Shown piece by piece: positions 1 through 64,000 of a DNA stretch of 64,000 nt; the stretch's first letter is position 1, and each line of letters starts with the position of its first letter. The notes under the pieces are model-generated. The model was given only the letters and a program-made list of their open reading frames with translations, ran no database searches and was not told the DNA's origin. The DNA lies in NCBI RefSeq assembly GCF_000143415.4, contig NW_003314268.1, forward strand, positions 1,193,247-1,257,246, read 5' to 3'. A program made the translations under genes and the position numbers. Source of the DNA: Selaginella moellendorffii (taxonomy: Eukaryota > Plantae > Lycopodiophyta).

Positions 1-647
1 CGGTTCCTCATCGACGAGGAAATCCCGGTGCTGTATGTGTACGAGCTGCAGCTCGAGAAGTGCGTCCAGAAGAAAGGCCTTGGAAAATTTCTCATGCAAC
101 TCCTCGAGCTGGTTGCGCGAAAGGTTCAGTTTTCCTTTTATTTTTTTGGTCCTGGTTTTTCTTACAGATTTTTTCTCGTCCTTTTTACAACTTTCAATGC
201 AGAACAACATGAAGGCAGTGCTTTTAACCGTTCAGAAGAGAAATCTTGCGGCCATGGCCTTCTATTCCAAGCTGAAGTAAGCAAAGAAGTCTCTGGTTCC
301 TCTCTCTCGAGCTTTTAATATTTTTCCCATCCCCAGGTACGTGGTCTCCAGCATCTCGCCTTCAAGAGTCGATCCACTGGTAGTACTAAAAGTCTTAAAG
401 ATCATCAAACTTTCACATATAACGTGCTGCTCTGTCCAGATTGGAGCTGAAAAGAACTACGAAATTTTGTGCAAGACGTTCGATCCAGAAGCGAAGGCAA
501 AGCTGGAGGTACGTAAAATAAAACTCGATCGATCGATCGAAAGCGCAGCGCTTTAGATGATTTGGTTCTCTCTTGGCCTAACGTTTTCTCTCTTTTTTTC
601 TGGCTCGTTCGTCGTTTGGTTTTGTCATCTTCCAGGATGCAAGCTGA
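1..647 (+). CDS. NAA40: GNAT N-alpha-acetyltransferase 40-like, 3' part (exons <1-123, 203-276, 337-379, 440-508, 636-647)
   Basis: VLYVYELQLEKCVQKKGLGKFLMQ (GNAT AcCoA motif), then MKAVLLTVQKRNLAAMAFYSKLKY..SSISPSRVDP..AEKNYEILCK; GT-AG introns join in frame to TGA at 645-647. Confidence 0.85.
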
Positions 648-1014
648 GATTCTTTTGCAGAGATTTGTAGCTATTCAAATTCAATATTCCATTTATTTTT
701 CACTTTTTTCAACTTCGGATAAAGCGAGCGCTCGACCGTACATCCAACGGCCCAGAATTGAGCTCATTGTCCGCGCGTCGATGACGTCCATCTAGCCTGC
801 TCCAATGCTGCCACGTGTCATGTGTGGAAGGTTTTGTGTTGGTGTGAGGTGACCGGGAGGAGCGTGTTGGCGCTCTAGCGCAATGCTGCCCCTCCTCTCT
901 CTCGCGCGATCGCTCGATCACAGCGGAGAAGCTCCTCCCCGATCGCAGGTAAGTCTCTCGCCGCGACTCTAGGGTTTACAAATGCGCCAAATGCGGCGGC
1001 GTCGGCAGTGATCG

Positions 1015-2634
1015 ATGAGGAAGGACCGCGTGCGCAGGATCGTCGCTCTTGTGATCGTCCTCAATCTCATCCAGCTCGGGTATTTCTTCCTCCACCGATC
1101 GATCGAGCAGCAAAATCCAGACAGGGATGAGCAGCTGCCGCCCAAGGCCAGGGTCCATTCCTACGTCGTCAAGAAATGGTCGCTGGTGGAATCCTACTCT
1201 CCATGGCTGCCGGCTGATCGAAGCTCCTCGCATTCCTGCGAGGCCTTTTTCGGGAATGGATTCTCGGATTTGCGGAGAGTGGTGGATCATTCCGGGAGCT
1301 ATGGAGGCTCGTTTCGCTGCTACCATAGCGACGCTCTCAAGACCTCGGTCTGCGAGGGGACCAAGATGGTGATGCATGCATCGAGAATCTCCATGACCGC
1401 TGGAGGGGAGGAGATCGATGCGGTGATTGGAAGGGAGGAGCAGGAGGAGCTGCCAGTGTTCCAGGTGGGAGCTTTCGAGCTCCAAGTCCCGGACGAGGCG
1501 GATGGAAAGGCTTTGGTGGAGGGTGGTCGGCTGGACGAGGTGATCGCGAGAGGTCACGGTGGCAATCGCCATGGCTTGCGCTCCTTGGTGGAATCCATCC
1601 GGACGGTTTCTTCCAAGAGCTCGCGCTGCTCCGAGGTAAGTTTTTCCATTTGTTCTTCTCTCGTCAACTTGTTGGGCTTTTGTTCTTCGTTTTTCCATTG
1701 TAGGTGATCACCAAGCCAACGCTGTTCGTCACGAGGTTCGAGTACGCCAATCTCTTCCACACCGTCACCGATTGGTATAGCTCCTACGCGAGCTCTCGCG
1801 TCGTTGGGCTGGAGGAGCGGCCGATGGTGGTGTTCTTGGATGGGCACTGCAAGGTAAAACGCGATCAACTCTTTCTGTCGCAGCTATGACAGGTTTTTTT
1901 CCTCTTTTCTTCCACAGTCTCCCATGGACGATGGCTGGGAAGCGTTCTTCAGCGGTGTCAAATACGCCAAGCACTTTGGCGACAACGTTTGCTTCGACCG
2001 CGCCGTATTCGTGCCTCTGGGTTACGAGACAGCTCTCTTCAAGTTCCTGGGGACCGGCCTGGCCTGCACCGGCAGCTCGCCAGCAGAAGTGGACGCCTCC
2101 AAAACAGCAAGGCTCCGAGAGTTCGGCGAGATCTTCTCAGCAGCGTTGTCGGGCAGCAATTCCACCGAAGAGAATCGCTCCGACGTGATACAGGTCCTAC
2201 TCATCCGGCGAGAAGACTACTTGGCTCATCCCCGGCACTCCGGAAAGCCGGAGTCGAGGCTGGCAAACGAAGAGGAGCTGTACAAGGCGATGGTGGACTG
2301 GGCCAGCAAAAGAAACAGCGTTGCCGGAGCTCGCAGGAAGATCACGGTCTTCAACGGGCTGTTTGCTCACATGAGACTGGCCGAGCAGATCAAAGCGGTG
2401 AAGTCTTCGTCGATAATCGTGGGAGTTCATGGAGCTGGGCTTACGCACATCGTGTTTGCGAGGCCGGGGACGTCGGTGGTGGAGATGCTGAGCCCGTTGT
2501 TTATGCGGCCACACTACATGTTTATCTCGCAGTGGATGGGTTTGGATTACCACTCCATTGTCATGGACGACGCCACCGTGGATTGTAACCAGGTGCTTCG
2601 CCACCTTGATAAGGTCATGGCAAAACTTACGTGA
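1015..2634 (+). CDS. XYLT: Beta-(1,2)-xylosyltransferase, GT61 family (exons 1015-1635, 1704-1853, 1918-2634)
   Basis: N-terminal TM anchor; TRFEYANLFHTVTDWYS, VFLDGHC, RREDYLAHPRHSGK..SRLANEEE and GVHGAGLTH match the plant N-glycan XYLT motifs; two phase-0 GT-AG introns. Confidence 0.9.
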
Positions 2635-2699
2635 AAAAAAGATTTGTATGCTTCATGGTTTTATTGGTGCTTTGATACTTCTACAGGAGATACTATTGC

Positions 2700-3137
2700 C
2701 TATGGAAAATACCTTTTCTTGTCTTCTTCCTTCTGTTCATGATCCATGGAGTGCTTGTCCTCCTCCTCCTCCTTGTGATTACCATCCATAGACTTTTGCT
2801 CTTCTTCCTCCTTGTGCTCATGATCCATGAATTTCTTGTCATCCTCCTTCTTGTGATCACCATCCATAGACTTGTTCTTGCAGAAGATATTGATGTTAAT
2901 GTTGATGTTGTTGTTATTGTTGTTGCTGTCCCCTCTGTGCTTGCCTCCCTCCCAATCATCCATATCTGATGAAAGATTCACAAGTGAAGAATTGGATGCT
3001 GGCTCTGCTACTACTGAAACCCCATAAATCTCAGCTTCGTCCAAGAGCTCCCTGGAACTACTTGAAGAAGGAGAAGAAGACAATGCAATCTGAAAAGTGG
3101 AAATTGCAAACACAAGAAACACCAAAACAGCCTTCAT
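2700..3137 (-). CDS. Small secreted acidic/His-rich repeat protein (145 aa, intronless)
   Basis: Signal peptide MKAVLVFLVFAISTFQIALS, RELL motif, poly-N tract, four ~15-aa (S/F)MD..(H/Q)K.E repeats. Confidence 0.7.
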   Translation of the reverse strand: MKAVLVFLVFAISTFQIALSSSPSSSSSRELLDEAEIYGVSVVAEPASNSSLVNLSSDMDDWEGGKHRGDSNNNNNNINININIFCKNKSMDGDHKKEDDKKFMDHEHKEEEEQKSMDGNHKEEEEDKHSMDHEQKEEDKKRYFP

Positions 3138-3656
3138 GGTGAGCTTGATTGGTGATTAAGCTTTGCTGCCTTATATGTATCTAAAGTATGCATGTTAGCA
3201 ATTGCCATGTGGTCTACTTCTCCATGCAATGCAATTATTCTATAGTAAAAGCTTCTCTCAACCTCTTACTATTGAAATTGACCGCTTCCATCGCGGGAGA
3301 TTTGCATCGCCACCCTAACCCTAAATCAGGTATGGCGGGCAAATGATATTATTGGTCTGTGGAAAATGCTTTTTCTTGTGTTGTTCCTGTGCAGCAGACA
3401 TGATTGTTGCTCCTTGTGCCTCCTTCCCCCCTAATCCTCTGAAAGATTCACAAGATGCTATTCCTTTTTCTCTATTGATCCAATCGATCGATTGAAGGTT
3501 CTTCTTCTTCTTCTTTTCTTGGGAGCTCTTGGAAATTCTTGATGGCTTCGCACACCCAGATATATGTTTCAACTAGGGACATAAAACATTTGCAAGCTCC
3601 AAAAGAACAAGGACCACTTTTGCTTTTTCCTCCAGCTTAGGGATTGGGCTTGGGGC

Positions 3657-5826
3657 ATGGAGCGGTTCAGGCGCTATGACGAGCGGGGATTCATCGGATC
3701 TCGAGTGGGCTCGAAGCGTAAGAGATCGCCCGGGAACATTTCACTTGAAGGTGCCAAAGCTGCGATTGAGGATCTTTTGAAGCTTAATGAAGTTGATCTC
3801 ATGGATCCGAGCAAATCGACAGCCCTGCCGTATCCCGGTGTAGGTCGTGTGTATTCGTGTACGAGGCCGGAAGTAATTCTCGACTTCGTGGGTAGAAGGA
3901 CTGTACGAGAGCTCCACCTCCGGTGGTACAGCTCTGATCATGACTACGTGATCTATGGGCCCAAGGGCGTTGGGAAGTCGTCCGACTTCAGAGCGCTCTT
4001 CTGCATACTCTTCGGCAAAGTTGGCGTCGACAACAAGGTGGCGGCTGGATTAATGCCGACAACAAAGAACGTGAAGAAGCGGCTAGTTTACCTTGTGATC
4101 AGTGAAACTGAAGCCATGAGAAACGGTTTGTTGTTTTCATTTCTGGCGGAGGACCCAGACACCGTGATATCTGCCATTCGAAAGCTTTCTTCTGTGGAAA
4201 ATGTTATTGATTTCGTGGAGGCTCGTAAGCAGCAGGAGGAGTTCTACTTCTTCGTGGATGGTGGCGAGAAACTGGAGCCTTTGGACATTTTTCGGGAACC
4301 GGCCTGTGACTCCGGGCCGAAGAGCAACATTTCTCACAATTTGTACCGCCTGTTGCGTACTGGGAAGAGGGTATGGTGTTGCATATCTCACATTGTGCAT
4401 GACCCTCTATTCTCTATTGTTCCACATCTTGAGTCGTTTGCTTATGCACAGAGCGGCTTCAGCTGGGTAAGCTTTTGATACTCTAATATTCTTGTCCATC
4501 TAACTGATAACGTCGTCACAAATCCTATGACAGGTTGAGTATATGACATACGCATCCAGGTGTGTCCTTGGAAAGCTTCAGTATCGGTTGGAAAGCATCG
4601 AATACCACACTGGGCTCGTACCCCTTTTTCTGGAGGTACTATGTGAGTGCTGTGAGCAATTCACGTTGGAATTGCTCGACTCGGAGATCATAAGTGGTGC
4701 CAGCCTCCGGGAAACTATCGTCTTAACAGCATGCTTGGAACCAAGTGAAGAACAGATGGTGGAGCTGCTTAGTGAGGATGACAACTGGGACCAAGTTCTC
4801 CTGAGGTTTGCCCAGCACCGTGAGATTTCAGGGGTTCGCAGGATCGCGGAAGCTATTCGGCTTGAAGGCGAATGCCGTGATGCTGCCATGGACTGTCTCG
4901 ACTCATCTTACGTGCTGGACCCTGAGAATGGAGTCTACTGCTCCACCTTTATCAAGAGAATCTACACGAGGGTGGTCCGTGCCAAGGAAGAGAAAATTAA
5001 GCCTTACCGCGATGGAGCTTGGATGGAGTATGTGAGACGGCTTTTAGAATGTGAAAATGAGGAGATCAATTGGTCAGAATTTGGCTGGCTGTGCGAGGAC
5101 CTGGCAAATGTAATTCAAAAGAAGGGGCTCGTGCTCGGCGAACTGAAAATCTCCGGGAACATCACCGTGGTGGACTTCAACATTGTTCCTTCCCGCCATG
5201 TTGAGACCATGTTGAAGATCACCCCCAACAATGGTTATTTCTACAAGCCGTCAGACGTGCGTTTTCCTTTCGTTGATGCGGTGGTGGCCTGGGTGGACAA
5301 GAACTCCCGTCTTCACATTGTGGCTCTCCAGTACACTGTCAATATCGACGAACACATCAAGTCCTGTTGGCAGTTTATGAGCTTGGAGTATCTGCGCACC
5401 TGGTTTCCAGATATTGATAAGTTTGTAACCGCAGACAACGTTAAACTCCACTTCTTGTTTATGGGGTGTTCCTCCAAGCCCGAGGACTGTGTAGGGATGC
5501 AGAAGGCAGTGTCGAGGAGCATGTACAAAACACCTGCATTCCAGCTGCACATTCAGCCGTTCAATGACAGATTTCTACCAGGCTTGAATGCGAAAGACTA
5601 CAAGCTACTTCATGAGATTACAAGTAAACGGTTCTGGAAAACAAGCTACACTGATGTCTGCAATGATGGTTTGGGACTTCTGGCTTTGCATAGAGTTGAG
5701 CCAGAGAAAATGGCCAAGGAGAAGTTTGGAATGGAAGACACGGGCAGAAAAGCATTCAAGACCAAAGGGATGTTGATAAATAAAATGGTGGCATTGGATA
5801 AGGAACGAAAGGAAGAACTGATGTAA
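3657..5826 (+). CDS. Crinkler/RHS-type (CR) P-loop NTPase + PD-(D/E)xK restriction-endonuclease-fold protein, ~700 aa (exons 3657-4466, 4534-5826)
   Basis: Walker A VIYGPKGVGKS and Walker B FYFFVDGGE; C-terminal FYKPSDVRFPFVDAVV...IVALQYTV resembles the CR-REase signature; a phase-0 intron at 4467-4533 fuses the two ORFs. Confidence 0.72.
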
Positions 5827-5918
5827 ACAAATACATGCTAGTATTAATATTGTTTTGGTACTTCACAAATTAAGGTTTTATGTGAACTATGTTTTATACA
5901 TATATACATATATACATA

Positions 5919-8900
5919 TGTAAGGTCCAAGTGTACAATTACAATGTTATATACTAATATTAGTGTAATGGGATTTTGGTAGCCATTGGATTAATTTCAA
6001 TTGGAACTAAGGGAATACAGAAAATGTACATATCAATTAGCCTAAAAACTCTAGCTTATATATTTCATATTCCATGCACTCACATTGGTGGAGATAAGGG
6101 GTACCAAAGAGTGTTTTGATTTGGGATTTTAGTTTAGATTTAATTTTTGGATTATCTAGATCTTAATTTTTTCCATTTCCTTTTTTTAGTTCTTTCCTTT
6201 TAGGATTTTGGTTTAGATCTAGCTTTTTGCGTTATTTAAATCCTCTTTTCCTTCTAGTTTTTTTAAAAAAATTTTATTTCTCTTCTTTTGCTCTTTCCTT
6301 TTCATTCATTTTCATAGCAGATCAGTAGTCTCTTCCTCCTTTAACTCTGGAGCAGCAGTTAGTGCAATTGCTTGATGCTATACGATTGCAATTGAACAAC
6401 CAAACTCAATTAATGGTGGCATTCACGACACGTGGTATAGCTTTTCTTGCTCTTAGTGCCAATCTTTGTGTTCAGCCAGAGTTCTTTTGTGGGAATCCTA
6501 AGGATGATGTGTACTATTGGTTCAATCACTTCACGGTGATTGCTATATATCATTCTTGGGATGATGCTCAACGTGTGTATGAATTTCCCACGTGTCTTTA
6601 ACGGACGTGTTGTAGTGGTACAATGGTTTGAGCACCCACTTGTGGGGATTGGAATGTTCTCCCAAACGTCTTCAAACACACATTCAGACATGTTGACGAT
6701 TGTGATAATACCTCCTAACAATTGCATTGTATTCGTCAAAGGCAATTTGGCATTCGTTTCCAAAGCCTCTTGCTTCATGCAGAACCAAATATATCAGAGC
6801 AGATCAAGCTAAGAATGTTGTGGCCAACACTTCGTCAAGATTTTGTTGGACTCGTGCATGCATTTGTTCCAGCCACCCTTAACAATGCTCTTCGCTTGGC
6901 ACATCATTATGAGACGTCACTTCTTCCACTTCTCGCTATACATCCTTCAACTCCATTTCTTGTGGGTGATAATCCTATTCCAATGGAGGTTGATGCTACT
7001 GCTGCTTGAGTCCAAGGACAAGGGCAAGGACATGGTCATGGCCGTGATATTTGTTGCTAAGCATGTGATGAAGTTGGTCACACTTATCAATGTTGGCGTT
7101 TTCCAGATTGGTAGCCACCATTTCCTAGGTGGAGACCTTGGCATCAACAACGTCCTGTTGGTGCTGTTGCAGCGGAAGGTCTAGACACCGAGATGCATTT
7201 GGGAAAGGAGGAGTCATGCGAGTAACGAAGGGATCTTGCGCGAATAAGTTAGTAACCCCTCCATCTTTCTTTCGAGAGTATTATCAAGGGGTTCACTCAA
7301 CACTAGTTCATCTAGTGTTTACTTTCCAAGCTCGTTTTTATAACAACCAATTTCCTATTATTCTCTCCGTGTTAGTTGATACAGGTTCGAGTTTATCTTC
7401 TATTGCTCGATTTGTTGCCACACATTACCATCTACACTTGCATCGTGCAATGGAGCTAGTTTTCATTCTTTATGGCAATAGTTGCACACATGCATGTGCA
7501 CGGGATGAGGCGGACCTAGTTGTGTATGTGGGCAATCTCAAGCTTGGGTTGCAGTCATTGTGGGTGGTGCCGAGTCAAGGTTTTGACCTCATCCTTGGTA
7601 TGGATTGGTTGCAACACAATCATGCCAAGTGTGACTTTAAAGCTTCTCCCCCTTGTCTCATACTTCCTTATATTTCATCCATTCCTTTCACTTCTCTACT
7701 TTTTCGTCCCTCTGCTTTTACCTCTGCTTCCATTACTTTTATCTCCCCATTTACTTCCTTTTATATTTCTGTCTTGTTCCGCTTTTCCCTTTTTCGATCC
7801 CTCTGACAGTTTTTGTGTTGCAAGGGTTGTCCAACTCATGAAAGAGTATTTCGATCTCTTTGAATTTGACCTATCATCTGGGGCTATATGTCATTTGATT
7901 CCAACTGGGGATGCTTGTCCAATTAAGGTTCATGTTTGTCGTCGGTCACCTAAAAAGATCAAGATTTTATGTGCAAACATCAAGGAGATGTTGGAGAAGG
8001 GTGTTATTCAGAAGTTGTGGAGTCCTTGGGCATGTAAACCTCATCTTATGACAAAGTCTAATAGGAATATTTGTTTTTGCATTGACTATCATTTGTTAAA
8101 CAAAATGACAATCCCAGATGTGTACCCTCTTCTTCACATTGTTGATCTTTTGGATCATTTAAGGAGAAGTTGTTAGTTCACCAAATTAAATCTTGCTTCT
8201 AGGCATTGGCAAGTACTGATGGCTAAGAAAGATATTCCTAAGACTACTTTTTTTACACCGTTTGGTTTGTACGAGTTCTTGGTGATGCCATTTGGTTTGA
8301 ATAATGCTCTAGCAACTTTTCAATAAATGATAGACGAGGTTCTTTGCAATTTGCTGGAGGTGACTGCTGACTTCATTGATGATATCTTGATCCACTCGGA
8401 GGGGATGTGGGAAGAGCATGTCCATGATGTTTGTAAAGTGTAGGATCGGCTATGGGACATTGGTTTATAGTTGAAGCGGTTGAAGTGCATGTTTGGATCC
8501 AAAGGCACAACTTATCTTGGGTACCATATTTCTTATGAAGGTTTGCAAGTTGATCCTGACAAACTTATGGCTGTTCTAAAGTTCCTTACTTCGAAGTGTG
8601 TAAATGATGTGTAGTGCTTCTTGGGCAAGGTGTAGTATCTTAGTCGTTTTGTGGATCATCTTTCTAATCGCACTGCACCGTTGCGTGTTGTTGAAGTCAT
8701 CAACATCATCTTTCATCTGGTCTCCAAATTGTGAGAGGGCGTTCATGGATCTCAAAGTGCTATTGATGACTCTTTCAATGTTGGCATATCCTGACTACAC
8801 TCGACCTTTCATTTTGCATGTGGATGCTTTTGATATTGGTCTCGAGTTGATGCAAGAGAGTCCGAGTGTGCCTAGTCAGTGTTATCCTATTACGTATATA

Positions 8901-10853
8901 AATTGTACATTACAACTAGCGGAGGTGAATTACTCCATGACAGAAGAGTGTTTAGCAACAATTTTGGGTTTCGAGAAACTTCATACATTTTTACATGGTT
9001 TTCGGACATTACTAGAAAGTGATCATGTTGCTGTTATTTCATTATTGAAGTGAAAAAATCTAGTTGGTCGTACTACTTAGTGAGTTTTGAAGCTTTAAAT
9101 ATATGATTTTGGTGTTGTTTATCACTCAAGGAGTTTTATGGCTTATGCTAATGCCCTTTCTTAAGTTCCTCTCCCTTCTTCACTCTTTTCCCATGTTTCT
9201 GAAGAGCCTGTTGTTCTAACATTTGTGGATTTTCTAAATGAGGATTCTATGCCATTGGCAGTTGTTGTACTTGACATTCAGTGTTCATAAGATGCAAAGC
9301 AAGATTTACCTTCTTTTGATGAAGTTTGCAAGGCTCAAAAGATTGAGCCATAGATTCAAAGGCTTTGAGATGGATTTGAGAATTCTGCATCACTTGCTGA
9401 TGACTTGCCATTCTGGCATTTACATTCTCAATATCACCTTGAAGACGACTTTCTTTATTTTGTGAGGACGGATTCTGATGATCATTTATGACTGGTGGTG
9501 CCTTCTTATCTTTATTCCACAGTTTCTCCATACCTACCATGATTCTCTTATTCTAGGTGGGCATATGGGACATCATCGTGTGACCAAGAAGCTATGTAGG
9601 TCTTTTTATTGGCCCAAAATGTGACGTGATATTATCCAGTATGTGTGTAATTGCGTTTGGTGCCAAGCTCGTAATACTCCCCCTTATGCCGCAAAAGGAT
9701 GGTTGGAGTCAATTAGAATTTCCCGTTCGTTTGAGTTGGTGGTGTTTGATCATGGGACCTTTTCCACGATCGACTGCTGGCAATGAATATGTTATTATTG
9801 TTTTTGACTATTTGACTTGTTAGGTGGAAGTTGGTGTTCTTGCTACTGCCTTTACAACTACTATTGGATACTTCCTCCTCAATTGAGTTGTGTTCTAGCA
9901 TTCTTGTCAAGAGCAAATTCTTTCAGATAATGGTCCCGCATTTATGGTTGACGTATTTCATGTTTTGAAGTCTCGATTGGGGATATGCCACACTTTCACA
10001 AGTGTTTTTTATCCACAGTCAAATGGTTTGGTGGAACAACTCGTTCGGACATTCAAAGGAATGATTGCGAAGTATATGAACTTTCAACATTCAGATTGGG
10101 ATGGTTATTTGCCATTTTTTTTGTATGCATATGTCACAAAGGTGCAGAGTTCTATTGGTACCTTACTATATAAACTCTTATATGGTCATATCCAATATTA
10201 CCAATGGAGTCGGGTTTACTTTTGCAATTGCCACAAGCTGCTAATGCTAAGTTGTGGGAACAGTATTTAATGAGCATTTTTCCACTTGTCCTAGCAGAGT
10301 CTGCCAAACACCTGGGCCACATACAAGTGGGACAACAATGGTCTACAACTCCCATCATCGTCCATCTATGAAGTACAAAGTGAATGACTTGGTGTTAGTC
10401 TGTTTTCCCCATCTTACAATATATGGTTTATCTAAGGGGCTCCATGTTTAGTGGAAAGGACTGTGTGGTAAATTAGACTGCAGATTTATGAGGTTTGACA
10501 TGCCATCCAATAGGCTAATCCTCCAGAAATTGTGCATGTGCAACAGTTGAAATGCTTCATACAAAGGAATTAGAAACAACTAATACCGTCTACAAATTCA
10601 CCAATGCCTACTTCTGATGTTCCTCCAAATCCTGGCCCATCTATAAGAGAACCCTAATGGTCTTCCATCATTCCAAGAAAAGGGGATGATGTGAGGTCCA
10701 AATATACAGTTAAGATGCCATATACTAATATTAGTGTAATGGGATTTTAGTAGCCGTCAAATTGGTTTCAATCCGGACCACTCGCTTTTATATATAAACT
10801 AGGGTTTTTGGGCTAATTGATATGCACATCTTTCCATATTTTATACACTCACA
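5919..10853 (+). mobile_element. Degenerate full-length Ty3/gypsy LTR retrotransposon (element D) with ~165-bp LTRs
   Basis: LTRs TG..CA at 5919-6084 and 10690-10853; PBS tggtggagataagggg; PPT aagaaaagggga; gag, protease (VDTGSS), RT (CIDYHLLNK, FIDDILIHS), RNaseH and integrase remnants in gypsy order with many stops. Confidence 0.92.
6086..6105 (+). other. Primer-binding site of element D, tRNA-Ala-like
   Basis: TGGTGGAGATAAGGGGTACC lies 1 nt after the LTR and resembles the complement of the plant tRNA-Ala 3' end. Confidence 0.6.
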
Positions 10854-11689
10854 AATATAAATAAATAAATAAATAAACACCAATTAATATGTTAGCAATC
10901 ATCTCTACCTTTGCCTCAATGCTATTGCTTGAGGCTTAACCATTTGCGGCCACAAGAGGCTCTAAGTGCTGCAATCAAGGCATGCAACCAACTAGGCTCT
11001 GAGACATCTTGGCCTTCTTCCATTGCTTCCAAGAACTATACATTGCTATTGAGTGAGTTCATGCCATATAATTTAGGTTGAGCTGTCCACCCAAATGTCT
11101 GCAGACTTAACTCTTGGACATGATAATCAGCTGGAGGAGATGATTGTAACCTCATTAGGCATCTCTACCATCGCTATCTAGACTGGAATGATTTGTTTAG
11201 AGTGATTTCAGTAGTTTGCTCTTTGGGAATAAAATAAGAGATCTTTTAATTGTTAAAGGATTTCATGACAACAATCTTTATCTGTCAGTGCCTGTGCCAA
11301 CTTGGTACATCAAAGGAGAAGCTATACCTTTGTTGTTTTCATGTATAGTAACTTCTGGGCTACACCTTTATCCAATAGACTCATTGAACTAGAATTGTAG
11401 ATTGCTGGAACAAGGCTAGCAATAAAAAATGATAGTGACTTTAGCACTGCTTCATAACTGAGATTGAGTATTGTTAGTTTCACAGCAGAAAAACAAGTAG
11501 TATGACTTCAACTTCAAGGTATGATCTTCAACGTTTACAAATCGTTTTCCTTATTGCTTAGATGACAAAACAATGATGGTAGTACATCAGACTAGCTAAT
11601 GTTCAAAAGAAAATGTTAGATGGTATATATAGTGGTTTTTTCATCACTAGAAAGTGGTTTTTTAAACTCTGAACTCCTGTTGGGTAATT

Positions 11690-12040
11690 TCTAGTTCTAA
11701 AATGTTGATGGAGGAGGTCATGGCTCATCTGATCCAGCAGCAATACAGTGAAGCCTTTAAGGAATTTCCAACCTCTGTCCCCATCCTCCAGAATCAGCTG
11801 TGGCAATAAGTTTTTGAGTTTTTTGCTCGATGACACATTCTGGAAATCTAGCAAATTCCACATCGTGTATGCTGAAGCTCTGGCCGCAAGTAACCTGGAA
11901 AAGAAGCCGGGGCAGACCAGCTCACTGCCTTACACTGCTGGAACTCCAAGCCATTATGAAGTAGTGAGCTATTGGGAATGTGTGGGCTCACATAGAAGTT
12001 GGAATTCCTACAGGAGGACCTTTGCTAGGTCCATGAGCTG
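11690..12040 (+). repeat. Diverged composite repeat (unknown gene fragment + antisense MSH2 fragment), downstream of CYP copy 1
   Basis: FWKSSKFH..YAEAL peptide remnant plus ggaattcctacaggaggac...ccatgagctga, both shared with 14080-14450. Confidence 0.7.
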
Positions 12041-12471
12041 ATTGTTTGGTGGATACATTATACAATGAGCCAATTTCATGTCCTGTCTCTAATCCAACTA
12101 ATATGCTGTGATATGCAATCCTCCACTGTGTAAGTAGTTTAGAGTCATTATACTACATGAAGTTTATAGTGTTGACATTAAGCTTCTAGCCATAGCTAAA
12201 TTTGAGACATTAGGTGAGATTTCAGACACTATTTATGGTCTGGAAAATGTGAAGAGCTTGGCACATCTTGCTAACTTTAAAAGTTTCCAGGCTTTCGACT
12301 TTTTCCTGAACAAGAGGATTTGCTAGTCCAGTTGCATTTGCCCAAGATCGTGAGACAAACGTTAAATGTTATCTAGCCTGTAAGTACTACATGATTAAAT
12401 TTTGGTTTGAAGATTGTATGAGACTAATTGATTCTATGATCTTGAGTTATATAATATATTATCAAATGATC

Positions 12472-14006
12472 CTAAGTCAACCTGTAAAGACTTTCGTTGA
12501 GCCTGGGAGTGATTTTGGCTTTGAGAGTGTGTGCCATGAAGCTTATGTTTCCCATAGCTTCATCCATAGTTTGATCTTTTGGGCTTCCAGGAAATTTCCA
12601 CTCGAATCCATGGAGAAGATTAGAAAGAACGAGCTGGACGTTTCTAAGACCCAGATGAAGCCCGGGGCAAGCCCTCTTTCCAGATCCAAATGGAAGCAGC
12701 TCAAAGTCTTGGCCATTGACACCGATGCTGCTGCCAATGAATCGCTGGGGCTGAAACTCCAGAGGATCACTCCAAACTCGAGGGTCTCTGCCAATCGCGT
12801 AGACATTCACAATAAGCATTGCATTCTTGGAGATGTCATAGCCTGCAACATTCTGAGCCTCGACCGACGCATGTGGTATGAGCAAAGAAACGGGAGGATG
12901 GAGACGAAAGCTTTCCTTGATGATGGCATTCAAAACCTCGAGCTTGGATATGTCTCCCTCTTCGACCATGCGTGTGCGTCCAACAACACTCTCAATCTCT
13001 TGCTGAGCTTTGACCATCCAATCTGGGTGGTGAAGAAGTTCCGCCAGAGCCCACTCTGTCACAGTGGATGATGTTTCAGATCCACCAAGAAGTAGATCCT
13101 ATCAAGATCACAGAACAATCAAGTAAGTTCCACAGATTTGCAACTTACCATGAGGAGAGCTCTGAGACTGACCAAATCGTTTCCAATGTGAGACCTTGTG
13201 ACCTCCACGAAATCGGGAACCTCACCGGGGCGCTGCTCGTCCAAAACCTTTTGCAAGAAGCCATTCATCTTATCCCCGGCCACCTTTGCACGGCGGGCAA
13301 CCAAGTCGAGCCAGCTCAAGTAGGGGAAATAGTCAGTGATCGAGAAAGCCGCTCCCACCTCGAGGATCTCATCAATCATCGCTATGAAATTCGAAGCCTC
13401 CGCCGCAATAGCGGGATCGCCCGAGGCCTTGGATCCAAAGTACGTCTTCTTCATCAGAATGCGAGTCATGACGTTGAAGCTGAGCGCCCTCAAGTGTGGT
13501 CTCACTCCGACAACTTGGCCAGCCTTAGAAGCTCTCAATAGCTCACCACTGAGCTCCCACAGCTCGTCCCGGATGATCTGCGTGTTCATACTCATCCTTT
13601 TGGCCGTGAATATCTCCGTGGCGCAGAGCTTCCTCAGCTTCTTCCAGTAGTCTCCATATGGCGAGAAAGACATGCTCCTGCTATCCATGACTATGGAGAC
13701 CACGTTGTTTCGAGGCCTATAGGCGAATTCCGTGTCGTGGTTCTTGAGAAACTCTTTGGCCATTTCTGGACTGGAGACCACGAACACAGGGACAGATCCC
13801 AGGCGCAAGTGAAAGAGGGGTCCAAATCTCTTGGAGAGCTGCTGGAGTGCGATGTGTGGGATCTTGCCCATGGCCAGGAGATGGAAGTGGCCGATGAGAG
13901 GTAATCCTCTGGGGCCTGGCGGAAGATTGAGAGATATGCTGGAGAGCCATTGCTTGAGGATGAAAGCAGTGAGGAGGAAGACCACTATATGCACCGCCCA
14001 AAACAT
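12472..14006 (-). CDS. Cytochrome P450, CYP71 clan (A-type), copy 1 (exons 13149-14006, 12472-13098; ~494 aa)
   Basis: TM anchor, PPGP hinge, GGSET I-helix, ESFR, PQRF, heme FGSGKRACPG; single 50-bp intron. Confidence 0.95.
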
Positions 14007-14079
14007 TCCTACTTTCTGCCCCTAAATTGTAGAGCCAGAGCGCTGGAGAGTACTTCCATTCCAATGTTGAATGGAAGAT

Positions 14080-14360
14080 GTCCAACCTTTGACTTCCAAG
14101 CTTGGCATCTTTGAAATTTCTTCTAAACTCTTAAGAAATCCAAGCTGCGACAATTTTTTAAATAACAAAGAAATCCAAAGCCTTGAAAATCATCGCCTGT
14201 GGCGAGAAGTCTTCGAGCTCCGCAGCCTTTTACTTGGCGACGTATTCTGGAAATCAAGTGAATTTCACGACATGTATGCAGAAGCTCTGGTCGCAAGGAC
14301 CATGGAAACAAACTCACGGACCAGATCATTAGAAAGAAAATATGCCAGTACCTTGTATTG
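14080..14360 (+). repeat. Unknown gene-fragment repeat (FWKSSEFHDMYAEAL), copies also at ~11690-11910, 25555-25830(-), 31500-31740(-), 46670-46890(+)
   Basis: Recurrent homologous nucleotide and peptide segment with no intact ORF. Confidence 0.65.
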
Positions 14361-14547
14361 TGAGGTTTCTCGGGAACTGGGATTTTTGTGCGCACTCATG
14401 TGAAAGTTGGAGATTCCTACAGGAGGACGTCTGCTGGGACCATGAGCTGACGGACCTTGATGATAGAAATGGTGAGCTCGTGGAAGTGTGTTGCAAATAG
14501 AGTTGGTGCTCTAGTCACATCCACTATGTACTCACAGATTGCCCCAA
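14360..14547 (-). pseudogene. MSH2: MSH2 (MutS ATPase domain) gene fragment, copy 1
   Basis: AICEYIVDVTRAPTLFATHFHELT...NFHMSAH; isolated and frameshifted. Confidence 0.85.
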
Positions 14548-14599
14548 CACTGTTGTGCTGCACTGCTGCAAAGCCGCCACCCCATATTGCTGTATAACA

Positions 14600-17500
14600 C
14601 CACTGCCACAGAAAAACCATAGAGTTTTTTCATTAGCACAATTCTCTATAGTGTGAATGCAATACAGTGTTCATATGGCAATTTTCTATTGGTTTAGCAT
14701 TAAATATCAATTCCATTGCAATGGATGCCCCATGGATGTTGGCTCGATGGGTTGATAATGTCCCTATAATATGAACATTGTGCTATACATAAATGCCACA
14801 TATCATCAAGTTTGAGCCCAAGATATAGGGATTTATTATGTCATAGAGTTTAAGAGATGCTTCCTTGCCTTAGTGCCCTACCTTAGTGTTATGTTATTGG
14901 CAATGTGAAAAGTAACTTGGTTTGTTAGTGATTGGTTTCAAATGTTTTTGTAAGCAAAGTTGGAAGTGGTTTTGAATTATTACTAAATTGCTCTTTATGG
15001 ACTTTGAAGTTCTTACTATGAGTATAGTTCCCTTAGTTTATTTCAAATTTGTCTTACTGAAACTTTTTCTAGGTTTACTAGAAGACATGGAGGGGATGGC
15101 CTTCCATCCAATTTAAGTGATTCAGATTGTGGTTTAGATGTGGATAGTAACAATGATGCTCTTTCAAAGGTTTGCTTAATTTTTAGCATTCTATAATTTT
15201 TTGGGATTGAGGGGATTCGATAGTCCTACTGCATTTGGCATCTAGATGCACCTGAAGATCCTCGAGACTAAGACTATTTATTTTAAAATTTCAAAGCCAA
15301 CACTGTACAAATACATGTGGCTTGTCGATCCAAATTAGAGAGGTGTACACTATAGGGTACCACCTAAAGAGGTATATCATCACGTCTAGACTAACAATTC
15401 CATGATCGAGGTGGCACAAATTGGGGGATTATCAATTCCTGATCTAGTTGTTAAACTAGAGGATACTGGTTTAGCCGACGCCAAATTCATAAGGCCTTAG
15501 CCACTCACAATCTAACTAGACTGGAACAAAGGCACATGACAAGGATTTAATAATGATTTTATAAGAATGAAGAGGCTTATGCACTTTGCTATATAAATTG
15601 TGAATATTCTTTCATTTCTGCCTTTTTGTGAGCATGTATATATTGCAAGCTTGTAAGCTATGGTCTCTATGTACATGCATTATTTGTGGGGTAACTCATT
15701 ATATTGTAGCTTGTGAGTTGGCTGCCTCCAAAGAATCCCATGCAATATTCAGCACATATACATAGGTTATTTGTCAATTTGGAAGGCCTAAACACATTAG
15801 GAGAAACAATGCTCTAAAGCACGTTAAGGTTGAAAGGGATATGGTCTACTGTTTGGTCTTGTAGCTAAGAGCTTCATACGTGGGATATCGTAACTAGGTA
15901 CTCACAATGTTAGAGTTTGTCCAAATAAGAACTAAATCAATTTTGTTTTGTAGCACATAGAATATTTGTGGAGAGAGCTCTTTGAGCGCGTGGTGTGGTT
16001 TTATAAGCACCATTTTAAGTCTATGGAAAACATAGGAATTCTTAATGTATCTAATCTATGGCACAACTAAAGTCTACGTTATGTCTTTGCTCCGTACCTC
16101 AAAAAGGATATTTCACATTAGATTGCAACCTGGAACCTCCATTAGGTCCGTCTGTATCGATGTGGTGATTACTTCAAACCACCTCATGTTTTTGCAAACT
16201 TATTTCAACCGATGGAACAAGAGCTTGGGTAAAAATTTTAGTAATATTATAGAATTCTTCATAAATTGTGCTTTTGCAGGATTATATTGGTTGTTGGTGG
16301 AAAAGATATTAAATACATACTTGGACCATTTCTCTCCAATGTCGAAGGTGAAACTCTATCAAAGTAATCTTTAGAGCAAGAATAGAACAATTTCTTTTAA
16401 TCTATTTTGTTGTGCTTGGTTACCTTACAGACTCTCAACACTATTCAAAACTAGACATTGTTTATGCATCAGGAGGGACTCAACTTAGACAAGAAATATC
16501 TACTTCATTTGGATTTAACAATGGAGTGTGTAATAGTTAATGTTGCAGGTGTAGATCTACTATTTAACATTGAAAGTGCCTTGCCTATAGCAACACTAGT
16601 GAAGTGACGAGCTTTGGAAAATTGTACTTGGCCATACTCGGAGAAAACTGAGTGTTCTTTAGTGTAAATTTAAAATTTAAATTCAATTCTTGATTTCTTC
16701 AATTTTAGGGTATATTAAATGTGCCTTAGATACAGGCAATTTCATTTTATAACAACGCTTCATATGATTTTGTTAATGGTTCATTAATTTTTCAATCAAT
16801 TTGCATGATTAAACTGAAGGCAAGGCTTCTAGCGCACACTCCCCCAATTGCAAGACCATCGCCCAAGCAAGAGCGCCATAGCTATGATGGTGGGTAGCTT
16901 CTCCTAGATCAAGTTTGCATAACCAATCCCTTATGGTTTCCAAGCTCGAAGCAAGAACCTTGCACGCCTCAACAATAGTAGACACTATGCAAGAAATGCC
17001 TCGTGAGTATGCACCCAAGCACTTGATGTTCCGCAATTGGTGCAGCTAACAGTTTTGTGAGGCACACACCAACCACTTGATTTTCCAAGCTCCACAGCAG
17101 GGATATCAACTCTAACAACATCCCACCCATAACTTCTGACTATATTTGAGTAAGTAGAGTGTTGCCTAACATTGCATACACTGCAACATATGTGAAACCT
17201 CCAGCACGTTTTGTTCTCCTTGCTTTCCTTGGAAAGTAGTAGCCTAAGTGTCTGAAATGAGCAAGTCTAGACACCTCATGCCCACGGTGTTGTCCAATCT
17301 AGAATGCTGCCACCAACACCAATATATGCTCACGCAAGCCCATATAGTGCCATTGCTACCAACTCCATAACTCCACCAACTACTACAACTCTTGCAACTC
17401 CATCTACTAGTATAAATGCCAGTACCTAGCCATCTACCTCTCGAAGCAATAAGTGGTCTAGCTTGGTAAAATTTTCATTTGTACCCATCTTTTTTCTATG

Positions 17501-18275
17501 TGTTTTTCTATGTAGGGTGAGTTGACAATGCCACCACACTAGCAAGTTTATAGTTCGCCATCAACATTCCACAACTACTCCCAATGATTGACATTGTCAT
17601 CTAGTGGAGCTTTGACATCCAGATATATTCAAACTGACCCTCAAGGTGGGCTACTATGTGAGCCACAGGTATAATATGATCCTATACACTTTTCATTTTT
17701 TTCCTTAGATTTGTTTGACTCATTTTTGTTTCTTTGCTAGACTCTCTTAGCACTTGTGGCTGTAGTGCACACCTATGCTAATAACAATCAATAGTCCTTA
17801 TCTTGTTGTCCTAGACACTATGACAATTGGTCCAAAGTCATTAGTGGGATGTCGTCTATGACACCCTTGGTCCTCTGGCCGTTTACCACAGCCTTTGTCA
17901 CCAAGTGGATTGCAATCCCAAAGACCTGGCATATACATTTATATGGCTGGAGAAGAGAGCCATTGGTGAAGGTGACGGAACTTGACGAGATAGTAGTGGA
18001 CCTCCTAGAGTGTCTTATATGGGGTGGCTTATACTCTAGTATTCCTTTCCATCCTGGCATAGCCCAACATGCAATTCTACTATCATTCCAAGCCTCAGGA
18101 ATCCAACCTTCATCCATAACCAACCCAGAAGCATTTGTCTAGCATGCAAGGTAGTTCAATGGTGGTGAAGCCCATGTCGAGTCTGCAAAATTTGGCCTCA
18201 GCTCTATCTAGCCTTGCTACTAGCCTCCTCAAACATTATGGGGAGCCATAGAAAACAAGGCCAATGGCAACCGAG
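14600..18275. repeat. Unclassified decayed AT-rich segment, duplicated inverted at ~22170-25270
   Basis: Colinear reverse-complement homology with many transitions and indels; fragmentary ORFs only; probably an old TE, family not identifiable by eye. Confidence 0.6.
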
Positions 18276-19373
18276 TGTAAGCCATAAAGTTTTTCTTTCC
18301 AGTTTGCCAGCTTACCTCGTGTATCCGACCAACACTGCCTTGGCTTGTGTTAAGTTCGCTCGCCAAGGTTCCCGCCTATTGTACCAGCCCCTACTTGGTC
18401 CTACTTGGTTTCAGCTATTCACTACATGAGCAATAAAGTGTTAGCCATCCATCTACAGATTCCCAATTCTCTCCCAATCCCCCTTCCCGGGTTAGACTGG
18501 ACTTAAAGTTCGATTACACTCCCCGCAAGCACAAGCAGCCAAGCACACCAAGCCTCCAGGTTCCAAACACCCCTTGGTACAACAAAACTTGATCATGAGA
18601 CCCTCTAAATCCCAAGCCTTGGGTGCAACACTTGCTTCGGGACATCGGGGCGAAACACCGTGGCCTAACGGCCCAGTATGGGTACCTCTACCCCCCCCCC
18701 ACTTCCATCCCGAAGGGAAGGCCCAAGCCCCTAGGAAGGGCGAGGACCAAAGAGCCACAAGGTACTCACGTGGGGCACCACTCCACATGAGTCGGGAGCA
18801 CCATAGTCGATTTCCCTTTCGGGAGTGGGAGCTGCTCTTGAACACTTCCCTGGGTGGCCCCTCTGGCACCATCCAAGCCCATGCTCACTCCCACTCAAGG
18901 CCCCTCAGCCCTAGTCTCAACCTCAAGTCAGTTTGGAAGCACCACTAGAGAGTTCCTTCAAGACTGGTTCCTAGACCCCCCCCCCTTGGGAGATGCATGC
19001 TTTGGGCTTTCACCCCTTGACCTGTATTAGTATTTGGACTTAGTCTCAAATTCGATCTTGGACTTGATCTCGGACCCGACTTCGGACTCGGTCTCGGACT
19101 CGATCTCGAACTCGATCTCGGACCCAATCTCAGACTCGACTTCGGACTCGGTCTCGGACCCGATTTAGATCTCGGACTCTGTCTCGAACTCGGTCTCGAA
19201 CTCGGTCTCTGATTTGGCCTCGGCTCGATCCCGGACTCTATCTCAAAGTCGGTCTCAAAGTCGGTCTTGGACTTGATCTTCGACTCGGTCCCATCCGATG
19301 AACTCTTTGTTATTTCGGTCATGCTTTCGGGGATCCTTTAGCCTACGACAGCTCGAGGAGTCGGTTTCTTACA
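18276..19373 (-). mobile_element. 3' LTR of chromovirus element A, displaced by inversion
   Basis: Reverse complement of LTR 32239-33400; TG..CA ends; PPT just beyond 19373; flank CCGAG (18271-18275) is the reverse complement of TSD CTCGG. Confidence 0.93.
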
Positions 19374-19799
19374 ACTCCATCACCCATAGAAGAAGTTCGA
19401 TGCCTACATCGAACGCCTCTTTTTTATCCTACGACTTGTTGACCATGTCTCCAGGGGCATCCCCCCACTTAGCGGTGTGCCTAAGTTAGCCTCCCCGGCC
19501 AAGAGCCCATGACAACGGAATATAGGTGTCCCTATATTCCTCACCTCACCACGCCCTAGTATGGGGTTGGGACTTGAACCTAGCCTTGCTTTACTAGGGG
19601 GTTGGGACTCGAACCCAACCTCCGTAGAATACGTCTACGGATTCGACATCCCCGCGGGGAGTCGGGCGTAGTGCCCTACGCTTGGTCAACCTAGCTAACC
19701 CATGCTAATTAGCTTACCTTCGGTGCGCCTTTGGGTCCCAACATATGCCACTTGCTCAACTTTGCAAATTGATATTTTAATTGAACTTTGCATAAGTAC

Positions 19800-19978
19800 A
19801 TAGAGTTCTGCCTTGTAGAAATTCCTCCATTAAATCTTGCGCGTTCGCTAGGTTCTCCTTCGGTTCCCATGTTGCTTCATAGTGTGGAAATCCTTTCCAC
19901 TTCACATGGAACTCTCTCACCTTGTGTCCTTGTCGCTTACTATTGCGCGCATTGAGGATGGCCTCAACTTCATAACCA
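19800..19978 (-). mobile_element. Integrase C-terminal chromodomain of element A
   Basis: GYEVEAILNAR...REFHVKWKGFPHYEATWEPKENL, a canonical chromodomain. Confidence 0.9.
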
Positions 19979-20405
19979 GGGGCAGAAAGGGACTTGATAG
20001 GAACTGACAAAGGGACTTTGGGGAAGGCGATTCCTCAGGTCTGTGGGCATCCTAAGGATGCTAAGGAGTGGATCTAGGATGACCACTCGTGGATAGATGG
20101 CCCAGTCTTGGAGAGACGGGATGGTGATGCAAGTGGTATTGGACCACTAGTGCAGCAAAGGTGAATGGGCATGGCCTTAGCGTAACGGGCCGAGATGTTA
20201 GTGGTACCTTTGGGTGTTGGTCTTGGGACCGGACACGCGGAGCACTTGGACCAGGTGCAAATGTTGAGTGGCATGGATGCCATTTTTGGGGCTAGCAAGT
20301 CCCAAGTCCTGAATTGGACTGATGGAGGTTGTGAATGAGACTCCTCCAAGTGGTTGGAGGTGTGGTTAAGTGACTAAAGTAGAATGGAAAATTTAGTCGC
20401 TTACA
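19976..20405 (+). mobile_element. Terminal piece of element B 3' LTR, displaced by inversion
   Basis: Reverse complement of 44159-44588; ends ...GCTTACA followed by TTGCT, the reverse complement of AGCAA at 46070-46074. Confidence 0.93.
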
Positions 20406-22169
20406 TTGCTCTTGTTGCTCATGGCAAAAGAACTAAATTATCATTATTTGGCACACCTCTTTTAACATGGTGTTCATAGCAAGCGTAAGTGAACTCCATC
20501 TAGCTCCATTGCAAAGCCATGAATATATACTATCTGGAGTTATGTCTCTAATGCATCCCATTAAATTTATCCTTCGTTGCCATTGATTTCTAGTGTAACT
20601 CTCTCAATGCTTTAGTTTTGCACCATGATGTTTAGAAGATTTGCATGACTCAAAAGTAGGTTGAAGTCTAACCAATTCCATGAATTGGTGGGGCTTATAC
20701 TTCGATTGTGTACTACATAAGGGTGTATAGTGTTGATGTTTGTGGAGTTCTCTCAAGTGTAGCATGCTGAAGGAGATTTGAGAATATGGAAGTTGCAATT
20801 GCATGCAATAACATTTAGGTGAGAAGAGCAATAATAATGGACACTTTCAACATTTTCCAATTATAACCATTTCAAATTTTAAAATTTGTAAAAAGAGTTT
20901 CCAAGTATAGGGTGAAACTATCCAATATATGCTATGCACTACGGCCGAAGAACTAGAGTTTTCAGGGATTGGAAGTTCGTGATTTGGTAAGAGTAGATTT
21001 GTGATAGTATCCTATCTACTCTAACCTTGTTGTAATGTTTGAGGTTTCTAGGTTTCCTCCTAGTATGGCAAACTAGAAAGGATTCTATGACTTCTTTGAG
21101 GTACAACAATGGATCCAACAGAGTATAAGACTGAGGATTCTATATTATGCCTCCTCCTCTCAAGGCTTGGCAATCCCTCCAATAAGGTTGCTTAAGACTA
21201 CTTCTAATGTTATGCTAATTATTGAGGGGAAAGGTCCTGTTGAAGAAAGTGACAATGAGGGATGTATTACTGCTCGAGATGTAAGCGAGGACAAGTTCAT
21301 AGATCCAGAGGGTGATTTTTGTTCTACCATGAAACAAGAACCAGAGGCGCCGATACCTGGTGGCCACACACCTGGCCTCTCGATCTCCCCTTCATAATTT
21401 TGGAGCAGTTGAGAGTTCCCCAAGCAAGGATGGGCATCATGTAGCACCCAAGCTCGATAGTTTTGACCCAAATCCTAGATTGGGAGCTGCTTTGGAAGCT
21501 ATAGTGATTGCCCTTGATGAGGCAAGTATAAGCCGGGAGGGCTATAAATGTTTATAATGGGTATTTGTGGAATATTTTGAATATTTTTACCTTTATCTTT
21601 GCTAATGAACTAAGTTAAATTGGAAAGAGTCTCTTTCAAAGTGTTAAGGAATTATATATTTTCAAAACAATTATCTAGTTTAATTGTGAAAGTGTTGAGA
21701 TTATGGTACTTCCACAACATCAACCCAATATATACAAGCTCTTTGGATTCTAAAGTGCCCGGTGGATCTTGTGTTTGGTCCACTCCATTGATGGGTACGT
21801 TAAAGGGAAGAAAACTTCTCGTGTGCATATGGAGAACCTGGGAAATCGAGTAGACAATATACTCTGTCTCTCAACTTAGATCTAAATAGGCTCTCCCAGT
21901 CAGTACTCTAGAGAATCAATTGTAGAGTGATGGAACTTGGATAACTCTTTTCGGCTTATCACCAAGGGATCATCATCTGTAGTCAAAGCATTTGTAGTAG
22001 CTATAACTGTAAGGACCACAACATATATTTATGAGGAGAGAATTTAAAAAAGATAATGACTTACATTCACAAACATCCTTCTCCTTGAGTGCTTGGGCCT
22101 AATTTTGATAACTTAGCCAATATTTGTCAATAAGATGCTCCATAACATCGTATAAACAGATTACTATTG

Positions 22170-25100
22170 CTCAGTTGCCATTGGCCTTGTTTTCTATGGC
22201 TCCCCATGATGTTTGAGGAGGCTAGTAGCAAGGCTAGATAGAGCTGAGGCCAAATTTTATAGACTCAACATGGGCCTCACCACTATTGGATTGCCTTGCA
22301 TGCTAGACAAATGCTTCTGGATTGGTTATGGATGAAGATTGGATTCCTGAGACTTGGAATGATAGTAGAATTATATGTTGGGCTGTGCCGGGCTGGAAAG
22401 GAATACTAGAGTATAAGCCACCCCATATAAGACACTCTGGGAGGTCCACTACTAACTCGTCAAGTTTTGTCATCTTCACCGATAGCTCTCTTTTCCAGCC
22501 ATATAAGTGTATATGCCAGGTCTTCACGATTGCAATCCACTTAGTGACAAAGGCTGTGGTGAACAGCTGGGGGATGAAAGGTGTTATAGACAACATCCCA
22601 CCAATGACTTTGGACCGATTGCCATAGTGTGCACGACAACAAGATAAGGACTGCTGATTGTTATTGGCATAGGTGTGCACTACAACCACAAGTGCTGAGA
22701 GAGTCTAGCACAGTGAAACAAAAATGAGTCAAACAAATCTAAGGAAAAAAAAATGAAAAGTGTATGGGATCATATTATACCTGTGGCTCATATGGTAGCC
22801 CACCTTGAGGTCAGCTTGAATATATCTGGATGTCAAAGCTTCACTAGATGACAATATCAACCATTGGGAGTAGTTGTAGAATGCTAATGGCAAACTATAA
22901 GCTTGCTGGTGTGGCGGCATTATCAACTCATCCTACACAGAAATACATATAGAAAAAGGATGGGTACAAATGAAAAACTTACCGAGCTAGACCACTTGTT
23001 GCTTCGAGAGGTAGATGGCTAGGTATTGGCACTTGTACTAGTAGATGGAGTTGCAAGAGTTGTAGCAACTGGTGGAGTTGTGGAGCTGGTAGCAATGGCA
23101 CTATATGGGCTTGAGCATGTCTTGTAGTTGGTGTTGGTGGTAGTGTTCCAGATTGGACAACACCGTGGGCATGAGGTGTCTGGACTTGCTCATTTCAGAC
23201 ACTCAGGCTGCTGCTTTCCAGGGAAGGCAAGGAGAACAAAACGTGCTAGAGGTTTTGAATATGTTGCAGTGTTTGCAATGTTAGGCAACACTCTACTTGC
23301 TCAAATGTAGTCAGAAGTTCTGGGTGGGATGCTATTGGAGTTGATATCCCTACTGTGGAGCTTGGAAAATCAAGCGGTTGGCATGTGCCTCACAAGACTA
23401 TTATCTATACCAATTGTGGAACATCAAGTGCTTGGGTGCATACTCACGAGGCATTTCTTGCATAGTGTCTACTACTATTGAGGCATGCGAGGTTCTTGCT
23501 TCAAGCCTAGAAACCATAAGGGATTGGTTATGCAAACTTGATCAAGGAGAAGTTACTTACCATCATAGCTGTGGCACTCTTGTTTGGGCAGTGGTCCTAC
23601 AATTGGGGGAGTGTGCGCTAGAAGCCTTGCCTCTAGTTAAATCATGTGAATCAATTAGAAAAATGAATAAACCATTGACAAAATCATATAAAGCGTTGTC
23701 ATAAAACATATCTAAGGCACATTTACTATGGGTGGGACTTGGTGTAAACCCTAATCCAAAACATGGCAACCCTAAAATTGAGGAAATCAAGAATTGAATT
23801 TAAATTTTAAATTTACACTAAAGAACACTCAATTTTCTCTGAGTATGGCCAAATACAATTTTTCCAAAGCTCATCACTTCAATAGTGTTGCTGTAGGCAA
23901 GGCACTTTCAATGTTAAATGGTAGATCTACACCTGCAACATCAACCATTGCACACTCCATTGTTAGATCTAATGAAATAGATATTTTTTGTCTAAGTTGA
24001 GTCCCTCCTGATACATAAAAAATGCCTCATTTCAAACAGTGCCGAGAGCTTGTAAAGTAGCCAAGAGAAATGGTCCAAGTATGTCTTTAATATCTTTTCC
24101 ACCAACAGCCAGCATAATCCTACAAAAGCACAATTTATGAAGAATTCTATAATATTACCAAAATTCTTACCCAAGCTCTTGTTCCATTGGTTGAAATAAA
24201 TTTGTAGAAACATGAGGTGGTCTGAAATAATCACCATATCGATACGGACAGACCTAATAAAGGTTCCAGGTTGCAACCCAGTGTGAAATATCCTTTTTGA
24301 GGTACAAAGCAAAGACACAATGTAAACTCTAGTTGTGCCATGAATTAGATACATTAAGGATTTTTATGTTTTCCATGGACTTAAAAAAGTGCTTATAAAA
24401 CCACACCACATGCTCAAAGAGCTCTCTCCACGAATATTCTATGCACTGCAAAACAAAATCGATTTAGTCCTTATTTGGACAAACTCTAACATTATGAGTA
24501 CCTGGTTATGATACCCCACATATGAAGCTCCTAACTACAAGACCCTAATAGGAGACTATATCCTTTTCAACCTCAATGTGATCTAGAGCATTGTCTCTCC
24601 TAGGCCTTCCAAATTGATAAATAGCCTATGCATATGTGTTGAATATTACATGGGATTCTTTGGAGGCAACTAGCTCACAAGCTACAATATAATGAGTTGC
24701 CCTACAAATAATGGCATGTATATAAAAATTAAATAAACCTCTGGGAGAGCATCATTGTCACTATCCACATCTAAACCACAGCCTGAATTACTAAAATTGG
24801 ATGGAAGGCCATCCACCTTTTCTTCCTCCATGTCTTCCAGTAAACCTAGAAAAAAAAGTTTAAGTGATATAAATTTGAAATAAACTAAGGGAATTATACT
24901 CATAGCAAGAACTTTGAAGTCCATAGAGAGCAATTTAGTAATAAATTAAAGCCACTTCCAACACTACCCACAAAAATATTTGAAACCAATCACTAGCAAA
25001 CCAAATTACCTTTTACATTTAATGCCAAGAAACATGCCAAATAACATAGCACTAGGGCACTAAGGCAAGGAAGCATCTCTTAAACCTTATGTCATAATAA

Positions 25101-25270
25101 ATCCAATGATATGTGGCATCTATGTATAGCACAATGTTCATATTATAGGGACATTATCAACCCATCGAATTGCAATGGAATTGATATTTAATGCTAAACC
25201 AATAGAAAACTGCCATATGGACACTATATTGCATTAACATCCACCCTTTTACAAATTGCACACTATAGAG
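22170..25270. repeat. Second copy of the decayed segment 14600-18275, carrying the empty site of element A at ~22166-22178
   Basis: attg-ctcag-ttgcc is uninterrupted here, while the other copy has element A at this position. Confidence 0.75.
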
Positions 25271-25363
25271 AATTGTGCTAATGAAAAAACTCTATGGTTT
25301 TTCTGTGGCAGTGGTGTTATACATATGGGGTGGCGGCTTTGCAGCAGTCCAGCACAACGGTGT

Positions 25364-25544
25364 TGGGGCAATCTGTGAGTACATAGTGGATGTGACTAGA
25401 GCACCAACTCTATTTGCAACGCACTTCCACGAGCTCACCATTTCTATCATCAAGGTCCATGGTCCCAGCAGACGTCCTCCTGTAGGAATCTCCAACTTTC
25501 ACATGAGTGCGCACATAGATCCCAGTTCCCGAAAGCTCACAATA
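25364..25544 (+). pseudogene. MSH2: MSH2 gene fragment, copy 2
   Basis: GAICEYIVDVTRAPTLFATHFHELT..VGISNFHMSAHIDPSSRKLT. Confidence 0.85.
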
Positions 25545-25881
25545 CAAGGTACTCGCATATTTTCTTTCTAATGATCTGGTCCGTGAGTTTGTTTCCATGG
25601 TCCGTGCGACCAGAGCTTCTGCATACACGTCGTGGAATTCACTTGATTTCCAGAATGCGTCGCCAAGTAAAAGGCTGCGGAGCTCGAAGACTTCTCGCCA
25701 CAGGCGATTCTGGGAGATGATTTTCAAGGCTTTGGATTTCTTTGTTATTTAAAAAATTGTCGCAGCTTGGATTTTTTAAGAGTTTAGAAGAAATTTCAAA
25801 GATGCCAAGCTTAAAAGTCAAAGGTCGGACATCACATTGGATCCAGCGCACGGCTCTACAATTTAGGGGCAGAAAGTAGGA

Positions 25882-27416
25882 ATGTTTTGGGCGGTGCATA
25901 TAGTGGTCTTCCTCCTCACTGCTTTCATCCTCAAGCAATGGCTCTCCAGCATATCTCTCAATCTTCCGCCAGGCCCCAGAGGATTACCTCTCGTCGGCCA
26001 CTTCCATCTCCTGGCCATGGGCAAGCTCCCACACATCGCACTCCAGCAGCTCTCCAAGAGATTTGGACCCCTCTTTCACTTGCGCCTGGGATCTGTCCCT
26101 GTGTTCGTGGTTTCCAGTCCAGAAATGGCCAAGGAGTTTCTCAAGAACCACGACACGGAATTCGCCTATAGGCCTCGGAACAACGTGGTCTCCATAGTCG
26201 TGGATAGCAGGAGCATGTCTTTCTCGCCATATGGAGACTACTGGAAGAAGCTGAGGAAGCTCTGCGCCACGGAGATATTCACGGCCAAAAGGATGAGTAT
26301 GAACACGCAGATCATCCGGGACGAGCTGTGGGAGCTCAGTGGTGAGCTATTGAGAGCTTCTAAGGCTGGCCAAGTTGTTGGAGTGAGACCACACTTGAGG
26401 GCGCTCAGCTTCAACGTCATGACTCGCATTCTGATGAAGAAGACGTACTTTGGATCCAAGGCCTCGGGCGATCCCGCTATTGCGGCGGAGGCCTCGAATT
26501 TCATAGCGATGATTGATGAGATCCTCGAGGTGGGAGCGGCTTTCTCGATCACTGACTATTTCCCCTACTTGAGCTGGCTCGACTTGGTTGCCCGCCGTGC
26601 AAAGGTGGCCGGGGATAAAATGAATGGCTTCTTGCAAAAGGTTTTGGACGAGCAGCGCCCCGGTGAGGTTCCCGATTTCGTGGAGGTCACAAGGTCTCAC
26701 ATTGGAAACGATGTGGTCAGTCTCAGAGCTCTCCTCATGGTAAGTTGCAAATCTGTGGAACTTACTTGATTGTTCTGTGATCTTGATAGGATCTACTTCT
26801 TGGTGGATCTGAAACAGCATCCACTGTGACAGAGTGGGCTCTGGCGGAACTTCTTCACCACCCAGATTGGATGGTCAAAGCTCAGCAAGAGATTGAGAGT
26901 GTTGTTGGACGCACACGCATGGTCGAAGAGGGAGACATATCCAAGCTCGAGGTTTTGAATGCCATCATCAAGGAAAGCTTTCGTCTCCATCCTCCCGTTT
27001 CTTTGCTCATACCACATGCATCGGTCGAGGCTCAGAATGTTGCAGGCTATGACATCCCCAAGAATGCAATGCTTATTGTGAATGTCTACGCGATTGGCAG
27101 AGACCCTCGAGTTTGGAGTGATCCTCTGGAGTTTCAGCCCCAGCGATTCATTGGCAGCAGCATCGGTGTCAATGGCCAAGACTTTGAGCTGCTTCCATTT
27201 GGATCTGGAAAGAGGGCTTGCCCCGGGCTTCATCTGGGTCTTAGAAACGTCCAGCTCGTTCTTTCTAATCTTCTCCATGGATTCGAGTGGAAATTTCCTG
27301 GAAGCCCAAAAGATCAAACTATGGATGAAGCTATGGGAAACATAAGCTTCATGGCACACACTCTCAAAGCCAAAATCACTCCCAGGCTCAACGAAAGTCT
27401 TTACAGGTTGACTTAG
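25882..27416 (+). CDS. Cytochrome P450, CYP71 clan, copy 2 (exons 25882-26739, 26790-27416)
   Basis: Near-identical to copy 1 (6 aa differences seen: I/V, I/L, M/V, L/V, S/A, S/P); motifs intact. Confidence 0.95.
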
Positions 27417-27767
27417 GATCATTTGATAATATATTATATAACTCAAGATCATAGAATCAATTAGTCTCATACAATCTTCAAACCAAAATTTAATCATGTA
27501 GTACTTACAGATAACATTTAATGTTTGTCTCAACGATCTTGGGCAAATGCAACTGGACTAGCAAATCCTCTTGTTCAAGAAAAAGTCTGGAAACTTTTAA
27601 AGTTAGCAAGATGTGCCAAGCCCTTCACATTTTCCAGACCATAAATAGTGTCTGAAAATCTCACCTAATGTCTCAAATTTTGCTATGGCTAGAAGCTTAA
27701 TGTCAACACTATAAACTTCATGTAGTATAATGACTCTAAACTACTTACAAAGTGGAGGACAACCATG

Positions 27768-27904
27768 GAGGCATCAGCGAGGACGTAGCAGCAGCAATGA
27801 TTGTGAGCGGGTTCTGTCGTGAAGTTGTGGACCAGTTTGTTGGAGAGTTTGAGAGGGAGCTTCCCGAGCTTCTCAGGATGAAGCTCAAGGGCTCCGTTGG
27901 TTAG
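27768..27904 (+). pseudogene. Duplicated 3' end of SufB at the duplication junction
   Basis: [44 protein letters not shown] plus 3' flank homologous to 51677-51812 reversed. Confidence 0.9.
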
Positions 27905-28235
27905 AAGAGAGAGAATGAGCGAAGTCATCAAAGAATTGTGTTGATGAATTTGCTTTAAAGCTCAAGGTTAGATTGTTTTAGTTGAGCCTTAAGTGGACGC
28001 TGTACAGTGTGTATAAGTGGCATTAGTGCTATTTGAGCCACGAGAAGCCCTGACAAAAACTATACTTTAGAGTGATTCTACTATATTGCAATTGGCTGGT
28101 TTAATGTTTCTAGTTTCTAGATTGCTGGGGTTTCAGAGCAATTTGTATGCGTTTGTTGCACCAAAAATCTCTAGGATAGCACGAAATCAAGTACTTGAGA
28201 GCCAGCCTTTTGTCTTTATTTTAACATTAACGATG

Positions 28236-28239
<4 letters not shown>

Positions 28240-28280
<41 letters not shown>

Positions 28281-28321
28281 ATATGTATGTATGTATGTAT
28301 GTATATGTGTATGTATATATA
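28240..28321. repeat. Compound microsatellite (TA)n(TG)n(TATG)n
   Basis: Seen directly; much shorter in the paralog at ~51314-51345. Confidence 0.9.
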
Positions 28322-28329
28322 CTTAATAT

Positions 28330-31300
28330 CGATGTCTTGCCAAAATGCTTGCATGACACTCTTGGAAGGTCTCCTTGCATAAGTTGTGGCTTGAACTGAG
28401 AACTATAAGACCCTTTTGCCATAATAAATTCTCATGATACATTAGCTTCTCATGCGTATAGTCAGGATTATCACAAAACTGTTGCCAAATATCCGAAAGC
28501 ATCGGATCCAGCAAGTAGCCTTCGTGAATCTTATCAACATACACTGCTTGCTTCAGTACGTTCAAATCATCGTGAACCTAAACCCTAACACATCAGGAAG
28601 GATGTGCTTTTCCCTGTAGTGAAATCCAATGCTTGCAGTTGCTCCACCCAGCACTGCTATTTCTTGGACAAATGTTGTTGCTCCAAAATAAATTTGAGGC
28701 TGTGATGGTTTGTTTGGAGCATAAACTGTCGAGGCAACAGATAATGGTGGTAGCGACCAATTGCATGAATAACTGCTAGCATTTCCTGTTCATACACTAG
28801 TAACCTGAACTTCTGAACAGAGAAGCGACAACTATCAAAGGCCACCAATTCCTCTCCTTGGCAGAGAACTGCTCCAATTCATGCATCTGATGCATCAGTA
28901 TCAACAATGAAAAGTTGCGAGAAATCTGGAAGCAAAAGTAACAGTGCACCCAGAAGTCGTTGCTTCAGCAACTCAAATGATTCTTGGGCTACATCTGACC
29001 ATTGAAAAGTAGAAGAGCGCAAAATATTGCTGAGCAGAGCCGCAATAGAGGCAAGCAATGTAAATAGTTTACAAAGCCATAAAAAGCTCATAGTTGCTTC
29101 AAAGATTTGGGAAGTGGCCAATTTGCAACAACTTATAATTGTGATGGATCAACCCATACCTTGCCAATGTCCTACACAAAATCTAAGGTACTGAATGGTC
29201 TTCAGTCCAAAAGAACACTTGGATAACTTTGCAACCAAAGCATTGTTCTCCAATGGATAAAATCACTTCCAAGTGGTGCAAGTGTTCTGTCCAGTTCTGA
29301 CTATAGATTAGTATGTCATAAAAAAGAAATTATAACGAACTGGAAGAAATACATAGCCAAGAGCTTGTTCACGAGACTTTCAAACGTAGTAGGCACATTA
29401 GTAAGGCCAAAAGGCATTACTCTGAATTGAAACAATCCTTGGTGAGTCCTGAATGCTGTCTTGGCCTTGTCCTCATCTTGCATGGCAATATGATAGTAAC
29501 CAGAATGAAGGTCAATCTTGGAAAAGAACTTGGTGCTGCCAAGTTCATTCAGAAGCTCATCTACCCTGGGAATAGAGAACCTATTCTTGACGGTTATCCT
29601 GTAATCCACCACCATGAACCATAAAAGATGTGAACAAACTATTGCTTTCCTCCACCAACCCTTCCTGTTGTAATTCCTCCACCATGGTATCAACGTTGGC
29701 TCGTCCCTCCCTACTCAGACGAATTATCAGAAAGTTAACTGTGATGGAGTGCGGTTCTAACTCAATCCGATGTGTGATCCTAGTGACTTCACTAAAATGA
29801 TTACTAATTTTCCGAGTGAAAACATGGGCATGCTGGATTGCCACTGCCTTGATATCTGCATGCATGGAGGAAGACTTTATGTCTGTCACTGCCTCCTCCA
29901 CCTCAACTGATGAGAACTCTTCCCCCTTCCCACAAAGACTGGAATCGAGTTGCCTATCACTAGCAACCAAATTCATTGCACTACCACTTTCTTTGCTGCT
30001 TTCTTCAAGTGTAGTCTTGAGCTTATTCAAGTCCCCACTCCTTTCTTCACAGTGTTGTCCTGCTTTCTTCACACCCAGACTTGAAGCTTGAGCAAGAAAC
30101 CCACTACTTTCTCCACAGTGTTGTCCTACTTTCTTCACACCCGTCTCTAGCTGCCCACATGGACCACTACTACTTTCTTTGCAGTGTTGTCCTGCTTTCT
30201 TCACACCCAGGTCCAAAAGATGCAGCTCAGCTATCTTTTTTTCTTGAAGGTACAAAAGAAAGGAAAGTTGTTGGGCTCCTTCCAAAAAGCTCTCTACCGT
30301 CTCCAGCATACTTGCATTCGAACGGGTACGATTATTAAAAAACGCCGATTAAAACGCGCGTATAATACGGCGTTTAAAACGGCGTTTAAACACCAAGAAT
30401 ATTTTTAAAAACCCTAAAGAATATGCTTTCTTTTACTTAGGATTAGGGTTCATGTAAAATCAGGGTTCGAAAAAAACCGTAAAATCAGGGTTCGAAAAAA
30501 ACTGAAAACCATTATACCCGTTCGAAAAAAAGCTAAACAGGTATTAAACGTTCGATACCCGTTCGAATCCGGTTGCGTTCGAATGTTCGGATGCAAGTAT
30601 GGTCTCCAGCAACCCTTCGTGTCTGCCTCACATGACACTCTGGAAAGAGGCGAGTTCTCTCTCCCCATCACGGCAGTATCTCTGGCAGTTCCCCACTAGC
30701 CTCTTGTGTGAAGAAGTAACCCGAGCTCCTTGAGCCGAGATTCCAAGGTCTGCTACTTCTCTGCTAAAAGACACATCACTGCTATGCTCTCATACTATTG
30801 ATCTGCTAACAACTGGACCAAAACTTGCATGCCCCGGATTGTAGCTATGACTTGCTGCTGGTGAAGAAGATTCTGCTTGATCAATGCTTGCATGGTTGAT
30901 TCCAATTGCTGGATTATCAATCCTTGCTCTTCCTTTTCCCCTTCTTGGTCATGCACCTGATTTGGATTGGAAACTCACTCTAGCTCCTCGTCCATTAGTG
31001 TGGTGGCCTCAATTTGCTTCTTTATTGGCCTCATGTTTACAAATTTTGCCAAAGATGCTAGAGAAGCCATTTGCAAAGAAACCCTATTTCGCCATAGCAC
31101 CCATACAAAGGGATAACTGACTCTAAGTTGGTCATGCTGATTAACTAGCTGAAAATGACATCTGCTAAGACTCCCATAACCAAAATCCTTTTTAGGATTG
31201 CCTGCATTAGCCCCATCCTTTGCTATGATGCCAAACCCTTGCCTGGTACACCCAATATGATTGGTAGTGTTGCTTCGATACCACTGTTTAGATCTGCCCA
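28330..31300 (-). mobile_element. Decayed Ty3/gypsy remnant (element C) copy 1, most of gag and the protease deleted
   Basis: RT (FSKIDLHSGYYHI, FRVMPFGL) and RNaseH (FIVDTDAS) remnants; homologous to 47200-51300. Confidence 0.85.
30307..30601. mobile_element. hAT-like MITE (295 bp) with 8-bp TSD GTCTCCAG
   Basis: TIRs CATACTTGCATTCGAAC / GTTCGGATGCAAGTATG; TSD at 30299-30306 and 30602-30609; empty site in the paralog at ~49280. Confidence 0.92.
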
Positions 31301-34300
31301 GATCTCCTAGTAGGAATCACTAATATATTCCATGGAAGAGAAATACAGAGGAGGAAAAGAGAGAAATTGGAAGAGGAGAGAAGAGAAAATAGAACCCAAA
31401 AATATAACCTACCTTCCATACCAATTTCTCCCTCCTTTAATGAGGAATCCTTGCCGTACCGTGCTCACCAAGCTTAAATTGTCCAGGTCAAAACTGTCCA
31501 AGGAAGCAATGAGAACACTTCCTAACAACAAGGCTGTGTGTGTTTTCTTTTCAAGGTTCCATGTGGCTGCTTTGGCACACACATCGTGGAATTTGCTCAA
31601 TTTCCAGAATGTTTTGTCGCACTTGCCAAGCAAAAGGCTCAAAAACTTATTGCCACAAGTAATTCTGGAGGATAGGGATAAAGGTTGGAAATTCCTTAAG
31701 GGCTTTGCTGCATTGCTGCTGGATTAGATGAGCCATGAATATGCCTTGAAGAAGGTCTAGGATCTCAATGCTGAGTTCTTGGACAATCTTCCTGTCATTG
31801 ATATGATTTTAAATTTCTTTCCTATTCCCATATAATTGCTGTACAATGTTGTAACTGCTGTGTTGCTGTACAAAGTTGTGTACAACTTCAGTCCATGTTA
31901 TCCTATGTGGGAAAAGTTTCTTCCAGCAATGGAAAAATGTCCTCTTCATCCACAGTTTTCTTCTTCATTATTCTCATCTTGGTTTGGTTCTTGTGTGGCT
32001 GGCCTCAGGAGAAATGGCTCTATCACCAAGGGATCATTATTTGTAATCAAGGCATTTGTAGGAGCTACAACTGTAAGGACCACAACATATATTTATGAAG
32101 AGAGAATTTAAAAAAAATAATGACTTACGTTCACAAACATCCTTCTCCTCGAGTGCTTGGGCCTAATTTTAATAACTTAGCCAATGTTTGTCAATAAGAT
32201 GCTCCATAACATCGTATAAGTAGATTACTATTGCTCGGTGTAAGGAACCGACTCCCCGAGCTGTCGTAAGCTAAAAGATCCCCGAAAGCATGACCGAAAT
32301 GACAAAGAGTTCATCGAATGGGACCGAGTCGAAGATCGAGTCCAAGACCGACTCTGAGACCGAGTTCGAGATAGAGTCTGGGATCGAGCCGAGGCCGAAT
32401 TGGAGACCGAGTTCAAGACCGAGTTCGAGACTGAGTTCGAGACAGAGTCCAAGATCCAAATCGGGTTCGAGACCAAGTCTGAGGTTGAGTCCGAAGTCGA
32501 GTCTGAGATCGGATCCAAGATTGAGTTCGAGATCGAGTCCGAGACCGAGTCCGAAGTCGGGTCCGAGATCGAGTCCGAGATCAAATCTGAGCCTAAGTCC
32601 AAATACTAATACAGGTCAAGGGGTGAAAGCCCAAAACATGCGTCTCCTGGGGGGGGGAGGGGGGGGGGCTGTAGAGGGTTCCAAAAGTATAGTAGGGATA
32701 GTGAGGTCCAGGAACTAGTCTTGAAGGAACTCTTTAGTGGTGCTTCCAAACTGACTTGAGGTTGAGACTGGGGCCGAGGGGCCTTGAGTGGGAGTGAGCA
32801 TGGGCTTGGATGGTGCCAGAGGGGCCACCCAGGGAAGTGTTCAAGAGCAGCTCCCACTCTTGAAAGGGAAACCGACTGCGGTGCTCCCGACTCATGTGGA
32901 GTGGTGCCCCACATGAGTACCTTGTGGCTCTTTGGTCCTTGCCCTTTCTAGGGGCTTGGGCCTTCCCTTCGGGATGGAAGTGAGGGGTAGAGGTACCCAT
33001 ACTGGGCTGTTAGGCCACGATGTTTCGCCCCGATGTCCCAAAGCAAGTGTTGCACCCAAGGCTTGGGATTTAGAGGGTCCCATGATCAAGTTTTGTTGTA
33101 CCAAGGTGTTAGGAACCTAGAGGCTTGGTGTGCTTGGCTACTTATGCCTATGGGGAGTGTAGCCAAACCTTAAGTCCAATCTAACCTGGGGAGGGGGATT
33201 GGGAGAGAATTGGGAATCCGTAGATGGATGGCTAACACTCCATTGCTCGTGCAATGAGTAGTTGAAACCAAGTAGGACAAAGTAGAGGCTGGTACAATAG
33301 GCGGGAACTTTGGTGAGGGAACTTAGCATAAGCCAAGGCAGTGTTGGTCGGATAGACGAGGTAAGCTGGCAAATTGGAAAGGAAAAATTTGTGGCTTACA
33401 ATTTGGTATCGGAGCCTTTTCCTCAGTTCTAGCGAAGGATAGAGGTGGATTGCTCGGAGATGGCAAAGGCAGGGCGTAAGCGAACCCAGGTGGAGACGGA
33501 ACCTCTGCCAAAGCTGGAGCCTCCGGTCGAACAAGAGGCTATGGATGAGGAATCCTTGCATGAGGAGGACTCTAGTGAGGAAACTTCCAAACATGAGTCC
33601 GGTGGCGAGGTTCGGTCGTCTAAGGCTCGATTGGACGTTCTAGAAGGACAATTGGCGCAGACCAATGCCCTGCTAGAGACTCTCGTACGCAAGCTAAAGC
33701 GTGACGAGAAGCGGAAGAAAAAGCGAAAGACTGCGGATGCTGGTAGCGCAAAAGGTGCGGACCCTTCGGCAGGGACTGAGGCAAAACTAGACAAGGTCGA
33801 ACAGACCGAAGTGGAATCAATCCCTCAGGCAATTCCCAAGTACAAACCAAAGCCCCCACCGGTCTTCAAGGGAGTGAACAACTATAAGGTGGTGGAGGAT
33901 TGATTTTACGATATGGAGGACTACTTCCGAGCATTGCGGTTACCAAGCTCGGAGAAGGTCCCATGTGCAAAACCATATTTGGCAGATAATGCCAAGTCTT
34001 GGTGGAGAATGACAGAGGCCAACGAAGGACCTGTGGCCACTTGGGAAATGATGAAGGCGAGGATCCGCGCGACTTATGTTCCTCCGAATGCTACTCTGCA
34101 TCTAAGGGACAAGCTGAGTAGGCTGAAGCAGACCGGAACCATTCAGGAGTATGTGAATGGGTTTATGGCAAAGAGGATACTTGTCACGGACATGGGGGAT
34201 ATGGATGCATTCCATGCCTTCATATCAGGTTTGCAAACCTAGGCTCGCAGTGAGGTGATGCGGTGGAACCCAACCAACTACAAGGAAGCATTGGATGCGA

Positions 34301-37300
34301 CCATCAAGGTGCATTTCAACGATAACCTACAAAAGGGGAACACAACGGGGTCGGGATCCACGTTTAGCAAAGGGGCCAAACCAAGGGGAACGTATAGCAG
34401 GGGGAAATTCAAGAAGAGTTTCTCTAAGAATGAGTCCTCGGGGTTCCGGAAAGGCAAATCCAATGGCCAGCGAGCGAGTACGTGGGGGAGTCAAGCGAAA
34501 AGAGACAAACCCATGGATAAGAAGGTCAAGTCATATAGCAGCGTGGGAAACAACGTATGCTACAACTGCGGTGAAGCGGGACACTTTTCGAGGGAATGTC
34601 CCTACCCGAAGAAGGCCAGAGCCAATATGGCCATCAAGTCGGGTGAAGTCCAAACTGAGGTATGTGATCCAGTCCCTAACTCAAAGTTACTCATTACACG
34701 AGCAACTTTGGTAGAGAGTCGTTCGCGACATCTACTAGCCCTCCGAGGGAAGCTCGGAGGTAGCTTTGTTAAAATCCTTATTGACACGGGTGCTTCGGAT
34801 AATTTTGTGGCTGCAGACATAGTCCGGCAAGCCGGACTAACGGTGCAGCGGCTAGGCGAACTAAGGACTATAGAGTTTGTTCAAGGTAGCCAAAGGACCG
34901 ATGAGGTACTTTGACAAGCGAGAGTCGAAGTAGGGACATGGAAAGTAGACATGGATTTCACCGTGTTGGACATGGTGGGATTTGACATGATCTTCGGAAT
35001 GGATTGGTTCAATCGATTCGTGGTGGCCATGCATGGACAAGGTAGGAACCTTGTGGTACTGGCGAATGCCCAAGGAAGAAGATTTAGGGTGGAGGCCCAG
35101 GATCTAAAGGTAGGGCAAAGCAAGGCCAAAGATTCCTGCTTAAACCTGGTGTCCACGAGAGGATAACTCACTAAAGGAACTAAGGCAGCTTTTTTGTGCT
35201 TACTCTTGGTGAAGAGTGACAAAAAGATAGAAACGGAAGAAGTACCTTTAGTGATCCAGCGGGTGTTGGACCAATTCCAGGATACCATGCCAGAGGAGCT
35301 ACCAGCGGGGTTGCCCCCCGCACGACCGATAAAACATAAGATTGAGCTGGTCGAGGGTGTTGAGGCGGTGGTTCGTCCCCCCTATCATTTGAACGAAAAA
35401 GAACTCAAGGAGCTCAAGTGCCAACTAGAGGAGTTGGTGGACAAAGGGTATGTTAGGTTAAGCAAGTTGCCGTATGGGGCGCCGGTGTTATTTGTGAAAA
35501 AGAAAGATGGATCTATGCGCATGTGCATAGACTACCGGTTGCTCAACAAGTATACAAAGAAGAACAAGTATCCTGACCTTAGGTCAATCCTTGAGAAGTA
35601 TTTTGCCTTTCCCAACCTATCGAACATGTCCTCAATTCTTGGCAAAGGGTACTACCAGATCAAGGTAGCCGAGGAAGATGTCAAGAAGACAACTTGTCGA
35701 ACGAGGTATGGGAGCTATGAGTGTTTGGTGATGCCCTTCGGGCGATGCAATGCGCCGGCAACGTTTTCGGCGCTGATGAACCACATCTTTGTACCTTATC
35801 TGGATCACTTCATGGTCGTTTATATCAACGACATCCTGATCTATAGCGAGACACTAGAGGAGCATGCCGAACACTTGGCGAAGGTGTTTGAGAAACTAAG
35901 GGAACACAAACTGTATGCTAAAGAGAGCAAATGTGACTTTGCTCAACAAGAGGTAAAGTTTCTTGGGCATGTGGTGGGCCAGGACGGGCTCAAGGTGGAC
36001 CCGGAGAAGGTCCAAGCGATCCAGGAATGGGAGCGACCATCAAATATGAGTTGAGGGCATTCTTGGGGCTATGCAACTACTACCGAAAGTTTATTAGACA
36101 CTATTCAAGAGTAGCCCTGCCCTTAATAGACCAAACAGGAAAAGGGAAGATGGTATGGACAGTGGAATGCGAGGCGGCATTCGTCCATCTCAAAGGGAAG
36201 TTGAGGAAGGCCCCCCGTGTTAGCATTACCAGACTTTGGTAAGGACTTTGAGGTAGAAACAGATGCTTCGGACTTTGCGTTGGGCGCAGTTTTGAAGCAA
36301 GACAACCATCCAGCAACGTTCTTCTCGAAGAATTTAGACAAGGCTCAACGGAAGTGGCCTGCCCACGAGAAGGAATTGTTTGCGGTGGTCAAGGCGCTCA
36401 AGGAGTGGCGACACTACCTTGGGAGACACTTCAAGGTTTACATGGACAATGTGGCAACGAAACACTTCTTATCACAGCCCGACTTGAGAGGGAAACAAGG
36501 TCAGTGGGCCAATGCCTTGGCCAAGTTTGATTGTGAGATTCTGTACAAGCCTGGGAAGAACAACATCGTGGCGGATGCGCTAAATCGAAAAACGAGCTTG
36601 AGGTTGGTGATATCCAGTGCAACAGCAACCTTTTGGGATGATGTGCGGACAGCATATGAGAATGATGGTCTAGCACAAGAAGTGTTGTTGAGGAATCTAG
36701 AGGCATGGGAAGCTCACCAAAGAGGTGAGCTGCCAACGGAAGAGAAAACGAGCTATGCGGAACGCAACAGACTCATCTATTACAAGCAAACGAGGGTGTA
36801 TGTTCCAGAAGGGGAACTAAGGAAGGTAGCCTTAGAAGAGTGTCATGACGGACCTCTTGCAGGACACGGCGGAGTGCCCAAGACAATAGGCTTACTCAAG
36901 AGGAAGTACCATTGGCCAGATATGGCTAAGGACGTCCAAGACTATGTAAAGACATGTCCAACATGTTAGCAGGTCAAAGCCGTGACTAAGGCTAGTGGGG
37001 GCTTGTTGCAAAGCATCCCAATTCCAGATCGTCTGTGGAAATGTCTTATGATGGACTTCATCACGGGACTTCCCCCAAGCGAGGGGTTTGATGCGATATT
37101 CGTGGTGGTGGACCGATTTTCGAAAATGGCACATTTCATACCCACCACAACGGAAGTGGATGCGGAAGGTGTGGCGAAGCTGTTCTTCGAACAAGTGGTT
37201 CAAGTGCGGGGAAGGCCAGAAGAGATCATCTCAGATCGAGATAAGATCTTCACTAATAGGTTCTGGAGGACTCTCCTGGAACAGTATCGCACCAAGTTGA

Positions 37301-37330
37301 AATTCAGCACAACCTATCACCCACAGACAG

Positions 37331-37377
37331 ATATGGGGTATTAAGTCAAGTTTGGTAGCACTAACACTTCTTGACAG
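37331..37377 (+). other. Intron-like insert 1 in element A integrase (donor GT>AT, branch CTAAC, TTGACAG acceptor)
   Basis: Removal restores HPQTDGQTERVN exactly. Confidence 0.75.
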
Positions 37378-37777
37378 ACGGACAAACGGAAAGGGTGAAT
37401 AGGCAGCTGGAGGATTATTTGCGATGCTATGTCTCAGAAGACCAGACCGATTGGGTAAGTTATTTGGGACTTGCGGAAATGTGTTATAACAACTCACCAC
37501 ATTCGAGTATCAGGGTGAGTCCATGGGAAGTCATCAATGGGCGAGCTATTGAAGGTCCTGTGGAGCTCGGCGTGGCCGAGTACTAGGAGAGCTGGCCGTA
37601 GTGGAGGCATTCACGGCAGAAAGACTCAGCATTTGGAATCTAGTGAGGGATTCCTTGGAACGGGCTCAACGTGAACCAAAAGCGTCAGGATGTAGAGTTC
37701 CAAGCTGGGGAGAAGGTGTGGTTGAACACCAAGAACCTCAGGCTACCAAGTGGGATCAGCCGAAAGTTGATCTAAAG

Positions 37778-37829
37778 GTAAAAATGCATGTATTCCTGTA
37801 AATGAATTGATTTTGAGTTCCTTAAGCAG
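37778..37829 (+). other. Intron-like insert 2 in element A integrase (GTAAAA...GCAG)
   Basis: Removal restores the KL..RFAGPYEI (GPY/F) motif in frame. Confidence 0.8.
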
Positions 37830-38003
37830 GTTCGCTGGGCCCTACGAGATTGAGGCACGAATCGGTAAAGTGGCTTACCGTCTCTGACTTCCTCGAGAGA
37901 TGGGGAAGATGCACCCAGTGTTCCACGTGAACTTACTCAAACCGTACTTTAAGGATCCACTTCGCAAGGACCAAGTGAGACCTTTACCTAAGATTATCCA
38001 AGG

Positions 38004-41000
38004 GTTTGCCAACACTGCCACTAGATCGAGGCCCACAGGCCCGACCACTAAGTCCCATGGTCCTCTGGGACTTCCTCACCACACGACTGTGTCCTTAGTC
38101 ACTACCCCAGAGGACTGCTCCTCTTCCTTTCCACAGTTTAGGCCTTTGGGACAACATTTCAGAACACCGTGGCCTTACGCGAGCCACCTAGGTACTCTCC
38201 CCGCCTTTCGCCTTTAGGTGCTCTAGCCATGGGCTTAGAGCGAGGTTCCATTGAGCCACACCTGGTATCCAAGTAGGTAGTGCCACCCACACTTGGACTG
38301 GGAGCATCGGCCAGTCGATCTCCCGGGGGAACTAGAGCCGGCTCTTGAACACTTCACCAAGCTACCCCGCTTGTCGGTCCATATTCACTCTAGTCTTGGA
38401 CTTCCCAGTGGTCAGTTCATCACCCAACACTGGGTCTGGCCTTCCTGGGCCAAACTGGCCTTTCCTGGCCAAACTGGCTCCACTGCAGTCCTCCCCCTAC
38501 TATACTTTTGGAGCTCACCAAACCCCCCAGGGTCTGGGAGATGAACGCTTTGGGCTTTCACCCTCTCAGACTCGAACTCGGACTCGGACTCGGACTCGGA
38601 CTCGGACTCGGACTCGGACTCGGACTCGGACTCGGGCTCGGGCTTGGTCTCAGCCTTGGCCTCGGTCTCGGTCTCGGTCCCGGTCTCGGTCCCGGTCTCG
38701 GTCTCGGTCTCGGTCTCGGTCCCGGTCTCGGTCTCGACCTCGGACTCCATGTCGGGTCCTTCTCGGACTCCATCTCGAACTCCATCTCGGGCTCCGTCTC
38801 GGTCCATCTCGGACTCCATCTTGGGTCCATCTCAGACTCCGTCTCGGTCCACCTCGGACTCCATCTCGGACTCCATCTCTGGTCCATCTCGGACTCCATC
38901 TTGGACTCCATCTCGGGTCCATCTCGGACTCCGTCTCGGTCCACCTCGGACTCCATCTCGGACTCTATCTCGGGTCCATCTCGGACTCCATCTCGGGTCC
39001 ATCTTGGACTCCATCTCCACTGCAGTCCTCCCCTGCTGGCTCCACTGCAGTCCTCCCCCTACTATACTTTTGGAGCTCACCAAACCCCCCAGGGTCTGGG
39101 AGACGAACGCTTTGGGCTTTCACCCTCTTAGACTCGAACTCGGACTCGGACTCGGACTCGGACTCGGGCTCGGGCTTGGTCTCAGCCTTGGCCTCGGTCT
39201 CGGTCTCGGTCCCGGTCTCGGTCCCGGTCTCGGTCTCGGTCTCGGTCTCGGTCCCGGTCTCGGTCTCGACCTCGGACTCCATGTCGGGTCCTTCTCGGAC
39301 TCCATCTCGGACTCCATCTCGGGCTCCGTCTCGGTCCATCTCGGACTCCATCTCGGACTCCGTCTCGGTCCATCTCGGACTCCATCTTGGGTCCATCTCG
39401 GACTCCGTCTCGGTCCACCTCGAACTCCATCTCGGACTCCATCTCGGGTCCATCTCGGACTCCATCTCGGACTCCATCTCGGCTCCATCTCGAACTCTGT
39501 CTCGGTCCACCTCGGACTCCATCTCAGACTCCATCTCGGGTCCATCTCGGACTCCATCTCGGGTCCATCTCGGACTCCGTCTCGGTCCACCTCGGACTCC
39601 ACTTCGGGTCCATCTCGGACTCCATATCGGACTCCATCTCGGACTCCACTTCAGACTCCATCTCGGGTCCATCTCGGACTCCGTCTCGGTCCACCTCGGA
39701 CTCCACTTCGGGCCCATCTTGGACTCCATATCGGACTCCACTTCAGACTCCATATCGGACTCCACTTCAGGTCCATTTCGGACTCCAACTAGGGTCCATC
39801 TCGGACTCCATCTCAGACACTTCCACGTGTCATGTGTTAGTCCCTTTTGGGTCCTTTTTTGGAGCCTTGCTTATTGCTCGCTTCGTGCTCGCTCCTTGAG
39901 CACTTTGTTGGGAGTTCCACTCCCGCTCTCGACCTTCCAAGTCAGAGGTTTTAGTCCAAATGTGTTACATTCGTTTGGGCTTTCGCTTCGGCCACTACCA
40001 CGTGGCACCCTTTCCGGCTCCACTTTGGGGCCTAGGGATTTTGTGTCTCACAACTCCACCACCCACCCATAGACGAAGTTCGATGTCCTCATCGAACGGT
40101 AAACCATTTTATAAAGTAACACCCGCATGTGTTACCATTTCCATCCTTGGCACCTAGCCAATATTTGTCAATGGTTTGACATTGAAGGCTCACCATGCCT
40201 TCTCCATATTCGTCAATGGTTTGACACAAAAGGCTCACCATGCCTTGCCCATCCTCTAAGGAGGATAGTCTCTCCAACTTAGAGACTCACTTGACCACCT
40301 GGGGTGGGTTGCTCCTTTTTATTGGTTCAGTCCTCGCTAAACCCATTAGAGACACCCTCTCTAACTCAATTCCAGTACTCATTCTTGAGTAGTCACAGAT
40401 TCCATTGATCTACCTTTGCACTTTGGAACGTTTACTTTTGACTTCTTGAAATCAAGTTCCTAGGTGTCTCCGACACCTTGCCTTGCACATTTTGTGCAAC
40501 TCCACTTCCCCTCCTAGGAAGTTCTCTACTCGAGGGCACCCTCATCCTCTTTTCTATTTTTGTGCCACCATTGGCATTACGTTCCATTTATCATTATTTG
40601 TGCTAGGGCTATCCACGGCCCTATCTTTTGGCTCCTTAGTTGCTCCCTCACTTGGAGCCTTTCCTTTGCCAAATTGGAGCACTTGGGAATCCGTCCTTAG
40701 AAGTCCACTTCTTTTTCCGCAATCCGTTAGCACCAAACACATTAGTGTTCTTTGGCTAACTTTGCCACTTGGATTCTTTCCAATGGATTCCACGGCCCTA
40801 TCTTGGGCACTCGTCTTTTGCTCCTATCCTTGGATTGTTGCACCAAGCAACATAGGATCATTACCTCCCTCCTGGAGGTATTCTTTTGGTTCCATAGCAA
40901 AGGATCTGCTTTGCCCAGACTAGGGTGTTCACCCCTAGTAAGTCTCCCCAACTGTTCTAGGCTCTCTTCCTAGCCCAACCTTGTGACCCACCCATGGGCC

Positions 41001-44000
41001 TGTCTTTGGAAACTATTTTCTTGAACTCATAATACCATTGTATTGTAGTAGTTCATTTCCCTTAGGTGTCCTTCTCACTTAGTCACCTTGACCAAGCCAC
41101 ACCTTTATCAATAGTTCAAATCAACACTTTGAACTAGGAATTATATTCCTTTACCCAAACAAAGACCTTGTCCTTGTTTAGCCATAAGATCACCTAGTGA
41201 TCTCATCTTGACCCTTTAATAGGTCTACCAATAGGAATTAGGTCTTCCCGACCTTACTAAGTTGTTGACTATGACCCCGGGGGCATCCCCCACACTTGGC
41301 AGTGCGCCCAAGCTAGCCCTTCCGGCCAAGGATCCATAGCAACTGAGACTGGGTGTCCCCATCTCATTCACCATGTCCTTGGTGCCTTTTGCACCAAAGT
41401 GTTCAAGTTAGATATGCTGAGCTTTCACTCTAAGCAATCTAACCGTGCATCACGACTCCGAGGCATCCCTCGCTTGGCGGTGTGCCCAAACCAGTCTCCT
41501 CACTGAGAGTCCATGACCACCGAAATATGAGTGTCCTCATATTCCAAACCATCACCACGCCCTAGTGATTTGGGACTCGAACCCAAGCACTAGAGGGTCG
41601 GGACTCGAACCCAACCTCCATATATGCATCTACGAACGGCATCACCCAGGATGCCTGGCGTGACTCCCCATGCCGGTGCACCAACTTATACTCAAAACGC
41701 GCTATAGATCACTGCTTAGGAACCTAGTTCCTCCACACTGCCAAGTCCTCTCACTTGACAAGTCTGTGATCATGCATGGACTCATCCATGCTTGGCCCCA
41801 TGGACCACCCTTTTTGAAGTTATCACCTTCAACTAGGGTATTTGTTCCCCTGACTTGCCAATCTCACTTTGGCAAGTCCTCCGACCACTGTAACATGGTT
41901 CCTGCACAAGCGTGAAAGCCCTTGATCATCGACTTTCGTTCAAAGCCCTCTCTTTGAACACTCACGAACTACTTCCCTAACCTTGATAGCCTTGCCTCAT
42001 GGCAAGCTTCAAGACCACGCTTCTGCTGCGCCACTCTGGTTTCGAGCATTCTTTGAACCATTTACGTTTGGCCTTTCTAGGTACTAAGTTACCTAGAATC
42101 ATCTTTGGGAACCTTGAAGGAACTCTGTCCCTTAGCTTGCTAAGGCCTCCCTTTTGGCAAGCTTTCCAATTACCATATAGTCTAACATGGACAATTCCAT
42201 ATTTTAGACTCTCCATGGCATCACGGTTGCTAGCAGCAACACCCTTAAGCCCCCATTTGATTCTCCACTCCTAGCTGGCATAACCAACCTTGGTTATGCC
42301 CTTCGATTCCTATGGTTTGGTTCTACCCCCATACTTCTTGCTTTTGGCTTCACACCTTTCCTTCGGTCATTCTCCTCCAGACCAGGAAGATAGCTTTGCA
42401 CTTTCTATCATGCCTTAGCAAGTATTCTTAGGGATGAACCTACCTGATAGCATAGGGAGTGGTTCCTCAATCCAGGTATGCTCACCCTATAATCCCACAC
42501 ACCGAGATTACGTTGTTGCTTATGGGCCTTTACATGCCCATCGCTAGCCTTGCCAAAATTCCATTTTTGGCTTTGTCCAATTCGAGTAGACAGTCTTCTC
42601 CTGTCTCTACCACCTTGGACATTTGGATAGCACCTTCTATCCATCATTCGCTAGGGACTTAGTCCCTTGGGCCTTATCTATTGCCCTCGCGACATCAAAC
42701 ACCACCTCCTAGTGTTCTAGAGTGTTTAGGTGTCCCAATGACGGCTTCCTTGACAATGAGTATTTCCTTTCATGATATTGACTTACTATATCGCAACATA
42801 AGCAACTTATCCCCCGTAAGGGTATATCCAATTTCCTTATGCCATTAAGAAGGCTTGGGTAGCTACCTTCTGCCCATTTAACCAATTATTTTGCACCTCT
42901 TGCTTAGTTGCCTCATAGTTGTTAAGTCCTACAACTCATTACTGGTGCTTCCACACCTCCATCATTATCTGGGTCACCACACTCCAACTGCATGCTCTGC
43001 AGCTTAGGCTATGCCATTCCCATTTCCATTGGGATTCCTTTGGCAAGGGGTTCTCATGAACCCACCAACATAGCCTCAAGGTATCACACCTTGGCACATT
43101 TGGTGTCTCCACACCATTGGCTCCACGAGCCTACCTTTATGACACTTCTTCTTTGTGTCTAAGTCTTTGCCAAGACCAATACCGCTCTTTCTCATGCCAA
43201 CCATCCGTCAGCACTGCACCATAGAGGTCACACACAACTTTGTTTCAAAGTTGTTTTCTTTTTGGGAACACCCTTCCCACGACTTTAGCATGGCACATTT
43301 TGCCATCGATGAGATACCCTCTGTTCTCATCCTTGGATCCTATGATCCCCCCCATCTTTCGTGGGGTACCACACACTTCAGTCCAAATGCTTCCATCAGT
43401 CCTTTAGGACCATTCCTTGACTCTACTTGAGTCATCCAGCAGTTTTGGACTTGGTTAATCCATAGACCCGTAAGGTCCTACTTGTCGGGCACTAGCTCAC
43501 TGGAATACACTTCTTGCATTCATGTCCTCACTCACAAGGATTATTTTCACAAGTGTTACTCTGACACTTGATTTTATTCTCTGGGGCAACCTTTGCCCCT
43601 TAGGACTACTTGTCCATGTGATGAGAGTACCAACTCATCTCTAAGTACACCCACCCAACTCCTTAGGTTGTTCCAGCATTTATTAAAGGTAGCCCTGGCT
43701 ACCATTTCAAGGACTTGAGCCCTCTTCCGTATTTGACCTCTCACAGTCATTACTTCTGGTCTCACATTCATGAGCACGAACCTCAACTATATGAGGATAA
43801 TCTTGTGACTCCTTTATTACTTTGGAGTCTTTATCTTTCCCGTGATCCCAACTATAGTTGTTTATCACAACTACGTTAGCCCGTTTGTTGCATCAAACAC
43901 TCATTTGGATCACATCCTCAGCTCTCTAAGGAAACCTTATACTGTTCCCAAGATCCCAAAGTCGTTCCATTATTGGCCCTTTTCTATCCACCACATTGTG

Positions 44001-46069
44001 CCGAAGTTCACGCATGAACTTGAGTGGAGAGCCATGTCCTCTCGACATGCTACTCCTCAAGGATAAGCCCACTCCTAGGACCTTCCGATGCCAACATCAA
44101 TGGTGATATACTTGAGCACCAATAAAAGTCGGACTAAAGAACAGCTCCGATACCAAGTTGTAAGCAACTAAATTTTCCATTCTACTTTAGTCACTTAACC
44201 ACACCTTCGACCACTTGGAGGAGTCTCATTCACAACCTCCATCAGTCCAATTCAGGACTTGGGACTTGCTAGCCCCAAGAATGGCATCCATGCCACTCAA
44301 CACTTGCACCTGGTCCAAGTGCTCCAGGTGTCCGGTCCCAAGACCGACACCCAAAGGTACCACTGACATCTCGGCCCGTTAGGCTAAGGCCATGCCCATT
44401 CACCTTTGCTGCACTAGTGGTCCAATACCACTTGCATCACCATCCCGTCTCTTCAAGACTGGGCCATCTGTCCATGAGTGGTCATCCTAGATCCACTCTT
44501 TAGCATCCTTAGGATGCCCACAGACCTGGGGAATCGCCTTCCCCAAAGTCCCTTTGTCAGTTCCTACCAAGTCCCTTTGTGCCCCTGGCCGTGTTTGCCA
44601 ACACTGCCACTGGATCGAGGCCCACAGGCCCGACCACTAAGTCCCATGGTCCTCTGGGACTTCCTCACCACACGACTGTGTCCTTGGTCACTACCCCAGA
44701 GGACTGCTCCTCTTCCTTTCCACAGTCTAGGCCTTTGGGACAACATTTCGGAACACCGTGGCCTTACGTGAGCCACCTGGGTACTCTCCCCGCCTTTCGC
44801 CTTTAGGTGCTCTAGCCATGGGCTTAGAGCGAGGTTCCGTTGAGCCACACCTGGTATCCAAGTAGGTAGTGCCACCCACACTTGGACTGGGAGCATCGGC
44901 CAGTCGATCTCCCGGGGGAACTAGAGCCGGCTCTTGAACACTTCACCAAGCTACCTCGCTTGTCAGTCCGTATTCACTCTAGTCTTGGACTTCCCAGTGG
45001 TCAGTTCATCACCCAACACTAGGTCTGGCCTTCCTGGGCCAAACTGGCCTTTCCTGGCCAAACTGGCTCCACTGCAGTCCTCCCCCTACTATACTTTTGG
45101 AGCTCACCAAACCCCCCAGGGTCTGGGAGATGAACGCTTTGGGCTTTCACCCTCTCAGACTCGAACTCGGACTCGGACTCGGACTCGGACTCGGACTCGG
45201 ACTCGGGCTCGGGCTTGGTCTCAGCCTTGGCCTCGGTCTCGGTCTCGGTCCCGGTCTCGGTCCCGGTCTTGGTCTCGGTCTCGATCTCGGTCCCGGTCTC
45301 GGTCTCGACCTCAGACTCCATGTCGGGTCCTTCTCGGACTCCATCTCGGACTCCATCTCGGGCTCCGTCTCGGTCCATCTCGGACTCCATCTCGGGTCCA
45401 TCTCAGACTCCGTCTCGGTCCACCTCGGACTCCATCTCGGACTCCATCTCGGGTCCATCTCGGACTCCATCTTGGACTCCATCTCGGACTCCATCTCGGG
45501 TCCATCTCGGACTCCGTCTCGGTCCACCTCGGACTCCATCTCGGACTCCATCTCGGGTCCATCTCGGACTCCATCTCGGGTCCATCTTGGACTCCGTCTC
45601 GGTCCACCTCAGACTCCACTTCGGGTCCATCTCGGACTCCATCTCGGACTCCACTTCAGACTCCATCTCGGGTCCATCTCGGACTCCGTCTCGGTCCACC
45701 TCGGACTCCACTTCGGGTCCATCTCGGACTCCATATCGGACTCCATCTCGGACTCCACTTCAGACTCCATATCGGACTCCACTTCGGGTCCATCTCGGAC
45801 TCCAACTAGGGTCCGTCTCGGACTCCATCTCAGACACTTCCATGTGTCATGTGTTGGTCCCTTTTGGGTCCTTTTTTGGAGCCTTGCTTATTGCTCGCTT
45901 CGTGCTCGCTCCTTGAGCACTTTGTTGGGAGTTCCACTCCCACTCTCGACCTTCCAAGTCAGAGGTTTTAGTCCAAACGTGTTACACTCGTTTGGGCTTT
46001 TGCTTCAGCCACTACCACGTGGCACCCTTTCCAGCTCCACTTTGGGGCCTAGGGATTTTGTGTCTCACA
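38004..46069 (-). mobile_element. Non-autonomous LTR element B (LARD/TR-GAG-like): 5' LTR 44159-46069, split 3' LTR 38004-40052 (plus 19976-20405)
   Basis: PBS (reverse complement gctccgatacca, ~44144-44155), PPT beyond 40052, TSD TTGCT; the ~4.1 kb internal region lacks recognisable RT/IN motifs. Confidence 0.88.
38570..39820. repeat. Degenerate hexamer/dodecamer tandem array (CTCGGA, CTCGGACTCCAT) in LTR B; also 45160-45840 and related arrays in LTR A (~19035-19290, ~32320-32600)
   Basis: Seen directly. Confidence 0.92.
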
Positions 46070-47199
46070 AGCAAGAAGTGAGAACATAGTGCTTTAGATA
46101 AGGTAGTATGGTATGCAATTTGGTCAATTGTCCATATGGTTTGCAACATTAGCAACTTGCTTGAATGCATGGGATGAATGGGTCTATGGGCCATGACTGG
46201 CTCCATTCCACACATAACACGGGTCATTGCTATGGGTATGATACCCCATCCGGGGCATAAGGATTGGATATTCATAAAATATTCTATGCCTGTGTTTTTT
46301 TCACTCATATTACACGAAAACCAATAGCAGCCAGACACGTGGTGTGAGTGAAATATGCCATTGTAATTTCCACCCTTTTATGAATTGCACACCATATTTT
46401 CAATGTACAATAGCCGAGAAGCAATTTAAATTTTTGACAACGTGGTAGTATGGCAATGTGAATAATACACATGGCAGTTTTAAGAACATGATTTCAAGTA
46501 GTATGTTTAATAGGTCAATCTTTATAGCACTAGAAACTTTTTCATTAACTTTCATTCCAACATTGTACAGCAATTATATGAGAATAGGAAAGAAATTTAA
46601 AATCATGTCAATGACGGGAAGATCGTCCAAGAACTCGGCGTTGAGATCCTAGACCTTCTTCAAGGCATGTTCATGGCTCATCTAATCCAGCAGCAATGCA
46701 GCAAATCCCTTAAGGAATTTCCAACCTTTATCCCTGTCCTAAGTTTTTGAGCCTTTTGCTTGGCAAGTGCGACAAAACATTCTGGAAATCGAGCAAATTC
46801 TGCAACCAAAGCTCTAGCCACAAGGAACCTTGAAAAGAAAACACGCACAGCCTCGTTGTTAGGAAGTGTTCTCATTGCTTCCTTGGACAGTTGACAATTT
46901 AGGCTTGGTGAGCACAGTATGGCAAGGATTCCTCATAAAAGGAGGGAGAATATGGTACAGAAGGTAGGTTATATTTTTGGGTTCTATTTTCTCCTCTCTC
47001 CTCTTCCGATTTCTCTCTTTTCCTCCTGTATTTCTCTTCCATGGAATATATTAGTGATTCCTGCCAGGAGATCTGGGCAGATCTCAACAGTGGTATCGGA
47101 GCAACACTACCGATCGTATTGGGTGTACCAGGCAAGGGTTTGGCATCATGGCGAAGGATAGGGCTAATGGAGGCAATCCTAAAAGCATATGTCATTTTC

Positions 47200-50100
47200 A
47201 GCTAGTTAATCAGACATATTGGCAGTGTGACCAACTTAGAGTCAGTTATCCCTTTGTTATCTCTCGTATGGGTGCTAGGGTTTCTTTGCGAATGGCTTCT
47301 CTAGCATCTTTGGCAAAATTTGTAAACATGAGGCCAAGAAAGAAGCAAATTGAGGCCACCACACTAATGGACGAGGAGCTAGAATGAGTTTCCAATCCAG
47401 ATCAGGTGCATGACCAAGAAGGGGAAAGGGAAGAGCAAGGATTGATAATCCAGCAATTGGAATCAACCATGCAAGCACTGATTGAGCAGAATCTTCTTCA
47501 CCAGCAGCAAGTCACAGCTATAATCCAGGACATGCAAGTTTCGGTCCAGTTGTTGCCTCTTTCTAGAGCATCATGTGAGGCCATGGTATGAGGAATTACG
47601 ATGAAGATGGAAGTTCTCTCTCCCCATCACGACAGTATCTCTGGCAGTTCCCCAATAGCCTCTTGTGCGAAGAAGTAACCTAGAGTTCCTTGAGCCGAGA
47701 TTCCAAGGTCTGCTGCTTCTCCACTAAAAGACGCATTTCTGCTATGCTCTCATATTGTTGATCTGCTAAGATCCAAGGGTGGTGAGTCCAATCCTACAAC
47801 TATCCTTCTCATCCAGGAGTCACGGATTGTTGGGGAGAACACCATTCTCTTCATCAGCAGCGAAATGGGATAAGGACAAATCTCAATTGCCAACTTATGG
47901 AGGCAAGAACGATTGACAGAAGCTTTTGGAGTGGATTTATTGCCATGAGAGAAACTTTGTGATGCGTGAACCTCGGGAGGTGGAGAAGGTACCCTTGGTG
48001 GCCAATTATCTCACAGATTTGGCTTCTGAGTGGTATAGCAGCCTAGAGCGGGCCAGAGTGTTTCCGGATTGGGAAACATTCAAGACCATGCTTACTGAGG
48101 AATTTCTGCTCTCCTCAGTCTAGGACCTTCCATTCAACAAACTTTATGATCTACGGTACCACCCACGAACACAGACTTTACAGGCTTTTAACCGAGAATG
48201 GCTACAAGTTTGGCGTGGATGATATTCCTGAATCAGCCCTGGTTCAATGCTATGTAGCTGCTTTACCCACATCAATGGGAGCTGATGTAGATCAAATGTC
48301 CCCTACGTCCATCTGTCAAGCCATGCAACTGGCTTTGAACGCAGATCTCAAATACAAGGAGTGGGAGTCAACAAGTAAACCACGTTTTGATTGGCCTCGT
48401 TTGCAACCTCGGAGCATGGCAGAAATCAGCAAGTCATTAAGCAATGGATTATCATCAACTGCAGGGAAACAAGTGCCATTTTCATCCATGTTGCTTCCCC
48501 TACAAGAGCGGCTCAAACAATTGGAAGACACGAAGTTGGGCAAGTGTTTTGATTGCGGAGCAAAAATGGGAACGGGGACATAGACAGGTTTGTAAGGCTC
48601 GAACAGGTCAGCAACCAAGGGGCAGGTTGACAAGTATTTAGTTCCAACAAAACGGCGATGGAGATCTCATTCCTGTGGCTTTTGAGGACTTGGACTTAGA
48701 ACAAGAGATTTTTGTTTGGGAGGGTGAAGTGTCATCTCAAGTTCCAGGAGAAGAAGCCACGTTAGGAGCCACCATTTCACTGCCATCCTCTTTGGGGAAG
48801 ACAGGACCACAGTGCATTCGGGTAACAGGAACAGTTTTAGGTCGTCAAGCATTTGTGTTGGTAGAATTGGGAGCTTCACATTCCTTTGTGAACGCTTGTT
48901 CACTGACCAAACTTCGCTTGACAACCAAACCAGCTCCAATTCCATTGGATGTGGAGATTGCCAATAGGGGAGTTATCCGAGTGAATCAGATGGTATCTTG
49001 TCACTTGGTGGTGAACAACTTCATGCTGGTGGAGCACTTTTATGTCATGGACATGGGGCCCATTGACTTCGTTTTGGGAGTTCAGACTCTTGAACGTTTT
49101 GGTGACATCACCATAAACTTTGCTACTCAACGATTAGCCTTCACCTTTGAGGGACAACACGTTGAATGGCTAGGGGTGCCACCAAAGCAAACAGATTCAG
49201 CACAGAACTGCATCCCAGTGCTGGAAACTTTTATGAGGTGGTAATGAGTGCTTGATCTATCATAGACACGAAGGGTTGCTGGAGACAGTAGAGAGCTTTT
49301 TGGAAGGAGCCCGACTTTCCTTTCTTTTGTACCTTCAAGAAGAAAAGATAGCTGAGTTGCATCTTTCGGACCTGGGTGTGAAGAAAGCAGAACAACACTG
49401 CGAAGAAAGCAGTAGGGGTCCAGGTGGGCAGCTAGAGACGGGTGTGAAGAAAGTAGGACAACACTGTGAAGAAAGCAGTGGGTTTCATGCTCAAGCTTTA
49501 AGTCCAGGTGTGAAGAAAGTAGGACAACACTGTGAAGAAAGCAGTGGGTTTCATGCTCAAGCTTTAAGTCCAAGTGTGAAGAAAGCAGCAGGGACTTGAA
49601 TAAGCTCAAGACTGCACTTGAAGAAAGTAGCAAAGAAAGTGGTAGTGCAATGAATTTGGTTGCTAGTGACAGGCAACTCGATTCCAGTCTTTGTGGGAAG
49701 GGGGAAGAGTTCTCATCAGTTGAGGTGGAGGAGGCAATGACAGACATAAATTTTTCCTCCATGCATGCAAATATCAAGGTAGTGGCGATCCAGCATGCCC
49801 GTGTTTTCACTTGAAAGATTAGTAATCGTTTTAGTGAAGTCACCAGGATCACACATCGGATTGAGTTAGAACCACACTCCATCACAGTTAACTTTCCGAT
49901 AATTCATCTAAGTAGGGAGGAATGAGCCATCGTTGATACCATGGTGGAGGAATTACAACAGGAAGGGTTGGTGGAGGAAAGCAATAGTCTGTTTGTATCT
50001 CCCATGCTTCTCGTTCTTAAGAAGGATGGTTCATGGAGATTAGTGGTGGATTACAGGGCCCTTAATAGGATAACTGTCAAAAATAAGTTCTCTATTCCCA

Positions 50101-51300
50101 GGGTAGATGAGCTTCTGGATGAGCTTGGCAGCACCAAGTTCTTTTCCAAGATTGACCTTCGTTCTGGTTACTATCATATTGCCATGCAGGATGAGGACAA
50201 GGCCAAGACAGCATTCAGGACTCACCAAGGATTGTTTCAATTCAGAGTAATGCCTTTTGGCCCGCCTGCTACGTTTCAAAGTCTCATGAACAAGCTCTTG
50301 GCTAAGTATTTCTTCCAGTTCATTGTAGCTGTTTTTAATGACATACTAATCTATAGTTAGGACTGGACAGAACACTTGCACCACTTGGAAGTGATTTTAT
50401 CCATTTTGGAGAACAATGCTTTGGTTGCAAAGTTATCCAAGTGTTCTTTTGGACTAAAGACCATTCAGTACCTTAGATTTTGTGTAGGACATTGGCAAGG
50501 TATGGGTTGATCCATCACAATTATAAGTTGTTGCAAATTGGCCACTTCCCAAATCTTTGAAGCAACTATGAGCTTTTTATGGCTTTGTAAACTATTTACA
50601 TTGCTTGCCTCTATTGCGGCTCTGCTCAGCAATATTTTGCGCTCTTCTACTTTTCAATGGTCAGATGTAGCCCAAGAATCATTTGAGTTGCTGAAGCAAC
50701 AACTTCTGGGTGCACTGTTACTTTTGCTTCCAGATTTCTCGCAACTTTTCATTGTTGATACTGATGCATCAGATGCATGAATTGGAGCAGTTCTCTGCCA
50801 AGGAGAGGAATTGGTGGCCTTTGATAGTTGTCGCTTCTCTGTTCAGAAGTTCAGGTTACTAGTGTATGAACAGGAAATGCTAGCAGTTATTCATGCAATT
50901 GGTCGCTACCACCATTATCTGTTGCCTCGACAGTTTATGCTCCAAACAAACCATCACAGCCTCAAATTTATTTTGGAGCAACAACATTTGTCCAAGAAAT
51001 AGCAGTGCTGGGTGGAGCAACTGCAAGCATTGGATTTCACTACAGGGAAAAGCACATCCTTCCTGATGTGTTAGGGTTTAGGTTCATGATGATTTGAACG
51101 TACTGAAGCATCAACATTGTCTAGTATTTCCAGACAGGAAGCAGTGTATGTTGATAAGATTCGCGAAGGCTACTCACTGGATCCGACGCTTTCGGGTATC
51201 TGGCAACAGTTTTGTGATAATCCTGACCATACGCATGACAAGTTCTCAATTCAAGCCACAACTTATGCAAGGAGATCTGTCATGCAAGCATTTTGGCAAG
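47200..51300 (+). mobile_element. Decayed Ty3/gypsy remnant (element C) copy 2: gag, protease, RT, RNaseH; no LTR found
   Basis: gag (YLTDLASEWY..DWETFK), CFDCG knuckle, VLVELGASHSFV, WRLVVDYRALN, FNDILIYS, FIVDTDAS. Confidence 0.88.
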
Positions 51301-51676
51301 ACATCCATATTAAGTGTGTGTGTATATATATATCATAAATATATAAATATCATTGTTAATGTTAAAATAAAGACAAAGGGCTTGCTATCCTAGAGATTTT
51401 TGGTGCAACAAACGCAGACAAATTGCTCTGAAACCCCAGCAATCTGGAAACTAGAAACATTAAACCAGCCAATTGCCATATAGTAGAATCACTCTAAAGT
51501 ATGGTTTTTGTCAGGCGTGGCTCAAATAGCACTCTTGGAAAGCTTAAATCCAAATGCCAATTATACATACTGTACAGCGTCCACTTAAGGCTCAACTAAA
51601 ACAATCTAACCTTCTTGAGCTTTAAAGCAAAATTCATCAACACAATTCTTTGATGACTTCGCTCATTCTCTCTCTT

Positions 51677-53312
51677 CTAACCAACGCAGCCCTTGAGCTT
51701 CATCTTGAGAAGCTCGGGAAGCTCCCTCTCAAACTCTCCAACAAACTGGTCCACGACATCACGACAGAACCCGCTCACAATCATTGCTGCTGCTACGTCC
51801 TCGCTGATGCCTCGCTGCCTGAAGTAGAACAGCTGCTCGTCGCTCACCTTGGACGTGCTCGCCTCGTGCTCGATCCGGGAGCTCGGATTCCGTCCCTGAT
51901 GATCCAAAAGTTCCATACAAACTCGTGAAACCTGTAAACGTGCAATGGGGCTCATATACCTGGATGACTGGAAAGGTGCTCGCAGTAGACTTGTTTCCAA
52001 TGAGCAGCGAGTCGCACTGCGAGAAGTTCCTGGCTCCAGCTGCCGAGGGCTGGATCTGCACGAGCCCCCGGTAGCAATTCGTGGAGTTTCCAGCCGAGAC
52101 TCCCTTGCTCACGATGAAGCTCTTGGTGTTCTTCCCAAGATGGATCATCTTGCTGCCCGTGTCGGCCTGCTGCTGGTTTTGTGTCAATGCCACCGAGTGA
52201 AACTTCCCCACGGAGCCATCGCCTCGCAGCACAACGCTAGGATACTTCCAAGTGATCGCGGAGCCAGTCTCAACTTGCGACCACGATATCTCCGACTTCT
52301 CTCCGTCACAAAGTCCCCTCTTGGTCACGAAGTTGTAAATCCCACCGCGTCCCTGGAGCAACACCTCACGATCAAACCAAGGAGGTAACGTCAAACCCGA
52401 AGGAGAGAACCTGCTGATCACCGGAGTACCAGTTTTGCACCGTGTAGTAGTCGATCTTTGCGTTCCTCGCGCAGTAGAGCTCCACGACCGCGGCATGGAG
52501 CTGGTTTGTGTCGTGAGCCGTGGCCGTGCAGCCCTCGAGGTACGTCAGGTGACCACCCTCCTCGACCACGATCAAAGTTCGCTCGAATTGCCCAGTCTCT
52601 GGCGCGTTGATCCGGAACTGCGTGGAAAGAGGGATGCTCACTCCTCCCCCGGCCTTCACGTAGCAAAATGATCCATCGCTAAACACCGCCGAGTTGAGAG
52701 CCGCGTAGAAGTTGTCCGAGGCCGGAACCACGCGGCCGAGGTTGTCCCGGACGACCTCCGGGAACTCGCGCACGGCCTGGGAGAGCGAGCGGAAGAAGAC
52801 ACCGCCGTCCTCGAGCTCCCGGTGGTGGGTCAACGCCACGGACGTGCTGTCAAAGACGGCGTCAACGGCCATTGACCTGGGCTTAGACCCAGGCGTTGAC
52901 TCGGGTGGCGGCCCCAGGTCAACGCCCAGGCGCTGGTATGCGTCGACGATGGCGGCGTGCTCCGAGGGCTTGGGCTCCGAGTAGTAGCTCATGTCCTGGA
53001 AGTCAACGGGCGGGTGGCGAAGCTCGGACCACGAGGGCGGTGCCATCTTTTGCCACTTGTGGAAGGCGTCCATCCGGAAGTCGAGCATCCATGGCGGCTC
53101 CTGGCGCTTGCTGGAGATGAGGCGGATCGTCTCCTCGGACAGCCCCTTGGGGATTGATACGGACTCCACCTTGGAAGAGAAGCCCCATTTCCTGCAAGCA
53201 CACCAGCAAGTTCTTTTCCTTCCAACAGAGATTTGATTTGAGTGTGCTCTTACCCGTAGTCACAGTTTAGAAAGCGATCAATGGTGGTAGCGTCTGTTCC
53301 CACCGTCGCCAT
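51677..53312 (-). CDS. sufB: SufB-like Fe-S cluster scaffold (ABCI8/NAP1 family); exons 53254-53312, 52411-53191, 51960-52352, 51677-51895
   Basis: [67 protein letters not shown]; start codon uncertain. Confidence 0.9.
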
Positions 53313-53799
53313 CGGGGCGTCGCCGATCACACCTCTTCTCCACGCCCTAGACTTGAGTAGCCCTAAAAATGTATATTATTTTGCGAAAGTAATTATATAA
53401 AGCTACAGATGTAAAACATATTTACTTTGATTTTAAAAACGTTTATAATAGCATATGCTAAAATATCCTAAAATATAATGGAATATTCAGTTTACTTAAT
53501 TTGTAAAGATATCGAGAATATACGTAATATTACGCGATAGTTACATGGAATTCTAACCATCTGGTAAGTGTCCACATGGCATTTCAAGTCTTTCCAAAGT
53601 GAAATATTCAAGGGTAACTAACCGGTTCAAACGCAAGTAAAAATGTACATATACCGTGTTGTATTACGCCTTGAATGATAGCAAGTCAGTGCAATGAAAC
53701 TAAACCAGCTGGAAAACCTTTTACTTTGGAGGAAGATTTCTTTCGTGCCATCTCCTCTCCTCTTTTCTTGCGTCTTGATCCTTTCTCTAGCTCGTGAAA

Positions 53800-55070
53800 A
53801 TGCTCTCCCAGTCGGCATTGCTCTTGCCAGGCTCGAGATCGCAGCAGATAGCAAGGATTGCTTCTCGCCCATACCGCTTTCGCGCCCAGCAATCGTTCCC
53901 CGGCAATCCAAAAGTCTCAAATCCCATGGATGGTTGGCTGAGGAGCAACGAAGCGCGATCCAAGAACGAAGGATGCGTCGCAGCGGTCACGGGCCACAAA
54001 GACGCTGGAGTGCCCGTGGCGGAGGCGTTGATGAGCGCAGCAAGAAGCTTGGAATCCGGGGCCGCTGTGGTGGAATTGGCGTCATCGGGCAAGCTGGTGC
54101 TTCTTCCCAATGCTTTCCACCTCGAGTTCCTGGACGACTGCTTCTTGCCCGGCCATTCTTCGATCGGCTTCGCCCAGCATTCAAAGATCCAAGCTCTTTC
54201 AAGATCCTGGCGGCAGATCCTGGGCATGCATGCGCCTTCTGTGGATTCCTCGTCGGCATGGAGCTCGACGTCCCGATCAATGGCCTCGAGGGCGGCGACG
54301 GCGACACTGCATCCGATTTTCTCAAGGTGGTGGATATTTGCAGGCGGATGGTCGGGCCTGTCGCAGCTATCTGGATCGTTCGAGGAAAGATGTATGAGTT
54401 TTCGGATCAAGACTGTGGCTACTGGCTCTCTTCCGACGATCAGAGCGTCAAGGCTGGTGCTTCCGGCCTCAATGCAGCAGTGGTGATTCGACAGGTCATG
54501 CCTGGCGAGCTGGTTTGCATCGACGGCAACGGCACCACGTCCAGAGTCCAATTCAACGCCGGCGAACGATCACTGGAATGTGGCATCGAGGTCTTCATCC
54601 AATCGTCATGGAACTACCGGATCCATCGTCTCCGGAGAGCTCTCTGCAAGCGCCTGGCACAGCTTCCGTTACCAGAGGTTTGGATCAGGGCGATGGTCAT
54701 AGCCGACGGACGCGAGAATGATCGCTTGGCCGAGGAATTCGCGAAGGCTAAAGGGTTCTCGTATTCCAGAATTGGCCACCATAGCTTTGGAGAGCTTGTG
54801 CGAGGTAACCGAGTACTCGTCGTCGGCTCGTCATACCAGAGGGCTCTTGAGAGTGTCACACGTCTCAAGGGAGGAGAGTATGGGCCGGGTGTCATCCATG
54901 TCCTACTTTTCTCTCCAGTGGTGACCATGGATTGCTGCTACAGCAAGCTGGCGACCATGGTTTCGCAGCAGGAAGTGGACGTGAAATGGCTTCCGGTGGA
55001 GGATTTCTACGACGTCGTGGCCCAGGAAACTGGGAAAACTCCGTGCTGTGCTTGCTTGAGAAACGCCTGA
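53800..55070 (+). pseudogene. Highly divergent amidophosphoribosyltransferase (PurF/ATase)-like gene with an apparent frameshift near 54185-54215
   Basis: N-half lies in the frame of ORF 53794 (transit-like peptide, KNEGCVAAVTG, LPGHSSIGFAQHS); C-half lies in the frame of ORF 53694 (AFCGFLV, IRQVMPGELV, VRGNRVLVVGSS, SPVVTMDCCY, CCACL). Confidence 0.7.
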
Positions 55071-55347
55071 GAGTTTGTAACTTTGAACCATCTGAAATAA
55101 CATGTTCTTTTTCGTTTCCTCCCTGGTCAACGAGTCAACGACCATGCCGGGCTTTGACCCGGGCGCGGACCGAGGTCAACGCCCAGCCGGTGACTGCTCG
55201 GACAGCCCTTCGGACTCTCTCTCGAATATCCCATGATTATAACTCTTACGCATTGACTTCAAAAGAAACGAAACCTTAGGGGATCTTTGTAAGAAACCAG
55301 AGTGAAAAAACAAAGTTAGATTGGCGAGTCAGTAACTAACAAGATCA

Positions 55348-55704
55348 TCAATGAACAAACGCTAATCTTGCGAGGTGCTCCACGCACGAGTAGTACTCGA
55401 GCTTCCTGATCTTCGAGGCCCAAAACGATCCAGGCGTGGAAGAGAAAGGGCTGGATCGTTTCTTCTTGTTGGCTCGTCTGCTGCTGGATTCGTGCTGCTG
55501 CTGCTGCTGCCGCTGCTGCTCTCGATTCTCCTCCTGCTCTTCGCTCTCGATCCCTTCAGGGATCGTTTGCAAGGTGGGATTTAGCCTCTTCTGGCGGCGG
55601 CGGAGATAGGCGCGCTGCATTTGCTCCTCCTCGCTGATGAGCATCCCATTCCGGACGAGATCTCGCTGGAAGAGCCCGCCCCTTGGCCGGCACCAGCGAC
55701 CCAT
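55348..55704 (-). CDS. Hypothetical 118-aa protein (PTLQTIPE motif, Q/E-rich)
   Basis: Single ATG-initiated ORF with coding-like composition. Confidence 0.55.
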   Translation of the reverse strand: MGRWCRPRGGLFQRDLVRNGMLISEEEQMQRAYLRRRQKRLNPTLQTIPEGIESEEQEENREQQRQQQQQHESSSRRANKKKRSSPFSSTPGSFWASKIRKLEYYSCVEHLARLAFVH

Positions 55705-55837
55705 TGCCCTAATTCGCCCAAATTCCTAGATTGCCCTCACCGATCGATCCCAATCGGCCAAATCGTTAGCTCCCATCGTTTAGCTCCTATCGCTGGCCGG
55801 CTTACCTCATCTCCATCCTGGAAGACGTGGATGGGGG

Positions 55838-55932
55838 CCACGTGTCGTGGATCCCACCAATCGTGACGTGGCTATTTTCTTACTCTTTAAATCGTGACGT
55901 GGACGTATGACGTGTCATTGATGTTGACGTTG
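55838..55932. promoter_or_regulatory. G-box/ABRE (ACGT-core) cluster in a bidirectional promoter
   Basis: GCCACGTGTC, TGACGTGGC, TGACGTGG, TGACGTGTC and TGACGT within ~95 bp. Confidence 0.55.
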
Positions 55933-55974
55933 TACTGCTCAAATGATTTTCCCGCGCTAGGGTTCTTCCGATCG

Positions 55975-58900
55975 ATGGAAGTGATTGAGGTGGAGAACGC
56001 CTGGCCGGACGTGGACGGATTCCTCACGCGCATTGTGATGGAGACGAGCGCTAGGTCGAGCGTCAAGCCGCCGCTCCCGCTCAGGCCGGCGCTGTGCGGG
56101 GATATGGATCCGGATCGATCGCTGCTCTCTCTCGGCGGCAGCGATTTTAGCGGTGGTAGCAGCTCGATCTCGCGGAAATCCGTGTCGGCAGCGTCTTCGG
56201 CGTCCAAGAAGCTCTGCGTCGAGGTGCCATGGCGATATTTCGAGGTCATGTACAGCGTCAAGAAGAAAAACTCCAGGAAGCCAGGGCCGCGATCCGATGG
56301 CGTTCTTGCGGTCCAGGGATCGAGCTACAATCTGCTCGACAAGGACGGCAAGTCGATCAGCAAAAGAAAGATTTCGGGAAAAGAAATCAAAGAGAATTCT
56401 TCTCTCGAGGTCAGGAGTTCTTTCACTCGATTAAGAAAATGTCATTATCCTGGCGCAGGTTTTCAACTTTGTGATCGAAGTATTGGACGAGATCCCCGAG
56501 GAAGAGTACCTCAGCGGGAAGATCTTCTCAACGAGCAGGCCTACCTTTCCTTCTTCCGAAGGATCGGACATTACTGTCGAGTCCGCTCGGAATCCTGGAA
56601 GGTAAATGATTCTAATCATCTTCGATCGTGATTGAATTTATGTGGTCAGAGAAAGGCTGTCTAGGCCAATGCAGATTCTGGAGGTAAATTACGTAAATTT
56701 CCACCACAGCCAGTAACTAACGATGGTTGAGCACAGAAAGACCAGCTTGTTCTCAACATGGCAGAAGTTGCAAATGGCGCTGCTCCAGTCGTTGTTGATC
56801 CAGTAAGTTGATATTTACTGTCGCTTGTATTTTCTAAGGTATTTTTTCTTTCAGTACATCGCTTCTAAACTTCGACCGCACCAGAGGGAGGGAGTGAAGT
56901 TTATGTACGAGTGCGTCATGGGACTGAGATCTCGCACATTTACTGGCTGTCTACTAGCTGACGAAATGGGTGAGATATCTCGAGTTTTATAGGTTAAATA
57001 CTTAAGTCGCGAGTTTTTGGGCCAGGTCTCGGGAAAACTGTGCAAGTCATTGCACTGATTTGGACGCTGCTTCGTCAGGTAAATTGTTCTTTTCAGTTTT
57101 TGTGCTCGGCTTACATTTGGGTTCATATGGCAAGGGTTCTGGAGGAGTTCCCGCTGTAAGGCGAGCAGCAGTTGTTTGCCCGTTGACGCTAACCCGAAAT
57201 TGGGGAAAAGAGGTGGTTAATAGCTAGAAACGAACAAGCTTAACTGGACAGCATTTCCAGGTGCGTAAGTGGCTGGGCTCGGAAAGGTTGAAAGCAATGG
57301 TCGTCGACTGCGCAAGAGAGGTACTTAATACCAGAGAAAACAACTAACTAGATGCTTTCATATTTTAGGCAGCAGAAAAGATAATCGACTTCAAAAACGA
57401 CAGCTTCTGTCCTCTTTTAATCACGTCGTATGAAATACTAAGGAAGCACAAGGATATTGTTGCCTCGACGAATCTTGAGCTTCTTATCTGCGATGAAGCT
57501 CATCGACTGAAAAGCTGGTAATACTATACACTTGTTTAATTCTTTACAGCGAGAACAACCAATGGTTCAGCAAGGGAAACAAAACGATTGCGTCACTGGC
57601 TTCGTTGAACTGCAACAAGAGGATTTTACTCGTAAGATTTTGTAGCCTTCACGGCTTTCTAACGCCTGGCTCTGACTGGCAGACTGGAACACCCGCCCAG
57701 AACAACTTAAGCGAGTTTTATGCTTTGCTTGATTTTGCCAATCCAGAGCTATTGGGTTCCTACAACGAGTATAAGAATATCTACGCTTCTCCCATTGAGC
57801 AAAGTCGGGATCGCAACGCCAGGTACGTTTTTCAATCTGTGAAGAGGAAATTAATGCTTGTTGTTTGACAGCCACGCTGAGAAAGAATTAGGCTCAGAGA
57901 GATCGGAAGAGCTGAAACAAATGACAAGCTTTTGCATCCTTCGAAGGACATCTGAGATAAACAAGGAGCACCTTCCACCGAAATCAGAGTAACCGGTTAT
58001 TTACCAAAGTTTCTACTGTTTTAGCTTTTTGTTTTGCAGGTACGCCGTGTTTTGCAAACTTCACGATGTTCAGATTAGTCTTTACGAGATATTTGTCAAG
58101 TCTCAGGTAAACACTGGCATAGTACTATACTTCTCAGCTGGTCTGTGGCAATGCAGTTCGTACGAACCATGCTAAACTCAGATATTCAACGTGCGCACGT
58201 TCTTTCTGCAATTGGAGCGCTGCGTAAACTTTCAAGCCATCCGGGGCTGCTACAGAGTGATATGAAGCACGTTACGAGCGCGGAAATTAAGAATCAACCA
58301 TTTTTTCATCGCGCCGAAGAATTGCTTGATCTTTCTGATGTCCAAGCATCCTTGAGGTACGACAATTACAGTTAGCCGTGGCCAAGTTGCTACTTGTGCA
58401 GAGATGTCGTGAGGCACGATTGGAGCCTATCTGGAAAGTTCGTGTGCTTACAACATCTTCTTTTAGCGACTATACAATGCAACGACAGAATTGTGATCGC
58501 TTCCAACTTCACACAAACCTTGGACTTGATAGAGGTTCGAAGGGCTTGCGTTTTTCTGAGTGTTTCTTAATTTTTAAATCTTGCAGGCAATGTGCAATGA
58601 ACACTCATGGAAGTTCGTTCGACTGGACGGTGGAACCATGATATCGGAAAGACAGTCACTCGTCGAACGGTTCAATCGAAGAATTGGAGAGGCGTCGATC
58701 TTCCTCCTGTCCTCCAAAGCTGGTGGAACTGGCCTGAACCTCATTGGGGCAAACAGGCAACAACTATCTGATGTCATCCATCTTCAAGGGAGCTCTTTAT
58801 AATCTTGTTGTTTGCCTTTCAGGCTCGTTTTAGTCGATCCAGATTGGAATCCAGCAAACGACGCGCAGGTATGAAGACTGATAAGCTGTCCCATCTCACC

Positions 58901-59504
58901 TTCTCTGGTTCCAGGTGATGAGTCGAATATGGAGAGAAGGCCAGCCGAAACCAGTAAAAATATACAGGCTTCTGTCCACTGGCAGGTACGTCTATGACGT
59001 CGAAGTCTCGGCATTAATCGTTGAATTTTCAGCATCGAGGAGAAGATATATCAACGGCAAATCATGAAAAAAGATCTGACGTCTTTCTTTGGTGATCAGT
59101 CCACATATCAACCTACCTGTAAAAGAACGAACGACCAGAAGTTTAGCCGGCAGGAACTCAGAGAGCTTTTAAAATTGCCTTCGGTACATTTTTCAGCATT
59201 GTTTTCGCAGCAACAAACGTCAAACATTGTTATGCAGGAAACAAAATGCGAGACATATGATCTACTGTGCCGGCTCAACACGCAACTGGAGGACAAATGG
59301 AAAGACTCGTCAGGAATGCTGGATGACCACGTCTTACAGAGCGCGGTCGAATCGGGAGTGACTACGTTCGTGTCAGCTGACTCGCCTCAAACGCAACAAA
59401 GCAGCGGAGGTCTCGAAAGGTACATAACTTACAATAGACTTTTCTTAGCTTTTACTTGACTGGGGCATCGCAGAGACACAGGCTTGGATTGTGGAGCATG
59501 TTAA
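55975..59504 (+). CDS. RAD54B: RAD54B/Rdh54-like SNF2 DNA translocase, many short introns (one GC-AG at 58757-58822)
   Basis: [79 protein letters not shown]; N-terminal YFEVMY..KK..DGVL..LLDKDGK domain; 3' end tentative. Confidence 0.85.
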
Positions 59505-60936
59505 TAGAAAAGTTCGATCGATCAAACTTCACTGCGCCTCCATTAACCAGCATCGCAAGAGAATGAAGATTTCACCTTATCAGGTTAGCTCGAAAAGGAA
59601 AGAGAGTTCCTCTCGATAACGTTGTTCTGGCAGGAAAAAAGTTAGCTACCATCTCTCTTTAAAACGGGAACCAAAAGCGGCATTGTTCTCAACAAACCAA
59701 CCGATTGGCGGTTCCATCATCTTGACTTTCAGAGCTAGTTCTAAATAACGCGAAACTTTCTCAGCAACTCAGGGACAACAACTAGGGGACCTGACAACCA
59801 AGCAAGGCAAATTTCCCCACCCTTGATATCGATCTTCCAACTTGGGGACTGGGCAACCACGACAGCGAGAGGTATGTAGATTTTATGCTTTCTCTCTTGC
59901 TCACGTTACGCTTGACTGGGACTTCCACATTCAGTAAAAGGTAGTGGAGCAAAATTGCGGGCGGTGCTGCTGCTAGTGTTGGTACGTCAATGCTTTTTCA
60001 CAAGTACTCCACCTTAGCTTGGGAAGCGGTAAGCAAATCTTTATATGATATTAGTTGCTAGTGTTGCCTCCATAATCTCTATTGATTGATGGCTTTGCTT
60101 GTCCACCAGGATTAATAAGTGCTTTGCTTTGGTGCTCTAGTCTCTCATTTCGAAGATCCAAAAACAAAAAAACGTTGGTGGAGTGGACGATGGATCGATG
60201 GGCGATAGATTTCTTCGATTAATCAAACTTACGAGCGCACACGGAGAAAGAATTGCGAGACGGCGACGTTTGCGTTGTAGGAAAGGTCAACATACGAATT
60301 GCAATCCCGAGTTGATTAAAATCGAAATCAATGCAATCGATACCGGCACCCGATTCGACGGCCGCGATGCGCGCATGCGGCCATCGTAACAAACGGGCAT
60401 CGGACGGCGGGACGGCCCCGACACGTGGCATGCATTCAGCCACGTGGATGATCGGACGGCCGCTGGCTGTTGGACGCCGGAATGGCCAGGCGATTCGAGC
60501 GCGCACCATGACAAATGCAAAGAAGACGGGGGAGAGGAGCAGGATGGCGATGGCTATGGCGGAGATCGAGAGGCATCTCCCTTGTCGCCGCCTCCTCGTG
60601 TAGCTAGCTGCGCTCCAGTCGCGATCGATTTGGCGGTGGCGAAAGGAAAGGGCTGGTGTGGATTTGCCCGAGCCGGAGCTAGGGTTTGAGGCGTTCGTCG
60701 CGGAGGTGAGTTCTTGGCGCTCTAGGCGCTGGGGGTACTGATCGAATTTCGGCAGGGGAAGCTCCTGGCTGATCGAATTACTCGAGTAGATACTAGATCG
60801 TAGCTGATATTTCGGAGAATCGCGGCTTATGGATGAGGAGGAAAAAGGGTATCTGGGCGATGGTTGAAAGGATCATCATCTTCAGCTGCTGCCGCGGTGG
60901 CTAGGGATTCAACCGTCGATCGGGGGTGTGGCAGCC

Positions 60937-62730
60937 ATGTCCGGGAAGAAATCCTCGACGCTGACGCCGCTGTGGAGCGTGATCCAAGACATCAAAGGGA
61001 TTGGAAGCATCTCTAGGAGGAGTTTTGAGGTGAAGCTGCCGACGTATAGTCGATCGAGGTCTCACAGCGCCGCGCAAGATGCCGCTGGCCGGCATCAATT
61101 TGGGGAGAGTGGCCAGCAGAGCCGCTGGGCCAACATGCCACCCGAGCTCCTCCGCGACGTGATCCAAAGGGTGGAAGCCAGCGACAAAATGTGGCCGTCG
61201 CGGAAGAGCGTCGTCGCCTGCGCGGCCGTGTGTAGGAACTGGAGAAAAATCACCAAGGAGATCGTGCAAACTTTGGAGCAGTGTGGAAGATTGACGTTCC
61301 CAGTTTCGCTCAAACAAGTAAGTTCTTTCTCTCTTTTTTCATTTGAGTCCTTGATCGTCCGGAAGTTCTTTCTCCTTTCTTCATTTGAGTCCTTGATCGT
61401 TCAGAACTTTCTCTTTCTTCTTTTTTTAATTGGAGTCCTCGATCCTCCAAAAGTTCTTTTTCTTTCTTTTTTTTTCCCATTTGAGTCGTCGATCGTCCAG
61501 GAGTTCTTTCTCTTTCTTCTTTTTTTCAATTTGAGTCCTCGATCCTCCAGACTAGTACTAGAAGTCAGGAGATCAGATGCTTCGCTTGTCACGCCCTTTC
61601 AAGTTTTCTGGACCCTTCCCAAAGTTTTTGTTTTCTTCTCGAATTAATCTCTCTCTGTTCCTTTGTTTTCTTTTTGTTCGTTCTGAACTTTGTTTGTGCT
61701 TGCAGCCTGGGCCGCGAGACGCTACCGTGCAATGCTACCTTAAACGCGACAGGACAACTTCGACGTATTATCTCTATCTGGGTATTACTCCGAGTAAGCC
61801 ATCCAAAAGTCTCGGCCACACTGTTTACGTTTCCTCTGAAACAGATGTGCTAGAAAACGGGAAGTTCCTGCTAGCGGCTCGAAAGTTTCGGCGAGCCAGT
61901 GGAACGGACTACATCATCTCCACTGATACGGACGACTTCTCTCGTGGGAGCAACACCTACGTTGGAAAGTTGCGGTACGTTTCTTCCTTAAAAACTAGAC
62001 ACTGAAAAGCAGCCTGCGAATCCCCGCTTTTTGCAGATCGAACTTCATGGGCACGAAGTTCACTTTATACGACAGCAACCCTCCGCACGACGGTGCTGTG
62101 GCCTCCACAAACAGAGCAGGCCGGAGGATCCTATCCAAGCAAGTCTCTCCAAGAGTTCCAGCCGGGAGCTACAACATCGCCCACATCGCGTACGAGCTCA
62201 ACGTACTGGGGACAAGGGGCCCCCGGCGCATGGAGTGCACCATTCACTCCATCCCGGCGTCGGCCATGGAGCCCGGGGGATGCGCGCCGACGCCGCTGGA
62301 GAGCGCGACTTCCATGGACGAGGCCTCCATGCTCCCGCCGCTGCTTCTCCCGGTGGGGGCCAAGTCCTCCAAGGTGGCGGCGCTGGATGGATTGGAGGGG
62401 CTGGAAGTGGCGAGCAAAGGCAAGCCGCTGGTGCTCAAGAACAAGCCGCCGCGATGGCACGACCAGCTCCAGTGCTGGTGTCTAAACTTCCGCGGGCGAG
62501 TGACGGTGGCATCGGTGAAGAACTTCCAGCTGGTGGCGGCCACGGAGATCGGGCAGCCGCCGCAGCCGAGCGATCCGGACAACGTCATACTCCAGTTTGG
62601 GAAGATCGGCAAGGACACATTCACCATGGATTATAGGTACCCTCTCTCGGCATTCCAGGCATTTGCGATCAGCCTCAGCAGTTTTGATACTAAGGACAGC
62701 TTACACTGTACTTATGCCTTGATGTTCTGA
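60937..62730 (+). CDS. TULP: Tubby-like F-box protein (exons 60937-61317, 61706-61793, 61845-61974, 62037-62730)
   Basis: F-box [13 protein letters not shown]; SLKQPGPRD; [32 protein letters not shown]; [17 protein letters not shown]. Confidence 0.93.
61318..61550 (+). repeat. Intronic minisatellite (~40-55 bp unit, TTTGAGTCCTTGATCGTCC core, ~5 copies)
   Basis: Seen directly in Tubby intron 1. Confidence 0.7.
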
Positions 62731-63809
62731 AGGAATGGAATCCGAGATGGACGGAAGGAGATGAAAGGTGGCAAGGAGAAAAAAGGTGGTGGTACATTTG
62801 TTTTGTGTGATTTCTCAAGATTACTTGTACATAAGGTGGATTTCAAAGTCTCTCTGTTGTCATTGTTTAACCAATGTTTACTAAAAGATTGTGTGAGGTC
62901 TCCAAATAGCGCACATGGAAACACCGCAATATATGATAAGAGCATAAAAAGTTGGCGGGACTCGGCACCGAACGCACACTTTGATGACACGCCACCAACC
63001 TGTTTTTCTTTCTTGCGTTGTTGTAGTATATATATGAGCTTTCATGTGCAAACGTGCCACGCGGCTTGGCTGTCATGTGTCCCGGGAGACTGAATCCACC
63101 CTTGTAATGAAAGAGAAACCAATCTTTGGTTATATTAGTGAAAAAGTTTAGAATGAAGTTTTGAAGAACGAATTTGCCTGGTAAGTGTCTAAAGTTAAAG
63201 ATCGAATCACAATCCCAAGCGCTAGACCCGCTCTCGCTTTAAAGTGAAATCCAAATTTTTCCATTGACATCCATTTGGTCCGATGCCTCCAGCTGGTCGC
63301 CAAAAGACCAACTATGGATTGGAAAAATAGGCGTCTAGTGCACGTCCACGACGTACATACATACATACATTGCATTGGGCAGTAGCATTTTGCACGTGAT
63401 TCCGCTTTTCGCGGGAACACGTTTTCGCCCGCCAATACTCCGTCGCACAAACGGAAACACGTGTGGTAAAAGCGCCGTTTGCGAGACGGAGCTCTGTCAG
63501 AGCGACGCATTTGTGTCCCTTGTATATATGCCAGGGCCAAGTCCTCCCACTCGGGAAGAAGAAAGAGGTTTTTTTTTATGCTTTCCTTTGTGTGGAGCAC
63601 GAAATCTCGGCGGAACCTTTCTTCTTCGTCGGCTTGTAATCAAGTAGACTTCTTCTTCCTCTGAAAGATCTCTAGCTCCATTCGTCGAATCTCTTGGTGG
63701 GTTTTGGAGGGATTGGAGCGGAAGGAATGCAGCGAAGTGGCCGTGCGCGGCGATGGTGAGTGTTCGCCCCGGAAGGATAGAACAGCACAAGCAGGTCTCC
63801 CCGGACAGG

Positions 63810-63943
63810 ATGATGTTTAAAGTTCCAGCGAATTCGCTGCCGCCGCCGCCGCCGCCGCCAAGTTCTTCCTCCTCGCAAGCTCCAGCGGACATGGCAGGCA
63901 AGAGGAAGTGGCAGGAGGCTTTCAAAGGGGAGTCGTGCCCATC
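63810..63943 (+). CDS. First coding exon of an unknown gene running off the window
   Basis: MMFKVPANSLPPPPPPPSSSSSQAPADMAGKRKWQEAF followed by a GTAAGT donor at 63944. Confidence 0.45.
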
Positions 63944-64000
63944 GTAAGTGGCTTCTGCTCTTGGATCTCTCTAGAATCTTGGGAAGAAGCTCAAACTTTT

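Follow-up and report, generated by a model that had tools for sequence, protein, structure and literature searches.

An 18,028-bp segment of S. moellendorffii DNA very probably owes its present orientation to a real chromosomal inversion, produced by two double-strand breaks whose ends were misjoined by non-homologous end joining (NHEJ). The breaks would have followed the insertion of two LTR retroelements, referred to here as A and B. The window, which is the whole 64-kb stretch of DNA analysed, contains both elements together with two P450 genes, neither of which is disrupted. The original prediction had proposed an ~18 kb inversion in this region. All of its coordinates were checked in the sequence and hold, apart from one small codon correction in element A. 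A literature search yielded no publication that deals with this locus or with inversions in S. moellendorffii.

Table 1. Coordinates in the window of the inverted segment, the two retroelements, the P450 genes and the duplicated units.
Feature	Position	Strand	Remarks
Inverted segment	19976..38003 (18,028 bp)		J1 = 19975/19976, J2 = 38003/38004; junctions read directly
A 5' LTR	32239..33400	+	followed by PBS TGGTATCGGAGC
A 5' internal part	33401..38003	+	gag, zinc knuckle, protease, RT, RNase H, integrase; Pfam on stop-free pieces
A 3' internal part	19374..19975	-	chromodomain (19974-19780) to PPT adjoining LTR
A 3' LTR	18276..19373	-	92.2% identical to 32239-33400 over 1092 columns; ends read
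A TSD copy, CTCGG	32234..32238		sequence read
A TSD copy, CCGAG (reverse complement of CTCGG)	18271..18275		sequence read
B 5' LTR, intact	44159..46069	-	all but 44589-44592 (CCGT) represented in the split LTR
B internal region	40053..44158	-	PPT region 40053-40100, PBS 44158-44140
B 3' LTR, remainder	38004..40052	-	maps to 44593-46069
B 3' LTR, end piece of 430 bp, relocated by the inversion	19976..20405	-	96.0% identical to 44159-44588, ungapped
B TSD copy, TTGCT	20406..20410		sequence read
B TSD copy, AGCAA (reverse complement of TTGCT)	46070..46074		sequence read
P450 copy 1	12475..14006	-	exons 14006-13149 and 13098-12475; beyond the inverted segment
P450 copy 2	25882..27413	+	exons 25882-26739 and 26790-27413; within the inverted segment
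Unit 1, first part (U1a)	12119..18275	+	inverted match to 27759-22170; ends at A insertion site
Unit 1, second part (U1b), now inverted	27768..32238	-	inverted match to 51813-46555
Unit 2, first part (U2a), now inverted	20411..27759	-	ends at B insertion site
Unit 2, second part (U2b)	46075..51813	+	end falls inside 3' end of SufBD gene
Older tandem-duplication junction	27760..27767		8-bp filler CATGGTTG between the end of U1 and the start of U2; within the inverted segment
Paralogous empty site of A, unit 2	22170..22174		single CTCAG between homologues of A's two flanks

Reconstruction of the Un-Inverted Layout

At both junctions, J1 and J2, A sequence is joined to B-LTR sequence, and the contents of the two junctions are complementary. 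The un-inverted layout was tested by coordinate mapping (p -> 57979-p), applied to pieces by reference. This flip of the segment restores both elements, turns 21 of the 21 inverted repeat pairs direct and leaves the two duplication units as a head-to-tail tandem with the duplication junction preserved. The expected repair of both elements with ~4 bp (CCGT) of LTR B missing is thus reproduced; nothing (0 bp) is lost from A, and the net change is -4 bp. In principle, the absence of CCGT might also reflect a polymorphism between LTRs instead of a loss at the break. The TSDs of A and of B pair only across the inversion, the chance of an exact 5-bp match being ~1/1024 for each of the two.

Homology between the breakpoints is at chance level: over +-100 bp, the local alignment score is 14, against a mean of 10.3 and a maximum of 16 for shuffles, and no inverted homologous repeats are present at the breakpoints. 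As had been predicted, only microhomology is shared, namely 2 bp (CC) at J1, which is close to chance expectation, and 0 bp at J2. No filler, templated insertion, duplicated or triplicated segment or copy-number change occurs at either junction, and reading of the junction sequences disclosed no transposon terminus or new TSD. Reciprocal junctions that restore the parental sequences, no extended homology and only a small loss are traits of the NHEJ type, and these signatures point to an end-joining repair pathway. The proposal of an end-joining inversion younger than both insertions agrees with the splitting of both elements, with TSDs that pair only across the segment and with the lack of breakpoint homology.

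Protein word searches were performed with the chromodomain piece of A and with the stop-free ORF across J2 (37888-38214), the latter being able to catch the un-inverted allele's ORF as well. They returned no candidates, either for a relative of A that covers the stretch from integrase to chromodomain or for an independent sighting of J1 or J2. Rfam and tRNA scans gave no matches.

The Two Retroelements

Element A belongs to the Ty3/gypsy chromoviruses and is decayed. It resembles members of this class in its LTR termini (TG..CA), its 5-bp TSD, the tRNA-iMet-like PBS TGGTATCGGAGC directly after 33400 and the purine-rich PPT at 19374-19400 on the - strand. The LTRs point in opposite directions yet share the TSD CTCGG, as originally noticed. 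The domains of the two internal pieces complement each other: one has gag to integrase, the other the chromodomain. In the former, Pfam domains extend from 33904 to 37341 on the + strand, with integrase represented by its zinc finger and its core; in the latter, the chromodomain (Pfam Chromo PF00385, E=6e-17) starts at residue 1 of the - strand piece. The chromoviral domain order gag-PR-RT-RH-IN-chromodomain holds only after the flip, and tblastn of A's pieces found no second chromodomain in the window. The element differs from its class in being dead, with many in-frame stops and frameshifts in the 5' internal part, and in being split by the inversion. Ty3/gypsy chromoviruses (Metaviridae, C-terminal chromodomain) have been reported from S. 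moellendorffii (PMC2864245).

The C-terminal reading of the 5' internal part is ...HPVFHVNLLKPYFKDPLRKDQVRPLPKIIQ. A ends with ...CAAGG at 38003 and resumes with TTATGAA... at 19975 (-), and the pieces abut in frame (CAA GG/T TAT = Q G Y) with 0 bases lost; an accidental in-frame abutment has a 1-in-3 chance. The original prediction had pol stop at PKIIQG and resume on the opposite strand. The split across strands stands, whereas the last G of PKIIQG required correction: its codon is 38002-38004, the third base of which comes from B.

Element B is a non-coding, non-autonomous LTR element and a relative of A. The two pieces into which its 3' LTR had been said to be split map to non-overlapping parts of the intact LTR (44159-44588 and 44593-46069), separated by a 4-bp gap, and the remainder contains an expanded 12-bp array, TCTCGGACTCCA. 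The proposed pairing of the TSD TTGCT with a distant copy is likewise confirmed, as AGCAA at the latter is its reverse complement. No Pfam hit at E<=0.1 was obtained on ten pieces of the B interior, and tblastn of A's proteins against 40053-44158 gave no match. The PBS, the PPT region and the 12-bp LTR array are common to A and B, and stretches of the two elements are 69-75% similar (18987-19280 with 38535-39388, 19456-19639 with 41462-41634). Because both have these PBS and PPT regions, B was presumably mobilised by A-type proteins. It is like the large retrotransposon derivatives (LARDs) in its long LTRs (1.9-2.5 kb), 5-bp TSD, PBS and PPT, in its 4.1-kb interior without a recognisable protein domain and in cis sequences common to the autonomous family (A).

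Truncated LTR elements are common in the window, for example at 7129-9050 and 48675-50357.

The Duplicated P450 Locus

A unit of ~10.6 kb, which starts downstream of a P450 gene and reaches the 3' end of a SufBD gene, is tandemly duplicated, the tandem being restored by the flip. Each unit holds an intact two-exon P450, and an old gypsy fragment (RT match) lies within U1b. In unit 2, the stretch 22160-22200 reads as A's left flank, a single CTCAG and A's right flank without interruption; A's two flanks were therefore once contiguous. Unit 2 also has 2,022 bp of its own (20411-21952 and 46075-46554) versus 161 bp in unit 1 (31855-32015). The possibility that B's site holds yet another split element, a third one, was considered and rejected, the 2,022 bp having neither terminal repeats nor a match elsewhere.

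The P450 exons were handled separately by reference. Copy 1 is 100% identical to P0001, the S. moellendorffii 'flavonoid 3'-monooxygenase isoform X1', and copy 2 is 98.6% and 99.0% identical to it over its two exons. In both copies residues 1-494 of P0001 are covered and the frames are intact; PF00067 spans both exons (E=5e-27 and 2e-51). Both genes lie on the - strand after the flip, in accordance with the view that a tandem pair became an inverted one. The present locus consists of ~6-kb inverted arms flanking a 3.9-kb spacer, with the P450 pair divergently transcribed.

The arms are 98.5% identical over a 2.7-kb tract that covers the P450 genes and 99.6% identical over a 705-bp tract, and about 89-90% elsewhere. 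It is conceivable, albeit doubtful, that the inversion is heterozygous between the two haplotypes of the sequenced plant and that the P450 locus behaves as a palindrome-like structure whose arms are homogenised by arm-to-arm gene conversion, of which these two tracts in otherwise divergent arms would be the evidence. Such a locus would be shielded from unequal crossing-over, and its 3.9-kb spacer would still be able to flip.

Order of Events

Transversions-only divergence is 1.2% for the duplication, 0.64% for the A LTRs and about 0.3% for the B LTRs; the corresponding K2P values are 0.11, 0.084 and 0.025-0.04. As the divergences fall in this order, the ~10.6-kb unit would have been tandemly duplicated first, with the 8-bp filler at the junction, after which chromovirus A would have inserted into unit 1 and the non-autonomous B into unit 2. 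Breaks in A, between integrase and chromodomain, and 430 bp into B's 3' LTR would then have allowed the intervening segment to flip. At the level of sequence, the first three steps and the geometry of the flip can be taken as demonstrated.

Alternative Explanations

An assembly artefact would give the same picture if the published assembly misoriented the 18-kb block, the chromosome itself being un-inverted. The arrangement is known from one assembly, a Sanger whole-genome assembly that holds two haplotypes (PMC5750206, PMC3095285), and repeats, among them the ~6-kb inverted arms, abound in the region, which makes it of an error-prone kind. However, no N run is present within the 64-kb window, and therefore no mis-oriented contig lies inside the scaffold. 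The breakpoints are off repeat boundaries and mutually dissimilar, which leaves an assembler without a reason to switch, and an artefact would require two chimeric joins, exactly reciprocal to each other and short of just 4 bp. On balance this explanation is improbable. Replication-based template switching (FoSTeS/MMBIR), instead of two breaks and end joining, could have used the CC at J1, but a 2-bp match is near chance and J2 has no microhomology. A net change of -4 bp, with no duplicated or triplicated segment, templated insertion or copy-number change at the junctions, makes template switching very unlikely.

The relatedness of A and B, visible in their PBS, PPT region, 12-bp LTR array and 69-75% similar stretches, might suggest homologous recombination between inverted repeats. 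Nevertheless, the two elements had the same orientation before the inversion, so recombination between them would cause a deletion, not an inversion; moreover, their similar stretches lie away from the breakpoints, and similarity within +-100 bp of the junctions is not above that of shuffles. A transposase-mediated inversion (alternative transposition) is opposed by junctions that have no transposon terminus and no new TSD and that join A-internal directly to B-LTR-internal sequence. Either recombination or transposition as the cause is extremely improbable. Hardly any weight can be given to the idea that no inversion took place and that four retroelement copies, truncated independently, lie near one another by chance. 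Such LTR elements are indeed common in the window (7129-9050, 48675-50357), but in A as in B the points of truncation complement each other exactly, both TSDs match, and the empty site joins A's two flanks. The inversion by two breaks and end joining is thus the favoured reading.

Significance and Comparison with Known Systems

Non-allelic homologous recombination, with inverted repeats or transposable element copies as partners, also gives rise to inversions (for example PMC12368964). With such inversions, the present case shares transposable elements at both breakpoints. It differs from them in that the elements are passive targets, in direct orientation and without breakpoint homology.

Although the evidence for it is clear, the inversion is an ordinary structural variant: events of this kind are known, and it raises no new question. 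It is nonetheless small and fully self-documenting: the order of five events can be read from one sequence because it preserves two dated retroelements, the empty site of A and the junction of the older duplication, and the breakpoints are defined to the base. It therefore offers a clean lycophyte example of what is probably rearrangement by end joining, and it could readily serve as a PCR marker when haplotypes or accessions are compared. As regards gene evolution, a route is shown from a tandem P450 pair to a divergent inverted pair, for which the possible outcomes of recombination are conversion or spacer flipping, not unequal crossing-over.

Small two-break NHEJ inversions in plant genomes are recognised via split transposable elements. 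The present case is like them in its reciprocal junctions, with 0-2 bp of microhomology and a loss of a few bp, in breakpoints without a repeat or transposon end, and in the split elements and TSDs that mark the former arrangement. It differs from them in its lycophyte host, in the position of both breakpoints within dated LTR elements and in an unusually complete internal proof, provided by the empty site and the older duplication junction.

Junctions and Split Elements

Two LTR elements are split by the inverted segment. Element A, a decayed Ty3/gypsy chromovirus, carries LTRs that end in TG..CA and are 92.2% identical over aligned columns. A tRNA-iMet-type primer-binding site directly follows the + copy (32239-33400), and a purine-rich tract precedes the - copy in that LTR's own sense. 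The target-site duplication (TSD) is CTCGG at 32234-32238, matched in reverse complement at 18271-18275. The opposed LTRs with a common TSD, on which the original prediction was founded, were thus recovered by repeat search, by self-BLAST, and in the sequence at both TSD sites. Pfam scans, restricted to stop-free pieces, place gag, zinc knuckle, protease, RT, RNase H, integrase zinc finger, and integrase core in this order on the + strand (33904-37341). On the - strand, 19974-19780 encodes the chromodomain, whose Pfam match starts at the first residue. The coding region contains numerous in-frame stops and several frameshifts, and A is long dead. Gypsy-type remnants, likewise decayed, also occur at 7129-9663, 48675-51056, and 28603-29693 (protease, RT, RNase H, integrase zinc finger).

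Coordinates of the main features of the locus
Feature	Position	Strand	Remark
Glycosyltransferase family 61 fragment	1924-2631	+	flanking host gene
Unit 1	12119-18275 + reverse of 32238-27768
P450 copy 1	12475-14006	-	outside inversion
LTR pair of A	32239-33400 and 18276-19373	+ and -	whole-window repeat search and self-BLAST
Inverted segment	19976-38003		18,028 bp
Unit 2	reverse of 27759-20411 + 46075-51813
P450 copy 2	25882-27413	+	inside inversion
Duplication junction	27760-27767		unit 1 end, 8-bp filler (CATGGTTG), unit 2 start; within inverted block
Intact LTR of B	44159-46069
F-box/Tubby-like gene, at least 3 exons	60928-62727	+	flanking host gene

Element B has one intact LTR, to which the two pieces of its split LTR were each aligned on their own. 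Piece 20405-19976 corresponds to 44159-44588 (96.0% identity, no gaps) and piece 38004-40052 to 44593-46069; the only part of the intact LTR left unmatched, and the loss of B at the break, is CCGT (44589-44592), as had been proposed. The predicted TSD pairing also holds: TTGCT at 20406-20410 reads as AGCAA on the opposite strand, which is the sequence present at 46070-46074. The primer-binding site adjoins 44159 on the - strand, which places B on that strand and confirms that its 3′ LTR is the one that was split. This LTR totals 2,479 bp (2,483 bp counting the missing CCGT) versus 1,911 bp for the intact one, and a 12-bp array is expanded in it. The 4.1-kb interior of B (40053-44158) yielded no Pfam domain and no similarity to the proteins of A. 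Both elements have the same primer-binding site, a polypurine region homologous over approximately 45 bp, and related 12-bp arrays in the LTR; B is probably a non-autonomous derivative and appears to be related to A.

The left junction (J1, 19975|19976) reads ...CTTCATAA|CCAGGGGCA... and the right one (J2, 38003|38004) reads ...ATTATCCAAGG|GTTTGCC.... The pieces of A abut in frame (CAA GG|T TAT GAA), and A therefore seems to have lost no base at the break. The division of pol between ...PKIIQG and the - strand chromodomain stands, except that the final G codon is not wholly A's own, since its third base comes from B. Neither junction contains filler or duplication. Microhomology amounts to a possible 2 bp (CC) at J1 and none at J2, and within ±100 bp of the junctions similarity in either orientation does not exceed that of shuffled controls; the claim that the breakpoints share microhomology only is accordingly upheld.

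The Older Tandem Duplication

Self-BLAST comparison of the two units shows that the locus is a tandem duplication older than the inversion, with boundaries defined to base level (12119, 27760-27767, and 51813). One decayed gypsy-type fragment was already within the duplicated unit. At its distal end the duplication overlaps the 3′ end of a SufBD ORF (51762-53169, -) by about 50 bp, so unit 1 holds a short duplicated SufBD fragment near 27768-27820. The corresponding site of unit 2 carries no insertion: over 22160-22200, the homologues of A's left and right flanks are joined without interruption through a single CTCAG. This is independent proof that, A itself left aside, 18275 and 32239 used to adjoin. 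When positions 19976-38003 are mapped as p → 57979-p, every inverted repeat pair becomes direct, the units lie head-to-tail, and both P450 genes fall on the - strand, in agreement with the re-inversion originally suggested as a check and with the conversion of tandem P450s into an inverted pair.

Further differences are observed between the units. A segment of about 165 bp (30625-30809 versus 47555-47769) is oriented opposite to its flanks, with a transposed 27-bp neighbour, and adjoins a 1.5-kb stretch found in unit 2 only (47770-49263) and about 290 bp found in unit 1 only; it represents a second, much smaller rearrangement. At the insertion site of B, unit 2 has 2,022 bp (20411-21952 + 46075-46554) without a unit 1 counterpart; this stretch lacks terminal repeats and does not recur elsewhere in the window. 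Unit 1 has an unrelated 161 bp there (31855-32015).

P450 Genes and Order of Events

Both P450 copies are intact two-exon genes. The first exon of copy 1 (14006-13119, -) is 100% identical to P0001, an S. moellendorffii protein named "flavonoid 3'-monooxygenase isoform X1" and encoded on a 3.9-Mb scaffold, and the next-best matches are also from this species. These matches identify the window as nuclear DNA of a lycophyte, as opposed to human, animal, or crop DNA. Copy 1 as a whole equals P0001 exactly, whereas copy 2 differs at 6 residues. The genes now have divergent transcription, with 11.9 kb between their starts, and the locus consists of inverted arms of about 6 kb flanking a 3.9-kb spacer (18276-22169). 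Identity reaches 98.5% (transversions 0.38%) in a 2.7-kb tract (12119-14800 versus 27759-25100) that takes in the P450 gene with its intron plus some 800 bp of upstream sequence, against 89-90% (transversions 1.2%) in the rest of the arm. Similarly, a 705-bp tract in an old gypsy fragment (28549-29253 versus 51110-50406) is 99.6% identical and adjacent DNA about 93%. Both tracts likely reflect gene conversion between the units.

The order of events is duplication, insertion of A, insertion of B, and inversion. K2P divergence is about 0.11 in unconverted duplicated DNA (transversions only 1.2%), 0.084 between the LTRs of A (0.64%), and 0.025-0.04 between those of B (about 0.3%). The inversion cuts B and is therefore younger than it; by divergence A is older than B. 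The inversion followed both insertions, as predicted. A's LTRs differ by 78 transitions and 7 transversions; for the distal arm (15668-18275 versus 24724-22170) the counts are 228 and 30. Such an extreme transition bias between old repeat copies is consistent with deamination of methylated cytosines and suggests methylation-driven decay; it makes absolute dates unsafe and LTR-divergence dating unreliable at this locus.

Mechanism and Alternatives

The junctions fit two double-strand breaks, after which non-homologous end joining would have put the segment between them back the other way round. The end-joining inversion put forward at the outset agrees with the exact reciprocity, the net loss of 4 bp, the microhomology of 0-2 bp, and the absence of repeats and transposon ends from the breakpoints. 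Replication-based template switching could also produce an inversion; it is less likely, as nothing is duplicated or templated at the junctions. Similarity between A and B was considered as a cause and rejected: the weak BLAST similarities sit elsewhere than the breakpoints and were formerly in direct orientation, from which only deletion could result.

That the inverted arrangement is an assembly artefact appears unlikely, because it would require two exactly reciprocal chimeric joins, without a gap, in non-repetitive and mutually unrelated sequence. Mis-orientations in assemblies do not usually arise in this way, and the window contains no N run. The public assembly includes both haplotypes (PMC3095285) and is Sanger-based, with a contig N50 of 120 kb (PMC5750206). 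Word searches for independent ORFs spanning either junction form, inverted or un-inverted, gave no candidates. The observation is confirmed and its interpretation as an inversion is supported. The event is of a well-known kind and its biological novelty is modest; it provides a neat example that is fully documented by internal evidence.

Follow-up and report, generated by a model that had tools for sequence, protein, structure and literature searches.

Passage through RNA is expected to purge introns from a retrotransposon, an expectation which is the basis of intron-loss retrotransposition reporters as presented in PMC12786077. The locus described here, in a window of 64,000 nt (the whole stretch of DNA that was analysed) within a 212-Mb assembly of Selaginella moellendorffii, raises the question of how an LTR retrotransposon can carry introns inside its integrase and still be copied through RNA. 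Indeed, a reading made from the sequence alone had reported two inserts of 47 and 52 bp interrupting integrase motifs and had proposed either a family which replicates unspliced RNA and makes integrase and chromodomain from spliced RNA only, or a gain of the inserts after insertion by an introner-like process.

Both inserts were confirmed (coordinates in Table 1); the first reads ATATGG...CTAAC...GACAG, the second GTAAAA...AGCAG, and each changes the reading frame. Their removal does restore the integrase motifs, since three intronless plant homologues aligned to the three segments run over both breaks with contiguous residue numbers and no missing residues. Moreover, the motif HP[QE][TS]DGQ[TS]E is unbroken in 100 of 120 homologues. 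A DNA search gave 1174 candidates, of which 40 were scored and 30 retrieved including the window copy, and both inserts are present in all 29 other retrieved copies. Across these, insert 1, of 46 or 47 nt according to the subfamily, begins with GT in 29/29, ends with AG in 28/29 and contains CTAAC in 28/29, while insert 2 reads GT..CAG in 29/29 and shows by inspection no CTAAC-type match. The inserts are thus neither chance nor private to the window copy, and the AT that opens insert 1 in this copy, rightly suspected to be a mutated GT donor, is its own private decay. The GT donor and the YAG acceptor of a U2-type spliceosomal intron are present at both integrase introns, and their GC contents are 43% and 33% respectively, compared to 51-53% in the exons.

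Table 1. Features of the window copy, including the parts displaced by inversion (positions in the window).
Feature	Position	Strand	Basis or remark
5-bp target-site duplication CTCGG, left copy	32234..32238	+	identical 5 letters behind displaced 3' LTR
5' LTR (TG...CA), 12-nt tandem repeats and poly-G tract	32239..33400	+	
Leader intron, 66 nt, GT-AG, across LTR end and primer-binding site	33361..33426	+	homologous 66 nt skipped in run X2; loose end of X1 contig fits donor exon
Primer-binding site, tRNA-Met type	33404..33416	+	sequence; type according to the family description in PMC3350952
Exon 1: gag, zinc knuckle, protease, RT, RNase H, integrase to second catalytic Asp plus 31 codons	33460..37330	+	Pfam, spacing
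Facultative 157-nt GT-AG intron, in reading frame, over protease active site	34660..34816	+	skipped in X1, X3
87-nt inversion within RT, decay of window copy	35567..35653	-	
Integrase intron 1, 47 nt, phase 1, in-frame stop of the unspliced frame inside	37331..37377	+	skipped in X1, X2, X4, X15
Exon 2: catalytic Glu of D-D35-E (codon 37389-37391) and remaining integrase core	37378..37777	+	
Integrase intron 2, 52 nt, phase 2, GT..CAG at AG/GT site	37778..37829	+	skipped in X1, X2, X4, X6
Exon 3, first part: SH3-like integrase C-terminal domain, ends at inversion breakpoint	37830..38003	+	Pfam PF24626
Exon 3, second part: chromodomain, displaced by inversion	19780..19974	-	PF00385, E 6e-17; collinear with L036 from the end of the plus-strand part
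3' LTR, displaced	18276..19373	-	old copy, with 83 mismatches over the 1168 columns aligned with the 5' LTR
Target-site duplication CTCGG, right copy	18271..18275	-	

The window copy itself is no longer functional. In addition to the mutated AT donor, a stop occurs at 37773-37775, just before insert 2, with further stops elsewhere, its exon 1 is disrupted by stops and frameshifts, and its exon 2 carries a 17-nt deletion near 37669. Given that CTCGG stands at both outer ends and that the region 18276-19974 holds the chromodomain and the 3' LTR in inverted orientation, an inversion of ~18 kb has split this copy, and its chromodomain is not behind insert 2 but displaced with the inverted part. 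The inversion (19976-38003), which may be either genuine or an assembly artefact, has one breakpoint in the integrase of the window copy and the other in the LTR of a second LTR element, so that both elements are split. This second element (38004-46070 on the minus strand, plus 19976-20405) has LTRs of ~1.9 kb with similar 12-nt repeats and a tRNA-Met-type primer site at 44143-44155. Four of the five minus-strand frames tested in its 4-kb interior gave no Pfam match, and it is possibly non-autonomous. The window also holds long inverted repeats of 99-100% identity (12378-14036 with 25852-27510, and 28549-29253 with 50406-51110) and decayed gypsy pol fragments at 7940-10189, 28621-29615 and 49740-51200.

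The gag-PR-RT-RH-IN domain order found by Pfam in the frames of L036 and of the window identifies a Ty3/gypsy LTR retrotransposon, with TG...CA LTRs, a duplicated target site (TSD) of 5 bp and a tRNA primer site all present, and the chromodomain PF00385 in exon 3 of L036 (E 2e-16) makes it a chromovirus. Ahead of the 3' LTR, L036 has a G-rich stretch interrupted by T. Among 20 copies taken at 10 kb, five showed exact 5-bp duplications; exact TSDs are recorded for L036, L040, L043, L045, L048, L066 and the window copy. Over ~1150 nt the two LTRs differ at 0 positions in L036, 2 in L043, 5 in L045, 9 in L040 and 12 in L048, and the young copies L036, L043, L045 and L040, with exact TSDs and LTRs 99-100% identical, carry both introns. 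Near-identical LTRs, exact TSDs and both introns in the same copies indicate that the family retrotransposed recently with its introns in place.

The family measures 7536 nt with LTRs of 1149 nt, poly-G tracts of 9-23, and a frame of 3885 nt or 1295 aa from the first Met followed by frames of 106 and 103 codons. SM1-Galahad of S. moellendorffii, as described by Novikov et al. 2012 (PMC3350952), is a 7.5-kb element present in hundreds of copies, with LTRs above 1 kb, poly-G tracts, a 13-nt tRNA-Met primer site and a frame of 3885 nt/1295 aa that lacks the chromodomain; two short frames come after it, and the chromodomain is in the second of these. Its second frame is given as 316 nt, compared to 318 nt here. 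The family fits SM1-Galahad in every feature compared with this description. In that description SM1-Galahad is read as three ORFs with no intact copy, whereas here these frames represent exons, and some copies have LTRs without a single difference; the main text of PMC3350952 has no match for 'intron' or 'splic'. The same source assigns SM1-Galahad to the Galadriel clade. In a FastTree tree of RT-RH-IN proteins, whose rows bear no clade names, the family and a sister family (0.947) stand near plant chromoviruses which are 51-56% identical.

In four of the eight copies examined, gag and the first part of integrase form one open frame of 1304 codons without a stop, which terminates at the stop inside intron 1, and exons 2 and 3 continue in other frames, exon 3 encoding the SH3-like and chromo domains. 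The Asp in the SDRD motif and the Glu in GQTE, which with their spacing of 35 residues belong to the D-D35-E integrase catalytic triad, reach that spacing only across intron 1, the Glu lying four codons past it. Since the stop in intron 1 comes ahead of the catalytic Glu, the integrase predicted from unspliced RNA lacks its third catalytic residue, and production of integrase and chromodomain needs splicing. Furthermore, variants common to at least 4 of 38 copies fall mostly at third positions, in exon 1 (71/433 against 19/866 at the others) and also in exons 2 and 3 together (18/256 against 13/512, p = 0.005), so that the downstream exons are under selection and were translated in their spliced frames during the spread of the family.

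Read data were mapped for 8 of 23 listed runs. No run among the listed holders of the element is recorded as RNA and the RNA status of the X1-X6 contigs is a guess, hence 'likely-RNA', whereas X15, X16 and X17 are recorded RNA runs, searched in ~12% of each and giving 10, 1 and 0 mapped reads. On the L036 reference, one likely-RNA X1 contig omits 52 and 47 nt exactly and another omits 157 nt, and all these skips read GT..AG on the strand of the element. On the L040 reference, likely-RNA run X2 skips both integrase introns as well as a GT..AG segment of 66 nt; both integrase introns are also skipped in X4, although for intron 2 one flank has just 24 letters; the 157 nt are skipped in X3, where one flank has 28 letters, other X3 contigs retaining intron 1 and the 66-nt segment with the primer site. 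One X6 contig (record 22, L040:5800-6599, depth 59), in which foreign sequence is fused to an element fragment, skips intron 2 and retains intron 1; it may derive from a host transcript that extends across a fragment of the element. Finally, one raw read of X15, out of 11 mapped from the recorded RNA runs, crosses junction 1 and skips intron 1 exactly.

Altogether, intron 1 is skipped in X1, X2, X4 and the X15 read (three studies), intron 2 in X1, X2, X4 and X6 (three studies), the 157 nt in X1 and X3 (two studies) and the 66 nt in X2 and X1 (one study), contigs being unable to tie separate splices to one molecule. The search for spliced junctions proposed in the sequence-only reading was thus answered by exact skips in likely-RNA contigs and by one read of a recorded RNA run. 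The X1 contig is unlikely to be DNA or a transcript of the one genomic copy that lacks both integrase introns, given that the two have in common only 17 of the 40 variants listed (out of 143). Its listed variants fall at third positions in 34/40 cases, and a search of 65 aligned sequences did not find its source copy, the best sharing 28/40 variants. We are highly confident that the integrase inserts are real spliceosomal introns needed for integrase.

The two remaining skipped segments, which the sequence-only reading had missed, lie elsewhere in the element. The 157-nt segment begins after the zinc knuckle and includes the protease DTG, and by frame arithmetic its removal leads to a stop one codon on, so the skipped form is predicted to be a Gag-only RNA; the X1 contig bearing this skip extends into RT. 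The 66-nt segment has its donor, GTAAGC, within the LTR and its acceptor, a CAG, ten bases past the primer site and upstream of the gag start, and contains the LTR end and the entire primer-binding site. The loose end of an X1 contig matches the exon at the leader donor with 2 mismatches in 22, X1 and X2 belonging to the same study. At the leader acceptor motif, the 482 genomic matches comprise 448 CAG, 33 TAG and 1 AAG, and among 20 TAG loci inspected the primer-site motif is matched in 18, while the two others show a mutated site and a local duplication, respectively.

Genomic loss of the introns was counted by exact motifs on the exon side, chosen because the original query contained the inserts; diverged copies are missed by such motifs and the assembly may hold alleles, so that matches are not copy numbers. 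For intron 1, 350 of 356 matches have an intron-type neighbour and all six others are precise absences, the intron being kept in about 98% of matched genomic copies. For intron 2, 702 of 710 matches have an intron-type neighbour, and two of the eight that differ are precise absences. The observed loss is hence about 0.3-1.7% of matched copies. By comparison, precise genomic loss was found in 0 of 309 matches for the 157-nt segment, and the primer-site intron gave 0 of 482, with no spliced junction (p = 0.006 in comparison with intron 1), although loss of the latter would be invisible under any RNA-based model and the 0/482 therefore does not single out a primer-site mechanism.

In a DNA tree built with intron columns removed for 40 of 43 copies (L030, L058 and L060 were excluded for low cover), the six intron-1-less copies are dispersed among intron-bearing ones, and their grouping as one ancestral clade is rejected (AU p 2e-37). 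As judged from this tree, the intron-1-less copies represent repeated losses and not the ancestral state. L052 and L053 have an identical TSD but flanks that do not align, which rules them out as alleles and brings the losses of intron 1 to five or six events. Among the intron-1-less copies, L068 and L069 have the same target duplication and 8-nt left flank, yet their flanks do not align. The copy which lost both introns and the one which lost intron 2 are sisters (support 100) at different sites, with LTRs 98.5% and 99.5% alike, and retain the primer site and the gag/protease segment; it is thus likely that an intron-less line has replicated. L065 (G000:C119:1-9500), in which both integrase introns are absent, is inserted in a second copy of this family, within its RT, and is flanked by duplicated target letters (5, including one mismatch).

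In retroelements only primer-bearing RNA is reverse transcribed, and the same is presumed for this family. Set beside the position of the leader intron, this suggests that RNA of the family is probably sorted by splicing, spliced RNA making integrase but lacking the primer site and unspliced RNA being the copied template. Unspliced RNA would retain the primer site, would be packaged and would be reverse transcribed, and if the copied template is fully unspliced, new insertions retain all introns. RNA spliced at the leader and at both integrase introns would give the full polyprotein and could not be primed, the leader splice presumably accompanying the integrase splices on one molecule in most cases, and RNA spliced across the protease site may supply excess Gag. 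The intron-less copies could then derive from rare molecules which had lost integrase introns while retaining the leader intron, or from template switching. With somewhat less assurance, we take removal of the primer site to be the main reason why the introns persist. Of the two proposals of the sequence-only reading, the family-wide GT-AG borders, the retention in young copies, the exact skips and the Glu behind intron 1 support the first, in which integrase and chromodomain are made from spliced RNA only. A splicing gate is nevertheless not essential in this host, as shown by the intron-less sister family, whose LTRs are up to 99.7% identical, and by the intron-less pair.

Alternatively, the introns could be real and required for integrase but be kept through inefficient splicing or selective export or packaging of unspliced RNA, the leader splice being incidental. 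Retained and partly spliced forms (X3 records 6 and 12, X6 record 22) agree with this, as does the repeated origin of intron-less copies with an intact primer site, and BARE1 is described as packaging a separate unspliced, uncapped RNA pool (PMC3735527). Against it stand the preservation of the leader donor and acceptor in nearly all full-length copies inspected, 481 of the 482 acceptors being CAG or TAG, and the X1 and X2 contigs, in which every covered integrase junction and the leader are spliced. We regard this alternative as unlikely.

The inserts could also be tolerated passengers if integrase came from a few copies without introns or from the sister family, and both the gapped contigs and the intron-less copies would then result from slippage at the DNA level or of reverse transcriptase. 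Contigs may contain DNA, one genomic copy does lack both inserts, and repeats of 4-5 nt flank the two integrase inserts; indeed, the junction repeats of the four introns measure 5, 4, 2 and 2 nt and genomic loss tracks them, which allows for slippage. Yet all four separate skips are GT..AG and two have no genomic counterpart, the X1 contig differs from the both-lost copy, exons 2 and 3 of intron-bearing copies keep their third-position excess and junction 1 is crossed by a read of a recorded RNA run. Moreover, a longer repeat of equal spacing in pol (9 nt, spaced 51 nt, motif conserved in 25/29) gave no deletion-type match genome-wide, a null result without a genome-wide denominator. The intron-less copies are more simply explained by partly spliced RNA, and the passenger explanation is improbable.

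As for the origin of the introns, other gypsy families of the genome gave 244 matches to the unbroken motif, 25 of which were inspected. The nearest intron-less family is 55-57% identical, has LTRs near 920 nt and fits SM2-Galahad as described in PMC3350952; its site 1 is intronless in 8/8 copies and its site 2 motif is unbroken in 6/6 copies where it was located. Given these intron-less outgroups, the integrase introns were likely gained in the line of this family after its split from the intron-less sister. One sister-family element, L110 (G000:C2:40660-50659), sits inside the integrase of a copy of the intron-bearing family. In the sister family (L106-L113), a TCAG or TTAG stands exactly 10 nt past the primer site, at the position of the leader acceptor, in six of the seven copies with the site, and the second element of the window has an AG 9 nt past its own. 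The presence of such an AG in two other families hints that the leader splice may be older and more widespread than the integrase introns.

The remaining proposal, that an introner-like mobile element added the inserts after insertion, is the least probable of all, for although many transposon types give rise to introners according to PMC12130899 and the 4-5 nt junction repeats resemble target duplications, hundreds of copies, those with identical LTRs among them, have the same two inserts in identical positions, no terminal inverted repeats are seen by eye, folding shows no notable structure (z -1.5, -1.2 and +0.1, the last two being the integrase inserts), and a search for dispersed homologues of insert 2 at unrelated sites found only element copies, including 4/4 matches with a changed upstream flank. 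Copy-by-copy introner insertion is thereby refuted, the inserts being inherited with the element; a single ancient gain of introner type into the ancestor of the family is conceivable.

Several known systems resemble parts of this scheme. As accounts of Ogre describe it, a retained intron is spliced from a subset of transcripts for downstream pol and genomic copies keep it, as here. However, Ogre is not a chromovirus and its intron, of ~274 bp on average, lies between the PROT and RT frames and hence between domains, whereas here two obligatory introns of 46-52 nt both lie within the integrase fold and a further intron removes the primer site. In foamy viruses, the major splice donor lies upstream of the primer site. 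Their Pol including integrase is made, according to PMC7828637, from a spliced transcript which is not the RNA packaged as genome, a likeness in logic only, as one large intron removes gag to give a separate Pol and small integrase introns are not described in that account. The short-Gag feature of EVADE and BARE1 is present, namely a facultative intron behind gag with an early stop: in the descriptions of PMC5580714 and PMC3735527 a facultative intron at the gag/protease border leads to a stop and a Gag-only RNA, as predicted for the 157-nt skip, but their pol comes from unspliced RNA, whereas full pol here takes two obligatory splices with the facultative intron retained. PMC5580714 describes the Ty3/gypsy elements of Arabidopsis as having no conserved splicing pattern. 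In Penelope-like elements, introns survive retrotransposition and one leader intron spans the terminal-repeat boundary, although these belong to a different order with a GIY-YIG endonuclease and no LTR/PBS priming, and PMC8557442 calls the meaning of their intron retention unknown. A 2025 review (PMC12786077) names Ogre and EVADE as notable exceptions to intronless plant LTR elements. Our literature search, with subscription journals, Repbase and supplements outside its scope, found neither integrase introns in LTR retrotransposons nor a primer-site intron; the family is thus known, while its four-intron expression scheme is apparently undescribed.

On balance, we favour the view that an LTR retrotransposon has made its mRNA non-replicable through splicing of the primer site, letting host-type introns enter and persist in a catalytic domain, so that four introns would define three RNA fates (genome, Gag and full Pol) and integrase would be tied to the host spliceosome. 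The family represents a natural high-copy exception to intron purging, with a testable reason, and bears on how RNA is divided between translation and packaging in LTR elements. Furthermore, it gives a measurable rate of intron loss in vivo and a dated intron gain beside an intron-less sister family. Finally, it shows that splicing and activity are possible in families whose annotation lists several ORFs and no intact copy.
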